From Candidatus Omnitrophota bacterium (lineage in GTDB: Bacteria > Omnitrophota > Gorgyraeia > JABMRG01 > JAFGKX01), in NCBI GenBank assembly GCA_043797125.1, contig JAZDPX010000022.1, positions 1,065 to 65,064 of the forward strand: a stretch of DNA of 64,000 nucleotides, written 5' to 3'. The notes beneath the pieces were generated by a model. The model was given only the letters and a program-made list of their open reading frames with translations, had not been told where the DNA came from and ran no database searches. Within the stretch, counting starts at the first letter, position 1. The number at the start of each line of letters is the position of its first letter. This document shows, piece by piece, positions 1 through 64,000 of the stretch. Made by a program: the position numbers and the translations under genes.

Positions 1-232
1 CAGGCACAAACCCGCAGCCAAGTTTGTAAGCCAAAGCGCCGCCGATGATAAATCCTCTTGCCTCTGCCGCGACTATCGTATCTATTTTTGCGTCTTTATA
101 TTTGTTGTGCAGCAGATCAACGACTTCTTTGAATTTGCCGCTGTTTTTAAGCAATGTCGTAATATCCCTGAAAAGTATTCCCTTTTTCGGAAAATCAGGT
201 ATGTTTCTGATATATTTTTTTAGTTCTTCCAT
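1..232 (-). CDS. apt: adenine phosphoribosyltransferase, N-terminal part (gene continues past window start)
   Basis: Reverse-strand translation from ATG at 232: [28 protein letters not shown]...[29 protein letters not shown], the typical APRT N-terminus and PRPP-binding region; not in the ORF track because it is truncated. Confidence 0.8.
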
Positions 233-234
233 GT

Positions 235-1083
235 TCACTTCCCTTTGCTCTTTGTTCTTTGCTCTGTTCCAACCAACATGTCTCTTAACTGCTCCATTGC
301 CCTGTCCTCAATCTGCCTTACCCTCTCCTTGCTTATCCTCAAGCGCTTACCGATATCTTCAAGCGTAACAGGCTCTTTGTTGTTAAGGCCAAACCTTAGC
401 ATAAGTACCTTCTTATATCGCGGTTTTAACGCGTCTATAACCTCGCTCACCTTTTCATGCTGCAGAAGTTTGCTTATATTTTCAAACGGAGATTCCGCGG
501 ATATATCTTCAACCAAATCCAATAGCTTGCCTGCTCCGTCCTCACCGATAGGTGTTTCCAGAGATGTGGGCACAGTATCCATTGCCTGTTTTATTTCTTT
601 AATCTTGGCTACATGGATGTTTAGCTTTTTCGCAATTTCACCTGTCCTTGGCTTGCGGTGCAGTTTATGTTTAAGGTGCTCAACCATCTTTCTGTACCTG
701 CTAATGGCCTCTGCCATATAAACAGGCACGCGTATGGTCTTGCCTTGCTCTGACAATGCCCTTAATATGGCTTGTTTTATCCACCAGCTCGCGTATGTTG
801 AAAACCTGTATCCTGTCCTCGGGTCATATTTTTTCACAGCCTTCATAAGGCCGAGATTGCCTTCTTCAATTAAATCCAGAAGTGGAACGCCGAATTTAGA
901 GTATCTCTTTGCAATGTTTACAACTAAGCGCAGGTTCGATTGGATCATTTTGCGTTTTGCCCTTAAATCCCCCTTTTTAATGCGCTTGGCCAGATGTTTT
1001 TCCTCTTCAAGAGTTAAAAGAGGGGCCTTATCTATATCTTTAAGATATAGTTTTATTGCTTCGAGATCTCCTACCTGCGGCAC
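235..1083 (-). CDS. RNA polymerase sigma-70 family factor (RpoD/RpoS-like, short form)
   Basis: Region 2 motif [37 protein letters not shown] and region 4.2 [19 protein letters not shown]; 282 aa without region 1.1. Confidence 0.85.
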
Positions 1084-1084
1084 A

Positions 1085-3859
1085 TTAAACCTCTTCTTTT
1101 ATTGCTGCGTGGGCAGCTGCAAGCCTCGCAATAGGCACTCTAAACGGCGAGCAGCTTACATAATCCATTCCTACAAAATGGCAGAATTCTATGCTCGACG
1201 GATCGCCGCCATGCTCTCCGCATATGCCAACTTTTAGATTCTTGTTTGTAGAACGCCCTTTTCTTATTCCCATTGAAATAAGCTCTCCTACCCCTTCTTT
1301 ATCTATGCTCTGAAAAGGGTCTTTCGGCAATATCTTTTTCTCTATATAATCCGGCAAAAATCCTCCGATGTCATCTCTGCTAAAGCCAAATGTCATCTGC
1401 GTAAGGTCGTTTGTGCCGAATGAGAAAAACTCCGCAACTTCAGCAATTTTATCAGCTGTTATGGCTGCCCTCGGAACTTCTATCATTGTCCCGATGGAAT
1501 ATTTTATCCTTACGCTGTATCTTGCCTGGACTTCTTCTGCAACTGACTTTATTATAGCGTATTGATTTACCATTTCAGCTTTTGAGCCTATTAACGGCAC
1601 CATTATTTCAGGATATACCTTTTTGTTCTTTTTTGTAAGTTCAGCAGCTGCTTCAAGTATGGCCGTAGCCTGCATGCGCGTTATCTCAGGATATGTGATT
1701 CCAAGCCTGCATCCTCTGTGCCCTAACATCGGGTTTAATTCATGCAGCTGGCTTATTCTCTTATCCAGCATTTCAACGCTTATGCTAAGTTCTTTTGCAA
1801 GCTCCTGTTTTTTATCTTCTTCATTCGGCAAAAACTCATGAAGAGGCGGATCTAAAAGCCTTATTGTGCACGGAAGCCCTTCCATTGCCTCCAATATGCC
1901 TAAGAAGTCCTTTTTCTGATAAGGCAAGAGCTCCTTTAAAGCGCTTTCTCTGTCAGCGACATTGTTTGCGATTATCATCTTGCGCATTGATTTTATTCTG
2001 GCCGGGTCAAAAAACATATGCTCTGTCCTGCATAGGCCTATGCCTTCGGCGCCGAATCTTCTTGCTGTAGCCGCGTCTTGCGGAGTGTCTGCGTTTGTCC
2101 TTATGCCCAAAGACCTTATTGTATCGCATAGGCGTAAAAAGTACTTTAAAGAAACATTACTCTCTATGTCAGCCTCTATCAAATCGAGTTTCCCTTCATA
2201 GACATGGCCTTTTGTTCCGTTTAAAGTAATCCAGTCGCCTTCTTTAATTGTTTTGTTTTTTGAGGTAAACTGTTTTTTCGCAATATCAATGTGTATATCG
2301 CTGCAGCCTACTATGCAGCATTTGCCCCAGCCTCTTGCAACTAACGCCGCGTGCGAGGTCATGCCGCCTTTTGCGGTTAATATTGCCTGCGCTGAATGCA
2401 TGCCGTGAACATCTTCAGGCGATGTCTCTTCCCTGACTAATATAACCTTTTTGCCGTCTTTTGCCCACTTTTCTGCGTCATCTGCCGTAAAAACAGCCAT
2501 TCCAAAAGCTCCGCCAGGCCCTGCAGGCAAACCCTTTGCAATCGGTGTCAGGGCTTTTTCTTTTACAGGGTCAAGCATGGGATGAAGAAGCTCGTCTAAC
2601 TGAGACGATGTAACTCGCATAACAGCTTCTTTTGCAGTAATCTGTTTATCCTTGTGCATATCAGCGGCCATTCTTACTGCCGCGGGCCCGTTTCTTTTGC
2701 CGACGCGGCACTGCAGGATAAAAAGCACGCCCTTTTCAATTGTAAATTCTATATCCTGCATATCCTTGTAATGTGCCTCAAGCCTTTTTTGTATATTGTA
2801 AAGTTCCTTATACAGCTTAGGCATTCCCTTTTCAAGGCTCACCAGTTTCTGATTCTGCCCTGATTTGCTGTATTCATTAATAGGCGCCGGCGTCCTTATT
2901 CCTGCAACGACATCTTCGCCTTGAGCGTTGACAAGGTATTCTCCGTAAAATTCATTTTCGCCGTTTGCCGGATTTCTTGTAAACGCAACACCTGTAGCGG
3001 AATCGTCACCCATATTGCCGAATACCATGCTCTGGACATTAACAGCAGTGCCCCATTCATCAGGTATGCTTTCTATCTTTCTATAAGATATCGCGCGCTT
3101 TCCGTTCCATGAAGCGAACACAGCTTCTATCCCGCCCCAAAGCTGTTTTGTCGCGTCATCCGGAAAAGGTTCGCCCAAGACTTCTTTTATTCTTTCCTTA
3201 TAAAGCTCGCACAATTTTTTCAAATCCTTAGCCGTTAAATCAGTATCCTGCTTAACGCCGTTGTCTTTTTTCATTTTATCCATGATTCCATCGAGCTGTT
3301 TTCTTATGCCTTTGTCATCGGATTTAGGCTCGATGCCTTTTGCCTTTTCCATAACTACGTCTGAATACATGGTGATCAAACGCCTATACGCGTCATAAAC
3401 AAATCTTTCATCTTTTGTCTTTTTAACCAATCCGGGGATGGTCTTACTTGTAAGGCCCACATTAAGCACTGTCTCCATCATTCCCGGCATTGACCTCTTG
3501 GCGCCGGAGCGGACAGAAACCAAAAGCGGGTCATTAGGATCCCCGAATTTTTTGTTCATTATTGATTCTATTTTCTTAAGAGCGGAATTTAACTGTTCCT
3601 CCAGGCCGTTTGGGTAGTTCCTCTTGTTTTTGTAAAAATGCGTGCAGACCTCCGTAGTTATTGTAAAGCCGGGCGGCACAGGCAGCCTCAAGTTTGGATG
3701 CCCCGCCATTTCAGCAAGATTTGCCCCTTTTCCGCCGAGCAGGTTTTTCATTTCAGCAGCGCCGTCAGCCTTTTCTGCCCCGAAAAAATACACATATTTT
3801 GCGTTTGTTTTCGCCTTTGCGCTTTTTTTACTCTTTTTGCTAACTGCCATTGTTGCCAT
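1085..3859 (-). CDS. ppdK: pyruvate, phosphate dikinase
   Basis: LLGGKGANLAEM near N-terminus, catalytic His region GGMTSHAALVARGWGKCCIVGC, 924 aa. Confidence 0.93.
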   Translation of the reverse strand: MATMAVSKKSKKSAKAKTNAKYVYFFGAEKADGAAEMKNLLGGKGANLAEMAGHPNLRLPVPPGFTITTEVCTHFYKNKRNYPNGLEEQLNSALKKIESIMNKKFGDPNDPLLVSVRSGAKRSMPGMMETVLNVGLTSKTIPGLVKKTKDERFVYDAYRRLITMYSDVVMEKAKGIEPKSDDKGIRKQLDGIMDKMKKDNGVKQDTDLTAKDLKKLCELYKERIKEVLGEPFPDDATKQLWGGIEAVFASWNGKRAISYRKIESIPDEWGTAVNVQSMVFGNMGDDSATGVAFTRNPANGENEFYGEYLVNAQGEDVVAGIRTPAPINEYSKSGQNQKLVSLEKGMPKLYKELYNIQKRLEAHYKDMQDIEFTIEKGVLFILQCRVGKRNGPAAVRMAADMHKDKQITAKEAVMRVTSSQLDELLHPMLDPVKEKALTPIAKGLPAGPGGAFGMAVFTADDAEKWAKDGKKVILVREETSPEDVHGMHSAQAILTAKGGMTSHAALVARGWGKCCIVGCSDIHIDIAKKQFTSKNKTIKEGDWITLNGTKGHVYEGKLDLIEADIESNVSLKYFLRLCDTIRSLGIRTNADTPQDAATARRFGAEGIGLCRTEHMFFDPARIKSMRKMIIANNVADRESALKELLPYQKKDFLGILEAMEGLPCTIRLLDPPLHEFLPNEEDKKQELAKELSISVEMLDKRISQLHELNPMLGHRGCRLGITYPEITRMQATAILEAAAELTKKNKKVYPEIMVPLIGSKAEMVNQYAIIKSVAEEVQARYSVRIKYSIGTMIEVPRAAITADKIAEVAEFFSFGTNDLTQMTFGFSRDDIGGFLPDYIEKKILPKDPFQSIDKEGVGELISMGIRKGRSTNKNLKVGICGEHGGDPSSIEFCHFVGMDYVSCSPFRVPIARLAAAHAAIKEEV

Positions 3860-5924
3860 CCCTTTCTCCTCCCTGTATCTGGCTTAGGTCTGCTATTTGT
3901 TTTACATATAACTCATTTATGTCCTTAAGCAGTTTAAGCCTGTTATTGCGTAATTGCCCGTTATCAACATTAACCATCACTTTATCGAAAAACTTATGCG
4001 TCACATCAAAAAGCGTTTCGCCGTATACTTTTGTTGCGTTACAATAGTCGCGCTGTTTAACAGGCGGGGTAATTCTTTCTTGTGCAGCCTTAAACGCCTT
4101 AAATAGCTGGGTTTCCTCGTCCGCCTCGAATAATGAGGTATCCACTGTATTAGCAAAGCTAGATACATTTCTTGTTATGTTGTTTGTTCTTTCAACAACG
4201 CAGCGCGCCTGTTCAAAATAAAACTCGCCTATTATATTACACAAAGCTGCCAATCTCAAGAAGAAATTATAAACATCGTCAAAACCGGAGGATATTACCG
4301 CAACCGTCAGATCGTTTCTAAACTTATACTGCTCAAGCATTATAACTGACAGCCTCTCCTTAAAAAACAACATGAACTCTTTCTTAAGATTTTCCTTATT
4401 TACCGCCCCGGGCGCCATATCAAATACAGCGCCAAAAATGCTTTCCAATGACAGGTTTATCTTGCCCGATACAATAATATTTATAATAGCGATGCATTGT
4501 CTGCGAAGAGCGTATAAATCCCAGTTGCCTTTGGGCTGATTGCCTGCCTTAAAATGGCATATAACAGAATCAAATTTATCGAGCAACGCCAATATTAAAC
4601 CTAATTTAGTCTGTGGCAATTTATCTTCCGCAAAGCGCGGGCAATAATGTTCTTCTATTGCCTGGGCTATTTTTTCTTCAACGCCCTCTGCTAACGCATA
4701 ATATTTTCCCATTATTCCCTGAAGGCTCGGGAATTCTCCAACCATCTGGGTCAGCAAATCTGCCTTACACAACTCGATAGCCTTAATCAGTTTCTTATAA
4801 TCCGCATCATCCAATTCAAGCGGCGTTTTAAGAAACTCGAGCAGCCTTTTTAGCCTTTGGGCCTTATCAGCATAAGAACCTAATTCCTTATGGAATATTA
4901 CGCCGTTTAATTGTTTTGTTCTTTGGGCAAGTGAAATCTGTAAATCCTCGTTATAAAAAAACAGGGCATCTTTCAATTTTGCGTCCAAAACCTGCTCGTA
5001 ATGGCGCCTTATTACGGCCTGGCGCTTTAAGTTGCCGTTTATCACAGCGATAAATCTATTCGTCAGTTTGCCTTCCTTATCCTGTAAAGGAAATATACGC
5101 TGGTTTTTTGAAGTGCTTGCAATTAAAACTTCCTGCGGCAGCTTAAGATATTGTTTGTCGAATATACCATCGATAAAATATGGGTATTCTACAAGCCCGG
5201 CAACTTCATCAAGCAATTGCTCGTTTTTGTGCCAGTTTCTTTTTGTAAGATGGTTTAAAATAATGCTTTTTCTTTCCTGGAAGCTATAAATAACATGGTG
5301 CTTTTTAAGCTTTTTAAAAAAATCTCCTGTGTTTTTTATCGTAACCTGCTGCGGGCTTAAAAGGCGATGTCCATACGTTATATTTGAAGCAAGAAGACCG
5401 CCTATGCTGCATTTAATGACTTCATCCGCGTACACTGCCAGAATCCATCTGATCGGACGGGGAAAGAATAGAACGTCGCCGTCCCAGAGCATATTTTTAT
5501 ATGTCGAAAGCGTAGGAACAACTTTTGGTATCCTATCCGCAAGCAGTTTTTTTACTAAAACCTGTTTTTTTACCTTTATCTTTTCTTTATCGCTCGCCGG
5601 TATTTCTTCTATATCTTTTACGGTTGCATCTATCCTTCTTAAAAATCCTTCCAATGCCTTTGTCGGTTTTCCACCCTTATCAAAGGCAATCTGTTTCGGA
5701 GGGCCTATTTCAATGCTGGTGTATGAATCAGGCAAGTTTTGTATATAGATGACTATTCGTCTGGGAGTAGCAAAAACCTCAGGTTTGATATCGCCAAGCT
5801 CTGCCTTACCTAATAAGGCATCTATCAGGCTTGCCTTAACCTGAGGGTCTTCGGATATGCCTGCGACAATTTTCGCCGGCAGCTCTTCGGCGCCTATCTC
5901 TAATATAAAATCTTTCTTTTTCAC
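3840..5924 (-). CDS. glyS: glycine--tRNA ligase beta subunit
   Basis: N-terminus MKKKDFILEIGAEELPAK typical of GlyS; 694 aa; directly downstream of glyQ. Confidence 0.9.
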   Translation of the reverse strand: MKKKDFILEIGAEELPAKIVAGISEDPQVKASLIDALLGKAELGDIKPEVFATPRRIVIYIQNLPDSYTSIEIGPPKQIAFDKGGKPTKALEGFLRRIDATVKDIEEIPASDKEKIKVKKQVLVKKLLADRIPKVVPTLSTYKNMLWDGDVLFFPRPIRWILAVYADEVIKCSIGGLLASNITYGHRLLSPQQVTIKNTGDFFKKLKKHHVIYSFQERKSIILNHLTKRNWHKNEQLLDEVAGLVEYPYFIDGIFDKQYLKLPQEVLIASTSKNQRIFPLQDKEGKLTNRFIAVINGNLKRQAVIRRHYEQVLDAKLKDALFFYNEDLQISLAQRTKQLNGVIFHKELGSYADKAQRLKRLLEFLKTPLELDDADYKKLIKAIELCKADLLTQMVGEFPSLQGIMGKYYALAEGVEEKIAQAIEEHYCPRFAEDKLPQTKLGLILALLDKFDSVICHFKAGNQPKGNWDLYALRRQCIAIINIIVSGKINLSLESIFGAVFDMAPGAVNKENLKKEFMLFFKERLSVIMLEQYKFRNDLTVAVISSGFDDVYNFFLRLAALCNIIGEFYFEQARCVVERTNNITRNVSSFANTVDTSLFEADEETQLFKAFKAAQERITPPVKQRDYCNATKVYGETLFDVTHKFFDKVMVNVDNGQLRNNRLKLLKDINELYVKQIADLSQIQGGERDGNNGS

Positions 5925-6048
5925 TATTTCCTCTATACTGCTAAGCCAAGTTTTAATAATGGATTGCTTCGTCGCCTGAAGAGAGCACAGGCTCCTCGCA
6001 ATGACGCAGCAAGGCTTCGCTCACAATCAGTAACACCTGCGTTAGTGA

Positions 6049-6210
6049 GGCTTTGGCAATGCGAGGTGCATTAGAAATTTTTTTCCAAATGTCTTTTTAG
6101 AACTTATGGCGCGGGAACGGCTAAGATTCCTTATTCTAGGGAAAGTGACCAAGCCATAAGTTCAAAAAGACGGAAAAAAATTTCAGCACCGAACATTGTC
6201 AAAGCCGAAC
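6049..6210. mobile_element. MITE-family-A copy inserted between glyQ and glyS
   Basis: ggctttggcaatgcgaggtgcattagaaa...ttttcagcaccgaacattgtcaaagccgaac, near-identical ends to 49076-49236. Confidence 0.65.
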
Positions 6211-6212
6211 TA

Positions 6213-7049
6213 TCAACGTTCCGTATACGCCTTCGCGCAGCCTATCGCCAGCTTCCTTACTCTCGCAATATAAGCCGCCCTCTCATTCACGCTTATCGCT
6301 CCCCGCGCGTCAAGCAGATTAAATACATGGGATGTCTTTAACATATTCTCGTAAGCGGGTAAAAGTAAATTTTCTTTTAAAAGCCTGCTTGATTCAGCTT
6401 CATACATATCAAATAATTTCAAAAGCATTGCCGGATCGGTTTTGTGAAAATTATATTCAGAGCCTTCCTTTTCGCCTTGCCTGTGCATATCAGCGTAGGT
6501 TGTATCCTTATTCCATTTTATCTTAAACACATCATCCACGCCCTGCAGGAACATGCATATGCGCTCTAAGCCGTATGTCAATTCGCATGGTATAACCTTA
6601 AGCGGTATTGAGCCCATCTGCTGAAAATAAGTGTACTGGGTAATTTCAAGGCTGTCTAACCATACCTCCCAGCCTAAACCGCTTGCCCCTAGAGTCGGTG
6701 ATTCCCAATCATCCTCGACAAACCTTATATCATGCTCTTTTCTCTTTATGCCTAAAAACTCAAGGCTGCTAAGATACAAATCCTGTATGCCTTTAGGATT
6801 AGGCTTAATAATCACCTGATATTGATAATATCTCTGCATCCTAAGGGGATTATCAGCATATCTTCCGTCGGTGGGCCTTCTTGAAGGCTGGACAAAAGCA
6901 ACCTTCCAAGGCTTATCATCCAATGATTTAAAAAAAGTCATAGGATGAAACGTGCCTGCGCCTACCTCTATATCCTGTGGTTGTGCGATGACACAGCCCT
7001 GTTTTTTCCAAAACTCATCAAGCTTGCTTATTAGATCCTGAAAGTACAT
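6213..7049 (-). CDS. glyQ: glycine--tRNA ligase alpha subunit
   Basis: [19 protein letters not shown]... highly conserved GlyQ; 278 aa. Confidence 0.93.
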
Positions 7050-7065
7050 AGCGAACTCCCTTTCC

Positions 7066-7152
7066 GGCGTTTTAATTCAAAATTCAAAATATAAAATGTA
7101 AAATTACAATTTAAAATTCTAAATTATTTAAAAATTTTTAATTTTGAATTTC
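7066..7152. repeat. AT-rich intergenic inverted-repeat element (aattcaaaat/gtaaaattacaatt units), family copy 1
   Basis: Shares a TTNAAAATT-unit structure with 12809-12958, 55566-55682 and 60344-60457. Confidence 0.6.
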
Positions 7153-7907
7153 TACGCGCCTATCCCGACAGCCTTAATGAACCTCGCGCTCTTAAGGTGC
7201 TCGCCAAGCTGGTAATCTATAAACCTCTCTAACAATTCAGAAATCTGTTTTCGTAAATCCCTGCTTATGCTTATGCGCGATAAATTTGGGGTTTGAGTCT
7301 TTGCAAGCATGCGCATAGAGGCAACAGCCCCGTCTGATACAGCAAAAGATTGCACGTCAGCTCCAAGGCATTTTCCGCAAAGAAGGCCGCCAAACCTTAC
7401 GCTAAAATTACCTTGCCTCATAAGCGGGCTTTCGCAGTTTACACAAGCCTCTAACTGCGGCATGAGGCCAAGCAGTTTCAAAAAATTTATCTGAAACGCC
7501 ATTACTACTTTATCAATAAAATGTTCTGAATTGAGGGATTTTAGCGTTTCCAAAAGCAGCAAATAAATGCGGCTGTTTTTGTCCTCTAAAGGAGTAAGCT
7601 TATCGACCAGCTCTACCATATAATAAGCCCACAGCCTTCTCTCTAAATCTATATTAAGCTGTTTGAATGCTTCTTTAAGGTCGCATTCTGAAATGGTGTA
7701 TATGTCTTTTCTCTTTTTCTCATAATATACAATATCATAATCAGCGAATTCATGCAGATAGGCCCCGAATACCGCGTTTGGCCCGCGCACGCCTTTTATC
7801 AGGCCTTTAATCTTGCCGAAGTCCTGTGTATAAAAGCTAACTATGCAACTTGTCTCTCTGGTCTCTTTTCTGCTAAGCAACAGGGCTTGAGTTTTTTGTA
7901 TGGCCAT
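7152..7907 (-). CDS. recO: DNA repair protein RecO
   Basis: N-terminal OB-fold sequence ALLLSRKETRETSCIVSFYTQDFGKIKG, C4 zinc motif CVNCES...CGKC, 251 aa; conserved position after dgkA/ybeY. Confidence 0.85.
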   Translation of the reverse strand: MAIQKTQALLLSRKETRETSCIVSFYTQDFGKIKGLIKGVRGPNAVFGAYLHEFADYDIVYYEKKRKDIYTISECDLKEAFKQLNIDLERRLWAYYMVELVDKLTPLEDKNSRIYLLLLETLKSLNSEHFIDKVVMAFQINFLKLLGLMPQLEACVNCESPLMRQGNFSVRFGGLLCGKCLGADVQSFAVSDGAVASMRMLAKTQTPNLSRISISRDLRKQISELLERFIDYQLGEHLKSARFIKAVGIGA

Positions 7908-8615
7908 TTAAGCCTGCGAGAATATCTGGTATACAAGAATCGTTATAATGCATCCGAGAAGAGCGCCAATAAAGACCTCCCAAAAACTGTGCAGGCCTTT
8001 GCGTACCCTGCTTTGCGACACAAGCATCGCTAAAATCAAGGCAAGCACAGAAATCAGGGCATTGCCCGAAGCAAACGCTATTATTGTGCTCATTGAAAAA
8101 GATACTGCGGCATGCCCGCTTGGCATCCCGCCTTTTAAGGGCGTGCCCTTATGAAAAAGCGCTTTTGTCAAAATTACTATTGCGGTGATTAATATCAATG
8201 CCAAAAAAGTGATATGCCAGTTCGACTGCCTCAACCTGAACATTGCGGCGCTGAATTCCTTAAATATATCATGCTTAATAAATAAAAAATAGGATATGAC
8301 AACAGCGTTTATGGAGGCTATTAATACGGTGCCTGCTGATACATCCTTTATAATTTTTATCCTCTGGTCTCTAACATTCACCAGCCTGTCCAGTAGAAAT
8401 TCGATTCCGGTATTAAACATCTCCGCCACAAGCACAAAGGTTATTGTAAGGCATAAAATCATAATTTCTATCCTGTTAAAATTTAAGTATACCCCGGCAA
8501 TAATCACAAGCACAGCTATGATAAAATGAATACGCATGTTTCTCTGCGTCTTCAGCGTGTGCAGAAAACCCTCTATGGCGGCATTAAAACTATCGACTAT
8601 CTTTGGCTTTTCCAT
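7908..8615 (-). CDS. dgkA: diacylglycerol/undecaprenol kinase (DgkA) fused to a C-terminal PAP2 phosphatase domain
   Basis: N-terminal 120 aa match DgkA (three TM helices, EMFNTGIE); C-terminal part has PAP2 motifs KGGMPSGHAA and SRVRKGLHSFWEV. Confidence 0.75.
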   Translation of the reverse strand: MEKPKIVDSFNAAIEGFLHTLKTQRNMRIHFIIAVLVIIAGVYLNFNRIEIMILCLTITFVLVAEMFNTGIEFLLDRLVNVRDQRIKIIKDVSAGTVLIASINAVVISYFLFIKHDIFKEFSAAMFRLRQSNWHITFLALILITAIVILTKALFHKGTPLKGGMPSGHAAVSFSMSTIIAFASGNALISVLALILAMLVSQSRVRKGLHSFWEVFIGALLGCIITILVYQIFSQA

Positions 8616-9001
8616 AAAAGACTTACAAGCTCGCCTTCTTTTTTTCGCATTTTTTGCGAATCTTTCGTTTTTAAATCGCCATACCCTAACAGGTGCAAAA
8701 TTCCGTGAGCTATGTAAAGCATAATCTCGCTCTTGAAAGACGTGTTAAACCTTTTAGAATTTGTCATTGCCTTTTGCGGGCATATAACTATATCGCCCAA
8801 ATAATTATCAAAGGCCCTGCTTTTAAACCTGCCAGGGTTTATGGCTATTACGTCGGTTATTGTATTTTTTTTGAAATACTCGCCGTTAAGGCGCCTGATT
8901 CTGTAAGATGATACAAATATCAGGGATATAAAAGAACTCTTTGGCTGCTTAAGATATTTTAAAAATTTAAAAGCGGCCTTTTTTATCATATTTTCATCCA
9001 T
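8597..9001 (-). CDS. ybeY: rRNA maturation endoribonuclease YbeY (start probably the internal Met, not the track start at 9085)
   Basis: Zinc motif HGILHLLGYGD; starting at MDENMIKKAAF avoids a 65-nt overlap with the upstream HD gene. Confidence 0.8.
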   Translation of the reverse strand: MDENMIKKAAFKFLKYLKQPKSSFISLIFVSSYRIRRLNGEYFKKNTITDVIAINPGRFKSRAFDNYLGDIVICPQKAMTNSKRFNTSFKSEIMLYIAHGILHLLGYGDLKTKDSQKMRKKEGELVSLLWKSQR

Positions 9002-9020
9002 CCTGACCTTATTCTGAAGA

Positions 9021-11276
9021 TTAAGAATCTCTATCGTCACTTTTATTGCTTTTCTTAGGCTGCCTACCGCCATTCGGGTATTCAACCCTGACGTGGTATA
9101 TTCCGACTAAAATCCTGCTGAACGTCCTTGCGATTATATCAATGTCACGCAAGGTCAACTCGCATCCATCCATCTGCCTATCAATAAATTTATTGTTTAT
9201 TATTCTCCTGACTAATTCCTCTAAATGCGCCGGAGTGGGGTCGCTCAATGTTCTTGAAGCTGCTTCAACTGAATCAGCCAAAAGAATAATGGCGGTTTCC
9301 TTTGTCTGGGGCTTGGGGCCCGGGTATCTGAAGCCCTCCTCAGCAACTGCGTCGTCACTGCTTTCTGTCTCCAGCGCCTTTTGATAAAAATAATATATTA
9401 ACCCACAACCATGGTGCTGTTCTATCATGTCAATGATCGGCATGGGCAGCTTATATTTTTTAGCTAGATCAACGCCGTCTTTCACATGATTAGTTATAAT
9501 AAGAGCGCTCATGTGCGGCGTGAGGCTAGTATGGGTTGTGGTGGTCTTGGGCTGGTTTTCGCTAAAATACTCGGCTTTTGCGATCTTTCCGATGTCATGA
9601 TAATACGCGCCAACGCGCGCCAAAAGGGAATTTGCGCCTATTGCTTCACAAGCTGCCTCAGCTAGGTTTCCTACCACCAGGCTGTGATGATAGGTCCCTG
9701 GAGCTTTGTTCACCATATCTTTCAGCAGTGGGCGATTTAAATCAATTAGCTCCAAAAGACCAATGTCTGTCGTTAAATGAAACATCCTCTCAAGTATCGG
9801 CAATAAAAATAGGGCTACTGCCGCGGAAACTATTCCAGAACTCACGCCCCACAGCCCTTCTTTTAAAAAAACTGCTGATTCCAAATCATTCATTAACCCT
9901 AATGATGATATGCATATAAAATTAACCAGGCCTACATATAACCCCGCCTGAAACAAATGGGTCCTGCGCCTGGAGTTTTTAACGGCAAATGCGCCGACGA
10001 TTGCCCCGATGAAAGTTACTATAAAGATATTCGTATCTATTCCGCCCATCATCGAGATTATAACGCTCATTATTATTACCAAAGGAAAAACAACGGTGTT
10101 TCCGATAAGCAAAGTAAAAAGCATGGATACGCTTGCGGAAGGAATAAAATAACTCGGTTGCGGAGAAAGCATTATTGCCTTTGCTACGACTGCCATAAAA
10201 AGTATTAAGACGCACATAAGCATTATTGATGAATTATTATTGAGCATCTTTGGTTCAAACAACTGCGCGTATATAATTAATATAAAAAATAACAGCAAGA
10301 GTATCATGCTAAAACTAAATATAAATGAAAAATTATAGGCTTTTCCGGATGATGTCTCTATTGCCGTAAGCATGGCAAGGGTCCGGCTGCTGGCCCTTGT
10401 GCCCTTAAAGATTATTATCTCGCCTTCCTTTACTTCATGCCTGTTATAAAAAGGCTCAACCTGCTCCTGCGCCGCCTTGCGCGCCATGTTTGTTTCTTTT
10501 TCGCCATAAGTGAGGTTAGCAGCTATTCTTTCCGATAAAACATTTATTAATGCCTTTTTGACAGGATGCGGGCAATCCAGTTTTTCATTTATGTAATTGG
10601 CAAACTCTTTTTTAACAAATGAGGATACCAATATTTCCTTAACCTCAATATGCTGGGTTGCCTTTTCATCTGCCTCGCTTTTTATTGTTATCTTCTCTAC
10701 AGACTTTGAAAGAAGTTTCTCTTTGTCCTCATCCGATATTATGGGGCGCGACATAACTGAATCTATCGCTTGAATCGATCCCTGCCGCAGCCGGGCTGTA
10801 TCCTTAAATGAAACCAACTCCGTAAGGTCGTTTAATCCTAAATTTATATTAAACATGCCCTTAAGCTCGGCGTAAGTCTCGTCACTAATTACAGCTTGCG
10901 AATGCGCGATTACATCAATGCTGTCAAAAAATACATTAACCTGATTTTGCACGTCCTTGTTAGCCCTTAAATCCAGAATAAATATATCAAGGACTTCCGA
11001 GAAAGCCTTTTTTTGCGCAGCCTGTGTCCTTACTTTGTCAATTCCCCACATATAAGCAAAGTTAAATGGGGCGTATATATCTTTGGTTGAAACATCGCCT
11101 ACATTTAACTGGCCCCTGGCAGGAAATTCGCCGAGATGAACAATGGCCAGGATAAGCAAGGCTGTTATAAAAAGCGGCACAATAATAAAAGCGGCCTTTT
11201 TGAGGGCCGGCATCTTCTGGACCTTCTTAAATATGCTCGGGACCTTAATCCTTGATTTTATCCTTATCTTTCTCAT
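9021..11276 (-). CDS. 7TM-receptor with intracellular HD hydrolase domain (PgpH/YqfF-like, possible c-di-AMP phosphodiesterase)
   Basis: N-terminal signal/TM plus extracellular region, 7 TM helices, C-terminal HD domain (HHSLVVGNLAEAA...YYHDIGK, HHG); sits in the phoH-yqfF-ybeY-dgkA order known from Bacillus. Confidence 0.8.
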   Translation of the reverse strand: MRKIRIKSRIKVPSIFKKVQKMPALKKAAFIIVPLFITALLILAIVHLGEFPARGQLNVGDVSTKDIYAPFNFAYMWGIDKVRTQAAQKKAFSEVLDIFILDLRANKDVQNQVNVFFDSIDVIAHSQAVISDETYAELKGMFNINLGLNDLTELVSFKDTARLRQGSIQAIDSVMSRPIISDEDKEKLLSKSVEKITIKSEADEKATQHIEVKEILVSSFVKKEFANYINEKLDCPHPVKKALINVLSERIAANLTYGEKETNMARKAAQEQVEPFYNRHEVKEGEIIIFKGTRASSRTLAMLTAIETSSGKAYNFSFIFSFSMILLLLFFILIIYAQLFEPKMLNNNSSIMLMCVLILFMAVVAKAIMLSPQPSYFIPSASVSMLFTLLIGNTVVFPLVIIMSVIISMMGGIDTNIFIVTFIGAIVGAFAVKNSRRRTHLFQAGLYVGLVNFICISSLGLMNDLESAVFLKEGLWGVSSGIVSAAVALFLLPILERMFHLTTDIGLLELIDLNRPLLKDMVNKAPGTYHHSLVVGNLAEAACEAIGANSLLARVGAYYHDIGKIAKAEYFSENQPKTTTTHTSLTPHMSALIITNHVKDGVDLAKKYKLPMPIIDMIEQHHGCGLIYYFYQKALETESSDDAVAEEGFRYPGPKPQTKETAIILLADSVEAASRTLSDPTPAHLEELVRRIINNKFIDRQMDGCELTLRDIDIIARTFSRILVGIYHVRVEYPNGGRQPKKSNKSDDRDS

Positions 11277-12226
11277 GCCTTCCTTGACGCCCTCTCATAA
11301 GCACCGATTATCTGCTGCACCAGCGCATGCCTTACCACGTCTGTACCGTCTAACATAATAAACTTTATCCCTTTTATCTCCTTTAAAATATCACGTATAT
11401 GGCTAAGCCCTGAATTGTCGACATTCGGCAAATCACTTTGCGTTACATCGCCGGTTATTACAACCTTTGAATCAAACCCTAAACGCGTAAGAAACATCTT
11501 CATTTGCTCTCTTGTGGCGTTTTGCGCCTCGTCCATAATTATAAATGAATCGTTCAATGTCCTGCCTCTCATATAAGCCAACGGGGCAACTTCTATAATG
11601 CCGTTTTCAATATGGTTGTGTATGTGATCCGGTTCCATCATTTCATAAAGGGCATCGTAAAGGGGGCGTAGATACGGCGTGACCTTATCATACAGATCCC
11701 CCGGAAGAAAGCCTAGTTTCTCGCCTGCTTCTATTGCGGGACGTGTTAAAATTATCCTGTTAACAATATTATTCATAAGGGCAGAAACCGCCATGGCCAT
11801 GGCCAGATAAGTTTTTCCTGTGCCTGCGGGGCCTATTGATATCACAATATCAAAGGCTTTCATCGCATCTACATAGAGCTTCTGTCCGTTTGTCTTAGGA
11901 TAAATAAACTGCTTTTTTGAAGGAACTTCTATCTTGTCGCTGTATATGGAGCTGAGGCTTAAGCCGGGGTCTTCATCTGTCTTTTTAATGAGATAATCTA
12001 CTTCATGCCTTTTTATTATCTTGTTTGAACGTATAACATCTAAAAGATGCTTGATGATTTTATTGGCTTTGCCTAGTGATTTTTCATCCCCTGTTATGGA
12101 CAGATTGTCGCCCCGCGCCATAATCTTGACCTTAAATGTCTTTTCAATTGTCTTAAGGTTATAATCATGGTCTCCGAAAAGCAGCCTGGCCTCTTGGGCG
12201 CCCCTTAATATAAATTCCTGTTTCAT
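11273..12226 (-). CDS. phoH: PhoH-like ATPase
   Basis: Walker A GPAGTGKTYLAMAMAV, KH-less PhoH architecture, 317 aa. Confidence 0.9.
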   Translation of the reverse strand: MKQEFILRGAQEARLLFGDHDYNLKTIEKTFKVKIMARGDNLSITGDEKSLGKANKIIKHLLDVIRSNKIIKRHEVDYLIKKTDEDPGLSLSSIYSDKIEVPSKKQFIYPKTNGQKLYVDAMKAFDIVISIGPAGTGKTYLAMAMAVSALMNNIVNRIILTRPAIEAGEKLGFLPGDLYDKVTPYLRPLYDALYEMMEPDHIHNHIENGIIEVAPLAYMRGRTLNDSFIIMDEAQNATREQMKMFLTRLGFDSKVVITGDVTQSDLPNVDNSGLSHIRDILKEIKGIKFIMLDGTDVVRHALVQQIIGAYERASRKA

Positions 12227-12230
12227 TAGC

Positions 12231-12830
12231 TTATTTTACATCCTTTGATTGCGATTCTTTTTCAAGCGGCGGTATAACAAGCACCATCCCGGGTTTTAAT
12301 TTTTCCGGATCCTTTATCTTATCCATATTAGCTTCGTATATCATTGTCCATTTCAATGCCTTACCATAAACTTTTTGCGAGATATGGCCGAGCGTATCCC
12401 CTTCTTTTACCGTATATGTGGTGGGCTGTTGCGGTGTTTCGGATATTGTTTCTTCTATTTCCTCGGCTTGGGGCTCCTCGAACTCTTCTGCCTGCCGGGA
12501 AGAATAAGATTCTGTTTCCCGGGAATATTCTGACTTTGTTGTCTGGGCAGGTTTTTTTGTTTCCTGCTTAGTTTGCCTCATTTCATCCCACGTGGGTATT
12601 TCCACCCGCACGTCTATAAATTCTCTTGTTGTATCCTTGCCTGCGGTTGACTTCGCCGGTCCAGAGCCTTGCAGATATCCACGGTTTCCGGAAACATCCT
12701 GGTCAACCTTTTCTCTTACTACTTTTTCTACCGTAACGCAACCCGGCAGCAATATAATTGCAGCTAAAGCTATAAATAAACGCATTACATTCATCTTGCC
12801 CCTCCTTTTAATTAAAAATTTAAAATGCAA
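12231..12830 (-). CDS. LysM-domain lipoprotein
   Basis: Signal peptide with lipobox LLPGC, E/T-rich linker, C-terminal LysM (YTVKEGDTLGHISQKVYG...MVLVIP); true start probably the Met at 12794. Confidence 0.7.
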   Translation of the reverse strand: MHFKFLIKRRGKMNVMRLFIALAAIILLPGCVTVEKVVREKVDQDVSGNRGYLQGSGPAKSTAGKDTTREFIDVRVEIPTWDEMRQTKQETKKPAQTTKSEYSRETESYSSRQAEEFEEPQAEEIEETISETPQQPTTYTVKEGDTLGHISQKVYGKALKWTMIYEANMDKIKDPEKLKPGMVLVIPPLEKESQSKDVK

Positions 12831-12958
12831 AATTAAAAATTACAATTAAAAATTTAAAAACATAGATTGCTTCGCCCTCGCTTCGCTCGGGCTCGCAATG
12901 ACATTTTTTAATTTTGAATTGCAATTTTACATTTTGAATTTTTAATTTTTAATTTTAA
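12809..12958. repeat. AT-rich inverted-repeat element with a GC-rich centre (gattgcttcg...ctcgcaatgac) between the LysM gene and aspS
   Basis: Arms of about 50 nt; the centre motif is also found at 5961-6010. Confidence 0.6.
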
Positions 12959-14722
12959 CTATTTGTTTTCTTCCTTCAACCTCAATCCCAACTCATCCAG
13001 CTGCTTCTTCGCAACATCTGAAGGCGCATCTGTCAGCATGCATACAGCACGCTGCGTTTTAGGAAAAGCTATTATTTCTCTTATTGAATCCACTCCCGCC
13101 ATTATCGCCAGGAGTCTATCCATGCCCAGCGCTATCCCTCCATGGGGAGGGGCGCCATATTTAAATGCCTTTGTCAAAAAGCCAAATCTTTTCTCAGCCT
13201 CTTCATCATTTATTCCTATTATTTTAAATATCTTTTTTTGCAGGTCCTGCTTGTGAATCCTTATGCTGCCGCTTGCTATTTCCACGCCGTTTAGGACTAA
13301 ATCGTAAGAACAGGCCCTTGCTAATTGAGGCGCCTTTTCAATGTTGCTGATGTCATCTTCGTGCGGCGAGGTAAAAGGATGATGCTCTGATTCCCATCTT
13401 TTTTCCTCTTGATTATAGAAAAAAAGCGGAAATTCCCTGACCCACAAAAATTTATAGGTATTGTTTTTAATAAGGCCTTTGCCTTGCGCGAATTTTCTTC
13501 TTAATTCATCCAGGATGCAATTGACCTTTTTTGCCTCATCAGCCACAAACAAAAGTAAATCGCCGTCTTCGGCCTGGGTCTTTGCTGATATAATATTTTG
13601 CTGGCCGTCTGTGAAAAATTTAGTAATCGGGCCCGTAAGTTTTCCGTTTTCAACCTTAAAATACGCAAGCCCTCCCGCGCCTAATGATTTTACAAATTCC
13701 GTCAACGAATCTATTTTGCTGCGTGATATATCTTTTTCGCCCTTTATATTAATCGCCTTTATCACGCCGCTTTTTGCCGCTTCCTTGAATATCTTAAAAT
13801 CGCTCTCTCTTAGCTCGTCGGTTAAATCAATCAATTCCAGGCCAAAACGCATATCAGGCTTGTCAGTGCCAAACCTTCTGGCGGCATCTTTGTGGGTAAG
13901 CCGCTCAAACGGTACTTTAAGTTCTATATTAAGTGCCTCCTTAAAAAGTTTTGCGAGAAGCCCTTCTATCAATAAAAAGATATCCTCTTCTTTTATGAAA
14001 GACATCTCTATATCAAGCTGCGTAAATTCCGGCTGCCTGTCAGCGCGCAGGTCCTCGTCCCTGAAACATTTAACTATCTGAAAATACCTGTCAAGGCCGC
14101 TTACCATAAGTATCTGCTTGAAAAGCTGCGGTGACTGCGGCAGGGCAAAAAATTTACCCGTGTTAATCCTGCTTGGCACTAAATAATCGCGCGCGCCTTC
14201 AGGCGTGGATTTTGTCAAAACCGGGGTCTCCACATCAATAAAACCCAGCTCATCCATATAATCTCTTATAACCTTAAAGGCCTTATGCCTGAAAATTATA
14301 TTCTTCTGCATCTTTGGGCGCCTTAGGTCAAGATAGCGGTACTTATAGCGCACGTCTTCGGAAAGCACCGAATCGTCACTTATCTCAAATAAAGGCGGCT
14401 CTGAAACATTAAGCAGCTCAAGCCTTGAAGCAACAACCTCTATTTCGCCTGTTGGAATATTTTTATTCTCGGTTCCCGGGGGGCGCAATTCTGTTCTGCC
14501 CTCAACAAGCAGTACATATTCGTTTCCTATTTGCTGGGCTTCTTGGTGGAGCTTTTGATCTATTTTGGGATTGAATACAACCTGCGTAACCCCGTAACGG
14601 TCTCTTAAGTCGATGAACAAAACCCCGCCATGGTCGCGGATAGTATCCACCCACCCGCAAAGAGTTACATCTTTGCCCATGTCCTTGCTATCTAATTGGC
14701 CGCATGTGTGGGATCGTAGCAT
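12959..14722 (-). CDS. aspS: aspartate--tRNA ligase
   Basis: 587 aa; class II aaRS motifs FRDEDLRADRQPEFTQLD and GGIALGMDRL; N-terminal OB-fold. Confidence 0.92.
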   Translation of the reverse strand: MLRSHTCGQLDSKDMGKDVTLCGWVDTIRDHGGVLFIDLRDRYGVTQVVFNPKIDQKLHQEAQQIGNEYVLLVEGRTELRPPGTENKNIPTGEIEVVASRLELLNVSEPPLFEISDDSVLSEDVRYKYRYLDLRRPKMQKNIIFRHKAFKVIRDYMDELGFIDVETPVLTKSTPEGARDYLVPSRINTGKFFALPQSPQLFKQILMVSGLDRYFQIVKCFRDEDLRADRQPEFTQLDIEMSFIKEEDIFLLIEGLLAKLFKEALNIELKVPFERLTHKDAARRFGTDKPDMRFGLELIDLTDELRESDFKIFKEAAKSGVIKAINIKGEKDISRSKIDSLTEFVKSLGAGGLAYFKVENGKLTGPITKFFTDGQQNIISAKTQAEDGDLLLFVADEAKKVNCILDELRRKFAQGKGLIKNNTYKFLWVREFPLFFYNQEEKRWESEHHPFTSPHEDDISNIEKAPQLARACSYDLVLNGVEIASGSIRIHKQDLQKKIFKIIGINDEEAEKRFGFLTKAFKYGAPPHGGIALGMDRLLAIMAGVDSIREIIAFPKTQRAVCMLTDAPSDVAKKQLDELGLRLKEENK

Positions 14723-14740
14723 AAGTTTAAAGGTTAAAGG

Positions 14741-15997
14741 TTAAAGTTTAAAGTTGTTCAAAAAATCTGCAAGTTGGTTAAGGTTTACTTTTTGTTGCTC
14801 GCCGGTTTTCATGTTTTTTAAATTAACTTCTTGTGTTTTTAGTTCATCGTCGCCTATTACCGCGACAAACTTTGCGTTTTTCTTATCGGCGTAGCGCATC
14901 TGCGCTTTAAGCGATCTTGCCTGGTAATCCATATCACATGATATGCCCTTTTTTCTCAATTTATTCTGAAGCGCAAACGCCTCTTTATAAGATGCTTCGT
15001 TCATGGCGACAATAAATAATACAGCGCAAGGAGCGCTGTATTTAAGCTTTTCCTTGTCTATAATGCTTATCAGCCTCTCAAAACCTATTGCAAACCCGCA
15101 TGAGCCTGTTTCCTGGCCGCCTAAATCTGAAACAAGATTATCATACCTGCCGCCTGCTGCGACAGCGCTTTGCGCTCCCAGGCCCTGGGCTATTACCTCG
15201 AACACCGTCTTTGTATAATAATCAAGGCCTCTTACTAAAAACGGGTCAAATTCAAAACTTATATTTTCAGCGTTTAAGATGCCCTTAACCTTGTTGAAGT
15301 GCGCGGCGCATTCTTCGCACAGATGACTGTTGTCAATGTTTAACATGCGTAGGTTGTTTTTGCATACTTCGTTTTTGCAATCTAAAATACGTAATATGTT
15401 GGTGCTATATCTGTCCTGGCAATCCTGGCATAATTTCTTTATCTGCGGCTTTAATATGCCCTTCAGCTGTTTTTTAAATTTTTCTTTGTCTTTGCTGCAT
15501 CCAAGTGAATTTAACTTGAGCTTATAATCGCTTAAAAACAGCTGTTTCAAAATATCCTCTAATAATATTATTATCTCGCAATCCGCGTAAGGCGAATAAG
15601 TACCTAAGATTTCAACTCCTGTCTGGTAAAATTCCCTCTGCCTGCCTGCTTGGGGCCTTTCGCTTCTGTACATGGGGCCAAAATAAAATAACTTTACAAA
15701 TTGCTGCGTCTTTGATAAATCATGCTCAATATACGCCCTCACAACAGATGCGGTTTGTTCCGGGCGCAGGCATATATCACGCCCTCCCTGGTCAGTAAAG
15801 GCATACATCTGCTTTTGCACTATATCCGTATCCTTGCCTACGCCTCTTTCGAAAAGGGCCTTCGGTTCTATTATCGGCGTGCGGATTTCCTCATAACCGT
15901 ACTTGGCATAGATATTACGGCAGATGTTTTCAATGTATTTCCAGAATCCGGATTCCGGCGGCAATATATCCTGAGTTCCTTTAAGTGAACTTATCAT
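14741..15997 (-). CDS. hisS: histidine--tRNA ligase
   Basis: 418 aa; class II HisRS motifs (YIENICRNIYAKYGYEEIRTP, RPEQT, GGRYD); C-terminal anticodon-binding domain. Confidence 0.9.
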   Translation of the reverse strand: MISSLKGTQDILPPESGFWKYIENICRNIYAKYGYEEIRTPIIEPKALFERGVGKDTDIVQKQMYAFTDQGGRDICLRPEQTASVVRAYIEHDLSKTQQFVKLFYFGPMYRSERPQAGRQREFYQTGVEILGTYSPYADCEIIILLEDILKQLFLSDYKLKLNSLGCSKDKEKFKKQLKGILKPQIKKLCQDCQDRYSTNILRILDCKNEVCKNNLRMLNIDNSHLCEECAAHFNKVKGILNAENISFEFDPFLVRGLDYYTKTVFEVIAQGLGAQSAVAAGGRYDNLVSDLGGQETGSCGFAIGFERLISIIDKEKLKYSAPCAVLFIVAMNEASYKEAFALQNKLRKKGISCDMDYQARSLKAQMRYADKKNAKFVAVIGDDELKTQEVNLKNMKTGEQQKVNLNQLADFLNNFKL

Positions 15998-16013
15998 CTT
16001 TAACCTTTAACCT

Positions 16014-16289
16014 TTATCCTTTAACCTTTTGTTTCATCACAAGCCCGGGCTTAAATATAACCGCTCTTTTAGGTGCGACTGCCACGGTTTCGCCTGTTCG
16101 CGGATTGCGCGCTGTCCTGGCTTTTCTTGATTTTACCTTAAATACGCCAAAATTGCGCAATTCAATTGTCTCGCCAGAAGCCAGAATATCCACTATGGCA
16201 TCAAGCGACTTTTGCAGTATCTTTTTTGTTACTATCTGCCTGATTCCTGTTTCATCCGCAACGCGTATTGCTATCTCTTTCTTTGTCAT
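16014..16289 (-). CDS. hup: HU/IHF family DNA-binding protein
   Basis: 91 aa; signature NFGVFKVKSRKARTARNPRTGETVAVAPKRAVIFKPG. Confidence 0.9.
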   Translation of the reverse strand: MTKKEIAIRVADETGIRQIVTKKILQKSLDAIVDILASGETIELRNFGVFKVKSRKARTARNPRTGETVAVAPKRAVIFKPGLVMKQKVKG

Positions 16290-16343
16290 ATCACACCCTC
16301 CGAAATTTTTGAAAAAAATTTTGTCCCGAGCACTACTGAAATC

Positions 16344-16363
16344 CCTGCCTGCCGGCAGGCAGG
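16344..16363. repeat. REP-like perfect palindrome CCTGCCTGCCGGCAGGCAGG (copy 1 of 6)
   Basis: Exact 20-mer; other copies at 57015-57034 and 63685-63704 (exact) and degenerate copies at 26885-26918, 39468-39489 and 46296-46317; all intergenic or at gene 3' ends. Confidence 0.8.
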
Positions 16364-16485
16364 CGAACAGGTGTGAGGATTTACTACTAGCGAGGGATCT
16401 TAACTTGTTGTAACTGGTTTAAAGACTTTAACATATAAACATCGTACAGTCAAGATTTTTCACTAGGGCGCCATAAATGGCGCCC

Positions 16486-19400
16486 CTACAGCCACATTTT
16501 TACCCTGCCTGCGCCAATCAAGCCCTCTATTTCTTCTATCAGCTCATCTGAAGGCAAGACAGTTATATTTCTTCCTGTTGACAGCTGCAGCTGCCGCTTA
16601 TCCTGTGTGGTAAAATTCAAATAAACAGGCACATTGCCTTTGTGCTTTTTAAGGATATTGCTGAGTTCCTGCAGGGTGTGTTTTTCAAGCCCTGTTGTAT
16701 ACAGTTTTATGGATAAAGCCTGGACATATTTTTTCCTCGCCTCATCCAGGGGCAGGATCTCGTCCGCGATAATCTTCGGCGTATCTTCCCGCAAATTTAA
16801 CACGCCCTTGATAAATACGATTGAATCCTCTACAACATATTTGCCTGATAGCTTATAGCTGCGCGGAAACACAAGCACCTCAATTGTGCCTTTTAAGTCT
16901 TCCATGATAAGAATAGCCATTTTCTCATTTGTCCTTTTTGTAAATGTGAATTTGGCTTTTGTTATTATGCCTCCTATTGAAATAGACTGGCCGTCCGTAA
17001 GTTCGCTTAAGTTAGCGGTGTTGTGTGCGGTGAACATCTTAAGCGCCTTTTCATGCTTTGCCAAGGGATGGCCTGTTATGTAAAAACCAAGCAGCTCCTT
17101 TTCAAAAGCTAAAAGCTGATTTTGCGGCCATTCTTTTACATCAGGCACCTGCTGAAATTCGTTTTTAAATGTCTCGCCTGACTCAAACGCATCGAAGAAT
17201 GAGAGCTGGCCGGAGTCCCTGTCCTTCTGCAGGACATCCGCTACCTCAAGGGCGTGGTCTATCATCGCGACCATTTGCGAGCGATGAAGCTTGAAATTAT
17301 CAAATGCGCCGCATTTGATAAGGCTTTCTATGACCTTCCTGTTTGCCAGGCGCAGGTCAACGTGCTCGCAGAAATCATACAGAGTTTTGAATTTGCCGCG
17401 TTCTTTTCTTGCCGCGACAATGGAATTAACAGCAAGCTCACCGACATTTTTAACCGCGGTAAGACCGAAACGGATGGAGTTTGCCGTAACCGTAAAATGC
17501 GCGAAACTCTCATTAATGTCAGGAGGGAGTATTTCTATTCCTAAGCTCTTTGCCTCATCGATATATAAAACCACCTTGTCAGTATTGTCGCGCTCGCTGG
17601 TAAGCAGGGCTGCCATAAATTCTATGGGAAAATTCGCCTTAAGATACGCTGTCCTGTAAGAAATCATCGCGTACGCCGCTGAATGAGAACGGTTAAAGCC
17701 GTAGCCTGAAAAATATTCAATCAGGTTGAAAATCTTATCAGCAACGTTCGCGGTTACGGAATTTTTCACGCACCCTTCAATAAATAATTTTCTTTGTTTT
17801 TGTATAACCTCCGGGGTCTTTTTGCTTATTGCCCTGCGCAGCGTATCTGCCTGGCTTAACGAGAAACCAGCAAGTTTATTCACAATCTGCATAACCTGCT
17901 CTTGATAAAGTATAATCCCGTAGGTGGGTTTTAATATGTCTTCCAACAAGGAATGGTCGTATTTAACCCTTGTGTGCCCGTGTTTTCTTTTCATAAAATC
18001 ATCCACCATGCCGCTGCCTATAGGCCCGGGCCTGTATAAAGCCAAAAGCGCTACAATATCTTCAAATACGGTGGGTTTTAATTTTTTAAGCAGGTCGCGC
18101 ATTCCCCTGCTTTCAAGTTGAAACACGCCGATGGATTTCGCGTCGGAAAGAAACTCATAAGTCTTTTTATCATCCATCAATATTTTTTCTATATCCAGGT
18201 CTATTGCCTTTGTGCGCTTTATTATTTTAACTGCCTCGCTTATAACAGTCAAAGTCCTAAGGCCCAGAAAATCCATTTTCAGAAGCCCTATCTGCTCAAG
18301 CGAGCCCATGGGATAGCCTGTTGTTATCTGGTCGTCGTTGGTCTTAAACAAAGGCAGATAATTCACAAGCGGTTTCTGGCTGATAACCACGCCTGCCGCG
18401 TGAGTTGAAGCGTGCCTTGTAACGCCTTCCAATACAAACGCGGTATCTATAAGCCTTGTAACGCGCTTGTCGCTTTTATACATATCCATAAGTTCAGGTT
18501 CCTGCTCCAGCGCGGCGCTAAGTTTTATATTTAAATCATTAGGCACAAGCTTCGCTATCTTATCCGATTCGGCGTAACTGAATCCCATGACCCTGGCCAC
18601 GTCCCTTATAACTGCTTTTGCCAGCATGGTCCCGAATGTTATTATCTGGGCAACATTCTCCTTGCCATATTTTGAAATAACATAATTTATAACCTCGTCT
18701 CTTCTTTCATAGCAAAAATCTATATCTATATCAGGCATAGTGATCCTGTCCGGGTTCAAGAATCTTTCAAAAAGCAGGTTATGCTTAAGCGGGTCTAAAG
18801 CCGTTATTCCTAGGCAAAAACTTACAGCGCTTCCGGCTGCAGAGCCCCTGCCCGGGCCTACAGGAATATTGTTTTCTTTGGCATACCTGATAAGGTCCCA
18901 CACAATTAAAAAGTAGCTGACAAAATTACTCTGCTCAATAACTTTAAGCTCGTAATCCAGCCTGTCGGTTACTGCCTTATCAGCGTCGGGATACCTTTTT
19001 TTTGCGCCGGCATCTGTGAGCTCTCTTAAAAATTGCTCCTGGGTCTTATTTTCAGGCGGGGTAAATACAGGCAGATGAAGCTTATTCAACTTAAGCTCAA
19101 GATTGCATTTATCCGCGATTTCGAGAGTATTGGATATTGCCTGCGGAACATCCTTAAAAAGATTTGACATTTCTTCGGCGGTTTTAAAATAAAACTCGTC
19201 TGTCTTAAACCTCATGCGGTTGGGGTCATCCAAAGTGGTCTGCGTCTGTATGCAAAGAAGCGCCTCATGCGCGTACGCGTGGTTTTTCTGTAGATAATGA
19301 TAGTCATTTGTCGCAACCAAAGGAATATCTAAATCCTTAGACATCTGAATAAGAGCCTTATTCGCCTTAAGCTGCTCTGCTAACCCGTGATCCATAAGCT

Positions 19401-19929
19401 CTAGATAAAAGTTGCCTTTTCCGAATATATCGCTATATTGGCCTGCTGCCTTATATGCGTCCTGCAGCTGGTCGCAGAGTATCAAATGCGATAACTCTCC
19501 TTTTAAACAGGCGCTCAAGCAGATTAATCCTTCTGAATGCTGGCTTAAAATCTCTTTATCTATCCTGGGTTTATAATAAAATCCCTCTAAATAGGCTGCG
19601 CTGACTAACTTCATCAGGTTATGGTAGCCTTTTTCATTTTTCGCAAGAAGTATCAAATGATAAGCTGTCTCGGAAATGCCGTGAGAGGCTTTTTCAAATC
19701 TGCTTACAGGGGCAAGGTAGCATTCGCATCCTATTATCGGCTTTATCTGGGCCTGCCTACAGCGCATATAAAATTCTATCGCGCCGAACATATTGCCATG
19801 GTCTGTAATAACAAGCGACGGCATATTATACGCCTGCGCAAGTTTTACAAGCTCCTCTAAAAGGCATGCCCCGTCAAGCAGGCTGTATTGAGTATGGCCG
19901 TGTAAATGGATAAAATTTGAGGATTTCAT
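16486..19929 (-). CDS. dnaE: DNA polymerase III alpha subunit
   Basis: PHP domain start FIHLHGHTQYSLLDGA; 1147 aa; polymerase core and OB-fold regions. Confidence 0.93.
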   Translation of the reverse strand: MKSSNFIHLHGHTQYSLLDGACLLEELVKLAQAYNMPSLVITDHGNMFGAIEFYMRCRQAQIKPIIGCECYLAPVSRFEKASHGISETAYHLILLAKNEKGYHNLMKLVSAAYLEGFYYKPRIDKEILSQHSEGLICLSACLKGELSHLILCDQLQDAYKAAGQYSDIFGKGNFYLELMDHGLAEQLKANKALIQMSKDLDIPLVATNDYHYLQKNHAYAHEALLCIQTQTTLDDPNRMRFKTDEFYFKTAEEMSNLFKDVPQAISNTLEIADKCNLELKLNKLHLPVFTPPENKTQEQFLRELTDAGAKKRYPDADKAVTDRLDYELKVIEQSNFVSYFLIVWDLIRYAKENNIPVGPGRGSAAGSAVSFCLGITALDPLKHNLLFERFLNPDRITMPDIDIDFCYERRDEVINYVISKYGKENVAQIITFGTMLAKAVIRDVARVMGFSYAESDKIAKLVPNDLNIKLSAALEQEPELMDMYKSDKRVTRLIDTAFVLEGVTRHASTHAAGVVISQKPLVNYLPLFKTNDDQITTGYPMGSLEQIGLLKMDFLGLRTLTVISEAVKIIKRTKAIDLDIEKILMDDKKTYEFLSDAKSIGVFQLESRGMRDLLKKLKPTVFEDIVALLALYRPGPIGSGMVDDFMKRKHGHTRVKYDHSLLEDILKPTYGIILYQEQVMQIVNKLAGFSLSQADTLRRAISKKTPEVIQKQRKLFIEGCVKNSVTANVADKIFNLIEYFSGYGFNRSHSAAYAMISYRTAYLKANFPIEFMAALLTSERDNTDKVVLYIDEAKSLGIEILPPDINESFAHFTVTANSIRFGLTAVKNVGELAVNSIVAARKERGKFKTLYDFCEHVDLRLANRKVIESLIKCGAFDNFKLHRSQMVAMIDHALEVADVLQKDRDSGQLSFFDAFESGETFKNEFQQVPDVKEWPQNQLLAFEKELLGFYITGHPLAKHEKALKMFTAHNTANLSELTDGQSISIGGIITKAKFTFTKRTNEKMAILIMEDLKGTIEVLVFPRSYKLSGKYVVEDSIVFIKGVLNLREDTPKIIADEILPLDEARKKYVQALSIKLYTTGLEKHTLQELSNILKKHKGNVPVYLNFTTQDKRQLQLSTGRNITVLPSDELIEEIEGLIGAGRVKMWL

Positions 19930-20021
19930 TATTATTGTTTTTGGGGAGTATTTATATAATACGGAGTATAATATTACAACTAATGGATAAAAATGTCAAG
20001 TGAATGCTATGTCACGGGAAT

Positions 20022-20642
20022 CTAGACGCCTAATCGCGGTCCCAATGAAGCGCTTCTACAGCGCAGCATAACGAGGAAGCGACGAGTCATATTATCAATA
20101 TTGTTAGTTAGGTCTTCTAATATTATCTGCCCGGCCAAATGATGGAAAAAAGCAGGCTGCGGATTAGGCCACATCCAATACTGAAAATAAAATTGGCCGG
20201 CTTGAGCTGCATTTGTGTCGACTTTGTCTGTTATAAGACGTTGGCTTTCATGCGCGTTATTGCCTGCTCCGCAAGTTTCAACACGCCATAATTCGTTTGC
20301 ATTAAGAAAATAACGAACAGCATGCATTGTTCTAATATTAGGATCTGCGTTTGCATCAAAAGCAGCTTCATTTATCCAAAAAGTAACTGATTGTATGGAT
20401 GGTACGCCTACACTGGGTAAATCAACCTCATCGGCCCTATTTGCGTCTTTCACAATATAAGAAACGACCAAATTCATCTCATCCATCAATGCTATCTGCG
20501 CTCTTTCCGCGTCAGTAAGCCGGAATAAACCTAACATAGGAAATAACCCTAAGCCAAAGATTAAACCGGCTAATATGACAACGACCAACAGCTCGATAAG
20601 GGTCATGCCTTTTTCTTTAAGCAACATTTCCCTAAAAAACAT
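20022..20642 (-). CDS. prepilin-type N-terminal cleavage/methylation domain protein (minor pilin/pseudopilin)
   Basis: Leader KEKG followed by MTLIELLVVVILAGLIF, the class III signal. Confidence 0.75.
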   Translation of the reverse strand: MFFREMLLKEKGMTLIELLVVVILAGLIFGLGLFPMLGLFRLTDAERAQIALMDEMNLVVSYIVKDANRADEVDLPSVGVPSIQSVTFWINEAAFDANADPNIRTMHAVRYFLNANELWRVETCGAGNNAHESQRLITDKVDTNAAQAGQFYFQYWMWPNPQPAFFHHLAGQIILEDLTNNIDNMTRRFLVMLRCRSASLGPRLGV

Positions 20643-20643
20643 A

Positions 20644-21102
20644 TTATGGCTCTCTTTCGCGCCACCTGGCTGTTACAGTTATTCTTCTAAAACTAAATTC
20701 CGGGTTATCCGTACCATTTGCGCTGTAGTTTCCATTGCGCACCTCGCCCCTGACGCTCAAACTGGTTGCAGCTACTTCCTGCCTTAATGCATCCCAAACG
20801 AAATTTGCCCAATCTACTAGCCATTGAGGATCAATAATGCCTGGATTGGGATCATCATTGATCAGAAATAAATCCCAATTTCCTTCATTTGCAGGATACG
20901 CCTGTCTTGCGCGCTCAAATTCAAGCTGGCTATGCGCTGCCATTGCTGCCATAACCTCGTGCCTGTATGTCCATGAAAGTTTTACAGCGCTTGAGAAGGT
21001 TGCAAAAACACCTGCTACTGCAATTGCCAGAACTGTCGCTGCGACTATCAGCTCGACCAGCGTGAACCCCGTTAGAAATTGTTTGCTTTTTTTTCCGCGC
21101 AT
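20644..21102 (-). CDS. prepilin-type minor pilin (PilV/GspI-like)
   Basis: Leader ...TG followed by FTLVELIVAATVLAIAV. Confidence 0.75.
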   Translation of the reverse strand: MRGKKSKQFLTGFTLVELIVAATVLAIAVAGVFATFSSAVKLSWTYRHEVMAAMAAHSQLEFERARQAYPANEGNWDLFLINDDPNPGIIDPQWLVDWANFVWDALRQEVAATSLSVRGEVRNGNYSANGTDNPEFSFRRITVTARWREREP

Positions 21103-21104
21103 AT

Positions 21105-21500
21105 TTATACCCTTACATCGTCATAATCTACCGTAGCTGTAACTCTATACGGCACTGGATTCCCGCCTGCATTTGGGGTAAAACTGACACGAACAGTAAT
21201 ACGCGATTCGTCAAAACCCGTATTAGGGTCATCGGGAAAAGCTGTACCAATTCTTACTTCCCTAAAGCCTAAAATCGGGTCATTCCATGTTGCCGGCGTA
21301 AATAGCCCTGCCCTTATTCTGTTAAAGGATTCGTAAATAGCTGCTTCAGCGTAATAAACAGCCTGCGCGCGCTTCAGCTGATTTATGGTAAGGCCGCTTC
21401 TTCCCCCTATCATCAGTAAAAACGCTATAGTTGCAAAACACAAAACCATTATAAGTAAAAGGGCTATTGCAATAGAGCCTCTTTTTTCAAAATACGCCAT
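21105..21500 (-). CDS. PilX-like minor pilin / pilus assembly protein (N-terminal domain)
   Basis: EKRGSIAIALLLIMVLCFATIAFLL...NQLKRAQAVYYAEAAI resembles the PilX N-terminal domain; tight operon with the two pilins. Confidence 0.5.
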   Translation of the reverse strand: MAYFEKRGSIAIALLLIMVLCFATIAFLLMIGGRSGLTINQLKRAQAVYYAEAAIYESFNRIRAGLFTPATWNDPILGFREVRIGTAFPDDPNTGFDESRITVRVSFTPNAGGNPVPYRVTATVDYDDVRV

Positions 21501-21566
21501 TTTCTCCTCTTGTGTTGTCGTTAGGAAAAATTATAACACATAATAACAGCGGTGTCTATATTTTCC

Positions 21567-21595
21567 TTGACATTATCGACGCTCGACTATAATAT
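21567..21595 (+). promoter_or_regulatory. sigma-70-like promoter (TTGACA, 15-17 bp spacer, TATAAT/TAATAT) immediately upstream of the GGDEF gene
   Basis: ttgacattatcgacgctcgactataatat ends about 8 nt before the ATG at 21604, which implies a leaderless or very short-leader mRNA. Confidence 0.4.
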
Positions 21596-21603
21596 ACCAC
21601 TCT

Positions 21604-22773
21604 ATGGAAAACTCTAAGCTTAAAAAGGAACTTGGCCGCATAAAAACAGAGCTGTGGCTGCTTTATGAAATAAGCAATGCCATGCGCACCACGTTAAAAC
21701 TTCCCGAAATTCTGTACATCATACTTACCGCCGTAACATCCAAAGAGGGCCTGGGATTTAACCGCGCGATGCTGTTTTTAACAAGCGAAAAAAGCAAAAC
21801 CCTTGAAGGCGTAATGGCTATCGGGCCCATTGATGATGCGGATGCAAAACGTATATGGAGCTATATAGAGAAGGAAGGTCTGCACCTGGCTAAGTTAATA
21901 GATATATATCATAACATTGAAAAATATATAAAAGACGCCCCCTTAAATAACATCGTAAAAGACATACGCATCCCTTTAAATGAAGGCGGGGGTATTCTGG
22001 CTACAACCGCTCTGGAGGGCATGAATTTTAAAATAACAAGCAAAAAAGCCAGGGAAAATGCAAATGACCCTATACTTGAAAAATTGCATTCCTTTCCCTG
22101 CGTGTGCGTTCCCCTTAAAGGACAGCACAGGGTTGTCGGCACGCTCCTGGTTGATAACATGATAACAAAAAAAACAATTACAAATGATGACATTCACATC
22201 TTAAGCATGATTGCGGATCAGGCGGCGTTGGCTATTGAAAACTCCATACTTTATGAGGAGGCAAGGCTTCAGGCAAACATAGACAGCCTTACCAAGGTCT
22301 GGAATCACGGCTATTTCCAATACCTGCTAAAGAAAACCCTTGAAGAAAAAGCTCAAGCGAAAAAGCCGGTATCATTAGCAATGATGGACCTGGATAATTT
22401 CAAGGCATACAATGATGAATTAGGCCATCAGAATGGGGATGAGTTTTTAAAAACTGTCGCCTATCTTTTCAGGGGACATCTTCGTAAACAGGATTCTTTG
22501 TGCCGTTACGGCGGCGAGGAATTTGCGATAATAATGCCTGATATCGCTAAACAAGAGGCGTTCTATATAATTGAAAGGCTGCGGAAACTCGTCGAAGGAT
22601 TGTCCAAAAAAATGCAGACCAAACATAAAAAAACCTATCCTCTAGTCAGTATTTCTTCCGGCATAGCGTCGTACCCGGACGACGGAAAAACCAAAACGCA
22701 GCTTATCACAAAAGCGGATAAGGCGCTATATGATGCTAAACATAGGGGGAAAAATAAAACCTGCTTAGCATAA
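21604..22773 (+). CDS. GAF-domain diguanylate cyclase (GGDEF)
   Basis: N-terminal GAF; C-terminal GGDEF domain with active-site RYGGEEFAI and DLDNFKAYND. Confidence 0.88.
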   Translation: MENSKLKKELGRIKTELWLLYEISNAMRTTLKLPEILYIILTAVTSKEGLGFNRAMLFLTSEKSKTLEGVMAIGPIDDADAKRIWSYIEKEGLHLAKLIDIYHNIEKYIKDAPLNNIVKDIRIPLNEGGGILATTALEGMNFKITSKKARENANDPILEKLHSFPCVCVPLKGQHRVVGTLLVDNMITKKTITNDDIHILSMIADQAALAIENSILYEEARLQANIDSLTKVWNHGYFQYLLKKTLEEKAQAKKPVSLAMMDLDNFKAYNDELGHQNGDEFLKTVAYLFRGHLRKQDSLCRYGGEEFAIIMPDIAKQEAFYIIERLRKLVEGLSKKMQTKHKKTYPLVSISSGIASYPDDGKTKTQLITKADKALYDAKHRGKNKTCLA

Positions 22774-22774
22774 T

Positions 22775-22893
22775 AAATCCGAAATACTAAATCCGAAATA
22801 CGAAACAAATTCGAAATTATAAATTCTAAACATCGGTTTTCAACATTAAAATTTTGAAAATTAGAATTTGTTTCGAATTTCGATATTCGGATT
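22775..22893. terminator. ~120-bp near-perfect inverted repeat between the convergent GGDEF gene and smc (probable bidirectional terminator)
   Basis: aaatccgaaatactaaatccgaaatacgaaacaaattcgaaatt ... aatttgtttcgaatttcgatattcggatttcggattt. Confidence 0.5.
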
Positions 22894-22902
22894 TCGGATT
22901 TA

Positions 22903-25900
22903 TTAATCTACAGCTGCTGGTTCTTTCTGATTTTCTTCTGCGGGGGGCTCTGCTTTGCTTTTCTCTTCAACTGGCTGTTGCTGCACCTGGGCATCTGCGG
23001 CCCTCTCTTTTTTTTCAATCTCTTCCTGAGCAAACTTAACAGAGACAATCTTGGATATGCCGCTTTTTTCCATTGTGATGCCGTACATAACATCAGCTAT
23101 ACTTATGGTCCTTTTATTGTGGGTTATAATAATAAACTGCGTACTCTGAACAAACTCCCCTAATATCCTATTAAAGCGGTCTATGTTTGCTTCATCAAGA
23201 GGCGCGTCCATTTCATCTAAAACACAGAAAGGTGTCGGTTTTACTTTAAAAAGGGCAAAAAGCAAGGCAACCGAAGTCAGGGCCTTTTCTCCTCCGGAAA
23301 GAAGCGATATGCTTTGCAGCTTTTTTCCCGGGGGACGGACCATTATCTCAATGCCGCTTTCCAATATATCCACCTGGTCTATTAAATATATATCGGCAAC
23401 GCCTCCGCCAAAAAGCAGCCTGAAATATTCCCTGAAATAAACCCGTATCTTGTCAAAGGTCTCGATAAATAACGCGCGCGTGGTGCGGTTTATCCTGTTT
23501 ATTGCCTTGTGCAGGGATTCTTTGGCATTTATTAAATCCTGCTGCTGGGATGTTAGGAAATCATATCTCTCCTGCAATTCTTTATGTTCTTCAATAGCAA
23601 CCAGGTTAACAGGCCCCATCTTATCTATCCTGTCAGTAAAATCATGGATCTCGGCCTCTATTTGCTGCCAGTTTTCATTATTGTCAAATGTTATAACTTG
23701 CTGATCAAGGTCTGCCTTGTAAACCTGTTGAATCCTTGACCTTATGCTGTCGGCCTCGTAACTTAATTCGGTAATATTTATCTGCAGCCTGGATATATTA
23801 TCTTTAAGCTCATCCATTTCCTGCTGGCGTTTCAGAGCTTCACGCTCCTGCTTTTCTATTTGCGCTGCCATCGAATCGCGCTTTAGGCCAAGGTCGGATA
23901 TCTTATTGCCGATCTGCTGTTTTTGCTCTTCTAAAATATCGTTTTCCTGCATCATCCTCTGCGACTCGCTCTTAAGAAACTCTACTCTTTCATCGCCTTC
24001 GGCTATCTGCTGAATTCTGCTGTTTAGATTTACCTGTTCTTTGGCTTGCGTGTCCTTAAGCATGTTCAGGGTGTCTTCCTGCGAGCTGTATTTTTCCGAA
24101 AGCAGGGATAATTCGGTTTTTATCTGGGCAAGACCGATGAGCAGGGCCTCTTTTTCAGACGCGCTTAACTCGATGATCTTTTGTTTTTCCGCAATAAGTT
24201 CCTGCAGGCCTTGATACGCGGACTCAACACTGCATAGCTTTTCATTAAAAAGCTGATTCTGTCTTTTTAAAGACTCCTGCTCCTGCGAAAGCTCTCCTAA
24301 CTCCAATTCAACAAGATTAAATTCCTCTTCTAATTTTTCAAGTTCCGAACGTTCTCTGGTTTTATCGTTTTCCCGCAAAGCAAAAGCCTTTTCTTCGTTT
24401 CTTAAAACATCTTCCTTGGCCTGGACATCTTTTCTGCAGGAATCTACCTGCGCAAGCAAATCGATTTTTTCATTTTTAAGTATTTCAATTTTTCTCTTTA
24501 GCTCCTCTATCTCACCGGGGAGCTGTTCTACTCTAAATCTTCTTCCCACAAGACCCGTATATTCTCCCGGGCCAATGCCGCCTCCTGTAATTTTATTATA
24601 GGTTACGCAGCTTGCGTCTTTTGTAACTACTTTGATATTTTTATTACCCCTGGCCATGGAAATGGCCTGGTCTATTGAATCAGCTAAAAATATACCTTCG
24701 AATAAACACCAAACAAGCGCCTGATTAGTGCCTGAGGCCTCGATAAAATCGCTTAAATTTTGCGCCTGATGAACGTTAAGGGCTTCACTGCGCTGTATGC
24801 ATTTATCAAGAATAATAAATGAGGCAATGCCCTTGTGGTTATTTTTCAGGTAATCTAGAGCTCTTTTTGCCGCAGCTTCATTTTTAACAACAATAGACTG
24901 CAATTCATTACCAAGACAAGCCTCTAGCGCCCTTTCATATCCAGGCCTTACCTTAATAATATCTGTCAGCACGCCTACAAAATCGCGCCTTTCCTCGTCG
25001 GATGCCTCGATCATTTTAAGATAGGCCTTTGCCCCGTCGCTTAAGCCTTCGTTTGACTCTGTCAAACTCTTTAGCACATCCAGTTTTGAAACAGAGCTGG
25101 ATAAATCCTTTTCCAGGGAAATAATAGAAGCATCTAACTCAGGAAGCCTTCCTGTAAGAGAATCTAAAGCCATGCGGCCTTGTTCCAATTGCCTGCTGCA
25201 GTCATTTACTTTATCAAGTTCATTCTGCAAGGCTGACTCAAATACCTTAAACTTTTCAGTGCGGGTTGTAATGTCTGTATTTGCGGATTCTTTTTCAGCC
25301 GCGAGCCTCCTGTGCCTGTGGCTTAATGCCGATATATCAGCCGCGGCCTTTGCTATCGAATTCTTGAGCCTTGACTGCTCGGATAAATTATCCATCATAT
25401 CCAGCTTTGCTTTTGATATAATGGCCTCGCATTCTTTTATATTAGAAGAAAGCTCCGAAAGCGTGCTTTCTCCTTGCTGAACGCTTATTTGCTTATTTTC
25501 TTTATTTGACTGCAGCTGATCAAAAGTAACCTGCAGCTGCTCTATCTGTTTTCTTAAGTACTCTATTTTTGCCTGTGCCTGTTTTATTTCCGTGTTCAGG
25601 TATTCCCGACGGGATACAATCTCGTTTATCCTGCCGTTATTAAGGGCGATGTTTGAGGAATTTTTTTCAATTGTGCTTGTTGTGGACATCAGGTGAGTCT
25701 TGGCATCAAGCACTTCCTGTTCCAAAAAGTTAAGTTCCTGCCTCCTGGTGTGAAAATCCATGGTGTGCGCATTGAGTTCTAAAGAGAAAGAGCCTTCTTT
25801 TGATTTAAGCAGCTGGAATTCTCTGTCTTTTTCTTGCTTATTAGCTTTTATGTTTTTGTATTTATAAAAAGAATGCTTAAGGTCTAATTCTTTCAGGTGT

Positions 25901-26559
25901 TCAAATTCCAGTTTATACTTTTCTGCTTTCTTTGCCTGTCTCTCTATTGAATTTATCTGCCTTTTTACTTCGCTTATAATATCGGAAAGTCTGGCAAGGT
26001 TATTCTCGGTATGCTCGAGTTTTCTTAAAGCTTCTTTTTTCCTGTTTTTATATTTTGTTATGCCGCTGGCCTCCTCAAATATTTCCCTTCTATCTTCAGG
26101 CCTGGCGCTAAGCACCCTATCCATCTTGCCCTGCTCCGCTATGGAATAAGAGCTTGTGCCGATGCCTGTGCCTGCGAGCAGGTCATTGATATCTTTTAAT
26201 CTTACCTGGGTCTTGTTAAGGAGGTATTCGCTTTCGCCTGAGCGAAATACTCTGCGGGTTATTGTAACTTCGTCGTACTCAATTGGAAGGGACCTGTCTT
26301 CATTGGAAAGGGTTAAGGATACTTCCGCGATATTGACTGCTTGGGTAGTGTCTGTGCCGTTAAAGATGACATCTTCCATCTTTCCGCCGCGCAGCTCCTT
26401 GGCAGACTGCTCCCCAAGCACCCACTTGATGGAATCGCTGATATTACTTTTCCCGCAACCGTTCGGACCGACAATAGCTGTAACTCCTGGCTCGAATTCG
26501 AGTTTGGTGCGGTCTGCAAAAGACTTAAATCCGAATAATTCTAATTTTTTAAAATACAT
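22903..26559 (-). CDS. smc: chromosome segregation protein SMC
   Basis: Walker A FEPGVTAIVGPNGCGKSN, long coiled coils, hinge, C-terminal LSGGEKALTSVALLFAL and DEMDAPLD; 1218 aa. Confidence 0.93.
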   Translation of the reverse strand: MYFKKLELFGFKSFADRTKLEFEPGVTAIVGPNGCGKSNISDSIKWVLGEQSAKELRGGKMEDVIFNGTDTTQAVNIAEVSLTLSNEDRSLPIEYDEVTITRRVFRSGESEYLLNKTQVRLKDINDLLAGTGIGTSSYSIAEQGKMDRVLSARPEDRREIFEEASGITKYKNRKKEALRKLEHTENNLARLSDIISEVKRQINSIERQAKKAEKYKLEFEHLKELDLKHSFYKYKNIKANKQEKDREFQLLKSKEGSFSLELNAHTMDFHTRRQELNFLEQEVLDAKTHLMSTTSTIEKNSSNIALNNGRINEIVSRREYLNTEIKQAQAKIEYLRKQIEQLQVTFDQLQSNKENKQISVQQGESTLSELSSNIKECEAIISKAKLDMMDNLSEQSRLKNSIAKAAADISALSHRHRRLAAEKESANTDITTRTEKFKVFESALQNELDKVNDCSRQLEQGRMALDSLTGRLPELDASIISLEKDLSSSVSKLDVLKSLTESNEGLSDGAKAYLKMIEASDEERRDFVGVLTDIIKVRPGYERALEACLGNELQSIVVKNEAAAKRALDYLKNNHKGIASFIILDKCIQRSEALNVHQAQNLSDFIEASGTNQALVWCLFEGIFLADSIDQAISMARGNKNIKVVTKDASCVTYNKITGGGIGPGEYTGLVGRRFRVEQLPGEIEELKRKIEILKNEKIDLLAQVDSCRKDVQAKEDVLRNEEKAFALRENDKTRERSELEKLEEEFNLVELELGELSQEQESLKRQNQLFNEKLCSVESAYQGLQELIAEKQKIIELSASEKEALLIGLAQIKTELSLLSEKYSSQEDTLNMLKDTQAKEQVNLNSRIQQIAEGDERVEFLKSESQRMMQENDILEEQKQQIGNKISDLGLKRDSMAAQIEKQEREALKRQQEMDELKDNISRLQINITELSYEADSIRSRIQQVYKADLDQQVITFDNNENWQQIEAEIHDFTDRIDKMGPVNLVAIEEHKELQERYDFLTSQQQDLINAKESLHKAINRINRTTRALFIETFDKIRVYFREYFRLLFGGGVADIYLIDQVDILESGIEIMVRPPGKKLQSISLLSGGEKALTSVALLFALFKVKPTPFCVLDEMDAPLDEANIDRFNRILGEFVQSTQFIIITHNKRTISIADVMYGITMEKSGISKIVSVKFAQEEIEKKERAADAQVQQQPVEEKSKAEPPAEENQKEPAAVD

Positions 26560-26638
26560 TTATAATAGCAACTTAAGGTTATGGGGACGGTTCTCGCCCA
26601 AGATTAAGAAGTGTCCCCTTCTTCCATTTTTCACTGCT

Positions 26639-26688
26639 GGGGACATTTCTCACGCTTGGGTGAGAAATGTCCCCTATCTTTTTATTAT
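26639..26688 (+). terminator. perfect 15-bp-stem palindrome followed by a T-tract (intrinsic-terminator-like, plus strand)
   Basis: ggggacatttctcac gcttgg gtgagaaatgtcccc tatctttttatt; an imperfect copy of the same arms lies at 26583-26618. Confidence 0.4.
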
Positions 26689-26793
26689 AATATCAGAATA
26701 ATACAGGAGTGTCAAGGGGGGAAATGTAACCAAGTCACAAGTCACCAGTCACAAGTCACCAGTAAAAGATGGGGCTTTTGCAATGCGAGGTGC

Positions 26794-27106
26794 ATCAGAA
26801 AATTTTTGCATAAGCCTTGGGCATTGCCGAAAAAACAATAGCGGAAGATTTGGCTTGCTTGTTTTGGTTGTAGGCAAAACATAGGCCGGCCTGCCTACCG
26901 TCAGGCAGGCAGGCCGGGGACACCGAAACTGAACCCTTGGATAGTAGGGCAGGCTAAAGCCTGCCCTACTATCTGTAGATGAATTTCGGAGGGGCCCCGG
27001 CCGAACGACTATAGTTTTGCCCAAATCTGAAGCGTGTTTTTGAGGCAATGCCCAAGGCTTATATTAGTGATTTGAGTTTTTTGGTGAGTGCCGGAAGGAC
27101 TTCGAA
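26794..27106. repeat. left copy of a ~300-bp direct repeat flanking the island; contains MITE-family-B element (TIRs at 26812-26837 and 27035-27060) plus 45 bp identical to the etfA 3' end
   Basis: Near-identical to 33114-33407 apart from a 31-bp palindrome insertion (26885-26918); internal perfect hairpin gatagtagggcaggc-taaa-gcctgccctactatc. Confidence 0.85.
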
Positions 27107-27786
27107 GCGGTCAAAATGTTCAGAACTTCTCTCTCTTTTGCTTCCTCAAGACCTTTTACAGCTTTCTTCTGCCACTTTGGGAGCATTGAATTAAAGGCAT
27201 ACTTAATAATTGCAGCTTCGCCTTTATTAATCAACGCCTTAAGAATTTCCACGGCGGCATTTTTATCCTTTAGTGTCTTTTCTGCTCTAGTACGTCTTTG
27301 AAAAATTATTAATTTATGCAGGGCGAAATTAGCGGGATGAGGAAGATTAACTTCAATGCCTTCAATTTTAACTTTTATAGTATCCTGTATTAGCAAGTCT
27401 AGAAACCTTAAAGCTTGGGCATTAAGACTAAACTGGGGCAATTGATAAGGCCTATCTAAACCGCGGCCTTTTTCGGGAACTAAGAATTCCACTATAAGAT
27501 CCGCATGCTCAAGCTGAATGTATCCCTCCGCTCCCTTGAAACCAACAATAAATCCTAGATCTTTTAGTAGTGTCGGAATATCTGCTTTCATTTTAGTTTT
27601 TGAAGGCGTTGGAACCAAAAAGTCAACATCGCGCGTTTTGATAATAGTCGGATATTCTATGCTTCCAAAATAATCCTTGTAAAAAGGTATGCACCAACTA
27701 CCGATCAAAATAATATCCTTCAAAACCCCTGCCTGACTTAATCGCCGAAGAACTTCTAGGCACAAATTATACTGATTCTTTTCCAC
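27064..27786 (-). CDS. nucleotidyltransferase-fold protein (minimal NTase-like, GS...DVD motif); last 14 codons are encoded by the flanking repeat
   Basis: ILIGSWCIPFYKDYFGSIEYPTIIKTRDVDFLV resembles the hG[GS]...DhD NTase motif; overlaps the upstream small gene by 20 nt. Confidence 0.35.
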   Translation of the reverse strand: MEKNQYNLCLEVLRRLSQAGVLKDIILIGSWCIPFYKDYFGSIEYPTIIKTRDVDFLVPTPSKTKMKADIPTLLKDLGFIVGFKGAEGYIQLEHADLIVEFLVPEKGRGLDRPYQLPQFSLNAQALRFLDLLIQDTIKVKIEGIEVNLPHPANFALHKLIIFQRRTRAEKTLKDKNAAVEILKALINKGEAAIIKYAFNSMLPKWQKKAVKGLEEAKEREVLNILTASKSFRHSPKNSNH

Positions 27787-28084
27787 GCAAGGTACTCCTT
27801 AAAAACCTTATTTGTTTCTTAATTTGAGATAATAATTTCCGGTATTTAGCCCTGTATTCCTTTACTTCTTTATACCTTTTTATTTCAGCATCGGGCACCT
27901 TCCCTTTATAAATGAATTTTACTTTTCCTTTCTCCCGCAGCAAAAGATAATAATATTCGTGGCCTTTAACTTTCTTCTTAATAAGGCTGCCTTTTGGCAA
28001 TTTAGCCAATTCTCGTTCATAGCCGGCTTTCATACGCAAAGAATTTTCAAGTTCTTCCTTAAGTACTCCTTTTATTACTCCCAT
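27767..28084 (-). CDS. hypothetical small K/E/Y-rich protein, operonic with the NTase-fold gene
   Basis: 105 aa; no recognisable motif; 20-nt overlap with the downstream gene. Confidence 0.3.
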   Translation of the reverse strand: MGVIKGVLKEELENSLRMKAGYERELAKLPKGSLIKKKVKGHEYYYLLLREKGKVKFIYKGKVPDAEIKRYKEVKEYRAKYRKLLSQIKKQIRFLRSTLRGKESV

Positions 28085-28382
28085 ATTGGGTTCTCCTTAA
28101 ACTGGTTGGTTATCATACAAACTACATAGTAGTATATATTGTATGGTAACAGATGTCAAATAAAAAGTTACCATACCATTAATAGTATTCTTGATTTTGT
28201 ATGGTAACTGAGGCAGAGACGTTTTCTATTTTGTTCGGGAAGCTGTTTCCCGAACAAGTTTGGAACACTTTCCCGAATGATTCCGAAAGCGTCTTGTTGA
28301 GATGTGGAATTAGACGTTTCTTAAAAAACGCTGAATATCGTTATGGCTGCCGGCAAGAACAAATTCAACTAAATCGCCTTCC

Positions 28383-28646
28383 TCATAGAGCCTCTATGTG
28401 CTTCTTGGCCTCCTTTGCGTTCTTGTATGTCTTGCCATTTTGAGCTGACAACTTCTCGATTTTGGCCCACTCACTTGAGGTATAAGGCGACTGTACCGTA
28501 ACCTTACAGGGCAACAGTATAATACCGTCTTTACTTACACCAAAGGCGATTGAGGCGCCGGTAGTAACATGCAAAATCTTTCTAATGCGATTAGGTATGG
28601 TAACCTGCCCTTTGGATGTGATTTTAGCGGTTTCTATTATAGTCAT
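28383..28646 (-). CDS. AbrB/MazE/SpoVT-fold DNA-binding protein (antitoxin-like, solitary)
   Basis: MTIIETAKITSKGQVTIPNRIRKILHVTTGASIAFGVSKDGIILLP is a swapped-hairpin AbrB/MazE N-domain. Confidence 0.6.
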   Translation of the reverse strand: MTIIETAKITSKGQVTIPNRIRKILHVTTGASIAFGVSKDGIILLPCKVTVQSPYTSSEWAKIEKLSAQNGKTYKNAKEAKKHIEAL

Positions 28647-28814
28647 TTTAACCTCCTTGTATTCCTACTTCCTTACTTCCTTACATCCTTACATCCAACA
28701 GAAGTATACACTACAATATAGCGTTTGTCAAGACCGAAGGCAGGCCGAACGACTCCGAAAACGTCTCTTGAGCGGGAATAATATTAGTAGCTTTGGTAGG
28801 TATTGTTTGGGTAC

Positions 28815-30164
28815 TTATTGTTTTTCAATCACTATTTTGCTTTTTAACTTTTTTTCTCTATTTGCTAGCAATGCCTTTGCGTTGCTTACCAACTCATCAT
28901 ATTCTGGTATGTTTTGTCCTTTTTCTATAAATTCTTTAAGATCAGATATGCCAACCTCTATGCTGCAGTCACAGTGGTAAACGTTTATATAGCCCAAAGC
29001 AAAAAGGTATAAAATATTACTTTGTTCCTTTGCATATTCTGCTTGTAGAAAATCTATTATCTGCACTATATTACCTGATGGGTTTGTTTTAATTTTTTGA
29101 TAATATTTCAGTAAATCTTTTGGATTTTTATTTTTAATAGCAAAGAAAGCATAATTATAATTAGCAAGTGGCCTTATTTCATCATCTGTAACTTTATCTG
29201 TGTGGTGTTTAGCTGCTGATAAATCATTATCCACCACATAACATAACCTTGCTATGTCTAAATGCGCTTTTGAATCATCCGGCTTAATTCTCAATATATT
29301 CTCATAATATATTTTACTTTCCTTTGGCTTATCATATCTTAGCTTTTCACCTAAAAACCTATATATTTCTATTAAATAAGTTTGTATGTGTTCTTTAAAA
29401 ATACTCAAATTTGGAAAATCTTCTGGCTTTTTGTTTGAGATTAATAAATTTAGCTTTTCTAAAATAGCTAAACATTCATTTAATCGCCCTCTCGTGCTTA
29501 AGCTTAGGGCTATTATAAAAAGGCTAATTTCAGTTATATTAGTAGAAACAACTTGTATGTCATTGAAAAAAGCATTGTCTAATATTTTCCAATATCTTCC
29601 TTTTATGCTATCATCGATATGTTTGATTAATACAGGACGTGCAAACTCTGGAAGCAATCTATATAAATAAGTGAATTTTAGCTTAAACTCAGATGTCTTT
29701 TCTTTGTTGTCAAAACCTTCTAAGGTATACCCCCAAATTATTAAATCTGTCATTCTTTTTCGTGCATACCCTTCTGCCCTTTCACGGCTTTTCATAGAGA
29801 AATCTGATGGCATACTTCTTGCAATGATAGATCTTGATAAATTCAACTCGTCAATTTTTGAAGATATAATCTTTATAATGGATTCGTAGTGTTTTTTTGT
29901 TTCTTCCGTGTAATCAATTGCAAATAGAATTTTTATTCTATTAGAAAAAAATAATCTGCCTGAAAAATATCTCCAATATAAGGTGTAAAGTAACCCTAAA
30001 ATGCAGGATATTGCAATAATATATCTACCGTCTTGAATAAATGGCTTTAGCAAGGAAGAAAGGATTAAATATATAAGTATTACGACAAGAAATAGCCCTT
30101 TTTTTGTTCTCATAAACTCGTCGTCTTTTTCAATGAAGGTTTTAATAATATTTTCTATACACAT
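28815..30164 (-). CDS. membrane protein with two N-terminal TM helices and a long alpha-helical (TPR-like) cytoplasmic domain, function unknown
   Basis: TM1 LFLVVILIYLILSSLL, TM2 YIIAISCILGLLYTLYW; the rest is helical and repeat-like; gene is visibly AT-rich. Confidence 0.4.
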   Translation of the reverse strand: MCIENIIKTFIEKDDEFMRTKKGLFLVVILIYLILSSLLKPFIQDGRYIIAISCILGLLYTLYWRYFSGRLFFSNRIKILFAIDYTEETKKHYESIIKIISSKIDELNLSRSIIARSMPSDFSMKSRERAEGYARKRMTDLIIWGYTLEGFDNKEKTSEFKLKFTYLYRLLPEFARPVLIKHIDDSIKGRYWKILDNAFFNDIQVVSTNITEISLFIIALSLSTRGRLNECLAILEKLNLLISNKKPEDFPNLSIFKEHIQTYLIEIYRFLGEKLRYDKPKESKIYYENILRIKPDDSKAHLDIARLCYVVDNDLSAAKHHTDKVTDDEIRPLANYNYAFFAIKNKNPKDLLKYYQKIKTNPSGNIVQIIDFLQAEYAKEQSNILYLFALGYINVYHCDCSIEVGISDLKEFIEKGQNIPEYDELVSNAKALLANREKKLKSKIVIEKQ

Positions 30165-30299
30165 AGCATTTTACCCTGATTTCATCTAATCCATTTTAAG
30201 CGACCTTCGGACATTTTATGTTACCCCATATACGGCAACCATCGTTTTCTTATCAAGCAACGCTGTGCCACTTACATCCCAATCGGATACATCTTATTT

Positions 30300-32693
30300 C
30301 TATGATGCTTCGATTGTTTCAATTTCCTGCAACAAGGTCTCATTGGCCAGAATATGTAATAAAATTTTTGCCAAGCCTTTCATTGTGTATGATACTAATT
30401 CGGATGGTTCAAACTGCATCTTTTCATCACTGTATTTATTCAAGCTTTCTTCTTTCTTTAATCGTTGGTAGAGCTCATAATAGAATACCAAGGAGAGTAA
30501 ATAAACAGCCGTTTTATAAGTCCGTTGAACAATTTCAATTTGTTTACCTATTACTTTCCTTGCCCTTATAAACTTATCTAGTTCCAATGAATTCATATTT
30601 ATCGCTATAGCATCAATCAAGCACCCTTCTTGGCTAGATTCGTGAAGATAGCAAATATCCGTCTCATACCAATTATAATTTTCCCAGCATTTGTAATTAT
30701 CTTCTTTGTCCTCTTCGTTTTTTTCTTTATAGACCTCTATGAGCTTCGGCAGAGAATATTCCTTCTTCTTGTCTACTTCTTCTTCTCGAAACTCTCCATG
30801 AGGTTTATCTATTACAATATCAGCTATTAATCTATGTAGACCATCAGGAGAGCTCATTTCTATGTTAATCGGCACTTTAGTGCCAATTGGCAATTCTTTC
30901 TTTGGCTTTATCCTTAACTTAATATCCCCTTCATTTGGCCCCACGACATTGACATCTAAAACTTCTTCATAATCACCACCCGGCCCTACCGGACCGGGAC
31001 CTTTCCCTGTATATGGCCTAAGGACTTTTATCTTCAGCTCACCTTTATCATGAGGCCTTATGAGATATTCGTTCTCCACATCAGTTTCGATGTTTATTTT
31101 GCATTCACCATTCTGTGGGAGCATTTTAATATCACCCGGTTTTAAGTTCTTAAATTGAAAATATGTTGGATACCGCTTCCCAGTAAATTTTTCTTTTTTT
31201 GTTTCGATTTCCTTTTTTACTTTGGTCAATTCTCGCCCAATGACTCCTCCGGCTAAGCCCAACAATTTTTCAATCTCTTTGTCATCCCTTAATAATTTAC
31301 CAACGATACTTTTGAGGAATTTCTCATCTTTAGGGTTCGCGAAAATCTGCTCTTTGCGCCATCTCTCATCAAGAGAGGTGAGATAATCATTATCCTTCAA
31401 TTCTTTAGTAATATTATCTATAAGATTTCTGTATTCAACCTTATCCCTCATTTGAGACCGAGATGACATAAATATGTCTTCATGTAATTCCCTCGGCATG
31501 GCCGAGCAATCAACGCTTACTAGCAAGTGGCCTTTCAAATATGCCTTTTTTAGGTCCTGACTAACAAATCTATTATCTATAGAGTGCTGAACTTGACCAT
31601 TGACAGAAAAGACTAGGGCCATATCTCTGATAAATTCTCTAGGTTCAAGTTCTTTTTTGAATACAAATACCTCAATCGGATATTCGACATTGTCGGATTT
31701 AATTTTTGCAGTAAATATGTTTTCTACGCTATCCCTGCTGTCTAAAAAACACCTCATTCTGTTGCCATGCATTATTTTAGTAGGTGAGTGGCTGGCTCTG
31801 TATCTTGTTTCATATAACAATACCGGTAAGGCCGGTTTATACAAATACCTGTTCAGTTCGCGCCAAAGGTCCAGTGTTATATCAGATGGATTTCGGAGGT
31901 CGTAATTAAACAGTTTGATATATGTGCCACCGGCAAATTTTCTTCCCGACAGGTTTAAATCTAAAGGTTGGCTAGTAAACTCAAAAATTTTGCCATCCGC
32001 ATTTATACAATATTCATACCACGACGCTCTAACGCTTTCACCAGTGCCCCTGTTCCGCCTAACAAGCGTAAATCCAAATGGCTGGTTGTCATCCAATAGA
32101 TTTTTTCTAGAAATAATCAATTGGTATCTGTTATTTCCGCAAAAAGGCAATACTGCTGTGCCTCCCATGTTGTATTTGCCTTGCACAAAAAAGATTTTTA
32201 TTTTATTTTTTTTGTTAAGCGAGACTAGTGTATTAGGAAAGTTTTGAGGATGTTGTCCCTCTCCATTATCATAGATACAAATATTTGGGGCCGTTTTTGA
32301 CTCCTCTGCAATTATCTGTATGTTAGATGCCAGCTCTCTTCTTTTTGGATCTGTAAGGTCTGTATAAGCTGCATCGTTTATACCGAAATATCTTTCAAGA
32401 GCTTCTTCCATTGACTTCGGAGCGTTAGGACCCTCCGGATGCTCACCTTTCTGAAAGCAGGCTTTTATTAATATGGCATCTATAGAGTTAGTTATCTTTT
32501 CGATTAAGGATGGAACGGCCTGTGGGGACTGACCGGTAACTGTCCCTAAATTATTTGCAGCATCCCCATAGTGGCGCCAGTTTCCCTGGTTGCTCAAAAC
32601 TGGATGTTTGTCTATTGCTCTCGCAACATCTTCTTCTGAACGAGCATTGGCCAAGTTTAGGCAAAGTCTTTTTATGGCAGTATTATCCATCAT
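30300..32693 (-). CDS. GHKL (Bergerat-fold) ATPase, MutL/MORC-like, with a ~600-aa C-terminal region of unknown function
   Basis: N-box SLIEKITNSIDA, G1 box IYDNGEGQ, G2 box GKYNMGGTAV in the first 190 aa; 797 aa; AT-rich. Confidence 0.6.
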   Translation of the reverse strand: MMDNTAIKRLCLNLANARSEEDVARAIDKHPVLSNQGNWRHYGDAANNLGTVTGQSPQAVPSLIEKITNSIDAILIKACFQKGEHPEGPNAPKSMEEALERYFGINDAAYTDLTDPKRRELASNIQIIAEESKTAPNICIYDNGEGQHPQNFPNTLVSLNKKNKIKIFFVQGKYNMGGTAVLPFCGNNRYQLIISRKNLLDDNQPFGFTLVRRNRGTGESVRASWYEYCINADGKIFEFTSQPLDLNLSGRKFAGGTYIKLFNYDLRNPSDITLDLWRELNRYLYKPALPVLLYETRYRASHSPTKIMHGNRMRCFLDSRDSVENIFTAKIKSDNVEYPIEVFVFKKELEPREFIRDMALVFSVNGQVQHSIDNRFVSQDLKKAYLKGHLLVSVDCSAMPRELHEDIFMSSRSQMRDKVEYRNLIDNITKELKDNDYLTSLDERWRKEQIFANPKDEKFLKSIVGKLLRDDKEIEKLLGLAGGVIGRELTKVKKEIETKKEKFTGKRYPTYFQFKNLKPGDIKMLPQNGECKINIETDVENEYLIRPHDKGELKIKVLRPYTGKGPGPVGPGGDYEEVLDVNVVGPNEGDIKLRIKPKKELPIGTKVPINIEMSSPDGLHRLIADIVIDKPHGEFREEEVDKKKEYSLPKLIEVYKEKNEEDKEDNYKCWENYNWYETDICYLHESSQEGCLIDAIAINMNSLELDKFIRARKVIGKQIEIVQRTYKTAVYLLSLVFYYELYQRLKKEESLNKYSDEKMQFEPSELVSYTMKGLAKILLHILANETLLQEIETIEAS

Positions 32694-32696
32694 AGA

Positions 32697-32921
32697 TTAA
32701 AACTTGAATGTGTTGTTATTCGATTTGGCGTTAAAAAACACTTTTATCCTCTTTAATTCACCATCTACAGCGTGAAATATTTTGGTAACCTCATCATTTG
32801 TATACTGATATATGCCTTTATTAGAGCAGTTGCCCAATTTCCTAATGGCTTCTAGGACATTCTGAGTCCTTCTGGCCGCAACCCTTTTAAATCTATCTGT
32901 CTTTGCTTCGTTTGCCGTCAT
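32697..32921 (-). CDS. small basic hypothetical protein, translationally coupled to the GHKL ATPase gene
   Basis: 74 aa; stop lies 4 nt before the ATPase ATG. Confidence 0.35.
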   Translation of the reverse strand: MTANEAKTDRFKRVAARRTQNVLEAIRKLGNCSNKGIYQYTNDEVTKIFHAVDGELKRIKVFFNAKSNNNTFKF

Positions 32922-33113
32922 ATACCTTACTCCTTTTCAATAACTTCTTATTAAAAAGCATAGCATACAGTAAACAATTTGTCAACTATTTTTTAAATAA
33001 ATCTTAACAATTTACAAAATATTTTTAAAATAGTTCTAATTTTTATGCTGACGTCTAAGTCATGCGTTTTGCCGGAGCTCTTATGATAAAGTTCAAATCA
33101 TTGCGGATGAAAT

Positions 33114-33407
33114 ATCAGAAAATTTTTGCATAAGCCTTTGGGCATTGCCGAAAAAACAATAGCGGAAGATTTGGCTTGCTTGTTTTGGTTGTAGGCAAAA
33201 CATAGGAGTGCAGGCTGGGGACACCGAAACTGAACCCTTGGATAGTAGGGCAGGCTAAAGCCTGCCCTACTATCTATAGGTGAATTTCGGAGGGGCCCCG
33301 GCCGAACGACTATAGTTTTGCCCAAATCTGAAGCGTGTTTTTGAGGCAATGCCCAAGGCTTATATTAGTGATTTGAGTTTCTTGGTGAGTGCCGGAAGGA
33401 CTTCGAA
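33114..33407. repeat. right copy of the ~300-bp direct repeat (MITE-family-B copy 33132-33361 plus the true 3' end of etfA)
   Basis: Read by eye against 26794-27106 with no mismatch noticed except one indel (tttttt vs tttctt), which shifts the frame of the left copy, plus the missing palindrome insertion; not computed. Confidence 0.85.
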
Positions 33408-34553
33408 TAAATCGCCCACGATACCGTAAGTGGCGACTTTGAATATGGGGGCATCGGGGTCTTTATTTATCGCGATGATAATATCCGACGACGACATCCC
33501 TGCTAAATGCTGAATCTGGCCTGATATGCCGCAGGCGATATATATCTTTGGGCAGACGGTCTTTCCTGTTTGCCCTACCTGGTGCGCGTATGATATCCAG
33601 TTAGCGTCAACAGCAGCGCGCGAGGCGCCGACAGCCGCGCCTAAAACTTCCGCAAATTCGCGTACAACAGAAAAATTTTCCGGCTTTCCAAGGCCTCTTC
33701 CGCCTGAAACAATAAAATCAGCTTCGGAAAGGTTTATCTTTTCCTTGTCCTCTTCTACAACATCAACTATTTTGGTCCTTGATTTAAGCAAGCTATCCGG
33801 ATAAGTCTTTTTTATCACTTGCCCTTTTCTCGCCGTGTCAATTTCCGCCTCTTTCATAACCTTGTGCCTTACAGTCGACATCTGCGGCCTGTGATTCGGG
33901 CAGATTATTGTCGCCATAATGTTTCCGCCAAAAGCGGGGCGCGTCTGCAAAAGCAGGCGTCTTTCTTCGTCTATATCCAGGCCTGTGCAATCAGCAGTAA
34001 GGCCTGCGTCTATTTTAACAGCGACTCTTGAGATCAAAGAGCGGCCAATTGAAGTCGCTCCGCACAACACTATTTCAGGCTTATACTCGTTTATCAACTC
34101 GACTATTATATTGGTATAGGGTTCATCCAGATAGTGTCCCAGTTTCGGATTATCAACCACATATACTTTATCAGCGCCTCTATGTATTATATCCTGTGTT
34201 CTATCGTTGACCTTGTTTCCGATTAATATACAGGATAATTCAACGTCAAGCCTGTCAGCGAGCTCTCTGCCTTTGCCAAGCAATTCATACGTAATAGACT
34301 GGATAATGCCTTTTTTCTGTTCCGCTATAATGCAGACGCCTTTATAATCAGCGAGATTTTTCTGTAAGTCCTCTTCTCTTCGCAATATAATCGCGTCAAA
34401 CTTGCAGGCATCAACGCATGCGCCGCAAAGAGTGCATTTGTCCATATTAATGACGGCAAGCCTGCCTTCCATGTAAATGGCGTCGTAAGGGCAGGCCTTC
34501 AGGCACAATTTGCAGCCAACGCATTTTTCTGTAATTACTTCAATTCCAGTCAT
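33360..34553 (-). CDS. etfA: electron transfer flavoprotein alpha subunit with N-terminal 2x[4Fe-4S] ferredoxin domain
   Basis: [16 protein letters not shown] and [16 protein letters not shown], followed by the ETF-alpha FAD domain. Confidence 0.88.
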
Positions 34554-34670
34554 TTGCTCTTCCTTAAATTAAAACATATAATACACAGATGATCGCAGAT
34601 TAAAAGAAATAGATGATCGCAGATATCTGTGATCATCTTGTTTTTTTATCTGTGCTAATCTGTGTCTTTT

Positions 34671-35462
34671 TCAAAACTTCGGTTTTAACTCATCTTTTAT
34701 GCGCTCGATTAATTTCGCGACAGATTCTTGTATCTCGCCGTGAAAGATCTCACCGCCGCTGCGCGGCTGCGGAGTAAAAATCTTCACGACTTGAGTCGGT
34801 GAACCGTTAAGCCCTGCTAATTTTTCGCTAATTCCTAAATCAGCTATTGTCCATTTTATAATCTGAGCTTTTTTCGCAGCCATTTTTCCCTTTAAAGACG
34901 GGATGCGGGGCTCGTTTATCTCTTTAACTACCGTAAAGACAGCTGGCAGGGGGGTTTCTATTACCTCGAAACCTTCCTCTGTCATTCTTTCGACCCTGGC
35001 AGAACCGTTTTCTATCTTTTCTATTTTTTTAACATAAGTAACCTGCGGTATATCCAAATGCGCTGATATGCCGGGGCCTACCTGCGCAGTGTCTCCGTCA
35101 GCAGCCTGTTTTCCGCAGAATATAACATCAAAAGATTTTATTTTTGTTATTGCGCTCGCAAGTGTATAACTTGTAGCCCAGGTGTCGCTTCCTGCAAATG
35201 CCCTGTCAGTCAAAAGTATAGCCTCATCGCAGCCTAATGATATGGCCTCGCGAAGCGCTGTTTCCACCTGCGGCGGGCCCATGGAAAGAACGGTCACTTT
35301 GCCGCCGAGCTTTTCCTTGGTCCTGACAGCCTCTTCTATGGCATACATATCAAATGGATTAATAATAGACTCAACGCCCTCTCTTATAAGGGTGTTGGTC
35401 TCTGGATTTATCCTTACGTTAGTTGTATCCGGGACTTGTTTTATGCAAACGATTATGTTCAT
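34671..35462 (-). CDS. etfB: electron transfer flavoprotein beta subunit
   Basis: MNIIVCIKQVPDTT...; 263 aa. Confidence 0.9.
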   Translation of the reverse strand: MNIIVCIKQVPDTTNVRINPETNTLIREGVESIINPFDMYAIEEAVRTKEKLGGKVTVLSMGPPQVETALREAISLGCDEAILLTDRAFAGSDTWATSYTLASAITKIKSFDVIFCGKQAADGDTAQVGPGISAHLDIPQVTYVKKIEKIENGSARVERMTEEGFEVIETPLPAVFTVVKEINEPRIPSLKGKMAAKKAQIIKWTIADLGISEKLAGLNGSPTQVVKIFTPQPRSGGEIFHGEIQESVAKLIERIKDELKPKF

Positions 35463-35463
35463 T

Positions 35464-35506
35464 TATTGGTCTATGGTCTATAGTCGATAGTCTATGGTCT
35501 ATAATG
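35464..35506. repeat. heptamer tandem array (GGTCTAT GGTCTAT AGTCGAT AGTCTAT GGTCTAT) between bcd and etfB
   Basis: 7-bp period RGTCNAT x5. Confidence 0.7.
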
Positions 35507-35510
35507 ATAA

Positions 35511-36665
35511 CTATTTTTTTAACGATTCTTTGATAATCTCCGAAGCGATAACGCCGCGCTGAATCTGATTTGTGCCTTCGTAAATCTGCGTTATCTTCGC
35601 GTCGCGCATATATTTTTCAACCGGGTATTCCTTCATATATCCGTATCCGCCGAATACCTGCACAGCGTCGGTGGTAACTCTCATACACATATCTGACGCA
35701 AAAAGTTTTGACTGCGCAGATATTTTTGATATGTCCTTCGCGCCTGAATCAATGGCCTTTGCCGCGTAATATACAAGCGCCCTTGCCGCCTCAATCTGCG
35801 TATCCATATCAGCCAGCATAAACTGCATGCCCTGAAAACTGGATATGGGCTTGCCAAATTGCACTCTCTCTTTGGCGTATTTTACCGCGTGATCAAGCGC
35901 CCCTTGGGCAATTCCCACTGCCTGCGCGCCGATTCCCGGACGGGATTTATCAAATGTCTTCATCGCGACTATAAACCCGTAGCCTTCTTTACCTAATATA
36001 TTTTCTTTTGGGATTTTACAGTCAGTAAACACAAGCTCTCTTGTAGCCGATGCCCTTATTCCCATCTTGTCCTCTTTTTTGCCGAATTCAAAACCAGGGG
36101 TGCCTTTCTCAACAATAAACGCGCTTGCTCCGCGGGAACCTTTTGTCTTATCGGTAATTGCTATTACAGTATATGTTTCTGCCTCTCCGCCGTTTGTAAT
36201 CCACTGCTTTGTGCCGTTTAAAATATAATAATCGCCCTGTCTTTTAGCGGTTGTTGCAACTGCGCCGGCGTCGCTTCCTGCGCCTGCCTCTGTCAATCCA
36301 AATGCAGCGAGCTTTTTGCCTTTAGCAATATCGGGCAAATACTTTTTCTTCTGCTCTTTGGTGCCATATAATATTATAGGATATGCGCCTAAGGCTGTTG
36401 CTGCGTAGCAGACAGCTATGCCTCCGCAGGCTTTAGAAAATTCCTCTGTTGCTATGCATAGCTCTGTAACGCCTCCGCCTGTGCCGCCGAATTCTTCTTC
36501 AACAAAAATCCCGAAAAGATCGCTGTCTGCGATTGTCTTTATCACACCCCATGGAAATTCACCTGTCTCATCGTGGTGGGCTGCTACAGGCGCGATCTTC
36601 TCCCGAGCAATCTGGCGAGCGAGGTCGCGTATCATTATCTGTTCTTCGGTAAATAGGTAATCCAT
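35511..36665 (-). CDS. bcd: acyl-CoA dehydrogenase (butyryl-CoA dehydrogenase type)
   Basis: 384 aa; ACAD motifs and catalytic Glu region YEGTNQIQR; adjacent to etfBA. Confidence 0.85.
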   Translation of the reverse strand: MDYLFTEEQIMIRDLARQIAREKIAPVAAHHDETGEFPWGVIKTIADSDLFGIFVEEEFGGTGGGVTELCIATEEFSKACGGIAVCYAATALGAYPIILYGTKEQKKKYLPDIAKGKKLAAFGLTEAGAGSDAGAVATTAKRQGDYYILNGTKQWITNGGEAETYTVIAITDKTKGSRGASAFIVEKGTPGFEFGKKEDKMGIRASATRELVFTDCKIPKENILGKEGYGFIVAMKTFDKSRPGIGAQAVGIAQGALDHAVKYAKERVQFGKPISSFQGMQFMLADMDTQIEAARALVYYAAKAIDSGAKDISKISAQSKLFASDMCMRVTTDAVQVFGGYGYMKEYPVEKYMRDAKITQIYEGTNQIQRGVIASEIIKESLKK

Positions 36666-36683
36666 TTTTTCACCTCCAAAAAA

Positions 36684-36773
36684 ATCTATGGTCTATAGTC
36701 GATGGTCAATGGTCTATGGTCTATAATTATTGCAAACGATAGACTATCGACTATTGACTATAGACTATAGACC
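36684..36773. repeat. heptamer array (x5) plus its inverted copy (ATAGACT ATCGACT ATTGACT ATAGACT ATAGACC) upstream of bcd
   Basis: About 90 bp forming a large palindrome built from RGTCNAT units. Confidence 0.7.
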
Positions 36774-36776
36774 AAT

Positions 36777-38015
36777 TCAAATTTTCTTCAAAGCTATAGT
36801 GCAATTATGCCCGCCAAAACCCAGGCTATTGGATATGGCTGCTCTTATATTAAGCTTTTTTGCTTTATTGGGCGTATAATCAAGGTCGCATTCCGGATCC
36901 GGGACTTCATAATTTATCGTGGGGGGTACAATTCCGTAAAATATGGATAATGCGGTTGCAACAGCTTCTATGCCGCCGGCTGCGCCTAAAAGATGGCCTG
37001 TCATTGATTTTGTGGAACTTATACTTAACTTATAAGCATGGCTTCCAAACACTTCTTTAATAGCCATTGTCTCTATCTTATCATTAAGCAGCGTAGAAGT
37101 ACCGTGGGCATTTATATAATCCACGTCTTGGGGTTTTAGGCCTGCGTCTTTTATGCAGTTGTTCATGCACAAAATTGCTCCTTTACCTTCCGGGTCAGGC
37201 GCTGTCATGTGATACGCATCGCCGCTCATGGCATAACCTACAATTTCTGCGTATATTTTTGCGTTTCTTTTCTTGGCATGTTCATAATCTTCCAACACAA
37301 GGATTCCTGAGCCTTCGCCCATTACAAAACCGTCTCGTTCTTTATCAAATGGCCTGGATGCGCCTCTAGGGTCATGGTTTCTGGTTGAAAGAGAGCGGGC
37401 AGCGCAAAAACCGCCAAAACCCAACGGAGAAATAGCAGCCTCTGTGCCTCCACAAAGCATTAAATCAGCATCGCCGCGCTGTATTACCTTAAACGAATCT
37501 CCTATGGTATTGGTTCCTGTAGCGCATGCTGTTGAAACGCAGCTGTTTGGGCCTTTCAGGCCCAAATCCATTGAAACCTTGCCGGCAGCCATATTAACTA
37601 TCAGCATAGGTATAAAAAAAGGCGTTAAACGCGATACGCCTTTTTCAATTAAAACCTTATGTTCGGACTCTATTGTGTGTATGCCTCCGATGCCGGAACC
37701 TATAATCACGCCAAAACGATCTTTATCTATTAAACTAAGGTTCAGGCCCGCATCTTCAACAGCATTCCTTGACGCGACAATTGCAAACTGCACAAACCTG
37801 TCTGTTCTTTTTAAGTCCTTTGCAGCTAAAAACTTGGTAGGATCAAAATCCCTCACTTCTCCGGCCATTTTGGACGGAAAGGTACTGGCATCAAATGCTG
37901 TAATGCTATCAACGCCGTTTTTACCTTGGCAAAGAGCTTCCCAAAAAGCCTTTACGCTGCTGCCAATAGGCGTAATAACGCCCATACCAGTAATAACTAC
38001 TCTTCTTTTTTCCAT
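36777..38015 (-). CDS. fabF: 3-oxoacyl-[ACP] synthase II
   Basis: [18 protein letters not shown]; active-site Cys region CVSTACATG; HGTST; 412 aa. Confidence 0.92.
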
Positions 38016-38046
38016 TATAAATAGGTGGGAATTTTGGTAGGTATGT

Positions 38047-38295
38047 TTAATCTGATCCCTTTGATGAAACTTTCTCTTCTATATATCTAATGGCATCAGC
38101 TACCTTGCTCATCTTTTCTGCATCTTCATCAGGTATCTCTATGCCAAATTCCTCTTCTAGCGCCATTACAAGCTCAACAGTGTCAAGCGAGTCAGCTCCC
38201 AAGTCATCAATAAATGATGCCTCAGGCGTCACTTCTTCAGGCTTTACACCTAACTGTTCCGCAATGATTGATTTTACCTTATCTTCTGTTGCCAT
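38047..38295 (-). CDS. acpP: acyl carrier protein
   Basis: [21 protein letters not shown]. Confidence 0.93.
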
Positions 38296-38316
38296 TCTTC
38301 TCCCTCCTTGGTTAAC

Positions 38317-39057
38317 TTACATTACCATACCGCCGTCAACCTTGATTACCTCTCCTGTTATATAGGAAGAGGCCTCGCTAACCAAAAATAACGCCAAATT
38401 AGCTACATCCTTTGCCTCGCCAAACTTGGCCAGCGGAATCACTTCCAGCATTTTTTGTTTCTGCTCATCGTTTAGCTTGTCAGTCATGGCTGTTTTAATA
38501 AAACCAGGCGCGATAGCATTAACATTGATGCCGCGTGAAGCTAATTCCTTTGCCGCGCTCTTGGTTAAACCTATTATGCCTGCTTTGCTTGCCGCGTAAT
38601 TGGCCTGGCCGGCATTGCCCATTATGCCAATTATTGAAGCAATGTTGACAATCTTGCCAAAGCGCTGCTTTATCATCGGCCTTGTTGCTGCCTTTATACA
38701 ATTAAAGGCGCCTTTTAAATTGACGGCTAACACAGCGTCCCAATCAGCTTCCTTCATCCGCATTATCAAAGAATCTCTTGTTATGCCAGCATTGTTGATG
38801 AGTATATCAACTTTTCCTAGATTGTCAAGAACTTTGTTGACCATTTCTTCGACCGAAGAGGCGCTGGTTACGTCAACGATAAAGCTTAAGGCCTTCACAC
38901 CAACTGCCTGTATAGCTTTTTGCGCATCATCAAGGGCCTGTTTGTTGACATCGCAGATAGCTATATTGGCCCCCTCTCTGGCTAAGGTTAATGCAATCTC
39001 CCTGCCAATGCCTTGAGCTGCCCCTGTTATTATAGCTACCTTGTCCTTTAATTGCAT
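38317..39057 (-). CDS. fabG: 3-oxoacyl-[ACP] reductase
   Basis: SDR fold TGAAQGIGREIA; NNAG; YAASKAG; 246 aa. Confidence 0.9.
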   Translation of the reverse strand: MQLKDKVAIITGAAQGIGREIALTLAREGANIAICDVNKQALDDAQKAIQAVGVKALSFIVDVTSASSVEEMVNKVLDNLGKVDILINNAGITRDSLIMRMKEADWDAVLAVNLKGAFNCIKAATRPMIKQRFGKIVNIASIIGIMGNAGQANYAASKAGIIGLTKSAAKELASRGINVNAIAPGFIKTAMTDKLNDEQKQKMLEVIPLAKFGEAKDVANLALFLVSEASSYITGEVIKVDGGMVM

Positions 39058-39070
39058 CTGTCGCCTTTAA

Positions 39071-39107
39071 CTATAGACCATCGACCATTGACCACTGACC
39101 ATAGACT
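39071..39107. repeat. heptamer array (ATAGACC ATCGACC ATTGACC ACTGACC ATAGACT) upstream of fabG
   Basis: Same RGTCNAT family, reverse orientation. Confidence 0.7.
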
Positions 39108-39109
39108 AA

Positions 39110-39457
39110 TTATACGCTTTTTGCCTTTTTTGTTTTTGCGGCTATTTGCGCGCCCAAGCCGCGTATCTGCTTGCGCAGGGAATCTACCTTTGCCCTGGAA
39201 ATACTACCTGTCTTAGCCACCAGTTTCCCCAGTTCGGTATAAAGCCTCTCTTGCTTGGTCTTTAAAATCATTGCCTCAAGCGTAAGCTTGCTTTTTTCGG
39301 AAAAACTCTTTACGTGCTCTTCTCCTTTTTTAATCAAAACCGATGATTCATCCGCTGCCTTTTTTAAATAATCCTTGGTATGCTCCCAAAATTCCTTAAT
39401 ATCTGTCTCCACCTTCTTCATATCAATCTTATTATGCTCCTTTGTATTGCATGCCAT
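39110..39457 (-). CDS. hypothetical coiled-coil protein (phasin-like); start assigned to MACNTKEH, which has an upstream GGGAGG
   Basis: The track ORF extends over the REP palindrome; the internal Met has a good SD. Confidence 0.4.
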   Translation of the reverse strand: MACNTKEHNKIDMKKVETDIKEFWEHTKDYLKKAADESSVLIKKGEEHVKSFSEKSKLTLEAMILKTKQERLYTELGKLVAKTGSISRAKVDSLRKQIRGLGAQIAAKTKKAKSV

Positions 39458-39555
39458 ATTTTTGCCTCCCTGCCTGCCGGCGGGCAGGCTTTTAATTGCA
39501 ATTTGTTTTACTGACCTCATTATTTACTACTATTAACACTATGTCAAGAGAAAAG

Positions 39556-40059
39556 TTAATGAGCAATAAAAATATTATATATAATTCCCTTGCCTGCTAA
39601 TACTACAGCTGTCACTATCGCTGCTGCTGCGATAACTCCTGCAACTATAGCTGCCAAGGCATATCTAAATCTAATCTTGAATAATGTGGCTGCCAGGCAG
39701 CCTGACCACGCCCCTGTCATAGGCAGGGGAACCGCGACAAATAACGCCAGGCCCAATGCCTCGTATTTTTCGATAAGCGACGCCTTTTGTTTTGTTCTTT
39801 CGTTTAGCCAGTCGAAAAATCTCCTTAACAAAGGAAATCTTCTTAAATAATTTGACACAGGCTCGAACAAAAACAATGCCGGGATAACGGGAAAAATATT
39901 TCCTGCTATAGAAAAAAACAGCACCCTTTTAATCGGCATAGACACTGCCACGCCGAACGGTATAGCGCCCCTTACCTCGGAAATAGGCAGAACGCCTAAA
40001 ATGAATACGATAACTTCGTTTGGCAAGTTGGATAAAATATTTAGTATATGCTCTATCAT
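39556..40059 (-). CDS. small multidrug-export-like membrane protein (COG2426-like); start assigned to MIEHIL
   Basis: About 168 aa with 4-5 TM segments (GVLPISEVRGAIPFG...); the shorter start avoids overlap with pcm. Confidence 0.45.
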   Translation of the reverse strand: MIEHILNILSNLPNEVIVFILGVLPISEVRGAIPFGVAVSMPIKRVLFFSIAGNIFPVIPALFLFEPVSNYLRRFPLLRRFFDWLNERTKQKASLIEKYEALGLALFVAVPLPMTGAWSGCLAATLFKIRFRYALAAIVAGVIAAAAIVTAVVLAGKGIIYNIFIAH

Positions 40060-40103
40060 GGCTTTGTGCTTTGAGCTATGCGCTATGGGCTTTGTGCTTT
40101 GGG

Positions 40104-40757
40104 CTATTCTCTTATCCCGTATTTTCCTACTAATGGGACAAATGCGCAACCACAAATCTCTTCTTCGTTAAATTTTTCTTTTTGCTTCCTTATAATTGTT
40201 AAAACCTGCGAAAAACTACCACCTATTGGTATGGCAAGCCTGCCTGTCTCTTTTAGCTGGGCCTTTAAAGGTTCCGGGGCAAAATTAGCCGCGCAGGTAA
40301 CCATTATCGCGTCGTATGGCGCAAACTCCTGCCACCCGATACTTCCATCCGCAACTTTTAATTTTATATTCGTATAACTAAGCTCTTGCAAAACTTTTTC
40401 CGAGCGTTCTTTTAATATTGAAAACCTCTCTATGGAATAAACCTCTTTTGCCAATTCCGCCAATATAGCTGCCTGGTAACCGCTGCCTGTGCCTATCTCC
40501 AAAACTTTATCGCTCTTTTTAATATACAGGCACTGAGTCATCAACGCAACCATATAAGGCTGAGAAATAGTCTGGCCTTCGCCTATGCTTATGGGATAGT
40601 CTTGGTAAGCTTCGCTTATATATTTTTCAGGCACGAATTTATGCCGTGGAACTTTCAAGAATGCATCGAGCACCCTTTTGTCGGTTAAGCCCCTTGCGGA
40701 TAACTGCTCCGTGACCATATCGATCCTTTCCTGCTCATAGTCAATTATCTTTTTCAT
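40104..40757 (-). CDS. pcm: protein-L-isoaspartate O-methyltransferase
   Basis: VLEIGTGSGYQAAILAEL SAM motif; PIMT family N-terminus. Confidence 0.88.
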   Translation of the reverse strand: MKKIIDYEQERIDMVTEQLSARGLTDKRVLDAFLKVPRHKFVPEKYISEAYQDYPISIGEGQTISQPYMVALMTQCLYIKKSDKVLEIGTGSGYQAAILAELAKEVYSIERFSILKERSEKVLQELSYTNIKLKVADGSIGWQEFAPYDAIMVTCAANFAPEPLKAQLKETGRLAIPIGGSFSQVLTIIRKQKEKFNEEEICGCAFVPLVGKYGIRE

Positions 40758-41422
40758 TTTTCTCGCATTATCCCTGCCAAAAATCTTATAAACCTTAATG
40801 TGTCTATAACGGGATTTATGTTGCTTTTCTCGTTGGCATATATCGATTTTATCGGTATTGAGGCTATCTTGAATCCAACCTTTGCGGCCTTAACCAAAAT
40901 TTCTGATTCTATTTCGAATTTTTTGCTTTTAATGCTGATGTTTTTTAACACGTCTTTTTTGATAAGTTTATAACCGCATTGCGTATCGGGTATCTGTTGC
41001 TTGCATAAAGCCGATATTAATGAGGACATGAACCTGTTTGTGCAGATTCTCACAAGCGGCATTTTTCCATAGTTGATCAGCCTGTTGCCAATTATTACGC
41101 CGGTTGCATGGTCGGTATTTGCTACGCTTATAAATGAAGGTATCTCGTCAGGATTATGCTGGCCGTCGGAATCTATAGTAATGATGTAATCATAGCCGCT
41201 GGCCATTGCCCAATCAAGGCCGTCTTTTAAAGACGCGCCCTTGCCTTTTCTTGTATCGTGCGTTAAGATAACCGCGCCGCTTGCTTTAGCAAGCCTGGCG
41301 GTATTATCTTCTGAGCCGTCATCAATAACAACTACATCGATATTATATTTCATAACGCCTCTTATAACACCGACTATATTCTTTTCCTCATTATGCGCAG
41401 GCATTACCGCGCAGATCTTTTT
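40754..41422 (-). CDS. family 2 glycosyltransferase (dolichyl-phosphate mannose synthase-like)
   Basis: MKKICAVMPAHNEEKNI, DDGSEDNT, DxD-type GT-A fold; start taken at MKKICAV. Confidence 0.75.
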   Translation of the reverse strand, partial: KKICAVMPAHNEEKNIVGVIRGVMKYNIDVVVIDDGSEDNTARLAKASGAVILTHDTRKGKGASLKDGLDWAMASGYDYIITIDSDGQHNPDEIPSFISVANTDHATGVIIGNRLINYGKMPLVRICTNRFMSSLISALCKQQIPDTQCGYKLIKKDVLKNISIKSKKFEIESEILVKAAKVGFKIASIPIKSIYANEKSNINPVIDTLRFIRFLAGIMREK

Positions 41423-42291
41423 CATAACTTCCAGCCTATTCTCTCCCAGAACCTGCGAAAGACATACCATTGCTCGGGATATTTGCGTATAACATCTTCT
41501 AAAATTCCTAAATAAGCAAGCGTTAAGCGCCTCAGGTCCCTGTCGGTATCTCCCGAAATATTATATTCAAGCGGGGGATAAACTTTATATAAAAATGTAT
41601 TGTTGTGATTTCTAATTAAAAATAAAGGTACAATAGGAGAACCAAAGCGCATGCTCAACACCGCCGGGCCTTTCGGGATAAGGGTTTTTTTCTTAAAAAA
41701 CGGCATTTGCACGCCGTTATCAAAATAATCCCTGTCACCTACCAATGCCAACATATTATTTTCCGAAAGGCATTTAAAACAACGCCTTAGCGCCCCGCCG
41801 ACAGGTATTGGTTTTACGCCAAAGGACTCTCTTCTGCTGTTAAAAAAAGTATCTATTTTTTTATGCCTGTGCTTTAAAACAACGGCGTTTAACGGGTATC
41901 CTAACTTTGCCAAAACCGCAGCGCCTAATTCCCAATTGCCGAGATGCGCAGACACAAGGATAACCCCGCGGCCCTTTTTCAATGCGTTGTCTAAATGCTC
42001 AAAGCCTTCACATTTAATATTTTCTTTAATGAAGGCTTCATCCATAAGAGGAAATCTAAAAAAATCCACCAGATACTTGCAGAAATTCGCAAAGACCTCT
42101 TTTGACATAAGGCGTACTTTGTCTTCAGCTAAGGAGGGAAAAATGGCCTTTAGGTTGTCGCAGACAGCATGCCTGTCTCTAAACGAAAAAAACGAATAAA
42201 ACCTTCCGAGCCAAGAGGCTATTTTGTACGCTCTTTTTAAACTTACGCGCAGTGAAATAAAAATAAATATATTATAGATAAAAAATAGCAT
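41422..42291 (-). CDS. lysophospholipid/lipid A acyltransferase family protein (LpxL/HtrB-like)
   Basis: N-terminal TM; acyltransferase HX4D-like motif SAHLGNWELG. Confidence 0.65.
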   Translation of the reverse strand: MLFFIYNIFIFISLRVSLKRAYKIASWLGRFYSFFSFRDRHAVCDNLKAIFPSLAEDKVRLMSKEVFANFCKYLVDFFRFPLMDEAFIKENIKCEGFEHLDNALKKGRGVILVSAHLGNWELGAAVLAKLGYPLNAVVLKHRHKKIDTFFNSRRESFGVKPIPVGGALRRCFKCLSENNMLALVGDRDYFDNGVQMPFFKKKTLIPKGPAVLSMRFGSPIVPLFLIRNHNNTFLYKVYPPLEYNISGDTDRDLRRLTLAYLGILEDVIRKYPEQWYVFRRFWERIGWKL

Positions 42292-42295
42292 AAGG

Positions 42296-43408
42296 TTACA
42301 GGTTTAAAATCATCCTCGCAATGTCCATGGAAGATTCAGGCTTGCCGATTTTAGAAGCTGCGGCTGACATGGCTTTCAGCTTATAGGGCATGGAGAATAA
42401 ATTCTCCAAAAGGGCTAAGAGTTCTGCCTCGTTTTCCGCCTTGACAGCTGCGCCGTGTTTTATTAGAAACTTTGTGTTTTTGGCTTCCTGCCCGGGTATG
42501 GGGTTTACTATTATTATTGGCAAAGACTTTGCCAGGGCTTCAGATACGGTTATACCTCCCGGCTTTGTAATAAGAATATCGGAAACCTGCATAAGCTCGT
42601 CTATGTTATCGGTATATCCCAGGGGGATTAATTTCTTTTTGTAGCGTCTTGCCCTTTTTATCAGCCACTTGTGCAGTTTTATGTTTGTTCCGGCAACAAC
42701 CATAACCTGAACCTGGGGCTTAAGCCTTTCTAAAGATGAGATAACAACCTTTATGGGCCCCAGCCCGCCTCCGCCGCCCATCACCAATACAACAGGCCCG
42801 TTGGAATTAAGGCCGAATTTTGCCTTTAAGTCCTGGATGTCGGCCTTTTTCGCAAATTTTATATCTATCGGGATTCCTACAATACTTATCTTTTCCTGCG
42901 GTATTCCGTCCTGTATGAACCTGTCTTTTGCCTCTTCGGAAGCCACAGTATATCTGTCGACAGATTCGTACATCCAGTATGAGTGCGGATAAAAATCTGT
43001 TAAGACTCCGACAAGGGAAACGCCCAGGTTAAAAGTTTTTTTCAAATCAGCAACCATGCCGCAGGGAAAGGCCTGCGTAGCTACGACAACATCGGGTTTA
43101 AAATCATCAAGAAGCGCCGTAAGTTTTTTATTGTTGAATCTATGAATCGCGTCTTTGAGCATCTGTGTGTTTTTTACAACCTTAGGGTTGTCATACAAAT
43201 ACTCCCACACTTCCGGCGTGCGCTTTATGATGCCCATATATGTTCTGTTTATTATCTTTTCCAGGATGGGGTTTGTGTAATTAAACGAATTTACACTCAT
43301 GGTTACTACATCGGGCCTCAACAATTTAAGGGCGTTTTCAATGGCGCAAACAGCCTTATGATGGCCTGATGAAACAGTTATATAAAGCAGTAATACCCGT
43401 TTTGGCAT
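42296..43408 (-). CDS. family 28 glycosyltransferase (MGDG synthase/UgtP/MurG-like)
   Basis: N-terminal VLLLYITVSSGHHKAV and C-terminal GT-B domain with GGGGLGP. Confidence 0.7.
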   Translation of the reverse strand: MPKRVLLLYITVSSGHHKAVCAIENALKLLRPDVVTMSVNSFNYTNPILEKIINRTYMGIIKRTPEVWEYLYDNPKVVKNTQMLKDAIHRFNNKKLTALLDDFKPDVVVATQAFPCGMVADLKKTFNLGVSLVGVLTDFYPHSYWMYESVDRYTVASEEAKDRFIQDGIPQEKISIVGIPIDIKFAKKADIQDLKAKFGLNSNGPVVLVMGGGGGLGPIKVVISSLERLKPQVQVMVVAGTNIKLHKWLIKRARRYKKKLIPLGYTDNIDELMQVSDILITKPGGITVSEALAKSLPIIIVNPIPGQEAKNTKFLIKHGAAVKAENEAELLALLENLFSMPYKLKAMSAAASKIGKPESSMDIARMILNL

Positions 43409-43502
43409 ATTTTTTATATAAAAAGGGAGAAGTTTCTACTTCCTGAATTTTCAATCAGTAGAACCTTCTCCCTTATCTGATTATTCATTTTACAAATTGT
43501 TA

Positions 43503-44717
43503 CTAGCTTTCAGCCTTTAGCAGTTTGGCTATTTTGTCGACTGCCTTTTTTAGCTTTTCCTCGTTTTCAACTAACGCAAACCTTACATAGCCTTCACCAT
43601 ACTCGCCGAAACCAGTTCCCGGGGCAGAGACAACACCTGCTTCTTTTACTAAAAGCGATGAAAATTCCATTGATGTAAGAGCGTTAAATTTAGGCGGTAT
43701 ATGAGCCCATACATAAAAGGTTGCTTTTGGTTTTGGTATTTTCCATCCAATATTGTTTAGCCCGTCGACAAATACGTCACGCCTTTGTTTATAAACCTCT
43801 ACCATCTCTTTTATGCAATCCTGCGGCCCGGTTAAAGCCTTTACCGCAGCCAACTGTACGGCCCTGAATATGCCAAAATCTATATAACTTTTTGCCTTGG
43901 CCAAAGAAGCGAGAATCGCGGCATTGCCGACAGCAAAACCTATTCTCCAACCTGCCATATTATATGACTTTGAAAGGGTATGAAACTCTATTAAAGGCAG
44001 ATCCTTTGCACCAGCAACCTCTAAAATGCTCGGAGCTTTGTAGCCGTCAAATACAATATCGGAGTAAGTCAAATCATGGGCAATTATGAAATTTTTATCC
44101 TTTGCCCACGCGACTACTCGCTTGAAGAAATCTATATCCACCACAGCCGTCGTAGGATTGTGAGGATAGCTTAAAAAAAGCAATTTTGTCATACGCAATA
44201 TTTCACTGCTTAAATTCCACAGGTCGGGCTTAAACCCATGTTCTGCGGTCATGGGAATATTATAAAGTATGCCGCCTGCCATTATAACGCCGTTAAAATG
44301 CACCGGGTAGGCCGGGCTGGGCACAAGCGCTATGTCATCGTGATTTAAGAAAGCCAGCGAAAGATGGGCTACCCCTTCTTTGGAGCCTATCAAAGGAAGG
44401 GTCTCGGTAGCAGGGTCAAGGTCCACATTAAACCTTTGCTTATACCACTTGGCTATTGCTTCGCGCAATAATTTTTCCGGCGCGCCGTTAGGCCTTGAAT
44501 ATCTCTGGTTTTCCGTTACCCTTGCCTGCTTGCATAACTCATCTACTACGTGTTTAGGCGTAGGCAGATCATGGCTGCCCATGCCAAGATCAATTATCTC
44601 CAACCCACCGGCTCTTGCTTCCTCTTTAAGGCCGTCGAGTATTGTAAAAAGATATAACGGAAGCCTGCGCATTCTGTTTGCTTCGTGTATAGACATTTCA
44701 TTCCCCTTTTGTTTCAA
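43503..44717 (-). CDS. dapL: LL-diaminopimelate aminotransferase (class I aminotransferase); start probably MSIHEANR
   Basis: RLPLYLF N-terminal motif typical of DapL; PLP-lysine region SKSYNMAGWRIG. Confidence 0.7.
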   Translation of the reverse strand: MKQKGNEMSIHEANRMRRLPLYLFTILDGLKEEARAGGLEIIDLGMGSHDLPTPKHVVDELCKQARVTENQRYSRPNGAPEKLLREAIAKWYKQRFNVDLDPATETLPLIGSKEGVAHLSLAFLNHDDIALVPSPAYPVHFNGVIMAGGILYNIPMTAEHGFKPDLWNLSSEILRMTKLLFLSYPHNPTTAVVDIDFFKRVVAWAKDKNFIIAHDLTYSDIVFDGYKAPSILEVAGAKDLPLIEFHTLSKSYNMAGWRIGFAVGNAAILASLAKAKSYIDFGIFRAVQLAAVKALTGPQDCIKEMVEVYKQRRDVFVDGLNNIGWKIPKPKATFYVWAHIPPKFNALTSMEFSSLLVKEAGVVSAPGTGFGEYGEGYVRFALVENEEKLKKAVDKIAKLLKAES

Positions 44718-44937
44718 TTACAGCTATTGTTTTACCTACTTTTGCCATTTCACCTTCTTTGCATAAAATTTCTTTTAAGATGCCGCCTGTAGGTGCAGGC
44801 ACATTGAACGTTGCCTTATCTGTAATCATCTCAACCAGGTCATCGCCTTCGTTGACCTTTGCACCTTCATCAACATGCCAGAACGATACTGTTGCTTCAA
44901 TAACGCCCTCGCCTATTTCAGGTAACACTACTTTCAT
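44698..44937 (-). CDS. standalone lipoyl-attachment domain protein
   Basis: 79 aa; LVEMITDKATFNVPAPTGG matches the lipoyl-lysine motif; overlaps the lipA stop. Confidence 0.7.
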   Translation of the reverse strand: MKVVLPEIGEGVIEATVSFWHVDEGAKVNEGDDLVEMITDKATFNVPAPTGGILKEILCKEGEMAKVGKTIAVIETKGE

Positions 44938-45790
44938 ATACCTCCATTGCCTCCTTGTATGCTTCCCTGGCCTTATACGAACTTCGTATAAACGGCCCGC
45001 TTAAAATCGATTTAAATCCTATGCACTCAGCAAAACTTTTGTAAAATTCGAACTGCTCTGGCGTAATGTATTCCTGCACATCCACACAAGCGTGATCAGG
45101 TTTTAGATACTGGCCTATTGTTAATACGTCGCAATCTACGCATTTTAAATCCTTAATAGCTGCTAAAACTTCCTGCCTTGTCTCGCCAAGTCCTAGTATT
45201 ATACCACTTTTTGTTAAAATGTCACTGTTGTTTTTTATAAATTTTAAAACAAAAAGAGAATCCTCATATTTTGCCTGCGGCCTTATTTTGCCGTACAGGC
45301 GCGGGACGGTCTCAATATTGTGCGCAAAAACATCGGGCCGTACCTGTATTATTTTGTTCAACAGAGTTTTGTCTGCTTTAAAATCAGGAGTCAGAATTTC
45401 TATTTTTATCCCGGGATTAAAAACCCTTACAGCTTCAATTGTATTTACAAAATACTCAGCTCCCGCGTCATCAATGTCATCGCGCGTAACTGATGTAATA
45501 ACTACATACTTAAGGCCTAGGTCTTTTACCGCATGGGCTATTCTTTGAGGCTCATCTGAATCCGGCGCCTGGGGCATACCGGTTTTCACTGAACAAAAAC
45601 CGCAGTTTCTAGTGCAGGTATTGCCCAGTATCATAAATGTAGCTTCCCTGTTTTGGAAGCACTCGCCGATATTCGGGCACCTTGCGCTCTGGCATACGGT
45701 GTGCAGGTTGTGGTTTTTTAGAAGCTCGTTCATCCGCTCTATCGCTTCTGTCGGCAAGGGCCTCTTGAGCCACTCCGGAAATGCGTTCAT
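44918..45790 (-). CDS. lipA: lipoyl synthase
   Basis: CPNIGEC auxiliary cluster motif and radical-SAM CTRNCGFC. Confidence 0.93.
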   Translation of the reverse strand: MNAFPEWLKRPLPTEAIERMNELLKNHNLHTVCQSARCPNIGECFQNREATFMILGNTCTRNCGFCSVKTGMPQAPDSDEPQRIAHAVKDLGLKYVVITSVTRDDIDDAGAEYFVNTIEAVRVFNPGIKIEILTPDFKADKTLLNKIIQVRPDVFAHNIETVPRLYGKIRPQAKYEDSLFVLKFIKNNSDILTKSGIILGLGETRQEVLAAIKDLKCVDCDVLTIGQYLKPDHACVDVQEYITPEQFEFYKSFAECIGFKSILSGPFIRSSYKAREAYKEAMEVYESSVT

Positions 45791-45819
45791 TTGTTAAAAC
45801 TTTTATCCTTCCATGTTTA

Positions 45820-45877
45820 CAGGCTTAAGGCCTTGCCGAAAAAACACGCTTCAGATTTGGGCAAAGCCTTAAGCCTG
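45820..45877. repeat. hairpin derived from MITE-family-B termini (caggcttaaggccttgcc...ggcaaagccttaagcctg)
   Basis: Carries the acacgcttcagatttgggcaa core shared with 27020-27060, 33320-33360 and 49850-49897. Confidence 0.7.
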
Positions 45878-45918
45878 TAATCATAAACAAGAGTATGTGT
45901 TTAGCATAACTTGTTATT

Positions 45919-46197
45919 TTAATGCGCCTGGGCGATTCTATGAATAACTTCGGAGATAAATGTCTGATATTTAATACCGAGCTGGCGGGCTCTATGTTTA
46001 ATGCTTGTCAGGTCGCGGCTGTTTACCCTGATATTTAAAACTGCGTCTTTTTTTCTTGCCGCCACAGCCTTAGCAATAATTGCCAATTCATCCTTGCCTA
46101 CATCTATATACTCGCCCTTTAAAAGGCTCTCTTCAATAGCTTTCTCTTGTCTTGTGAGATTGATTTTCCCCGTGTTATTTTTCATTTGTGTAGACAA
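45919..46197 (-). CDS. BrnA-like ribbon-helix-helix antitoxin family protein (orphan; no BrnT partner found)
   Basis: C-terminal NIRVNSRDLTSIKHRARQLGIKYQTFISEVIHR is the BrnA/COG3514 signature. Confidence 0.55.
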   Translation of the reverse strand: MSTQMKNNTGKINLTRQEKAIEESLLKGEYIDVGKDELAIIAKAVAARKKDAVLNIRVNSRDLTSIKHRARQLGIKYQTFISEVIHRIAQAH

Positions 46198-46391
46198 TTG
46201 TATATTATTATGCTGCTGATATCAAGTTTTATTCCGAAAATACGTAATAGTTCAGCCACTGTAAGTATCTCGACTCGGACGTAGCTGAGGCTTAAGCCTA
46301 CCTACCGGCAGGCAGGCTGTCTATCGTCTAGGGCGGGTCCTGTCTGGCGCCAATATATAACGGGGTTAATACTAACATAACAGTATTATTT

Positions 46392-46410
46392 GTCAAGAAA
46401 AACTCTTGAC
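46392..46410 (+). promoter_or_regulatory. palindromic operator candidate GTCAAGA-aaaac-TCTTGAC overlapping the -35 of the lexA-MTase promoter
   Basis: Perfect 7-bp inverted arms; -35 TTGACC (46406-46411), 17-bp spacer, -10 TATATT (46429-46434), ATG at 46442 (leaderless-like). Confidence 0.4.
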
Positions 46411-46441
46411 CTTTCGGTTTATTTTCGGTATATTGTAAACT

Positions 46442-48322
46442 ATGCTAAGCGATCAAAAACTAACGAAGAAACAAAAAGAGATATTAGATTATATCCAAAA
46501 TTTCATAGAGGATAACGACTATTCCCCATCATTGCAAGAAATTGCTAATCATTTTAAACGCAAATCTATAGCTACAGTTCATCAGCATATCGCTGCCTTA
46601 AGAGATAAACATTACTTAAACTTTGAGGAAAACCAGCCGCGCTCAATAAGTGTCTATGGTAAAAAAGATTCAAAAGACCAAATAACCCTGCCGCTTTTAG
46701 GCACTATAGCCGCCGGCACGCCTATTGAAGCCGTCGAAGACCTTGAGCCCATAACTGTATCTAAATCTTTGCTTTCAAGGTCCGGCAGGCACTATGTGTT
46801 AAAAGTAAAGGGTAACAGCATGATAAACGAAGGGATATTCAACGGAGACTTTGTAATTATCCGTGAACAACCTACGGCAGAGCAAGGCGATACGGTTGTA
46901 GCAATCATAAATGGCAATGAAGCTACACTTAAAAAATTTTATACAGAAAAAGATTTGTTTGTGCTGAAGTCAGCCAACCCGGACGTTCCCTCGATTGCAA
47001 CTAAGGAATTAGTCGTAAGAGGCAAGGTAATAAGTGTTATTAGAAATTTAAATAACAGCAAAAGCGAAATAGAAAAAATAGCTGACAGTAAAAAAAGGCG
47101 AATCGATTATTCATGGGATTTTAGAGGAGAAAACACCAAACCATATACACACGGTTTTCATAATTATCCTGCAATGTTCATACCGCAACTCGCCAGACGT
47201 CTTATATTAAACTGCAGTCAAAGCGGCGATACAATCTGTGATATTTTTTGTGGCAGTGGCACAGCTTTAGTTGAAAGTAGGTTGTTAGGCAGAAATGCTT
47301 ATGGCATAGAACTAAATCCGCTCGCTAGTTTGATTGCTAAAGTAAAAACAACGCCATTAAACCCAAATACCGTACAAAAAGAATATGTTTCCTTATTAAC
47401 CAATATTAATAAATATAAACCTAAAAAGGCAGAATTGCCTTTATTTTTCAATATAAATTTTTGGTATAAGGAAAATGCAATATACGAATTAACAAAAATA
47501 AAAAAATGTATTGATGACATAAAAAATAAAGACATAAAAAATTTCTTTTTAGTGGCTTTTAGCGAAACAGCCAGATTTACATCGAATATGCGAAATGGCG
47601 AATTTAAACTCTTTAGAATTCCTCAAGAAAGGCTAAAAGACTATAATCCAGATGTTGTATCTATATTCAGAAAACGCGCCGAAAACAACACAGAAAGAAT
47701 GAAAGAATTCTATAATGATGTCGATAATAATACATGGGTTAAAATTATAGAGGGCGACTCCACCAAAAGATATGACATAAAAGATGAATCTATGGACTGC
47801 ATAATTACATCCCCTCCTTATGGAGATAGCAGAACAACTGTTGCATATGGACAGTTCTCGCGCTTATCTTTACAATGGTTAAATATGCTATCTGATGATG
47901 AAATGCAAATTGACAAAAAATTATTGGGTGGGGTATTTAATTCTGATATTCAGAATAATCTAAAATCCAAGTCTTTGGCAAGAGTTCTTAATATAATTGC
48001 AGAATATGATTCAAAAAGAGCTAAAGAAGTATTAGCTTTTTACATAGATTTGAATAAAGCAATGGCTCAAGCTTATAGGATATTAAAACGATATAAGTAT
48101 TTTTGTGTTGTTATTGGCAATAGGACTGTTAAAAAAGTAAATCTGCCGACTGATTTTATTGTATCTGAATTAGGAGATAATTTGAGGCTTCATACAGTAG
48201 ACATTATCGTAAGAAATATACCCAACAAGCGTATGCCATTAAAAAACTCTCCCACTAACGTCCCTGGAGAGCTCGAAAAGACTATGCAAAAAGAAAGCAT
48301 AGTTATTTTGCAAAAATTATAA
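46442..48322 (+). CDS. LexA-like repressor (wHTH + S24 autopeptidase) fused in frame to a D12-class DNA methyltransferase (N4C/N6A type, SPPY motif)
   Basis: Residues 1-205: LexA DNA-binding domain LTKKQKEILDYIQNFIEDNDYSPSLQEIANH, cleavage-site-like AAG, catalytic GNSM...K; residues 225-626: HNYPAMFIPQL, FCGSGT (motif I), GIELNP, and DCIITSPPYGDS (motif IV); no stop or start codon at the junction. Confidence 0.7.
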   Translation: MLSDQKLTKKQKEILDYIQNFIEDNDYSPSLQEIANHFKRKSIATVHQHIAALRDKHYLNFEENQPRSISVYGKKDSKDQITLPLLGTIAAGTPIEAVEDLEPITVSKSLLSRSGRHYVLKVKGNSMINEGIFNGDFVIIREQPTAEQGDTVVAIINGNEATLKKFYTEKDLFVLKSANPDVPSIATKELVVRGKVISVIRNLNNSKSEIEKIADSKKRRIDYSWDFRGENTKPYTHGFHNYPAMFIPQLARRLILNCSQSGDTICDIFCGSGTALVESRLLGRNAYGIELNPLASLIAKVKTTPLNPNTVQKEYVSLLTNINKYKPKKAELPLFFNINFWYKENAIYELTKIKKCIDDIKNKDIKNFFLVAFSETARFTSNMRNGEFKLFRIPQERLKDYNPDVVSIFRKRAENNTERMKEFYNDVDNNTWVKIIEGDSTKRYDIKDESMDCIITSPPYGDSRTTVAYGQFSRLSLQWLNMLSDDEMQIDKKLLGGVFNSDIQNNLKSKSLARVLNIIAEYDSKRAKEVLAFYIDLNKAMAQAYRILKRYKYFCVVIGNRTVKKVNLPTDFIVSELGDNLRLHTVDIIVRNIPNKRMPLKNSPTNVPGELEKTMQKESIVILQKL

Positions 48323-48324
48323 AA

Positions 48325-49035
48325 TTATACCAACCGTCTTAATTCTTGAAAACATTTTTCTAATTTACTTTTTCTCACCCTAAAGGCTGTGCCATGATTC
48401 CTTACGGTTCCGTTTTCTCTTAAATGCATTCTGAAATCTACAGTTATTATATCTTTTGCAATCATGTTCTTAAACGATTCAAAACTAAACCCCTTAAGAA
48501 AATAGGCCTCGTTAAAGCAAAACTCTTCTCGTCCGTTATCTTTCATTCTTGCATCTGCTTTGACTACAATAAGTTTTGGAATTTTTTGCAAAAACCTTTC
48601 TTTGAGTTGCTCTGCCACCCAATATATATCAATATCTTCTTTATCCGAAGTGACTTTTATTCGTCCTTTTTCAACTTCTAATTTCAATGATTGTGGATTA
48701 AAGGTACTACTATTAATTGTACAATATAATTCTTTTTGTCTTAAATTGTCACGTTTTTTATAACCAAACCTTTCTAACAATGACCTATCTCTTTGCCCGC
48801 CTTCTGGCTGCGGCTCGCATGTAAATAGAGTCAATAACGATGGGGAATCTTTTCTGAAAGCTTTTAATTCTACGCCGCCGTCTAAATCCGGCAAGGGAAT
48901 ATTATTTTCCTTAAGACCTAGATAGGTTTCAAGTGTATAGCCAATACCAGTATCGCTGCTTCGAAGGCTCTCTACATATCCTTTATCCGCTATCTTTTTT
49001 AATTCTTGTTTAAATTCCGCAATAGTTTTATACAT
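48325..49035 (-). CDS. Type II restriction endonuclease candidate, MvaI/BcnI-like
   Basis: 236 aa, convergent and 2 bp from the MTase stop; KGY...NNIPLPDLDGGVELKAF...LLTLF...ERFGYKK...HGTAFRV pattern recalled as MvaI/BcnI family (from memory, not searched). Confidence 0.45.
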   Translation of the reverse strand: MYKTIAEFKQELKKIADKGYVESLRSSDTGIGYTLETYLGLKENNIPLPDLDGGVELKAFRKDSPSLLTLFTCEPQPEGGQRDRSLLERFGYKKRDNLRQKELYCTINSSTFNPQSLKLEVEKGRIKVTSDKEDIDIYWVAEQLKERFLQKIPKLIVVKADARMKDNGREEFCFNEAYFLKGFSFESFKNMIAKDIITVDFRMHLRENGTVRNHGTAFRVRKSKLEKCFQELRRLV

Positions 49036-49075
49036 CTAAGATTTTACATACCTTACCGAAGCGCTACACACAAGT

Positions 49076-49236
49076 GAGGTTTTTGCAATGCGAGGTGCAT
49101 TAGAAAATTTTTGCCAAATGTACTTTTAGGACTTATGGCGAGGAGCGGCTAAATTTAGATATTTGGGAAAGCGAGCGAGCCATAAGTCCAAAAGTACGGC
49201 AAAAATTTTCAGCACCGAGCATTGCAAAAACCGAAC
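49076..49236. mobile_element. MITE-family-A copy (TIRs ~TTTGCAATGCGAGGTGC / GCACCGAGCATTGCAAA) between the REase and lipB, overlapping the lipB 3' end
   Basis: Shares both termini with 6049-6210; the third copy (50110-50326) has a degenerate left end (gcaaaatgacc); interior is a palindrome acttatggcg...gccataagt. Confidence 0.65.
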
Positions 49237-49829
49237 TTGCTAATGAGTTGCTGTTTTAGCTGTTCCTTATCAACAGCGAGTGCCTGCATTGAAGTAACTT
49301 TTATATCTTTAAAACCGCATGGATTTATCCAGCCAAACGGAGTTAAATCGCAGTTGATATTAATAGCAACGCCGTGAAAGGTGACCCAACCGGAAACCCC
49401 GATACCGATTGACGCGATCTTTCCTTGCTCGGTCCAAACTCCGGTTTTGCCTTCAATCTTAAAACCTTCTATGCCATATTCTTTTAAAAGACCTATTACC
49501 ATATCTTCAAGCCGATGCAAATGCTTATGCACGTCTTTGTCGCGCTTTTTAAGGTCGAGTATCGGATAAATTACAATCTGTCCGGGGCCATGATATGTAA
49601 TATCCCCGCCCCTGTCTGTTTCAACAAGCTGCACGCTTTTACTTTTGAGGAACTCTTCGGAGACAAGAAGATTTTTCTTTGTGCCGGAACGGCCGATAGT
49701 TATAACGGGCTTATGCTCTGTGATAAGAATATGCTCACAAGCTTCGCCTTTTTTGACCTTAGCAACAATATCCTTCTGCAGCTTTAAGCATTCTTTATAA
49801 TCGGTTATTCCTAATTCTAGCACTTTCAT
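49209..49829 (-). CDS. lipB: octanoyltransferase LipB
   Basis: RGGDITYHGPGQ motif; 206 aa. Confidence 0.88.
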   Translation of the reverse strand: MKVLELGITDYKECLKLQKDIVAKVKKGEACEHILITEHKPVITIGRSGTKKNLLVSEEFLKSKSVQLVETDRGGDITYHGPGQIVIYPILDLKKRDKDVHKHLHRLEDMVIGLLKEYGIEGFKIEGKTGVWTEQGKIASIGIGVSGWVTFHGVAININCDLTPFGWINPCGFKDIKVTSMQALAVDKEQLKQQLISKFGFCNARC

Positions 49830-49849
49830 CTTTATTTTAATGTCTGGTT

Positions 49850-49897
49850 GCAGGCTTAAGGCCTTGCCTCAAAAACACGCTTCAGATTTGGGCAAGT
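49850..49897. repeat. second MITE-family-B terminal hairpin (gcaggcttaaggccttgcctcaaaaacacgcttcagatttgggcaag)
   Basis: Near-identical to 45820-45877. Confidence 0.7.
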
Positions 49898-49929
49898 AGG
49901 CTCATCCTGCATAATAATTATAGAAGGTT

Positions 49930-50036
49930 ACTCTGTTAAGGCCTCGGGGTCCTGTCCGTCGTTTTGTGTCCCGCCGTCCTCACTATCGTTGCGGGCGGCG
50001 GGAGCCCTCAAAACGACGGGCCACCCCTCGGCCTGA
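49930..50036. other. GC-rich structured element (nested imperfect inverted repeats); unassigned ncRNA or repeat candidate
   Basis: ggcctcggggtcctgtccgtcgttttg...tcccgccg...cggcggga...caaaacgacgggccacccctcggcc; visibly much more GC-rich than its surroundings (not computed). Confidence 0.3.
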
Positions 50037-50109
50037 AATATTAATAAACTTTTATCATTATTATGCCGTTCTCGCTTAAAGTGTAACGGTATCGTAGCAA
50101 TTCGCTAAG

Positions 50110-50326
50110 GTGAGGTTTTTGCAAAATGACCTTAAGAAGCAAAGGTCTGTGGCAAGCCGAGCAGGGCTTGCGAGGCCGAAGCGGGCATGGTTCGCCCTTG
50201 TTTCCATACAGGCGAGAGCGAAGGCCGAGGTCAGAGCACAAAAATCCACGCTGGGGATTTTTGTGCGTCCCTGCGAGGATTGCCACAGGCCTTTGCTAAG
50301 CTATGCCGAACATTGTCAAAAACCGA
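50110..50326. mobile_element. MITE-family-A copy with GC-rich palindromic interior
   Basis: Shares the family-A right end ...gccgaacattgtcaaaaaccgaac with 6049-6210; its left end (gtgaggtttttgcaaaatgacc) is degenerate. Confidence 0.55.
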
Positions 50327-50365
50327 ACTCTTCGACAGACAGGACCCCGCGGCCCTCACAATTTG

Positions 50366-51706
50366 CTACTTCACCCTTCTCGCCGCATCTCTTACCGCCT
50401 CAGATAAAGTAGGATGCGCGTGCAATACGCCGGACAGCTCTTTTATCGTCATGCCTTTTGTCATAGCTACCACAACTTCTGCCAAAAGCTCCGTAACATA
50501 AGGGCCTAACATCTGCACGCCGAGGATTCTGCCGCTTTTATTATCGCACACCAGCTTTATCATACCTTCTGCTTCGTCTATTATCTTGGCTTTGCTTGAA
50601 GCCATAAACGGATAATTGCCGATAGCAACATCAAAACCTTTTTCTTTTGCTTCGTTTTCACTAAGGCCCGCTATAGCCACTTCGGGCGTGGTAAATATGC
50701 AATAAGGCACAATGCCGTAATCTATTGGATTTGCTTTGCCGAATATATTCTCTGCTGCTGTAAAACCTTCGTGCGAAGCTGTATATTCAAGACAATAACC
50801 GCCTATTGCGTCTCCAACCGCGTATATATTATCAACGCTTGTCTTTAGCTTGTCGTCTACAATAATCGCGCCTTTGTTTAATTTAACGCCGCAAGACTCC
50901 AGGCCCAAACCGTCTGTATTTGGTTTTCTTCCTATGGTCAAAAGCAATATTTGTGACTCTATCGTCTCGCCATTTTCTAAAGATGCCGTTACCTTATCTT
51001 TTCCTGCTTCAAGATTTTTTATTGCGGTGTTAACGAGAATTTTTATTCCTCTTTTTTTAAAAAGCTGCGTGAGCCTTCTCGCAATCTCCGTATCCTGGCC
51101 TGGTAAAATCTGCGGCTCTATATCTATTAACGTGACATCGCATCCAAGCTGGCTGTAAATACACGCAAATTCGCAGCCGATATAACCGGCACCCACTATA
51201 GTTATAGAGGAAGGGGTTTTTTTAAAGTTTAACGCGTCAGTGCTTGAAATTACGTTTACATGATTAAATTTTAATTGTTGTGTCTGGCGGCTGGATGAGC
51301 CTGTGGCAATAATGATATATTTGGCCTTTATCTTTTGCCCGCGCACGTCTATGGTGTTTGGATCGTCTATTTTCGCCTCGCCATTCACAATCTCGACTTT
51401 CAGGTTTTTTAAAGCGCTTTCCATTTCATGGCGCAGCTTTTCAATAATGGCGTCCTTAGACTCAAGCATCTTTGCGGAATTCATGCTGCATGATGACGCA
51501 TTGATGCCGAACTGCGCGCTTCTGGAAATACTAGAAAAAAACCTCGCCGCGGTTATTACAAACTTGGTTGGTATGCAACCCTCGTTTACGCAAACTCCGC
51601 CCAGCCTGTCCTTATGTATAAGGCATACCTTTGCGCCAAGCTTTGCAGCGTGTTTTGCCGCCGCATAACCGCCGGGCCCTGCTCCTATGATTGCGAGGTC
51701 GAACAT
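50366..51706 (-). CDS. lpdA: dihydrolipoyl dehydrogenase
   Basis: FAD-binding GAGPGGY; redox disulfide GGVCVNEGCIPTK; 446 aa. Confidence 0.9.
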   Translation of the reverse strand: MFDLAIIGAGPGGYAAAKHAAKLGAKVCLIHKDRLGGVCVNEGCIPTKFVITAARFFSSISRSAQFGINASSCSMNSAKMLESKDAIIEKLRHEMESALKNLKVEIVNGEAKIDDPNTIDVRGQKIKAKYIIIATGSSSRQTQQLKFNHVNVISSTDALNFKKTPSSITIVGAGYIGCEFACIYSQLGCDVTLIDIEPQILPGQDTEIARRLTQLFKKRGIKILVNTAIKNLEAGKDKVTASLENGETIESQILLLTIGRKPNTDGLGLESCGVKLNKGAIIVDDKLKTSVDNIYAVGDAIGGYCLEYTASHEGFTAAENIFGKANPIDYGIVPYCIFTTPEVAIAGLSENEAKEKGFDVAIGNYPFMASSKAKIIDEAEGMIKLVCDNKSGRILGVQMLGPYVTELLAEVVVAMTKGMTIKELSGVLHAHPTLSEAVRDAARRVK

Positions 51707-51708
51707 AT

Positions 51709-51752
51709 TGGTCTATAGTCTATGGTCAATGGTCTATGGTCTATGGTCTATT
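51709..51752. repeat. heptamer tandem array (GGTCTAT AGTCTAT GGTCAAT GGTCTAT x3) between lpdA and mdh
   Basis: Six RGTCNAT units. Confidence 0.7.
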
Positions 51753-52674
51753 GTAACTGCTCTATTGAGATTTTGACAGATTCTGCGGCTTTGCGCAAAT
51801 CAGATAACTCTTCCCTGGTAAGTTCTAATTCAACAATCTTCTCAATGCCGTTTTTGCCGATAACTGCAGGCACTCCGAGATAGACATTGCTTATTCCATA
51901 TTCACCCTGCAGAAGGCATGAGGCGCAGATAATCTCTTTTTTATCCTTCAACACAGCGTTAACCATTTCTGCCGCGCAGGCTGAAGGACCGTAAAAAGCG
52001 CTGCCTGTCTTTAGATATGAAACAATTTCAGCTCCGCGAGCCTTTGTCTTTTCAACAACTTGCTTTTGCTGTTCTGCAGATAGAACTTGCGTTAATGGCT
52101 TACCTGAAACCTTGCTTTGGCTTAATGCGCAAACCATGGTCTCGCCGTGAGTGCCCAACACCATAGAATCTATTTCTTTGAGGGGTTTTTTAATGTGGCG
52201 GGAAATTATCAGGTTCATTCTTGATGAATCAAGCAAACCTGCCATGCCAAACACATTTTGCGCCTTAAATTTGCTTACGTTATAAGCGGTAAATGTCATG
52301 GCGTCAAGCGGGTTTGTCACGTTTATGATAACGGATTTTGGAGAATATTTTGCAATTTTTTCCGTAACATCGCTGACAATCGATGCATTTTTAGAAAGCA
52401 GCTCTTCTCTTGTCATCCCTGGCTTTCTGGGGAATCCTGCGGTAATAACAACAATAGATGCACCTTCCATTAACTCAAAATCAGTGCTTCCGATAATTTC
52501 ACCGCTGTGGCTGATTACAGAAGCTGCGTCCATCAAATCCTCAGCCTTGCCCTTTGCAATACCATCTATGACATCTATCAACGCCACATCGCAGGAGCCT
52601 GCCTCAAGCAGCCTCATCGCGACTGACGCGCCGACATTTCCCGCTCCTATTACTGCAACTTTTGAATTTTTCAT
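51748..52674 (-). CDS. mdh: malate dehydrogenase (LDH-like MDH family)
   Basis: MKNSKVAVIGAGNVGASVA; substrate-specificity region ITAGFPRKPGMTR (Arg, as in MDH). Confidence 0.85.
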   Translation of the reverse strand: MKNSKVAVIGAGNVGASVAMRLLEAGSCDVALIDVIDGIAKGKAEDLMDAASVISHSGEIIGSTDFELMEGASIVVITAGFPRKPGMTREELLSKNASIVSDVTEKIAKYSPKSVIINVTNPLDAMTFTAYNVSKFKAQNVFGMAGLLDSSRMNLIISRHIKKPLKEIDSMVLGTHGETMVCALSQSKVSGKPLTQVLSAEQQKQVVEKTKARGAEIVSYLKTGSAFYGPSACAAEMVNAVLKDKKEIICASCLLQGEYGISNVYLGVPAVIGKNGIEKIVELELTREELSDLRKAAESVKISIEQLQ

Positions 52675-52676
52675 TT

Positions 52677-53762
52677 TTAATTTTTAATTTCTTTTACAAT
52701 CGCTTCCGCCATCTCCCTGGTCCCTACAGCGCCCTTATCAGACCTGTCAGGGGTAAGGTCGTAAGTTACATATTTTCCTTTCATAATCACAGAAGCTACC
52801 GCGTTTTCAAGTCTATCAGCTCCCCTTTTCTCGCCTAAATACCTCAACATAAGCGCGCCGGAAAGTATCATGGCTGTCGGATTCACTTTATTCATGCCTT
52901 TATATTTCGGGGCGCTGCCGTGTGTTGCCTCAAAAACTGCTTCATTGTCGCCGATATTCGCACCGGGAGCCACGCCTAAGCCGCCGACTAAACCTGCGCA
53001 TAAATCAGATATGATATCACCGTAAAGGTTCGGCAGCACAAGCACATCGTATTTTTCCGGCACCTGCACAAGCTGCATGCACATATTATCGACAATCCTA
53101 TCCTCAAATTCTATGCCGCTATCCTTAAACTCAAGCGCTGTTTTTCTTGCCGTTTCCAGAAAAAGGCCGTCTGTAAATTTCATAATATTAGCCTTATGCA
53201 CAGCTGTTACTTTTTTGCGTTTATTTTTAATAGCGTAATTAAACGCGAATCTCACTATTCTTTGCGTAGCGCTGATAGAAATAGGTTTTATGCTAAGACC
53301 GGAATCGTCCTTTATCTTTGCGCCGGATGACTCGCCTATCGCGTTAATCATCTCTTTTGTCTTTTGCTTGCCTTGCTCAAATTCTATTCCCGCATACAGG
53401 TCTTCGGTATTTTCTCTTACGACCACCAGATCTATATCTTCGTATCTAGATCTTACGCCTTTATAGGTTTTGCACGGCCTAAGGCACGCGTACAGGTCTA
53501 ATTTTTTTCTTAACGCTACATTTACGCTTCTAAAACCGCCGCCCACAGGTGTGGTGATGGGGCCCTTAAGCGCGACCTTCGCTCTTTTAATGGCCTCGAT
53601 TGTTTTATCGGGCAATGGCGTGCCATATTTATCCATAACATCCGCGCCTGCCTCCTGGTATACCCAGTCTATTTTTACCCCTGTTGCGTCTATGCACCTT
53701 TTGGCTGCTTCTGATATCTCCGGGCCTACGCCGTCTCCCGGTATAAAGACTACTTTATGCAT
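52677..53762 (-). CDS. icd: isocitrate dehydrogenase (short form, beta-decarboxylating dehydrogenase family)
   Basis: [31 protein letters not shown] closely resembles the IDH substrate-binding signature rather than LeuB. Confidence 0.65.
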
Positions 53763-54258
53763 TTATCTTAAATCCTCCGTGTTTTTTAAAATGCTCTATT
53801 AAGCCGCCGTCGTTTAATATCCTTAGCATAAAATCAGGCAAAGGCTTGATAGAAATTGCGGCGCCTTTTGTCTTATTATGCATAAGCATTTTCTCAAGGT
53901 CTACAACTATCGAATCGCCTTCGTTAATTTTATCTGTATCGCATTCAAGAAGCATCAATCCTACATTGATGCCGTTTCTGAAGAAAATCCTGGCAAAAGA
54001 CTTTGCTAAAACAGCGCTTATGCCGGCATATTTAATTGCCAGCGGCGCCTGCTCACGAGACGAACCGCATCCGAAATTACTTCCTGCTACGATAAAATCC
54101 CCGTTATTAATCTGCTTATAAAAATCAGGGCGCAGGTCTTCCATCAAATGCTTTGCAAGCTCTCTTGGGTCCTGTATCTTAAACTTGTATCTTCCGGAAA
54201 TAATATAATCTGTATTTATATCATCACCGAATCTGTGCGCTTTCCCGTTTAGTTTCAT
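53755..54258 (-). CDS. 3-isopropylmalate/homoaconitate dehydratase small subunit (LeuD-like)
   Basis: 167 aa swivel-domain protein; 8-nt overlap with the upstream icd. Confidence 0.75.
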
Positions 54259-54310
54259 TTTGTTAGGCTTTACACTTTACGTTTTAGACTTTACACTTAA
54301 CACTTTACAC

Positions 54311-55564
54311 TTAACACTGCCTCGGGTCCGTTATCTTTCCTTCTAACGCCGACGCCGCTACCGTCGCAGGCGACGCCAGATAAATAAACGCGTCTGGGTT
54401 GCCCATCCTGCCCTTAAAATTCCTGTTAGCGGTTGAGATTACGTTTTCACCGTCTGCAGGAACGCCATGATGCGTGCCGACGCACGGCCCGCAGCCCGGA
54501 GTGACTACGTTTGCGCCTGCTTTAATAAATATTTCTATGAGGCCTTTTTTTATAGCGTCAAGATATATGCTTTTCGAAGCTGGCGCCACTATCATCCTTA
54601 CGCTCTTTGCTATTTTTCTGCCCTTAAGAATATTAGCGGCAATTACAAGATCCTCCAGCCTTCCGTTTGTGCATGTTCCTAGCACAGCTTCGTCTATGCG
54701 CTTGCCTAATAATTCTGATATATCGGATACATTATCAACGGTATGCGGCTTTGCTATCTGCGGCTTTAATTTACTTACATCATATCTTTTTACTGCTGCG
54801 TACTGTGCGCCTTTATCCGGATACACTCCATTTGCCTTGGCCTTTTTGTCAATCATCTTAAGCCAGTCAAATACCTTTTTATCCGCGTACATAATGCCGA
54901 ATTTAGCGCCCATCTCTACCGCCATATTAGAGATGGTAAAACGCGCATCAACACTTAAAGAATCTATTGCGCTGCCGGTAAATTCTACCGCATTATAAGT
55001 GCAGCCGTCTGCGCCTAAATCGCCGATTATGTGCAGTATTATATCCTTTGAATAGACGCCCTTTGGGGGCTTACCGTCAACTATTATTTTTACTGTCTCG
55101 GGAACTTTAAACCAATTTTTTCCACTGGCCAGCGTTATCGCCAAATCCGTAGAACCAAAACCTGTGGATAAAAGGCCCAATGCGCCGTATGTGCAGGTAT
55201 GCGAATCTGCCCCGACAACCAAATCTCCCGGGCGAATATTCCCAGATTCTAAAACTACCTGGTGACAAACGCCGCACCCTATATCATATAAGCACAGCTT
55301 ATTTTTATCTGCAAACTGCCTCATCTTTTTGTGAATCGCTGAAACGCCTATGTTCGGAGACGGAGCGCTGTGGTCAATAACCATGCAGAATTTATTTTTC
55401 CCAGAAAGTTTTTTAATCCCAAGCCTGTTTAACGCGTCTATAATCAGGCCGCTTGTTCCGTCCTGGCCCATGCAGAAATCAACATTGCAAAGCGCGTAAT
55501 CTCCCGCTTTAAGGTCTTTGCCGGAGTGTGTACTCAATATTTTTTCAGCTACTGTTTTTTTCAT
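54311..55564 (-). CDS. 3-isopropylmalate/homoaconitate dehydratase large subunit (LeuC-like)
   Basis: MKKTVAEKILSTHSG...; aconitase-family Fe-S cysteines (CGPC); 417 aa. Confidence 0.8.
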   Translation of the reverse strand: MKKTVAEKILSTHSGKDLKAGDYALCNVDFCMGQDGTSGLIIDALNRLGIKKLSGKNKFCMVIDHSAPSPNIGVSAIHKKMRQFADKNKLCLYDIGCGVCHQVVLESGNIRPGDLVVGADSHTCTYGALGLLSTGFGSTDLAITLASGKNWFKVPETVKIIVDGKPPKGVYSKDIILHIIGDLGADGCTYNAVEFTGSAIDSLSVDARFTISNMAVEMGAKFGIMYADKKVFDWLKMIDKKAKANGVYPDKGAQYAAVKRYDVSKLKPQIAKPHTVDNVSDISELLGKRIDEAVLGTCTNGRLEDLVIAANILKGRKIAKSVRMIVAPASKSIYLDAIKKGLIEIFIKAGANVVTPGCGPCVGTHHGVPADGENVISTANRNFKGRMGNPDAFIYLASPATVAASALEGKITDPRQC

Positions 55565-55565
55565 T

Positions 55566-55682
55566 TTATTAATTCAAAATTCAAAATGTAAAATTCGAAA
55601 TTGCAATTAAAAATTCAAAATTATAAAACATTTTTAATTTTACATTGCAATTTTACATTTTTAATTTTTAATTTTTAATTTA
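55566..55682. repeat. AT-rich inverted-repeat element between leuC-like and aspC
   Basis: aaaatgtaaaattcgaaattgcaatt ... aattttacattgcaattttacatttt. Confidence 0.6.
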
Positions 55683-56839
55683 CTTACGAATTTTTCTATT
55701 CTCTTCATTCCCTCTTCAATATCGCTCATGCTTGTCGCAAAACTTAAGCGTATATGATTAGGCCAGCCAAAATCACCGCCCGGTATAACCGCCACTTTTT
55801 CAAAATCAAGCAGTTTATCCGCAAATTCAAGCGAATCCATCTTCGTCTTTGAAATATCGCAGAAGCAGTAAAATGCCCCTTCGGGCTTGACGCAATAAAG
55901 GTCCTTTATCTTATTTAACGCCCCTGCCATATAATCGCGCCTTTTTTCAAACTCTGAGCGCATGGCGCGCACCGACGAATCATCGCTTTGCAAAGCGCAT
56001 AGCGCAGCCTCCTGGCTTATGCTGCAAGGATTGGATGTCGAGTGGCTTTGCAGGTTTTCAATAGCATCGATTACTGTAGAATTTTCACTTGCCAGGTATC
56101 CTATGCGCCAACCTGTCATTGAATACGATTTCGAAACACCGTCAACGACAATTGTCAGTTTCTTAATGTCATCGCCGAAAGATGCGATAGAACAATAGTC
56201 TTCGCCGTCATAAATAAGCATTTTATATATCTCATCGCTTATGACAATGATATTTTTCTCTACCGCGATATCAGCTATTGCCTTAAGAAGAGCTTTATCA
56301 TAAACAACTCCTGTTGGGTTACACGGAGAATTTAAAACCAGCGCTTTTGTATTCTTTGTAATGGCGGCCTTTAGCGCCTTTATGGTCGGCTTAAAGCCGT
56401 CTTCTTGTCTAGACTTGGCAATAACAGGTTTAGCGCCGGCGAGTTTTACCATTTCAAGATAACTGACCCAATAAGGCGAAGGGATTATTATTTCGTCGGC
56501 CTCTTCGCAGATAACCTGAAATATATTATACAGGCTATGCTTTGCGCCGTTTGACACAATAATTTGTTTTGGCTGGTATTTAAGTTTGCTGTTTCGGTTT
56601 AATTCCGCGCATATGGCGGTTTTTAATTCCATTGTACCTGAAGAAGGGGTATATTTTGTCTTACCCTTATCAATGGCGAGTGTGGCGGCATCTTTAATAA
56701 AGCCGGGCGTATCAAAATCAGGCTCACCTGCCCCGAAATTAATAACGCTTATACCTTTGGCCTTCATTGCCTTTGCTTTCGCGGTCACGGCAAGGGTTAC
56801 GGATGGCTTGACTGATTTCACTCTTTTTGAAATTTCCAT
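55661..56839 (-). CDS. aspC: aspartate/aromatic aminotransferase (class I)
   Basis: PLP-lysine region SKSYSMTGWRIGY; 392 aa. Confidence 0.85.
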   Translation of the reverse strand: MEISKRVKSVKPSVTLAVTAKAKAMKAKGISVINFGAGEPDFDTPGFIKDAATLAIDKGKTKYTPSSGTMELKTAICAELNRNSKLKYQPKQIIVSNGAKHSLYNIFQVICEEADEIIIPSPYWVSYLEMVKLAGAKPVIAKSRQEDGFKPTIKALKAAITKNTKALVLNSPCNPTGVVYDKALLKAIADIAVEKNIIVISDEIYKMLIYDGEDYCSIASFGDDIKKLTIVVDGVSKSYSMTGWRIGYLASENSTVIDAIENLQSHSTSNPCSISQEAALCALQSDDSSVRAMRSEFEKRRDYMAGALNKIKDLYCVKPEGAFYCFCDISKTKMDSLEFADKLLDFEKVAVIPGGDFGWPNHIRLSFATSMSDIEEGMKRIEKFVSKLKIKN

Positions 56840-56853
56840 AATATCACCTCTTG

Positions 56854-56885
56854 CAAGAAAAATAGGGGCAAATATTATTGCCCCT
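56854..56885 (-). terminator. intrinsic terminator after rplQ (stem GGGGCAA/TTGCCCC followed by TATTTTTCTT on the minus strand), only ~15 nt before the aspC SD
   Basis: Minus strand reads aggggcaataatatttgcccctatttttctt. Confidence 0.45.
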
Positions 56886-57014
56886 ATCTAATGTCAAATG
56901 ACAAAATTCAAATGACAAAATAAATCCAAATAACAAATAACAAATTTCAAAACAAAAATTTTGCCATTTGGTATTTGAAATTTGTCATTCATTTGTCCTT
57001 TGGACTTTGACATT

Positions 57015-57034
57015 CCTGCCTGCCGGCAGGCAGG
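57015..57034. repeat. REP-like palindrome CCTGCCTGCCGGCAGGCAGG
   Basis: Exact copy downstream of rplQ. Confidence 0.8.
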
Positions 57035-57046
57035 TGTCATTAACTG

Positions 57047-57697
57047 TTACTTTTCCTTCTTCCTAAACATTCCCTTTATCTTTCCGAACAGCCCTTCTTT
57101 TTTAGCCTCCGGCTTTTTCTTTTCTTGGGCAAAAGGCTTTTTCTCCTGCACAGGCTTTACTTCTTTCTTTTTAGGCGGCTTCTTTTCTTCTTTTGGCGGC
57201 TTCTTTTCTTCTTTTGGCGGCTTTTCAATTTCCGGCAAATGCTGTTTTGGCTGTTCAATATCCTGCTTTTGCGCCTCTTGAGGCTTTTGGGCTTGAGCAG
57301 CCTTGGGTTTTTTACCTTTTTTAGGTTTCGGTTCTTTTTTAATCTTTTCAACCAGCTCGAGCACAGCCATCTGCACACCATCACCGTGACGGTTATTAAG
57401 CCGGATTACCCTTGTATACCCGCCGTTTCTGTTTTTAAACAAAGGCGCTATTTCATTTACTAAGCGCGCTACCAGGTCCTTATCCTGCAGCAGGTCAAAT
57501 GCAGCCCTTCTAGCCTGAAGGGTTTGTTTTTTGGCTATGGTTATTAATTTATCCAAATGTCTGGACGCCTCTTTTGCCTTCGGCAAGGTTGTCTTGATGC
57601 TCGAATATATAATGGCGTTTCTCACAAGCGAACGCATTAATTCCTTGCGGCCGGATCTATTTCTACCAAAGCGTTTATTAAGTTTTTTGTGTCTCAT
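57047..57697 (-). CDS. rplQ: 50S ribosomal protein L17 with a ~90-aa K/E/P-rich repetitive C-terminal extension
   Basis: Conserved L17 core (residues 1-125); tail contains KPPKEEKKPPKEEKKPPKKKE repeats (DNA tandem repeats at 57150-57260). Confidence 0.9.
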   Translation of the reverse strand: MRHKKLNKRFGRNRSGRKELMRSLVRNAIIYSSIKTTLPKAKEASRHLDKLITIAKKQTLQARRAAFDLLQDKDLVARLVNEIAPLFKNRNGGYTRVIRLNNRHGDGVQMAVLELVEKIKKEPKPKKGKKPKAAQAQKPQEAQKQDIEQPKQHLPEIEKPPKEEKKPPKEEKKPPKKKEVKPVQEKKPFAQEKKKPEAKKEGLFGKIKGMFRKKEK

Positions 57698-57767
57698 TAA
57701 TGAGCACTTGATTTACGCTCTCCGTTAGGGAGCGTAAATCAATCCTCCCTTTCTTCTTTTGCGTCAC

Positions 57768-58739
57768 TTATTTCTTCTTAACTTTCATTCCGAGAGAAAT
57801 CCCCATCTTATCCAGAATTGCCATAATCTCGTTAAGGGATTTTTTGCCGAAGTTTCTGTATTTCAGCATCTCGCTCTCGGATCTGCTTACCAGGTCACCG
57901 ATTGTTTTAATTTTTGCCTTCTCTAAGCAATTTGCGCTTCTTACCGACAACTCGAGCTCCGAAACCGGGACTTTTAGTTTCGCCTGAAGCTCTTCATCTT
58001 CCTCGGGCTCTTCCGTAATTTCAAGGTCTTCAGGAAGTTTACCAAAGTTTACAAATATGTCAAGGTGTCTTTGTAAAACGTTGGAGGCGTAAAGCAAGGC
58101 CTCTTTTGGGCTTACTGCGCCGTTTGTCCATATCTCCAGTATCAGCTTGTCATAATCCGTAATCTGCCCTACCCTGGTATTCTCTACTTGAAAATTCACT
58201 TTTGTAACGGGGCTGAAAATAGAATCCAGCACAATCGTCCCGATTGGCAAGCCTTCCTTTTTATTTCTTTCTGTTGTGACATAACCGCGCCCTCTGCCTA
58301 ATTCCATTTCCATATTAAACTTTGCATTTTCCGTCAAAGTAGCAATATGTAAATCCTTATTTATAATATCTATCGTCTCATCCGCAATTATGTCGCTTGC
58401 GGTGATTTCGCCTTTTTTTTGCGCCTTTATATATAGAGGTTTAGGCTTAAGGGCATGGCTTCTTATTGCTAATTTTTTAATATTCAGAACTATTTCGGGC
58501 ACATCTTCCACAACCCCGTCCAATGATGAAAACTCGTGCTGTATCCCCTCTATTTTTATACTGGTAACTGCGCTACCCTCTACAGAGGAAATCAATACCC
58601 TGCGCAAAGAACTGCCTAATGTCATTGCGTATCCGCGTTCAAAAGGTTCGGCTATAAACTTGCCGTAGACATCTGTCAGGGAAGACTCATCGCACTCAAG
58701 CGTCCTTGGCATCTCAAAATCTTTCCACGCTATTCCCAT
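57768..58739 (-). CDS. rpoA: DNA-directed RNA polymerase alpha subunit
   Basis: 323 aa; N-terminal dimerisation and C-terminal domain (ELSVRSANCLEKAKIKTIGDL). Confidence 0.93.
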   Translation of the reverse strand: MGIAWKDFEMPRTLECDESSLTDVYGKFIAEPFERGYAMTLGSSLRRVLISSVEGSAVTSIKIEGIQHEFSSLDGVVEDVPEIVLNIKKLAIRSHALKPKPLYIKAQKKGEITASDIIADETIDIINKDLHIATLTENAKFNMEMELGRGRGYVTTERNKKEGLPIGTIVLDSIFSPVTKVNFQVENTRVGQITDYDKLILEIWTNGAVSPKEALLYASNVLQRHLDIFVNFGKLPEDLEITEEPEEDEELQAKLKVPVSELELSVRSANCLEKAKIKTIGDLVSRSESEMLKYRNFGKKSLNEIMAILDKMGISLGMKVKKK

Positions 58740-58797
58740 TTAGCTTTCCTCCAATTTTAACTATGTCAACCCTTTGGCTTTAGCTTTAGGGTTAATC

Positions 58798-59427
58798 CTA
58801 TTTCGAATACAACTCTATAATAAGCTGTTCCTGGATGTTAAAACCAATATCTTCCTTGTTAGGCATCCTCTCAACCTTTGCTTCCAAAGTCTTATCATCC
58901 ACTTTTATCCAACCTGGCATACCTCTGTCTTTTAAGGTCTCCATTTGCTGTGATATTTGTTTTAGCTTATCTTCATTTGCTTTTACCCTTATGGTATCGC
59001 CTTCGTTTACTGAGTACGACGGCCTATTAACTATTTTATCATTCACCATAATCAAGCCATGGATTACCATTTGCCGAGCATGAGGCCTTGAATTCGCAAA
59101 ACAGCTTCTAAAAACTAAATTATCTAATCTGCGCTCCAGAAGCTGCAAAAGAACCTCTCCTGTAATGCCTCTTGATTTTTCGGCTTTCTTAAAATAATTT
59201 CTAAACTGCCTTTCCAGTACGCCGTATATAGTCTTTGCCTTCTGCTTTTCTCTAAGCTGCACTCCGAAATCAGAAAGCTTGCCCCGCCTTCCCTGCCCGT
59301 GCATACCAGGCTTGTAACTACGCTTGTCTATGGCGCAATGCTCGCTAACGCAGCGGGTACCTTTTAGAAAAAGCTTAACACCCTCTCTTCTGCACAATCT
59401 GCATGCAGACCCAATATATTTCGCCAT
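58798..59427 (-). CDS. rpsD: 30S ribosomal protein S4
   Basis: MAKYIGSACRLCRREG... Confidence 0.93.
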   Translation of the reverse strand: MAKYIGSACRLCRREGVKLFLKGTRCVSEHCAIDKRSYKPGMHGQGRRGKLSDFGVQLREKQKAKTIYGVLERQFRNYFKKAEKSRGITGEVLLQLLERRLDNLVFRSCFANSRPHARQMVIHGLIMVNDKIVNRPSYSVNEGDTIRVKANEDKLKQISQQMETLKDRGMPGWIKVDDKTLEAKVERMPNKEDIGFNIQEQLIIELYSK

Positions 59428-59477
59428 CTATTTTTTCTCCCTTTCTCTAAACTCTAAGCTCTCAACTCTCAACTACT

Positions 59478-59891
59478 CTATACTCTTCTCCTCTTAGGCG
59501 GCCTACACCCATTATGCGGTATAGGCGTGACATCCTTAATAGCAGTTACCTGCAAGCCAGCTGCCTGCACGGCCCTAATAGCTGATTCTCTTCCTGCTCC
59601 CGGGCCTTTTACGCAAACCTCCACCTTTTTCACGCCTAATGCCTTTGCCTTTTCAGCAGCTGCAGTTGCAGCCAATTGCGCTGCGAAGGGAGTAGATTTT
59701 TTCGAACCTTTAAAACCGACATTGCCGGCTGAGGTCCAGCATATGGAATTTCCTGATTTATCCGCAACAGTAACAATGGTGTTGTTGAATGTCGCTAGAA
59801 TATATACAATGCCCTCTCTGGCAATGTTCTTTAACTTGGATTTTTTCTTTTGCGCCTTTGGTTTTTCGCTATTCTTTACTTCATCAGCCAT
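59478..59891 (-). CDS. rpsK: 30S ribosomal protein S11
   Basis: Conserved S11 core. Confidence 0.93.
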
Positions 59892-59908
59892 ATTATACGC
59901 TATCCTTT

Positions 59909-60319
59909 CTACTTCTCTTTAGCAGGCGCTGCTGCCTGAATTTGTTTTGTCGCTTTTCTCAAAACCCCTACTGTTTTTCTCGGGCCTTTTCTTGTGCGCG
60001 CATTCGTGTTTGTCCTTTGCCCGCGCACAGGCAAGCCCTTTTTGTGCCTTGAGCCTCTATAGGTGCCAGCATCCACTAATCTCTTTATGTTTTGCGCTAC
60101 TTCCCTTTTTAAATCGCCTTCTACTTTATAATTTTTAGTTATATAGGCAGAAATCCTAGCCACTTCTTCCTCTGTAAGGTCCTTAGCCCTTTTGTCAGGG
60201 CTTATTGACGTGGCCTTTAACACCTGGTTTGAAGACACCCTGCCTATGCCCTGTATATAGGTAAGCGCGATCTCTGTCCTTTTTTCCTTTGGAACATCTA
60301 CTCCGCAAATTCTCGGCAC
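59909..60319 (-). CDS. rpsM: 30S ribosomal protein S13
   Basis: [14 protein letters not shown]... Confidence 0.93.
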
Positions 60320-60343
60320 GTTTACTACCTCCTGACTACTTGT

Positions 60344-60457
60344 TTTAATTCAAAATTTAAAATTAAAAATGTAAAATTACAATTAAAAATTTAAAATTAA
60401 TAAATTTTGAATTTTGCATTGCACTTTTTAATTTTGCATTTTGAATTTTTAATTTTT
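60344..60457. repeat. AT-rich inverted-repeat element between rpsM and rpmJ
   Basis: aaaatgtaaaattacaattaaaaattt ... aaattttgaattttgcattgcac. Confidence 0.6.
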
Positions 60458-60458
60458 C

Positions 60459-60572
60459 TTATCCCTGTCTCTGCTTATGCTTAGGGTCTCTGCATATAAC
60501 CCTGACAATCCCTTGGCGTTTTATAACCTTGCATGATGAACATATCTTTTTAACTGACGACCTTACTTTCAT
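60459..60572 (-). CDS. rpmJ: 50S ribosomal protein L36 (below the 60-aa ORF-track cutoff)
   Basis: Minus-strand translation [37 protein letters not shown]; zinc-ribbon CxxC...C...H; canonical position between infA and rpsM. Confidence 0.85.
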
Positions 60573-60575
60573 TTT

Positions 60576-60791
60576 TTACTTCTCCCGATAAACAATTCTT
60601 CCCTTGCTTAAATCATACGGCGATAATTCTATCTTGACTCTATCGCCTGCCACTATCCTGATAAAATGCATTCTCATCTTTCCTGAGACATGCGCTAAAA
60701 TTCTGTGCCCGTTATCCAATTCCACCCTAAACATTGCATTTGGCAGGGCTTCTATAATCGTTCCTTCGGTCTGTATCGCTTCTTCTTTCAT
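60576..60791 (-). CDS. infA: translation initiation factor IF-1
   Basis: [31 protein letters not shown]. Confidence 0.93.
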
Positions 60792-61534
60792 ATTTCCGTT
60801 AAAATCCTCGGGCCCTCTTTCGTAATGGCCACTGTGTGCTCAAAATGAGCTGATGGCTTCCTGTCAACAGTAACTGCTGTCCAGCCGTCGTTAAGCACCT
60901 CAACATCCGCCACCCCCATATTAATCATAGGCTCAATAGCCAATACCATGCCTGCCTTTAAAACCGGGCCTTTATGGGAAAGGCCGAAGTTGGGTATCTG
61001 CGGATCCTCGTGCATGCTTGTGCCTATGCCATGGCCGACAAATTCCCTGACAACAGAAAAACCGTTTGCCTCTGCTTCCTTTTGCACTAGCGCCGATATA
61101 TCAAAAAGCCTATTTCCTACAATCGAAGCCCTGATAGCCTTGGTTAACGCGTTCTTTGTCGTGTTTATTAGTTTTTCAGCATCAGGACTGATTTTGCCGA
61201 CTCCGACAGTAATTGCCGCGTCGGCATAAAAGCCATCTTTTTCAACGCCTATGTCAATGCTTATTATATCTGATTCCTTAAGCCTTTTTTCGCCTGGTAT
61301 ACCGTGCACTACTTCTTCATTAATCGAGGCGCATATGCTTTTTGGAAATCCTCTGTAACCTAAAAATGCAGACTTTCCTCCGAGAGAGCGAATTGATCTA
61401 GCAGCCTCATCATCCAGCTGTTGCGTTTTTATTCCGGGAGCAAGCATACGGCTTAACTTGCCAAGTACCTTTGCTACAATTATTCCCGCTTCACGCATCT
61501 TCTCAATCTCGTCGTCAGATTTAAGCAGGATCAT
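60788..61534 (-). CDS. map: methionine aminopeptidase type I
   Basis: Metal ligands in FVGHGIG and EPM; 248 aa. Confidence 0.92.
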
Positions 61535-61536
61535 GT

Positions 61537-62193
61537 TTACAACAGGCCCTTTTTGTCAAAAAGCTTATTCAAAACCCGGTAGAGCTTATCTACTTCCATG
61601 TCTCCGGAGACTGTTTCTAAAATACCTTTTTCCTTATAATAATCTATCAATTCAGCTGTTTGCTGTTTATACACCTTTAATCTTTTTAAGACCGTCTCTT
61701 TTTTATCATCATCCCTTTGCATAAGGGGCTTGCCGCATTTATCGCATACATTCTCTTTTTTAGGCGGCATATTTTTCAGATGATATATAGCGCTGCATTC
61801 AAAGCAAACCCTGCGCCCTGTTAACCTGGAAACCACAGTATCTTCTGTAGTCTCCATGTAAATGACAATGTCTATTGGGATTTTGCTCCCTTTTAAAAAT
61901 TTATCAAGCGCAACAGCCTGCAGCCTTGTCCTGGGATAACCATCAAGAATAAATGCGCCTTGAATCTTTTTATCTTTTAGCCTTTCAAAAACAGCCTGAT
62001 TCACTGTTTCATCCGGCACCAGTTGCCCTTTTTGCATATAATTTGAAAGTTCTTTACCGATCGCGTCGTTTTTTTTGGCAGCCTCTCTAAATATATCCCC
62101 TGTTGAAAGGTGGGCCAAATTCAAATTCTGAGAAAGAACTTTTGCCTGCGTACCTTTACCAGCCCCAGGCGGGCCTAATAAAATTAACCGCAT
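61537..62193 (-). CDS. adk: adenylate kinase (zinc-lid type)
   Basis: GPPGAGKGTQA; CxxC...CxxC lid. Confidence 0.93.
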   Translation of the reverse strand: MRLILLGPPGAGKGTQAKVLSQNLNLAHLSTGDIFREAAKKNDAIGKELSNYMQKGQLVPDETVNQAVFERLKDKKIQGAFILDGYPRTRLQAVALDKFLKGSKIPIDIVIYMETTEDTVVSRLTGRRVCFECSAIYHLKNMPPKKENVCDKCGKPLMQRDDDKKETVLKRLKVYKQQTAELIDYYKEKGILETVSGDMEVDKLYRVLNKLFDKKGLL

Positions 62194-62320
62194 ATCAAAC
62201 TAGACCTCAATAACAAATGACAAGTAGAATATCAGATTATCAGATAATCAGAGCATCAGGTAAATTCTGATAATCTGATGTTCTGATATTCCCGCTCTGA
62301 TACTCTGGTCTTCTGATAAT

Positions 62321-63670
62321 CTATCTCCTCGACCTCAGCCTGCCCTTTTTCAAGAATCCCTCATAGTGGCGCATCAAAAGCTGCGACTCGATCTGCTTCA
62401 TTGTATCCAGCATAACACCGACGGTAATTAACAAGGCTGTGCCGCCAAAAAAAGATGCTACCAGATACGGTATATTAAGCCACCTTGATACAATATTAGG
62501 AAATACGGCAATAAGCGCAAGGAATATCGCTCCCGGTAAAGTAACCCTTGTCAGGATCCTGTCAAAATAGGTAGCTGTTGGTTTACCCGGCCTTATGCCC
62601 GGAATAAAACCGCCGTACTTTTTCATATTATCAGCAACCTCGACCGGGTTAAAAGTAATCGCTGTATAAAAATAGCAGAAAAATATGATCAACAATGAAT
62701 ATAACGAAAAATAAAGCACGCTTCCTCTGACTAACGCGTTTGCAACATTCTGAAAAGCGCGGTTAGGAACAAAGCCCGCTATTGTAGCGGGAAAAAGCAG
62801 CAAAGACTGCGCGAATATAATCGGTATAACGCCTGCGTGGTTAACCCTAAAAGGAATATATGTGCTCTGGCCGCCATAAACTTTTCTGCCTACTATTCTT
62901 TTCGCGTACTGAACAGGAATTCTTCTCTGGCCCTGCGTAATTACGACAACAGCAACAATAACACCAATCATTAGCGCTGCCATCAAAATCAGCGTAAGGA
63001 TATTTATCTGCCTCCCCGTAGGTGAAAAGGGTGAAATCAGGGCAAATAACTGGCCTGTTGCCGTTGGCAGGCGGGATATTATACCTGCTGTAATAAGAAT
63101 TGACATACCGTTTCCGATTCCATATTCGGTTATCTGTTCGCCTAACCACATAATAAAAGCGGTACCGCTGGCTAATGTCAGGACTGTCAGCAGCCTAAAT
63201 CCCCAGCCGGGAAATTGCACCATCTGCACTCCCTGAAAGTGCCCAGGATTTTCCAGCCACAAGCTGATAAAGAAAGATTGGATTATGGCTAACGCTACAG
63301 TGCCATATCTTGTGTATTGGGTAATCTTTCTTCGCCCTTCTTCGCCGCCTTCTTTTGCTAAACGCTCAAGCTGCGGTATAACAGTAACGAGCAATTGCAT
63401 GATGATGGAACTTGATATATACGGCATGATACCCAATGCAAAAATTGTCATGTTCTGCATAGCGCCGCCGCTAAACATATCCATTATGCCAAACAACGTG
63501 CCGCCTGTTGTCTTGGTTATATTTGCAAAAAACTGAGCCAGGGCCGAACCGTCTATGCCCGGCGTAGGAATGTAAGCGCCCACTCTGTAAACCGAAACCA
63601 ATGCCAGCGTAAGAAAAATCTTTTTTCTTAAATCAGGTATCTTAAATATGCTCGCTAAAGCGTTTAACAC
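62321..63670 (-). CDS. secY: protein translocase subunit SecY
   Basis: 10 TM helices; 449 aa. Confidence 0.93.
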   Translation of the reverse strand: MLNALASIFKIPDLRKKIFLTLALVSVYRVGAYIPTPGIDGSALAQFFANITKTTGGTLFGIMDMFSGGAMQNMTIFALGIMPYISSSIIMQLLVTVIPQLERLAKEGGEEGRRKITQYTRYGTVALAIIQSFFISLWLENPGHFQGVQMVQFPGWGFRLLTVLTLASGTAFIMWLGEQITEYGIGNGMSILITAGIISRLPTATGQLFALISPFSPTGRQINILTLILMAALMIGVIVAVVVITQGQRRIPVQYAKRIVGRKVYGGQSTYIPFRVNHAGVIPIIFAQSLLLFPATIAGFVPNRAFQNVANALVRGSVLYFSLYSLLIIFFCYFYTAITFNPVEVADNMKKYGGFIPGIRPGKPTATYFDRILTRVTLPGAIFLALIAVFPNIVSRWLNIPYLVASFFGGTALLITVGVMLDTMKQIESQLLMRHYEGFLKKGRLRSRR

Positions 63671-63672
63671 CT

Positions 63673-64000
63673 TTATCCTTTAACCCTGCCTGCCGGCAGG
63701 CAGGCTTTAATCTTCGTATCCTTAATAATCTCTGTTTTTCCGCCGGCCTTTTCGATCGCGCTCTTTGCCGAAGCTGAAAAAGCATGCGCAGAAATATTTA
63801 AGCTTTTCTTAAGCTCGCCTTTACCCAAAATCTTGACAGGCCTGTTGAGATTCCTTACCAATCCCTTTTCTTCTAATAATTGCGGCGTAACATTTAAGCC
63901 TTGCTCAAATCTAGCCAATCTCTCCAAATTTACTATAGAGTATTCTATCTTGTTCTTAGAGGTAAACCCGACTTTTGGTATTCTTCTTACTAACGGCATC
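63673..64000 (-). CDS. rplO: 50S ribosomal protein L15, C-terminal part (gene continues past window end); the last ~9 codons run through the REP palindrome
   Basis: ...[34 protein letters not shown]. Confidence 0.85.
63685..63704. repeat. REP-like palindrome CCTGCCTGCCGGCAGGCAGG
   Basis: Exact copy at the rplO/secY junction. Confidence 0.8.

Follow-up and report, generated by a model that had tools for sequence, protein, structure and literature searches.

An island of foreign DNA bounded by a duplicated etfA 3′ end in an Omnitrophota genome

How did about 6 kb of AT-rich DNA come to separate two housekeeping genes in an Omnitrophota bacterium? The island (27,107–33,113) sits in a 64-kb window, the whole stretch of DNA analysed here, between smc (22,903–26,559, minus strand), a core gene of 1218 aa with Pfam SMC_N and SMC_hinge domains, and etfA (33,360–34,553, minus strand), which encodes a 397-aa ferredoxin-fused EtfA (Pfam ETF, ETF_alpha and Fer4). 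Its GC content is 0.28–0.39 against a window median of 0.42 (zGC down to −6.4), and only one other stretch of the 64 kb is a compositional outlier. The GC3 of its genes is 0.25–0.41, compared with 0.44–0.48 for the flanking genes. The island encodes no recombinase (integrase or transposase), and none is found among the 20 other window genes scanned.

None of the six island genes is found in any of 80 related etfA loci across the phylum. In 47 of the 80 loci etfA is followed by smc in the same orientation, with a gap of at most 500 bp in about 39, and the fully syntenic L099 reads etfA, 144 bp, then smc, the direct succession expected where the island is absent. The closest loci compared share 82–85% EtfA identity, the nearest EtfA outside the source metagenome-assembled genome (MAG) being 85% identical; an empty-site allele of the insertion site was not found. 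The native etfA–smc spacer lies at 26,560–26,793. It holds an smc promoter-like site (26,715–26,687; 11/12 in the promoter scan), a hairpin (26,639–26,674), (AGTCACA/C)n heptamer repeats (26,731–26,767) and the solo arm of a second palindromic element (26,770–26,809; repeat family D5), and its CTTGAC...TATAAT block aligns with two of the related loci (L001 and L002).

Direct repeats bound the island. The left repeat (26,794–27,106; 313 bp) consists of 16–17 bp of spacer, a hairpin element and an orphan duplicate of the terminal 45 bp of etfA, while the right repeat (33,114–33,407; 294 bp) consists of spacer, the element (33,130–33,363) and the functional last 15 etfA codons. Described as near-identical in the initial annotation, the copies indeed agree at 286 of 314 aligned columns, with seven substitutions, one 20-bp and one 1-bp indel and a longest identical run of 100 bp, and the homology ends sharply at both edges, exactly where the foreign DNA ends. 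The annotation had also placed the last 15 etfA codons in both copies and the real EtfA C-terminus in the right one. Both statements hold: the left repeat matches the etfA end at 44/45 positions, and the 45 bp adjoining the right element, the true 3′ end, encode a C-terminus that aligns with that of the closest relatives. A T/C difference (27,084 versus 33,383) had been taken for a frame-shifting indel; it is instead a substitution that is silent in the etfA frame, and base-by-base alignment of the copies shows no indel within the duplicated 45 bp. The evidence supports reading 27,107–33,113 as inserted foreign DNA whose bounding duplication takes in a gene's 3′ end.

The left element (26,810–27,062; core 26,813–27,059) is MITE-like, as first annotated, with a length of about 250 bp, TA at both ends and inverted ends of 26–28 nt, the 28-nt ends being 93% complementary. 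The 26-nt terminal inverted repeat is present in four copies, versus zero in any shuffle of the window. The element folds as a single long hairpin (−78 kcal/mol, z = −11.6), and a terminator-like hairpin within the left copy (26,886–26,917) is deleted in the right one. Only two full copies, which are not independent, and two 65-nt mini-versions of it are seen, and no match was found in the related genomes, metagenomes or viral contigs searched, nor in any public collection searched. By sequence reading, the first base of the element is the third base of the etfA stop codon. Without its TA-flanked element, the repeat reduces to a 64-bp block in which the 45-bp etfA end is joined through TA to 17 bp of spacer. 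Neisseria Correia elements are TA-flanked bacterial MITEs. The island element resembles them in its size, inverted ends, terminal TA, non-coding sequence and hairpin fold, and it likewise occupies gene ends and contributes to a stop codon; unlike Correia elements, it has only the two non-independent full copies and two mini-versions, and its transposase is not known. MITEs that contribute codons to genes are described in an earlier study (PMC2759123).

At the left junction, an NTP_transf_8 (GSU2403-family) nucleotidyltransferase-fold gene (27,064–27,786, minus strand; Pfam PF12281, E = 2.7e-24) runs into the repeat. Its native part (27,107–27,786) spans 226 codons, and the etfA-derived repeat contributes the final 14 and the stop, in another reading frame only because the junction joins the DNA in a different phase. 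The left copy does, as previously proposed, encode the C-terminus of an unrelated NTase-fold gene. NTase homologues end at 226–233 aa, and comparison of 3′-end DNA places the junction within 0–7 codons of the native NTase end, removing the native stop codon. The stop in use (27,064–27,066) lies 5 nt from the etfA-equivalent stop. Overlapping the NTase gene by 20 nt is a 105-aa gene (27,767–28,084, minus strand); of the NTase-fold pair originally annotated, one gene is the PF12281 NTase, whereas its partner is a DUF6788-type protein. At L095–L098, 105-aa genes that precede NTase homologues and have precomputed DUF6788 hits share 90–91% identity with this partner; outside this island the pair has HEPN-MNT, AbiE, Fic, SIR2 and DpnI genes as neighbours. 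A promoter-like site (28,159–28,131; 11/12 in the promoter scan) lies immediately ahead of the DUF6788 gene. It is surrounded by two 42-nt imperfect palindromes in tandem (GTTAYCATAC...GTATGGTAAC; 28,109–28,208), which probably serve as an operator.

The right part of the island encodes a 797-aa MORC/MutL-like GHKL ATPase (30,300–32,693, minus strand), in which a Bergerat fold and transducer domain are followed by Ig-like beta domains and a helical C-terminus. The assignment is weak by Pfam and clear by structure, and the ATP-binding motifs are intact. A small protein, p74 (32,697–32,921, minus strand), is conserved immediately upstream of the closest GHKL homologues: at L090–L093 its homologues are 59–65% identical and lie 4–7 nt upstream of the GHKL gene, and the conserved upstream partner measures 74–79 aa. 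Together, p74 and the GHKL gene form a two-gene module. The p74 upstream region extends to the right inner edge of the foreign DNA (32,922–33,113), carries a promoter-like site (32,985–32,957) and matches, at 76% identity across 100 nt, the sequence preceding the L092 p74 homologue, which shares a 7.4-kb contig with an RM system, its GHKL gene and a Phage_integrase. Plasmid GHKL homologues lie 0.3–3 kb from tyrosine recombinases, among SIR2, DUF262, VapBC and NYN genes, and in Planctomycetota, Actinobacteria and Omnitrophota homologues form one- or two-gene insertions between housekeeping genes. PADLOC models matched none of 31 GHKL family members, and the p74–GHKL module is a candidate for a new family of defence genes. 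Prokaryotic MORC/paraMORC ATPases from restriction-modification contexts (Iyer et al. 2008, PMC2292703) and the GHKL-fused Shedu protein VcSduA (PMC12137116) likewise combine GHKL with an S5/transducer module, and the island family shares with MORC/paraMORC a sporadic distribution across phyla and frequent RM or defence neighbours. Unlike MORC/paraMORC and VcSduA, the island protein has no fused or adjacent nuclease or SF-II helicase, its C-terminal half consists of Ig-like beta domains and helices, and it has the conserved 74–79-aa upstream partner.

Between these modules lie two further genes. An 87-aa orphan AbrB/MazE-fold antitoxin-like gene (28,383–28,646, minus strand; Pfam PF04014, TIGR01439) has a host-like GC of 0.44 and is flanked by 24-nt inverted repeats (28,215–28,238 and 28,745–28,768); no adjoining toxin gene is found among the listed open reading frames. 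TM449 (28,815–30,164, minus strand), the most AT-rich island gene (GC 0.29), encodes two N-terminal TM helices, an alpha/beta domain and a TPR solenoid, and its family is uncharacterised. Gene annotation here bears out the GHKL ATPase, AbrB/MazE-fold and 2-TM proteins reported earlier, as windowed GC and GC3 do the AT-richness and Pfam annotation the lack of an integrase or transposase. The island is a mosaic of four independent modules (p74 with GHKL, the 2-TM/TPR gene, the orphan AbrB gene, and DUF6788 with NTP_transf_8), with putative roles in defence or of TA type. The modules range in GC from 0.29 to 0.44, which argues that the cargo came together stepwise and not necessarily on a single element.

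We tentatively favor, at slightly less than an even chance, a horizontally acquired, non-autonomous mosaic island, equivalent to a cis-mobilizable element (CIME), that arose by Campbell-type integration at the etfA 3′ end and whose integrase was lost or acts in trans. A circular intermediate would have recombined once with the chromosome at this site, and the two 0.3-kb repeats would be the recombinant junctions, functionally attL and attR, the right copy keeping etfA intact and the left being an orphan gene end. In both size and position, the 64-bp block matches a classical att core that restores its target gene. The integrase may act in trans, or it may have been removed by a deletion, perhaps the one that cost the NTase its stop codon. 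The island would now have only two exit routes, a trans-acting integrase or RecA-type recombination between the repeats, and the latter would restore etfA–element–smc exactly. Integration is supported by the integrases near GHKL homologues elsewhere (L092 and the plasmids) and by the autonomous, mobile nature of the cargo modules. Gene 3′ ends are familiar integration sites, as for ICESt1/CIME at fda and phage 21/e14 at icd. Decay of an ICE or IME to a CIME that keeps attL and attR is a described pathway (PMC5704250).

The foreign insertion and gene-end duplication proposed in the initial annotation stand, whereas its att-bounded module does not yet: the repeats are not established as att sites of a site-specific system. 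That reading is strained because the repeat holds a lineage-specific hairpin and host spacer, neither of them expected on a simple attP. Such content would require an extra step, either repeated excision and re-integration in one population, gene conversion or two element insertions at the same TA. A left junction that clips the NTase stop is also unlike a clean att boundary and more like an arbitrary break or secondary deletion, and no cognate integrase, cognate element or circular junction was found.

These features lend weight to a serious, if unlikely, rival, a single duplicative event of illegitimate insertion that began at the hairpin element, with neither att site nor integrase. The 250-bp palindrome would stall or break a replication fork, or be cut with a long stagger; by microhomology-mediated template switching, a 3′ end would copy 6 kb of a foreign molecule co-resident in the cell. 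Synthesis would then rejoin the chromosome at a point upstream of the break, so that the palindrome and a few tens of bp on each side became duplicated. Its breakpoints lie close to the very stable hairpin (16–17 bp away on one side, 45 bp on the other), the repeats end sharply, and the foreign DNA ends arbitrarily, with the NTase cut at or near its stop and given a 14-codon out-of-frame tail. Duplication in situ explains the lineage-specific host DNA in the repeat with no extra steps, fits an island that lacks a recombinase, and may be the only surviving outcome since a deletion would destroy etfA. However, the proposed microhomology rests on no available donor sequence, the att-core-like size of the repeat minus its element would be a coincidence, and a duplicated gene 3′ end around an island is usually the product of site-specific integration (PMC5704250). 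The divergence of the repeat copies (seven substitutions, two indels) is compatible with both integration and illegitimate insertion.

It is highly improbable that the two MITE-like copies bracketed the cargo as a composite transposon moved as a unit by a transposase in trans. Same-family elements with intact inverted ends and TA flanks do border the cargo, but they are in direct rather than inverted orientation, and the window genes scanned include no transposase. A moving unit would bring foreign flanks with it and generate a short duplication of the target, whereas here the duplication runs past the element ends (45 bp of etfA, 16–17 bp of spacer) into flanks native to the present locus, which largely refutes this model. 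There is only a very slight chance of a chimeric join across the repeated element: the source is a MAG contig and repeats are classic misassembly sites, but the copies differ by seven substitutions and 21 gap columns with at most 100 identical bases in a row, and are resolvable rather than collapsed; both flanks are collinear with related genomes, an open reading frame spans the left junction, and the DUF6788 gene is 90–91% identical to other Omnitrophota genes. That the region is ancestral and was lost in relatives is scarcely credible, for even though the comparison set holds no same-species genome, the region is absent from all ~80 loci across the phylum, the closest (82–85% EtfA identity) included, its composition is strongly deviant, and cargo homologues are scattered over phyla in unrelated contexts.

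Like CIMEs and other decayed integrative islands at gene 3′ ends (PMC5704250), the island has no integration or transfer genes and carries accessory or defence cargo. It differs from them in a repeat of ~300 bp, lengthened by the nested lineage-specific hairpin element, in a boundary that clips the stop codon of a cargo gene, and in that the att function of its repeats is putative and no integrase-bearing element with the same site is known. A preprint (bioRxiv 10.64898/2026.06.07.730766) describes hypervariable, mobile-cargo loci of Omnitrophota chromosomes, with a median size of 11.5 kb and a median of 7 in each genome. These loci break up conserved synteny and have many restriction-modification and TA-type genes, MvaI/BcnI endonucleases and RHH antitoxins among them; site-specific recombinases and IS transposases are reported to dominate them. 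Our island, too, is a small locus interrupting conserved synteny, but it has neither a site-specific recombinase nor an IS transposase. It is an ordinary, known kind of genomic island whose main cargo genes are uncharacterised.

The six genes of the AT-rich segment between etfA (33360..34553, minus strand) and smc (22903..26559, minus strand) are absent from all 80 related etfA loci. In 47 of these loci smc occurs downstream of etfA in the same orientation, with a gap of at most 500 bp in about 39. In the two closest species representatives, at 82% EtfA identity, etfA and smc are about 180 bp apart, and the smc promoter block aligns with window positions 26560-26720. The initial annotation had asked whether relatives without the island run directly from etfA into smc, and this order is seen, for example, in the fully syntenic contig L099 (83% EtfA identity), where the genes are 144 bp apart and the hairpin element described below is absent. 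Neither the hairpin element nor the island occurs in the two closest contigs, and no same-species empty site or second occurrence was found, the nearest EtfA outside the source MAG being 85% identical. Across the 64 kb, 2-kb windows single out only the island and a second patch at 46-49.5 kb as compositional outliers. GC within the island falls to 0.32 (zGC to -6.4) and the tetranucleotide z reaches 5.8, in keeping with the AT-richness first noted relative to the flanking genes. GC3 is 0.25-0.41 in the island genes, the AbrB/MazE-like gene being an exception at 0.49, and 0.44-0.48 in the flanking smc, etfA and etfB. Absence at the relatives' locus and deviant composition, the marks of a horizontally acquired genomic island, thus coincide, and on this sequence evidence the segment at 27107-33113 is an insertion of foreign DNA.

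A recurrent hotspot between etfA and smc was considered and rejected: the longer gaps of L077, L079 and L010 carry ordinary genes (carbamoyltransferase-like, membrane proteins, a small excisionase-family HTH, ACP-like), amounting to 2-3 kb in L077 and L079, without defence cargo. In these two further Omnitrophota lineages, L010 (11558-11731) and L079 (2930-3151), the small HTH gene (...LLTI.E.A.YL.VK.RTIYDW...GQWRFKKE.IDAW...) lies a short way upstream of smc. Other differences at the locus concern its core genes. The smc gene measures about 5.3 kb in L099 (11338-16635) and also in L001, L014, L034 and L058, and 3.66 kb in the window; that of L099 contains an intein with a LAGLIDADG endonuclease (Pfam Intein_splicing, LAGLIDADG_3), which the window smc does not. 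An additional gene of 273-276 aa with no Pfam match lies between etfB and etfA in the two contigs that, after the species representatives, are closest to the window (L099 9096-9926, L100 305-1126), and is absent from the window.

The segments bounding the island, 26794-27106 (313 bp) and 33114-33407 (294 bp), are genuine direct repeats, as originally described. Their global alignment has 286 identical columns of 314, with 7 substitutions, one 20-bp and one 1-bp indel, and a longest uninterrupted identity of 100 bp. The MITE-like element reported in both copies is also present; it is non-coding, spans 247-253 bp and has 28-nt inverted ends that are 93% complementary. Folded as single-stranded DNA, the repeat forms one extended hairpin (-78 kcal/mol, z = -11.6), and the 26-nt end motif of the element occurs four times in the window and in none of 100 shuffles. 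Short length and a TA at each end, as in a target-site duplication, are what is expected of a TA-targeting MITE (IS630/Tc1-like); the TA flanks could alternatively be part of the palindrome itself. The first base of the element completes the TAA stop codon of etfA. The window encodes no transposase for it, and it has no matches in 100 related loci. A scan of JGI metagenomes with a 21-mer core gave a sole chance match inside an alcohol dehydrogenase gene, and two IMG/VR scans gave nothing or chance matches of 21 nt only.

The repeat overshoots the hairpin element in both directions, by 16-17 bp on the smc side and by 45 bp on the etfA side. These 45 bp had been taken as the true end of etfA, and they are authentic etfA sequence, because the C-terminus that they encode aligns with the C-termini of the closest relatives. 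Since the flanks of the element are duplicated beyond both of its ends, and the etfA side is authentic, the repeat is a segmental duplication of the etfA locus as opposed to two transpositions of the element. Without the nested element it reduces to a 64-bp block, comprising the last 15 codons of etfA and a short tail (TTCGAAGTCC...CTAATATATGCAAAAATTTTCTGAT). The hairpin family in the window consists of two full copies, from one duplication event, and two 65-nt mini-versions. Homology stops sharply at both edges of the repeat, with none beyond either (shuffle p = 0.44 and 0.91). A suspected degraded homology past the smc-side edge had raised the possibility of gene conversion between older repeats, which was rejected on the same shuffles.

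At the left junction the repeat encodes the C-terminus of the nucleotidyltransferase (NTase) gene in a frame other than that of etfA, as the initial annotation had recognized, contributing 14 residues and a stop. The T/C difference to which it had attributed the frame change is a substitution that leaves the residue encoded in the etfA frame unchanged, and the 45 bp contain no indel; the NTase frame differs because the junction joins the repeat in a different phase. Native NTase sequence stops at residue 226 (...EVLNILT) and homologues terminate at residues 226-233, so the foreign DNA ends 0-7 codons from the native stop and does not include it. The stop now used (27064-27066) and the position that corresponds to the etfA stop are 5 nt apart.

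The island cargo is a mosaic. The NTase matches PF12281 (NTP_transf_8; GSU2403 family) with a score of 86.8 bits (cut-off 26.3). It had been described as half of an NTase-fold pair, which holds for this gene; its partner is a 105-aa DUF6788-type protein (p105) and no NTase. The p105 gene precedes it with a 20-nt overlap, and both the overlap and the gene sizes recur in L095-L098, so the two form a DUF6788–NTP_transf_8 two-gene module. Elsewhere in Omnitrophota this module occurs at 90-91% and 70-80% identity amid HEPN-MNT, AbiE, Fic, SIR2 and DpnI genes; a literature search found no paper describing its function. Domain searches confirm the AbrB domain of the AbrB/MazE-like protein, the only island protein matched in PHROGs, to an antitoxin family. 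No toxin ORF adjoins its gene, which is therefore an orphan and not one half of an adjacent type II toxin–antitoxin (TA) pair. This orphan has a host-like GC of 0.44 amid the AT-rich island. On either side of it lies one of a pair of 24-nt inverted repeats, separated by 506 bp and 79% complementary, and the whole stretch (28215-28768) may be a separately inserted mini-cassette. The 2-TM protein of the initial annotation is TM449, whose predicted structure (pLDDT 92.5) comprises two TM helices, an alpha/beta domain and a TPR solenoid; its gene is the most AT-rich of the island (GC 0.29).

The 797-aa GHKL ATPase scores weakly against Pfam HATPase_c_3 (19 bits, below the cut-off of 25). Its assignment nevertheless stands, as GHKL ATP-binding motifs and an S5/transducer domain are present, and the ATP-binding motifs are invariant across 31 homologues. 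With this combination the protein fits the structural definition of the MORC/paraMORC group (PMC2292703); unlike that group, it lacks the usual nuclease and helicase partners beside it. Its C-terminal half consists of Ig-like beta domains followed by helices. The family includes at least 1,789 proteins at E <= 0.001, from 8,000 candidates scored, and spans Omnitrophota, Planctomycetota, Actinobacteria, Bacteroidota and archaea, always annotated as "hypothetical". Homologues appear as one- or two-gene insertions amid housekeeping genes, often beside MazE-PIN, MNT-HEPN or NYN genes, and those on plasmids (30-32% identity) have tyrosine recombinases, SIR2, DUF262, PAPS-reductase, VapBC and NYN genes as neighbours. 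Restriction–modification (RM) genes adjoin the homologue in L090 and L092, though not in the window or in L081-L089, and in L092 the ATPase and its upstream partner have an RM system on one side and a tyrosine integrase on the other. No homologue was found on phage records or viral contigs.

This conserved upstream partner is a protein of 74-79 aa (p74 in the island). All of the closest ATPase relatives (72-77% identity) have a p74 homologue (59-65% identity) 4-7 nt upstream. The right inner edge of the island is 192 bp upstream of p74, and the first ~120 bp of this stretch share homology with the DNA upstream of the p74 homologue in L092. Immediately after the pair comes a different, unrelated gene each time (L090 12515-13342, 275 aa; L092 4883-5512, 209 aa; L093 2606-3361, 251 aa; window 28815-30164, 449 aa). 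These four genes have no mutual sequence similarity, three of them encode N-terminal TM helices, and the downstream gene may be a swappable partner.

PADLOC v2 returned no significant match to a known defence system for the six island proteins, the ATPase among them; its sole match, of p105 to NDT_II-A (E = 0.008, 13.7 bits), is not significant. Neither 31 GHKL nor 28 TM449 family members had PADLOC matches, and PADLOC, PHROGs, NCBIfam and PDB sequence searches with the GHKL ATPase, TM449 and p74 gave nothing significant. Sites resembling promoters precede p74, AbrB and DUF6788, but such sites are in total no more numerous than in shuffles. From gene neighbourhoods only, we infer a putative defence role for the cargo. 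The more specific proposal that p74 and a MORC-like GHKL ATPase with Ig-like domains form the core of an undescribed anti-phage system, spread between phyla on small islands, is speculative, and we consider it unlikely at present; if it is a defence system, the differing membrane proteins after the pair in close relatives would make these interchangeable effectors, here TM449.

For the origin of the island we tentatively prefer, at a little short of even confidence, a Campbell-type integration at the 3′ end of etfA, which would produce both repeats as its recombinant junctions. The 64-bp block counts for this reading, as it resembles the product of a tyrosine-integrase island at a gene end, as do the integrases that accompany GHKL homologues elsewhere (L092 and two plasmids), none of which sits at etfA. 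Searches with Pfam, NCBIfam, PHROGs and PADLOC found no tyrosine, serine or DDE recombinase in the six island genes, in agreement with the initial annotation, and no tRNA, tmRNA or known RNA was found as a target. On this reading the integrase would have been lost or would act in trans, and if it was lost, the same secondary deletion might have clipped the NTase stop. Against Campbell-type integration, the hairpin element and host spacer in both copies demand an extra step, and the clipped stop demands that deletion. A single duplicative illegitimate insertion, which we regard as somewhat less probable but as a serious rival, also fits the anatomy: lineage-specific DNA in both copies follows from duplication in situ without added assumptions, the ends of the foreign DNA appear arbitrary, and both breakpoints are less than 50 bp from a very stable palindrome, where replication forks would naturally stall or break. 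A composite MITE transposon is less likely, being contradicted by the duplicated local flanks, as is an ancestral region lost in relatives, since the segment is missing from the related loci across the phylum and deviates in composition. Divergence between the repeat copies, together with flanks collinear with those of relatives, makes an assembly artefact unlikely. RecA-dependent recombination acts between direct repeats, and the 0.3-kb repeats therefore allow the island, whatever its origin, to be lost precisely through homologous recombination. A RecO gene is located at 7152-7907.

Repeat-flanked, integrase-less islands of defence or TA genes are common. The repeats (313 and 294 bp), each including a copy of the final 45 bp of etfA, are of the kind that flanks integrative elements (ICE, IME or prophage type), and the island fails as an autonomous element because it has no recombinase. 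Of the integrative module with an att-like duplication first proposed, the foreign origin and the duplicated etfA end hold; a recombinase is absent and the att function is putative. Integrative elements decay to integrase-less cis-mobilizable elements (CIMEs) that retain attL and attR (PMC5704250). With flanking repeats as putative att sites and neither integration nor transfer genes, the island works like such a decayed integrative island and is a candidate CIME; no cognate integrase-bearing element was found. Omnitrophota chromosomes are reported to have a median of seven variable or mobile-cargo loci each, rich in recombinases, transposases and RM genes, and loci of such size are reported to be frequent (bioRxiv 10.64898/2026.06.07.730766). 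An island in this genome is thus expected.

A second AT-rich foreign island (45900-49050, GC 0.33-0.36) lies between lipA (44918-45790) and lipB (49209-49829). It encodes a 92-aa CopG-like protein (45919-46197), a 626-aa fusion of a LexA DNA-binding domain, S24 peptidase and N6/N4 methyltransferase (46442-48322), and an MvaI/BcnI-family endonuclease (48325-49035). A LexA-fused methylase also adjoins the GHKL homologue in L090; a common origin of the two islands was rejected, the window and L090 methylases sharing only the LexA domain, at 61%. The two 65-nt mini-hairpins (45814-45880 and 49845-49910), which belong to the family of the repeat element, lie directly upstream of lipA and lipB. They have a ~45-nt terminal module in common with it, are 92% alike, the first being TA-flanked, and bracket the second island (45.9-49.05 kb) together with lipB. 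All four hairpin-family copies in the window are at the edges of the two foreign islands, and because they bracket both, the family might, as a weaker addition, mark reusable landing sites. One att-like site shared by both islands was not accepted and is only a weak lead, because the second has no duplicated gene end and lipB is within its brackets.

Other repeats occupy the intergenic regions of the window. A second palindromic family, with ends like GGCTTTTGCAATGCGAGGTGC...GCACCG.GCATTGCAAAAGCC, occurs at 6044-6211, 49073-49237, 26770-26809 and about 50100-50335. The copy at 49073-49237 provides the last lipB codons and stop (...GFCNARC*), and that at 6044-6211 appears to end its neighbouring gene likewise; the etfA–smc spacer holds a solo arm, within which the outer edge of the left repeat falls. 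Tandem heptamers of the types (GGTCTAT)n and (AGTCACA/C)n at 35449-35525, 36685-36776, 39068-39110, 51707-51774 and 26731-26767 fill several short spacers of core genes, such as etfB/acad and acad/fabF. Very AT-rich elements of ~50-70 nt (AATTCAAAATT...TAAAATT... motifs) are intergenic in both orientations, often as inverted pairs (7069-7145, 12808-12969, 52647-52697, 55566-55681 and 60335-60455).

As a genomic island, the segment adds little to what is known. It illustrates cleanly how the end of a gene can be duplicated along with a hairpin element nested beside it, which, with the reads inspected, would make it a good case for distinguishing site-specific integration from duplicative illegitimate insertion. 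It also shows a cargo gene that, minus its own stop codon, now ends in recycled etfA DNA in another frame. The MORC-like ATPase family, with its conserved small partner, defence contexts and no PADLOC match, is a reasonable candidate for experimental testing.

Follow-up and report, generated by a model that had tools for sequence, protein, structure and literature searches.

A complete LexA fused to the DNA methyltransferase of a Type II restriction-modification module as a candidate cleavable autorepressor

Introduction

It has long been asked how restriction-modification (R-M) systems spare their host while they become established, and when DNA is repaired or the cell is stressed. Type II systems are known to be controlled by C proteins, by methylases fused to a short helix-turn-helix (HTH) and by antisense RNAs. 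M.SsoII, M.Ecl18kI, M.EcoRII, M.MspI and M.ScrFIA are Type II methyltransferases (MTases) that autoregulate through an N-terminal HTH, and to our knowledge the HTH-autoregulated methylases are C5 enzymes whose HTH region is short (about 70 aa) and which lack a protease. C-protein controllers typically have leaderless transcripts and promoter-embedded operators. In Type I systems, restriction is alleviated after DNA damage as ClpXP degrades HsdR, while for Type II systems we know of no established mechanism of restriction alleviation. References for the five HTH-containing methylases named above are among those listed in the review PMC3874152.

Here, we analyzed an R-M module in which the MTase is fused to a LexA repressor. 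The module lies in a 64-kb window, this being the whole stretch of Candidatus Omnitrophota DNA that was considered. As in the SsoII/EcoRII-type enzymes, the DNA-binding domain is placed N-terminally on the MTase, an operator is predicted at the gene's own promoter and the logic, as read from the sequence, would be that of negative autoregulation. Unlike in those enzymes, the regulatory part is an entire LexA, about 200 aa long, that includes dimerisation and autopeptidase functions and an intact cleavage site, and repression should therefore be reversible by proteolysis. Moreover, the MTase belongs to PF01555 and not to PF00145, and the fused LexA is found on C5, D12, gamma and beta/permuted amino-methylases rather than on C5 enzymes only. 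The fusion shares with SOS LexA (TIGR00498; 3k2z, 1jhf, 3jso, 8trg) the winged HTH, the hinge, the Ala-Gly site and the Ser-Lys dyad, and it likewise seems to be autorepressed through a site within its promoter. It differs from the stand-alone SOS LexA of about 200 aa, however, in carrying a 420-aa C-terminal enzyme (626 aa in total), in being tied to an endonuclease gene and in being horizontally mobile. An earlier note on this DNA knew of no precedent for the fusion of an SOS-type repressor to a methylase, and our search of the searchable literature also found no description of a LexA-MTase fusion, such that the fusion is widespread yet apparently undescribed.

Results

The features of the locus are collected in Table 1. 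All sequence features named in the earlier note were recovered at the positions given there.

Table 1 Features of the LexA-MTase module, with positions given in the 64-kb window.
Feature	Position	Strand	Remarks
Palindrome GTCAAGA-N5-TCTTGAC	46392..46410		Only perfect copy in the window
Fusion-gene promoter	46406..46434	+	TTGACC (46406-46411), 17 nt, TATATT (46429-46434); scan 10/12
Predicted operator TTTCGG-TTTAT-TTTCGG (TTTC-N7-TTTC direct repeat)	46412..46428	+	Fills the 17-bp promoter spacer
LexA-MTase fusion gene	46442..48322	+	626 aa, uninterrupted ORF
Ala91-Gly92 codons, LexA self-cleavage bond	46712..46717	+	Aligned with E. coli A84-G85
Ser126 codon (GNSM), S24 nucleophile	46817..46819	+	Aligned with E. 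coli S119
Lys164 codon, partner of Ser126	46931-46933	+	Aligned with E. coli K156
DNA methyltransferase domain	47114..48319	+	PF01555, two stretches, permuted order
MTase motif I, FCGSGT	47246-47263	+	Invariant in the family
MTase motif IV, SPPY	47810-47821	+	Invariant in the family; motif I precedes it
MvaI/BcnI-family Type II restriction endonuclease (R)	48325..49035	-	236 aa; PF15515, 4e-50
Long stable hairpin	49068..49240	-	Nested inverted repeats; lipB stop 49209, R start 49035

The fusion protein is composed of a winged HTH (residues 1-67), a hinge (68-83), an S24 autopeptidase/dimerisation domain (84-202), a flexible linker (203-224) and the MTase (225-626). The earlier note had taken the N-terminal part for a complete LexA, and the searches bear this out. 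LexA_DNA_bind (PF01726) and Peptidase_S24 were matched in Pfam at residues 5-67 (1.2e-15) and 84-197 (4.6e-27), respectively, while the lexA equivalog model of NCBIfam (TIGR00498, 203 positions) matched residues 5-203 with 181.6 bits, as compared with a cutoff of 111. The best solved-structure match was the LexA of T. maritima (3k2z, 2.8e-33), aligned over its full length to the last residue. The Ala-Gly region, the GNSM serine and the downstream lysine that had been described could be read in the sequence as Ala91-Gly92, Ser126 and Lys164. Ala91-Gly92 and Ser126 do not vary among the family members (40/40) or among the long representatives of the LexA fusions (56/56), and Lys164 is kept in 40/40 and 55/56, respectively. 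A model of the S24 domain compared to the cleavage-competent LexA C-terminal domain 6a2q gave a TM of 0.86. The LexA part is complete and, judged by residue conservation and fold similarity, predicted to be cleavage-competent.

LexA and MTase are indeed encoded in one ORF with no internal stop, as had been claimed, and the claimed absence of an internal MTase start also holds, since no in-frame ATG, GTG or TTG is found from the S24 domain up to Met245, which is already within the MTase core. The linker does contain an A7 homopolymer (47090-47096), and one should consider that a sequencing or assembly frameshift at this run might have joined separate lexA and MTase genes. A database search for such fusions, however, yielded full-length homologues in at least 120 clusters (about 621 aa, 99% query coverage, 55-81% identity) from Omnitrophota, Patescibacteria, Planctomycetota and Cloacimonadota. 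More than 120 independent clusters, drawn from NCBI, JGI, ENA and Logan assemblies, thus share this undivided ORF, and the frame is kept in about 80 metagenome loci despite sequence divergence of 20-45%. In addition, R219, W225 and D226 of the linker do not vary among 40 aligned family members, and a separate MTase would be left without any start codon. With a conserved frame, invariant linker residues and no MTase start, the frameshift is effectively refuted, and we assign it a negligible probability. On this comparison of homologues, the fusion is genuine, conserved and under selection. An identical protein, MFH0732049.1, is found at NCBI in a Candidatus Omnitrophota MAG under the name 'transcriptional repressor LexA'. 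In the AF2 model, low-confidence linkers at residues 66-76 and 203-216 leave the domains separate and flexibly joined.

The MTase part matched N6_N4_Mtase in Pfam (PF01555, 2.6e-20). The FCGSGT and SPPY motifs pointed out before are both present, while the D12 label given to the enzyme is not supported, as the fusion protein showed no match to PF02086 (D12) at E ≤ 0.01 and has SPPY for motif IV, rather than DPPY or NPPY. With PF01555 as the only MTase match, the D12/Dam-like N6-adenine class was rejected. JGI names three relatives as cytosine-N4-specific, and more distant relatives in phages carry annotations as PspGI-like or N4-cytosine methylases. The endonuclease partners of this MTase family are MvaI-like in the window and EcoRII-C-like in a related locus (L010), and nucleases of the MvaI and EcoRII-C types both cut CCWGG. 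Given PF01555 with SPPY, the annotations of the relatives and these partners, the MTase is probably N4-cytosine-specific and of the CCWGG type. A site-avoidance test in the 64-kb window revealed no avoidance of CCWGG (O/E 0.98) or CCSGG (O/E 1.29).

The convergent 236-aa gene, the stop codon of which is 2 bp from that of the MTase gene, had been proposed to encode an MvaI/BcnI-type endonuclease, and this agrees both with the PF15515 match and with the matches to R.MvaI (2oa9, 2.8e-20) and R.BcnI (2odh, 1.4e-16) in the PDB. D50...E56-x-K58 of the protein aligns with the D...ExK segment of R.MvaI, a PD-ExK-type motif. A convergent MvaI/BcnI endonuclease gene adjoins the fusion in 74 of 83 fused loci, and this linkage of a PF15515 endonuclease to an amino-MTase upholds the reading of the locus as an R-M module which, by its gene content, is a Type II system. 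PF15515 with D...ExK, an amino-MTase with SPPY and genes placed tail to tail are all shared with the MvaI/BcnI/PspGI-type systems (CCWGG or CCSGG), and the likeness to CCWGG systems extends to L010, where this MTase is paired with a nuclease of the EcoRII-C type (CCWGG). In the characterised MvaI/BcnI/PspGI-type systems, however, the methylases stand alone, whereas here the methylase is fused to LexA.

In the Candidatus Omnitrophota genome, the module is inserted between lipB and lipA, and interrupts this gene cluster, while in other fused loci the flanking genes vary and include, for example, defence islands and glycosyltransferase clusters. The phyla are mixed as well, and the module is, by all appearances, mobile. 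Some related loci are placed in defence islands, adjoining an OLD nuclease or AbiEii. Among 72,556 plasmid and 50,697 phage records, no match to the fused form covering at least 80% of the protein was found. As in C-protein-controlled R-M systems, many relatives contain an HTH_3 gene of about 74 aa that directly abuts R on its upstream side (35 related loci, including the closest, L001, L043 and L045). The window copy differs in that no ORF of useful size for a C-protein gene (small HTH_3) is found upstream of R in positions 49036-49208, where the long hairpin is found instead (RNA fold of -82.3 kcal/mol, z = -9.6), likely as an insulator or terminator between lipB and R. It also differs in what is controlled, as the LexA module is predicted to act on M and not on R.

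The near-consensus promoter that had been described upstream of the fusion gene is present. Its -10 ends 7 nt before the ATG (7-10 nt in close relatives), and the mRNA is therefore expected to be leaderless or nearly so. The palindrome described in the same region is perfect, unique in the window and overlaps the -35, and this part of the claim stands. Its role as an operator was, however, rejected, as it is not conserved and is absent even from relatives that are 75-81% identical, with the left arm missing in L042-L044. The letters of the palindrome are most simply explained by a pair of divergent promoters with their -35 hexamers back to back, TTGACC on the plus strand and TTGACA on the minus strand. 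The minus-strand promoter has its -35 TTGACA at 46396-46391 and a -10 TAGTAT ending at 46369, and scored 10/12 with a TG extension. In relatives, GTCAA(G/T) follows the promoter on its downstream side, where it forms the -35 of an antisense promoter that faces it.

The conserved predicted operator is instead the direct repeat adjacent to the palindrome. Of 70 unique related promoters, 64 keep the repeat, and the median score was 22 bits at promoters versus -2.6 bits in control 120-mers. Only 2 comparable sites were found in about 590 kb of DNA flanking related loci, and the copy at the fusion promoter is the sole strong site in the 64-kb window. The two half-sites of the operator change together, and they do so in step with the recognition helix, a relation that is confounded by shared ancestry and should be considered accordingly: helices T[VI]H[QE]H are paired with TTTCGG, TAH[HYF][HY] with TTTC[TG]A and FSTVHEH with ATCGGG, including in a D12 fusion, while in L108 an E. 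coli-like helix is paired with a perfect CTGT-N8-ACAG box. Two loci (L047 and L059) carry exactly GTTC-N7-GTTC, an established LexA box form in Alphaproteobacteria (PMC4951493), and the module thus resembles alphaproteobacterial LexA in having a direct-repeat operator of this form.

The nearest relatives of the LexA part are themselves N-terminal fusions to methylases of PF01555, PF02086, PF02384/PF07669 and PF00145. In a rough NJ tree, the fused LexAs formed a near-monophyletic clade (48 of 50 fused sequences and 5 others), apart from standalone LexAs. The same promoter/operator cassette precedes C5, D12, gamma and beta MTase fusions, often together with a DnaA-box-like 9-mer and the face-to-face antisense promoter. 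As these comparisons suggest, the LexA-MTase fusion is a general design across four unrelated MTase families and not an isolated oddity.

The clade and the operator statistics should be considered together with the possibility that the fusion is the organism's genuine SOS master repressor, which merely carries an MTase and controls recA, uvrA and similar genes elsewhere. The protein passes the TIGR00498 equivalog cutoff, both NCBI and JGI label it as LexA, no second lexA is found in the 64-kb window, and the recognition helix belongs to a common type, STVHxH, that is found in standalone LexAs too, all of which would fit such a role. Nonetheless, no LexA-type regulon was detectable, the operator being found once in the window and, over about 590 kb of related loci, hardly anywhere but at MTase promoters. 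Furthermore, the gene is accompanied by a restriction endonuclease gene across unrelated contexts and phyla, interrupts with it the lipB-lipA cluster here, and belongs to a clade that is fused to four MTase families and separated from standalone LexAs in the rough NJ tree. We thus regard this role as distinctly improbable.

Sister MTases that are 53-56% identical and have the same endonuclease partner (among them those of L004 and L007) carry an HTH_17/MerR domain N-terminally instead of LexA, much like the SsoII/EcoRII type in its simple form. Because of this unrelated domain, the N-terminal position of the MTase is, on sequence grounds, a regulator slot, and plain autoregulation would therefore be sufficient for this R-M family. 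One could accordingly propose that the LexA part is a mere dimeric autorepressor, i.e., a larger equivalent of the SsoII/EcoRII HTH, in which self-cleavage has no physiological role or answers to a signal other than RecA, especially as the operator evidence supports repression only and is silent on cleavage. The Ala-Gly bond and the Ser/Lys dyad do not vary, however, among sequences whose LexA parts share only about 45-55% identity, nor do they vary across the four MTase partner families, which is hard to explain without selection for cleavage, and the S24 model is close to cleavage-competent LexA C-terminal domains. Plain autorepression is thus, in our view, unlikely.

Discussion

The architecture of the protein, its conservation, the geometry of operator and promoter and the intact catalytic and cleavage residues are seen in the sequence. 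The reading that we favor, with moderate confidence, is that the LexA part is the module's dedicated autorepressor of the MTase gene, and not an SOS master regulator, and that damage-induced self-cleavage would derepress methylation. We infer that a LexA-MTase dimer would bind the TTTC-N7-TTTC repeat in the spacer of its own promoter, such that negative autoregulation would set the MTase level while permitting a fast burst of methylase as the module enters a naive cell. RecA filaments, which could arise from self-restriction of under-methylated DNA or from repair synthesis after damage, would then induce the S24 domain in vivo to cut Ala91-Gly92 and so detach the DNA-binding domain. It should be noted that the 'release of the MTase domain' suggested earlier is imprecise, as a cut at Ala91-Gly92 would free the 91-residue DNA-binding domain while the MTase stays attached to the S24 domain. 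With the promoter derepressed, we further infer that an active S24-MTase fragment and newly made protein would raise methylation, and expression of the endonuclease gene may in addition be dampened by the increase in convergent transcription.

Taken as a whole, the mechanism would give Type II systems an equivalent of restriction alleviation. The likeness to the Type I process is one of functional analogy only, in that the chromosome would be shielded from its own restriction enzyme at unmodified sites; what is predicted here is an SOS-induced derepression of the methylase, unlike the ClpXP/HsdR route.

The direction of the effect depends on the fate of the fragment that carries the MTase. In E. 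coli, the LexA fragments become protease substrates after cleavage and both are degraded, and if, by analogy, the S24-MTase fragment met the same fate, methylation could on balance decrease instead of increasing. The module could then act as a suicide switch, in which damage or phage infection would lead to cleavage, degradation of the MTase fragment would lower methylation, and the cell would be killed by the endonuclease, an outcome that would amount to abortive infection or to killing of the post-segregational type. The new C-terminus that is predicted, ...TIAA, does resemble a ClpX-type tag, and the defence-island setting of some related loci (OLD nuclease, AbiEii) would suit such a role. 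Cleavage, however, derepresses the near-consensus promoter as well, so that synthesis would rise simultaneously, and there is no sign that the 535-residue C-terminal fragment is unstable. A suicide switch is hence very improbable.

Beyond the derepression of this one methylase gene, the portable combination of promoter, direct-repeat operator and cleavable LexA might serve as a general damage-sensing controller for at least four unrelated MTase families in uncultivated Patescibacteria, Omnitrophota and other bacteria, with RecA-triggered cleavage boosting methylation. This wider proposal is tentative, being possible rather than probable. A cleavage-competent LexA on a methylase would add a post-translational, damage-responsive input to R-M control. 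If this is true, a selfish or defence module would be wired directly to the RecA/SOS signal, and a first restriction-alleviation-like mechanism would be at hand for Type II systems. In terms of scale, this concerns hundreds of metagenome clusters, four MTase families and several phyla with a shared promoter cassette. The co-variation of operator and helix offers a natural series for considering the evolution of LexA specificity and of tandem-repeat binding. Finally, as the fusions are annotated as 'transcriptional repressor LexA', they can contaminate comparisons of SOS regulons and LexA motifs in candidate phyla.

The fusion protein and its reading frame

The gene that joins a LexA part, a linker and a DNA methyltransferase (MTase) comprises 626 codons in one uninterrupted frame. 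In the encoded protein, Pfam places LexA_DNA_bind at residues 5-67, Peptidase_S24 at residues 84-197 and N6_N4_Mtase as two stretches, while TIGR00498, the NCBI lexA equivalog, covers residues 5-203 with all 203 model positions (181.6 bits; cutoff, 111). The closest solved structure is Thermotoga maritima LexA (3k2z, 2.8e-33), with an alignment that reaches the final residue of 3k2z. These three matches agree with the claim of the earlier note that the protein starts with a complete LexA, including the S24 autopeptidase. The AlphaFold2 model, for which 40 homologues served as input (mean pLDDT 76.7), contains three folded parts with low-confidence linkers at residues 66-76 and 203-216, and its N-terminal part superimposes on LexA structures (TM 0.86, 1.9 Å versus the M. 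tuberculosis LexA C-domain).

As the same note had maintained, neither a stop nor an internal start lies between LexA and MTase: from the end of S24 to Met245, a residue already within the MTase core, the frame contains no ATG, GTG or TTG, and internal initiation thus cannot yield a separate methylase. An internal promoter for a free MTase was considered at a weak promoter-like site within the gene and was rejected, as no in-frame start follows it.

Coordinates of features in the window. Codons and motifs of the fusion gene were read off the DNA.
Feature	Position	Strand	Remark
lipA	44918-45790		Flanks the module on one side
Hairpin with 29-nt arms	45813-45884		Borders the CopG/BrnA-like gene
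CopG/BrnA-antitoxin-like gene	45919-46197	-	92 aa, within 45791-46345
GC-rich stretch	~46270-46345		Borders the CopG/BrnA-like gene
Palindrome	46392-46410		
TTGACA of scanned promoter	46396-46391	-	
Direct repeat	46412-46428		Predicted operator
Fusion gene	46442-48322	+	
Ala91-Gly92 codons	46712-46717	+	LexA cleavage bond
Ser126 codon	46817-46819	+	In GNSM
Lys164 codon	46931-46933	+	
Weak promoter-like site	47082-47110		Rejected as MTase promoter
MTase motif I, FCGSGT	47246-47263	+	
Operator-like site	47668-47684		Antisense, within fusion gene
MTase motif IV, SPPY	47810-47821	+	
Endonuclease gene	48325-49035	-	
Nested palindrome	49068-49240		lipB-endonuclease spacer
Outer arm of nested palindrome	49071-49098		Inverted copy of lipB end
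lipB	49209-49829		Flanks the module on the other side
Last ~28 nt of lipB	49212-49239		
DnaA-box 9-mer	55163		Sole window copy

Conservation and spread of the fusion

The database search for LexA-MTase fusions that had been proposed earlier, run on 5.8 billion proteins, returned at least 120 full-length clusters of ~621 aa from NCBI, JGI, ENA and Logan assemblies, each with 99% query coverage, 55-81% identity and the same four Pfam domains. Together with ~80 metagenome loci that preserve the same single frame, these clusters rule out a frameshift artefact at the A7 run, which settles that concern for the fusion. When 40 members were aligned, the cleavage bond, Ser, Lys, the linker residues R219/W225/D226 and both MTase motifs were invariant.

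Source names of the homologues include Omnitrophota, Ratteibacteria, Nealsonbacteria, Portnoybacteria, other Patescibacteria and Cloacimonadota, and a scan of species-representative genomes added a Planctomycetales MAG. The fused form was absent from 72,556 plasmid and 50,697 phage records, and the viral contigs of IMG/VR yielded unfused MTases only (33-48% identity). The author of the note knew of no fusion to an entire LexA; our literature search aimed at such fusions likewise found no description, within a scope that excluded a 2017 study of the SOS network in Patescibacteria (PMID 28618189).

The window protein itself is deposited as MFH0732049.1, 'transcriptional repressor LexA', from a Candidatus Omnitrophota MAG. 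The ~620-aa fusions are labeled 'transcriptional repressor LexA' or 'SOS regulatory protein LexA' by NCBI and JGI (database proteins P0001, P0003, P0018, P0020, P0064, P0072, P0118 and others). Such naming in candidate phyla could mislead inventories of SOS regulators and the inference of LexA-binding motifs.

The restriction-modification module

The MTase domain belongs to PF01555; its motif I precedes motif IV, which reads SPPY. As the PF02086 (D12) profile gave no match to it, the 'D12-class' label given earlier is withdrawn. Three relatives are named cytosine-N4-specific by JGI, and distant viral relatives carry the annotations 'similar to PspGI methylase' and 'N4-cytosine Mtase'. Unfused relatives (38-46% identity) reside on Geobacillus, lactobacilli and Lactococcus plasmids, one of them adjoining an annotated MvaI/BcnI endonuclease. 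Based on this family assignment, these names and annotations and the plasmid relatives, the specificity is likely CCWGG, with m4C as the product. In the 64-kb window neither CCWGG (O/E 0.98) nor CCSGG (O/E 1.29) is depleted, a result that weighs neither for nor against this specificity. A fold search with the MTase retrieved Trm11-like and generic Rossmann methyltransferases only, with no solved DNA MTase of the permuted type among them.

The convergent neighbor, whose stop codon is 2 bp from that of the fusion gene, proved to be of the MvaI/BcnI type as proposed earlier (PF15515, 4e-50; R.MvaI, 2.8e-20; R.BcnI, 1.4e-16), and its D50...E56-x-K58 aligns with the D...ExK segment of R.MvaI. Such a gene lies directly downstream in 74 of the 83 fused loci; with a single exception the two genes converge, and they usually overlap by 4 bp. 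In one relative that is 72% identical (locus L010), an EcoRII-C nuclease occupies the endonuclease position; CCWGG is the site cut by both MvaI and EcoRII. A ~74-aa HTH_3 gene abuts the endonuclease gene in 35 loci, the closest relatives L001, L043 and L045 among them, which is how a C (controller) protein gene is arranged; the window copy of the module does not have the C gene of its relatives. In L011/L012, a 122-aa ORF upstream of the C-R genes (9237-9605, minus strand) encodes a LexA DNA-binding domain alone (43% identity to fusion residues 5-71), which might be a competing repressor that cannot be cleaved, or a remnant.

The module is a mobile restriction-modification unit. In the window it sits between lipB and lipA, within a lipoate and 2-oxoacid-dehydrogenase cluster, and in related loci the neighbors vary between OLD-family nuclease, AbiEii, homing endonucleases and glycosyltransferase clusters.

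Promoter and predicted operator

Exactly filling the 17-bp spacer that separates TTGACC from TATATT is a direct repeat, TTTCGG-TTTAT-TTTCGG, which has an 11-bp period and is conserved among related promoters. With a family position weight matrix, promoters score a median of 22 bits versus -2.6 bits for control 120-mers from the same loci, and 64 of 70 unique promoters exceed the 99th percentile of the controls. Just two other sites reach 16 bits in ~590 kb of flanking DNA, and in the window the promoter copy (24.2 bits) is followed by one site at 15.8 bits, with all others at or below 12. The window holds neither a second lexA nor further operator sites; an antisense operator-like site within the fusion gene is accounted for by its Lys/Glu-rich coding sequence.

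The half-repeats co-vary (CGG/CGG, CTA/CTA, CGA/CGA, GTTCGG/GTTCGG and ATCGGG/ATCGGG). They also vary with the recognition helix, T[VI]H[QE]H being found with TTTCGG, TAH[HYF][HY] with TTTC[TG]A and FSTVHEH with ATCGGG, although this co-variation is partly confounded by ancestry. In locus L108 (fusion gene at 3986-5884, with a co-directional rather than convergent endonuclease gene), the LexA part carries an E. coli-like recognition helix, SPTAVNDHLKAL, and the promoter spacer carries, at the same position within the upstream 110 nt, a perfect E. coli-type (gammaproteobacterial) SOS box, CTGTATTTTTATACAG. The promoters of L047 and L059 hold a literal GTTC-N7-GTTC, the established direct-repeat LexA box of Alphaproteobacteria (PMC4951493). 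Position, exclusivity, co-variation and precedent combined are why we take the direct repeat as the predicted operator of the fusion gene. As only 7 nt in the window, and 7-10 nt in close relatives, separate the end of the -10 from the ATG, the mRNA should be leaderless or nearly so.

The palindrome that the earlier note wanted tested for binding by the N-domain, GTCAAGA-N5-TCTTGAC, is indeed perfect, and is the sole perfect copy in the window. A role as the operator was rejected, since near matches in the window occur no more often than expected by chance and the left arm is missing in the closest relatives, L042-L044 (LexA part 79-81% identical). A scan flags the palindrome as an intrinsic terminator; this was also rejected, as no plus-strand gene enters it and no minus-strand T-run follows. 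The best reading of the palindrome is a pair of -35 hexamers placed back to back, and the promoter scan predicts a minus-strand promoter of TTGACA, 16 nt and TAGTAT (10 of 12). In leader-containing relatives, a conserved GTCAA(G/T) occurs 2-15 nt before the ATG (977-982 in L125, 388-393 in L126, 2988-2993 in L127 and many others). Read on the other strand, this element is TTGAC(A/T), followed after 16-17 nt by TATATT or TACTAT, a face-to-face antisense promoter (TTGACT-16-TATATT in L125, TTGACA-16-TATATT in L127). A second, inverted operator copy accompanies the antisense promoter in L049, L066 and L077.

LexA fused to other methyltransferase families

When the LexA part alone was used as the query in a full HMMER scan of 1.84 billion representatives, the best matches were N-terminal LexA modules followed by extensions of 80-700 residues, and stand-alone LexAs began only at ~45% identity and lower. 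A DNA methyltransferase was found in 25 of the 30 long representatives scanned, from four unrelated families: PF01555 (in beta and permuted order), PF02086 (D12), PF02384/PF07669, some with TaqI_C (gamma), and PF00145 (C5). Ala-Gly and Ser are kept in 56/56 long representatives and Lys in 55/56. In a rough neighbor-joining tree without support values, 48 of 50 fused LexA parts fall in one clade with only 5 others. The LexA-MTase design is thus general and extends beyond the MTase family of the window.

An upstream cassette is common to the C5, D12, gamma and beta fusion loci (one locus each): a DnaA-box-like TGTGGATAA, usually TTGAC, a 17-bp direct-repeat spacer and a -10, with GTCAA before the ATG in three of the four. 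In 39 of 82 related loci, for example L076, L097, L103, L122 (2924-2932), L125 (907-916), L126 (317-325) and L127 (2921-2929), the exact DnaA-box 9-mer (TTATCCACA / TGTGGATAA) precedes the start of the LexA-MTase gene by no more than 150 nt, while the remaining ~596 kb contain only 10 copies versus ~7.5 expected by chance. In related promoters it abuts the -35 or takes its place. It precedes fusions to C5, D12, gamma and beta MTases alike, shows no co-variation with the type of operator, and is missing from the fusion promoter in the window. Such a placement may indicate a DnaA input to methylase expression. In L065, a second DnaA-box + TTTCGGTAAATTTTCGG unit (6972-7007) follows the fusion gene at a distance of 1.1 kb and suggests that a further gene of this locus is controlled in a similar way.

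The sister MTases of L003-L007 (53-56% identity over residues 225-626) have the same convergent MvaI/BcnI endonuclease partner, and in them a ~130-aa N-terminal domain of the HTH_17/MerR-excisionase type replaces LexA (L004, 5614-7212; L007, 5569-7209). The methylase N-terminus should therefore be considered a slot for an autoregulator, of which LexA is one occupant.

Proposed regulation

The fused architecture is conserved with its cleavage residues intact, and no regulon was detectable for the fusion in the 64-kb window or in ~590 kb of flanks of related loci. Given this architecture, its conservation and the predicted operator, the fusion protein would repress its own promoter, as a LexA part bound in the spacer would occlude RNA polymerase. 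RecA-stimulated self-cleavage at A91-G92 would then detach the DNA-binding domain and lift the repression of the gene. The earlier note spoke of a release of the MTase domain by cleavage; this cut would free the DNA-binding domain instead, leaving a free S24-MTase fragment. Once derepressed, transcription of the fusion would also meet the endonuclease gene head-on.

The most coherent physiological reading would be a feedback loop in which methylation is raised while the chromosome is cut or repaired. The direction of the effect is its weakest link, because the fragment might be degraded and the module act as a suicide switch in place of a methylation boost, an outcome that we consider improbable. 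By its logic of control the fusion resembles the SsoII/EcoRII class of self-regulating methylases, and by its parts it is a LexA, but it is a strict member of neither group. Its breadth, its proposed link to the SOS signal and its testability are what make the fusion matter.

Neighboring elements

Most of the lipB-endonuclease spacer is filled by a ~170-nt nested palindrome, which as minus-strand RNA folds with -82.3 kcal/mol (z = -9.6) and whose outer arm is an inverted copy of the end of lipB. Rfam and tRNA scans of 45500-49500 gave nothing above threshold; a weak, sub-threshold Rfam match to SSRC8_2 (19.9 bits versus a cutoff of 72) falls on this long hairpin. The hairpin could be an insulator, a terminator or the scar of an insertion event.

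On the lipA side, the CopG/BrnA-like gene has no toxin partner visible in its window surroundings, and was rejected as a component of the module since homologues are missing from all related loci. The hairpin and the unusually GC-rich stretch that border it have GGCTTAAGCC in common. The gene and the module are probably separate cargoes of one insertion between lipA and lipB.
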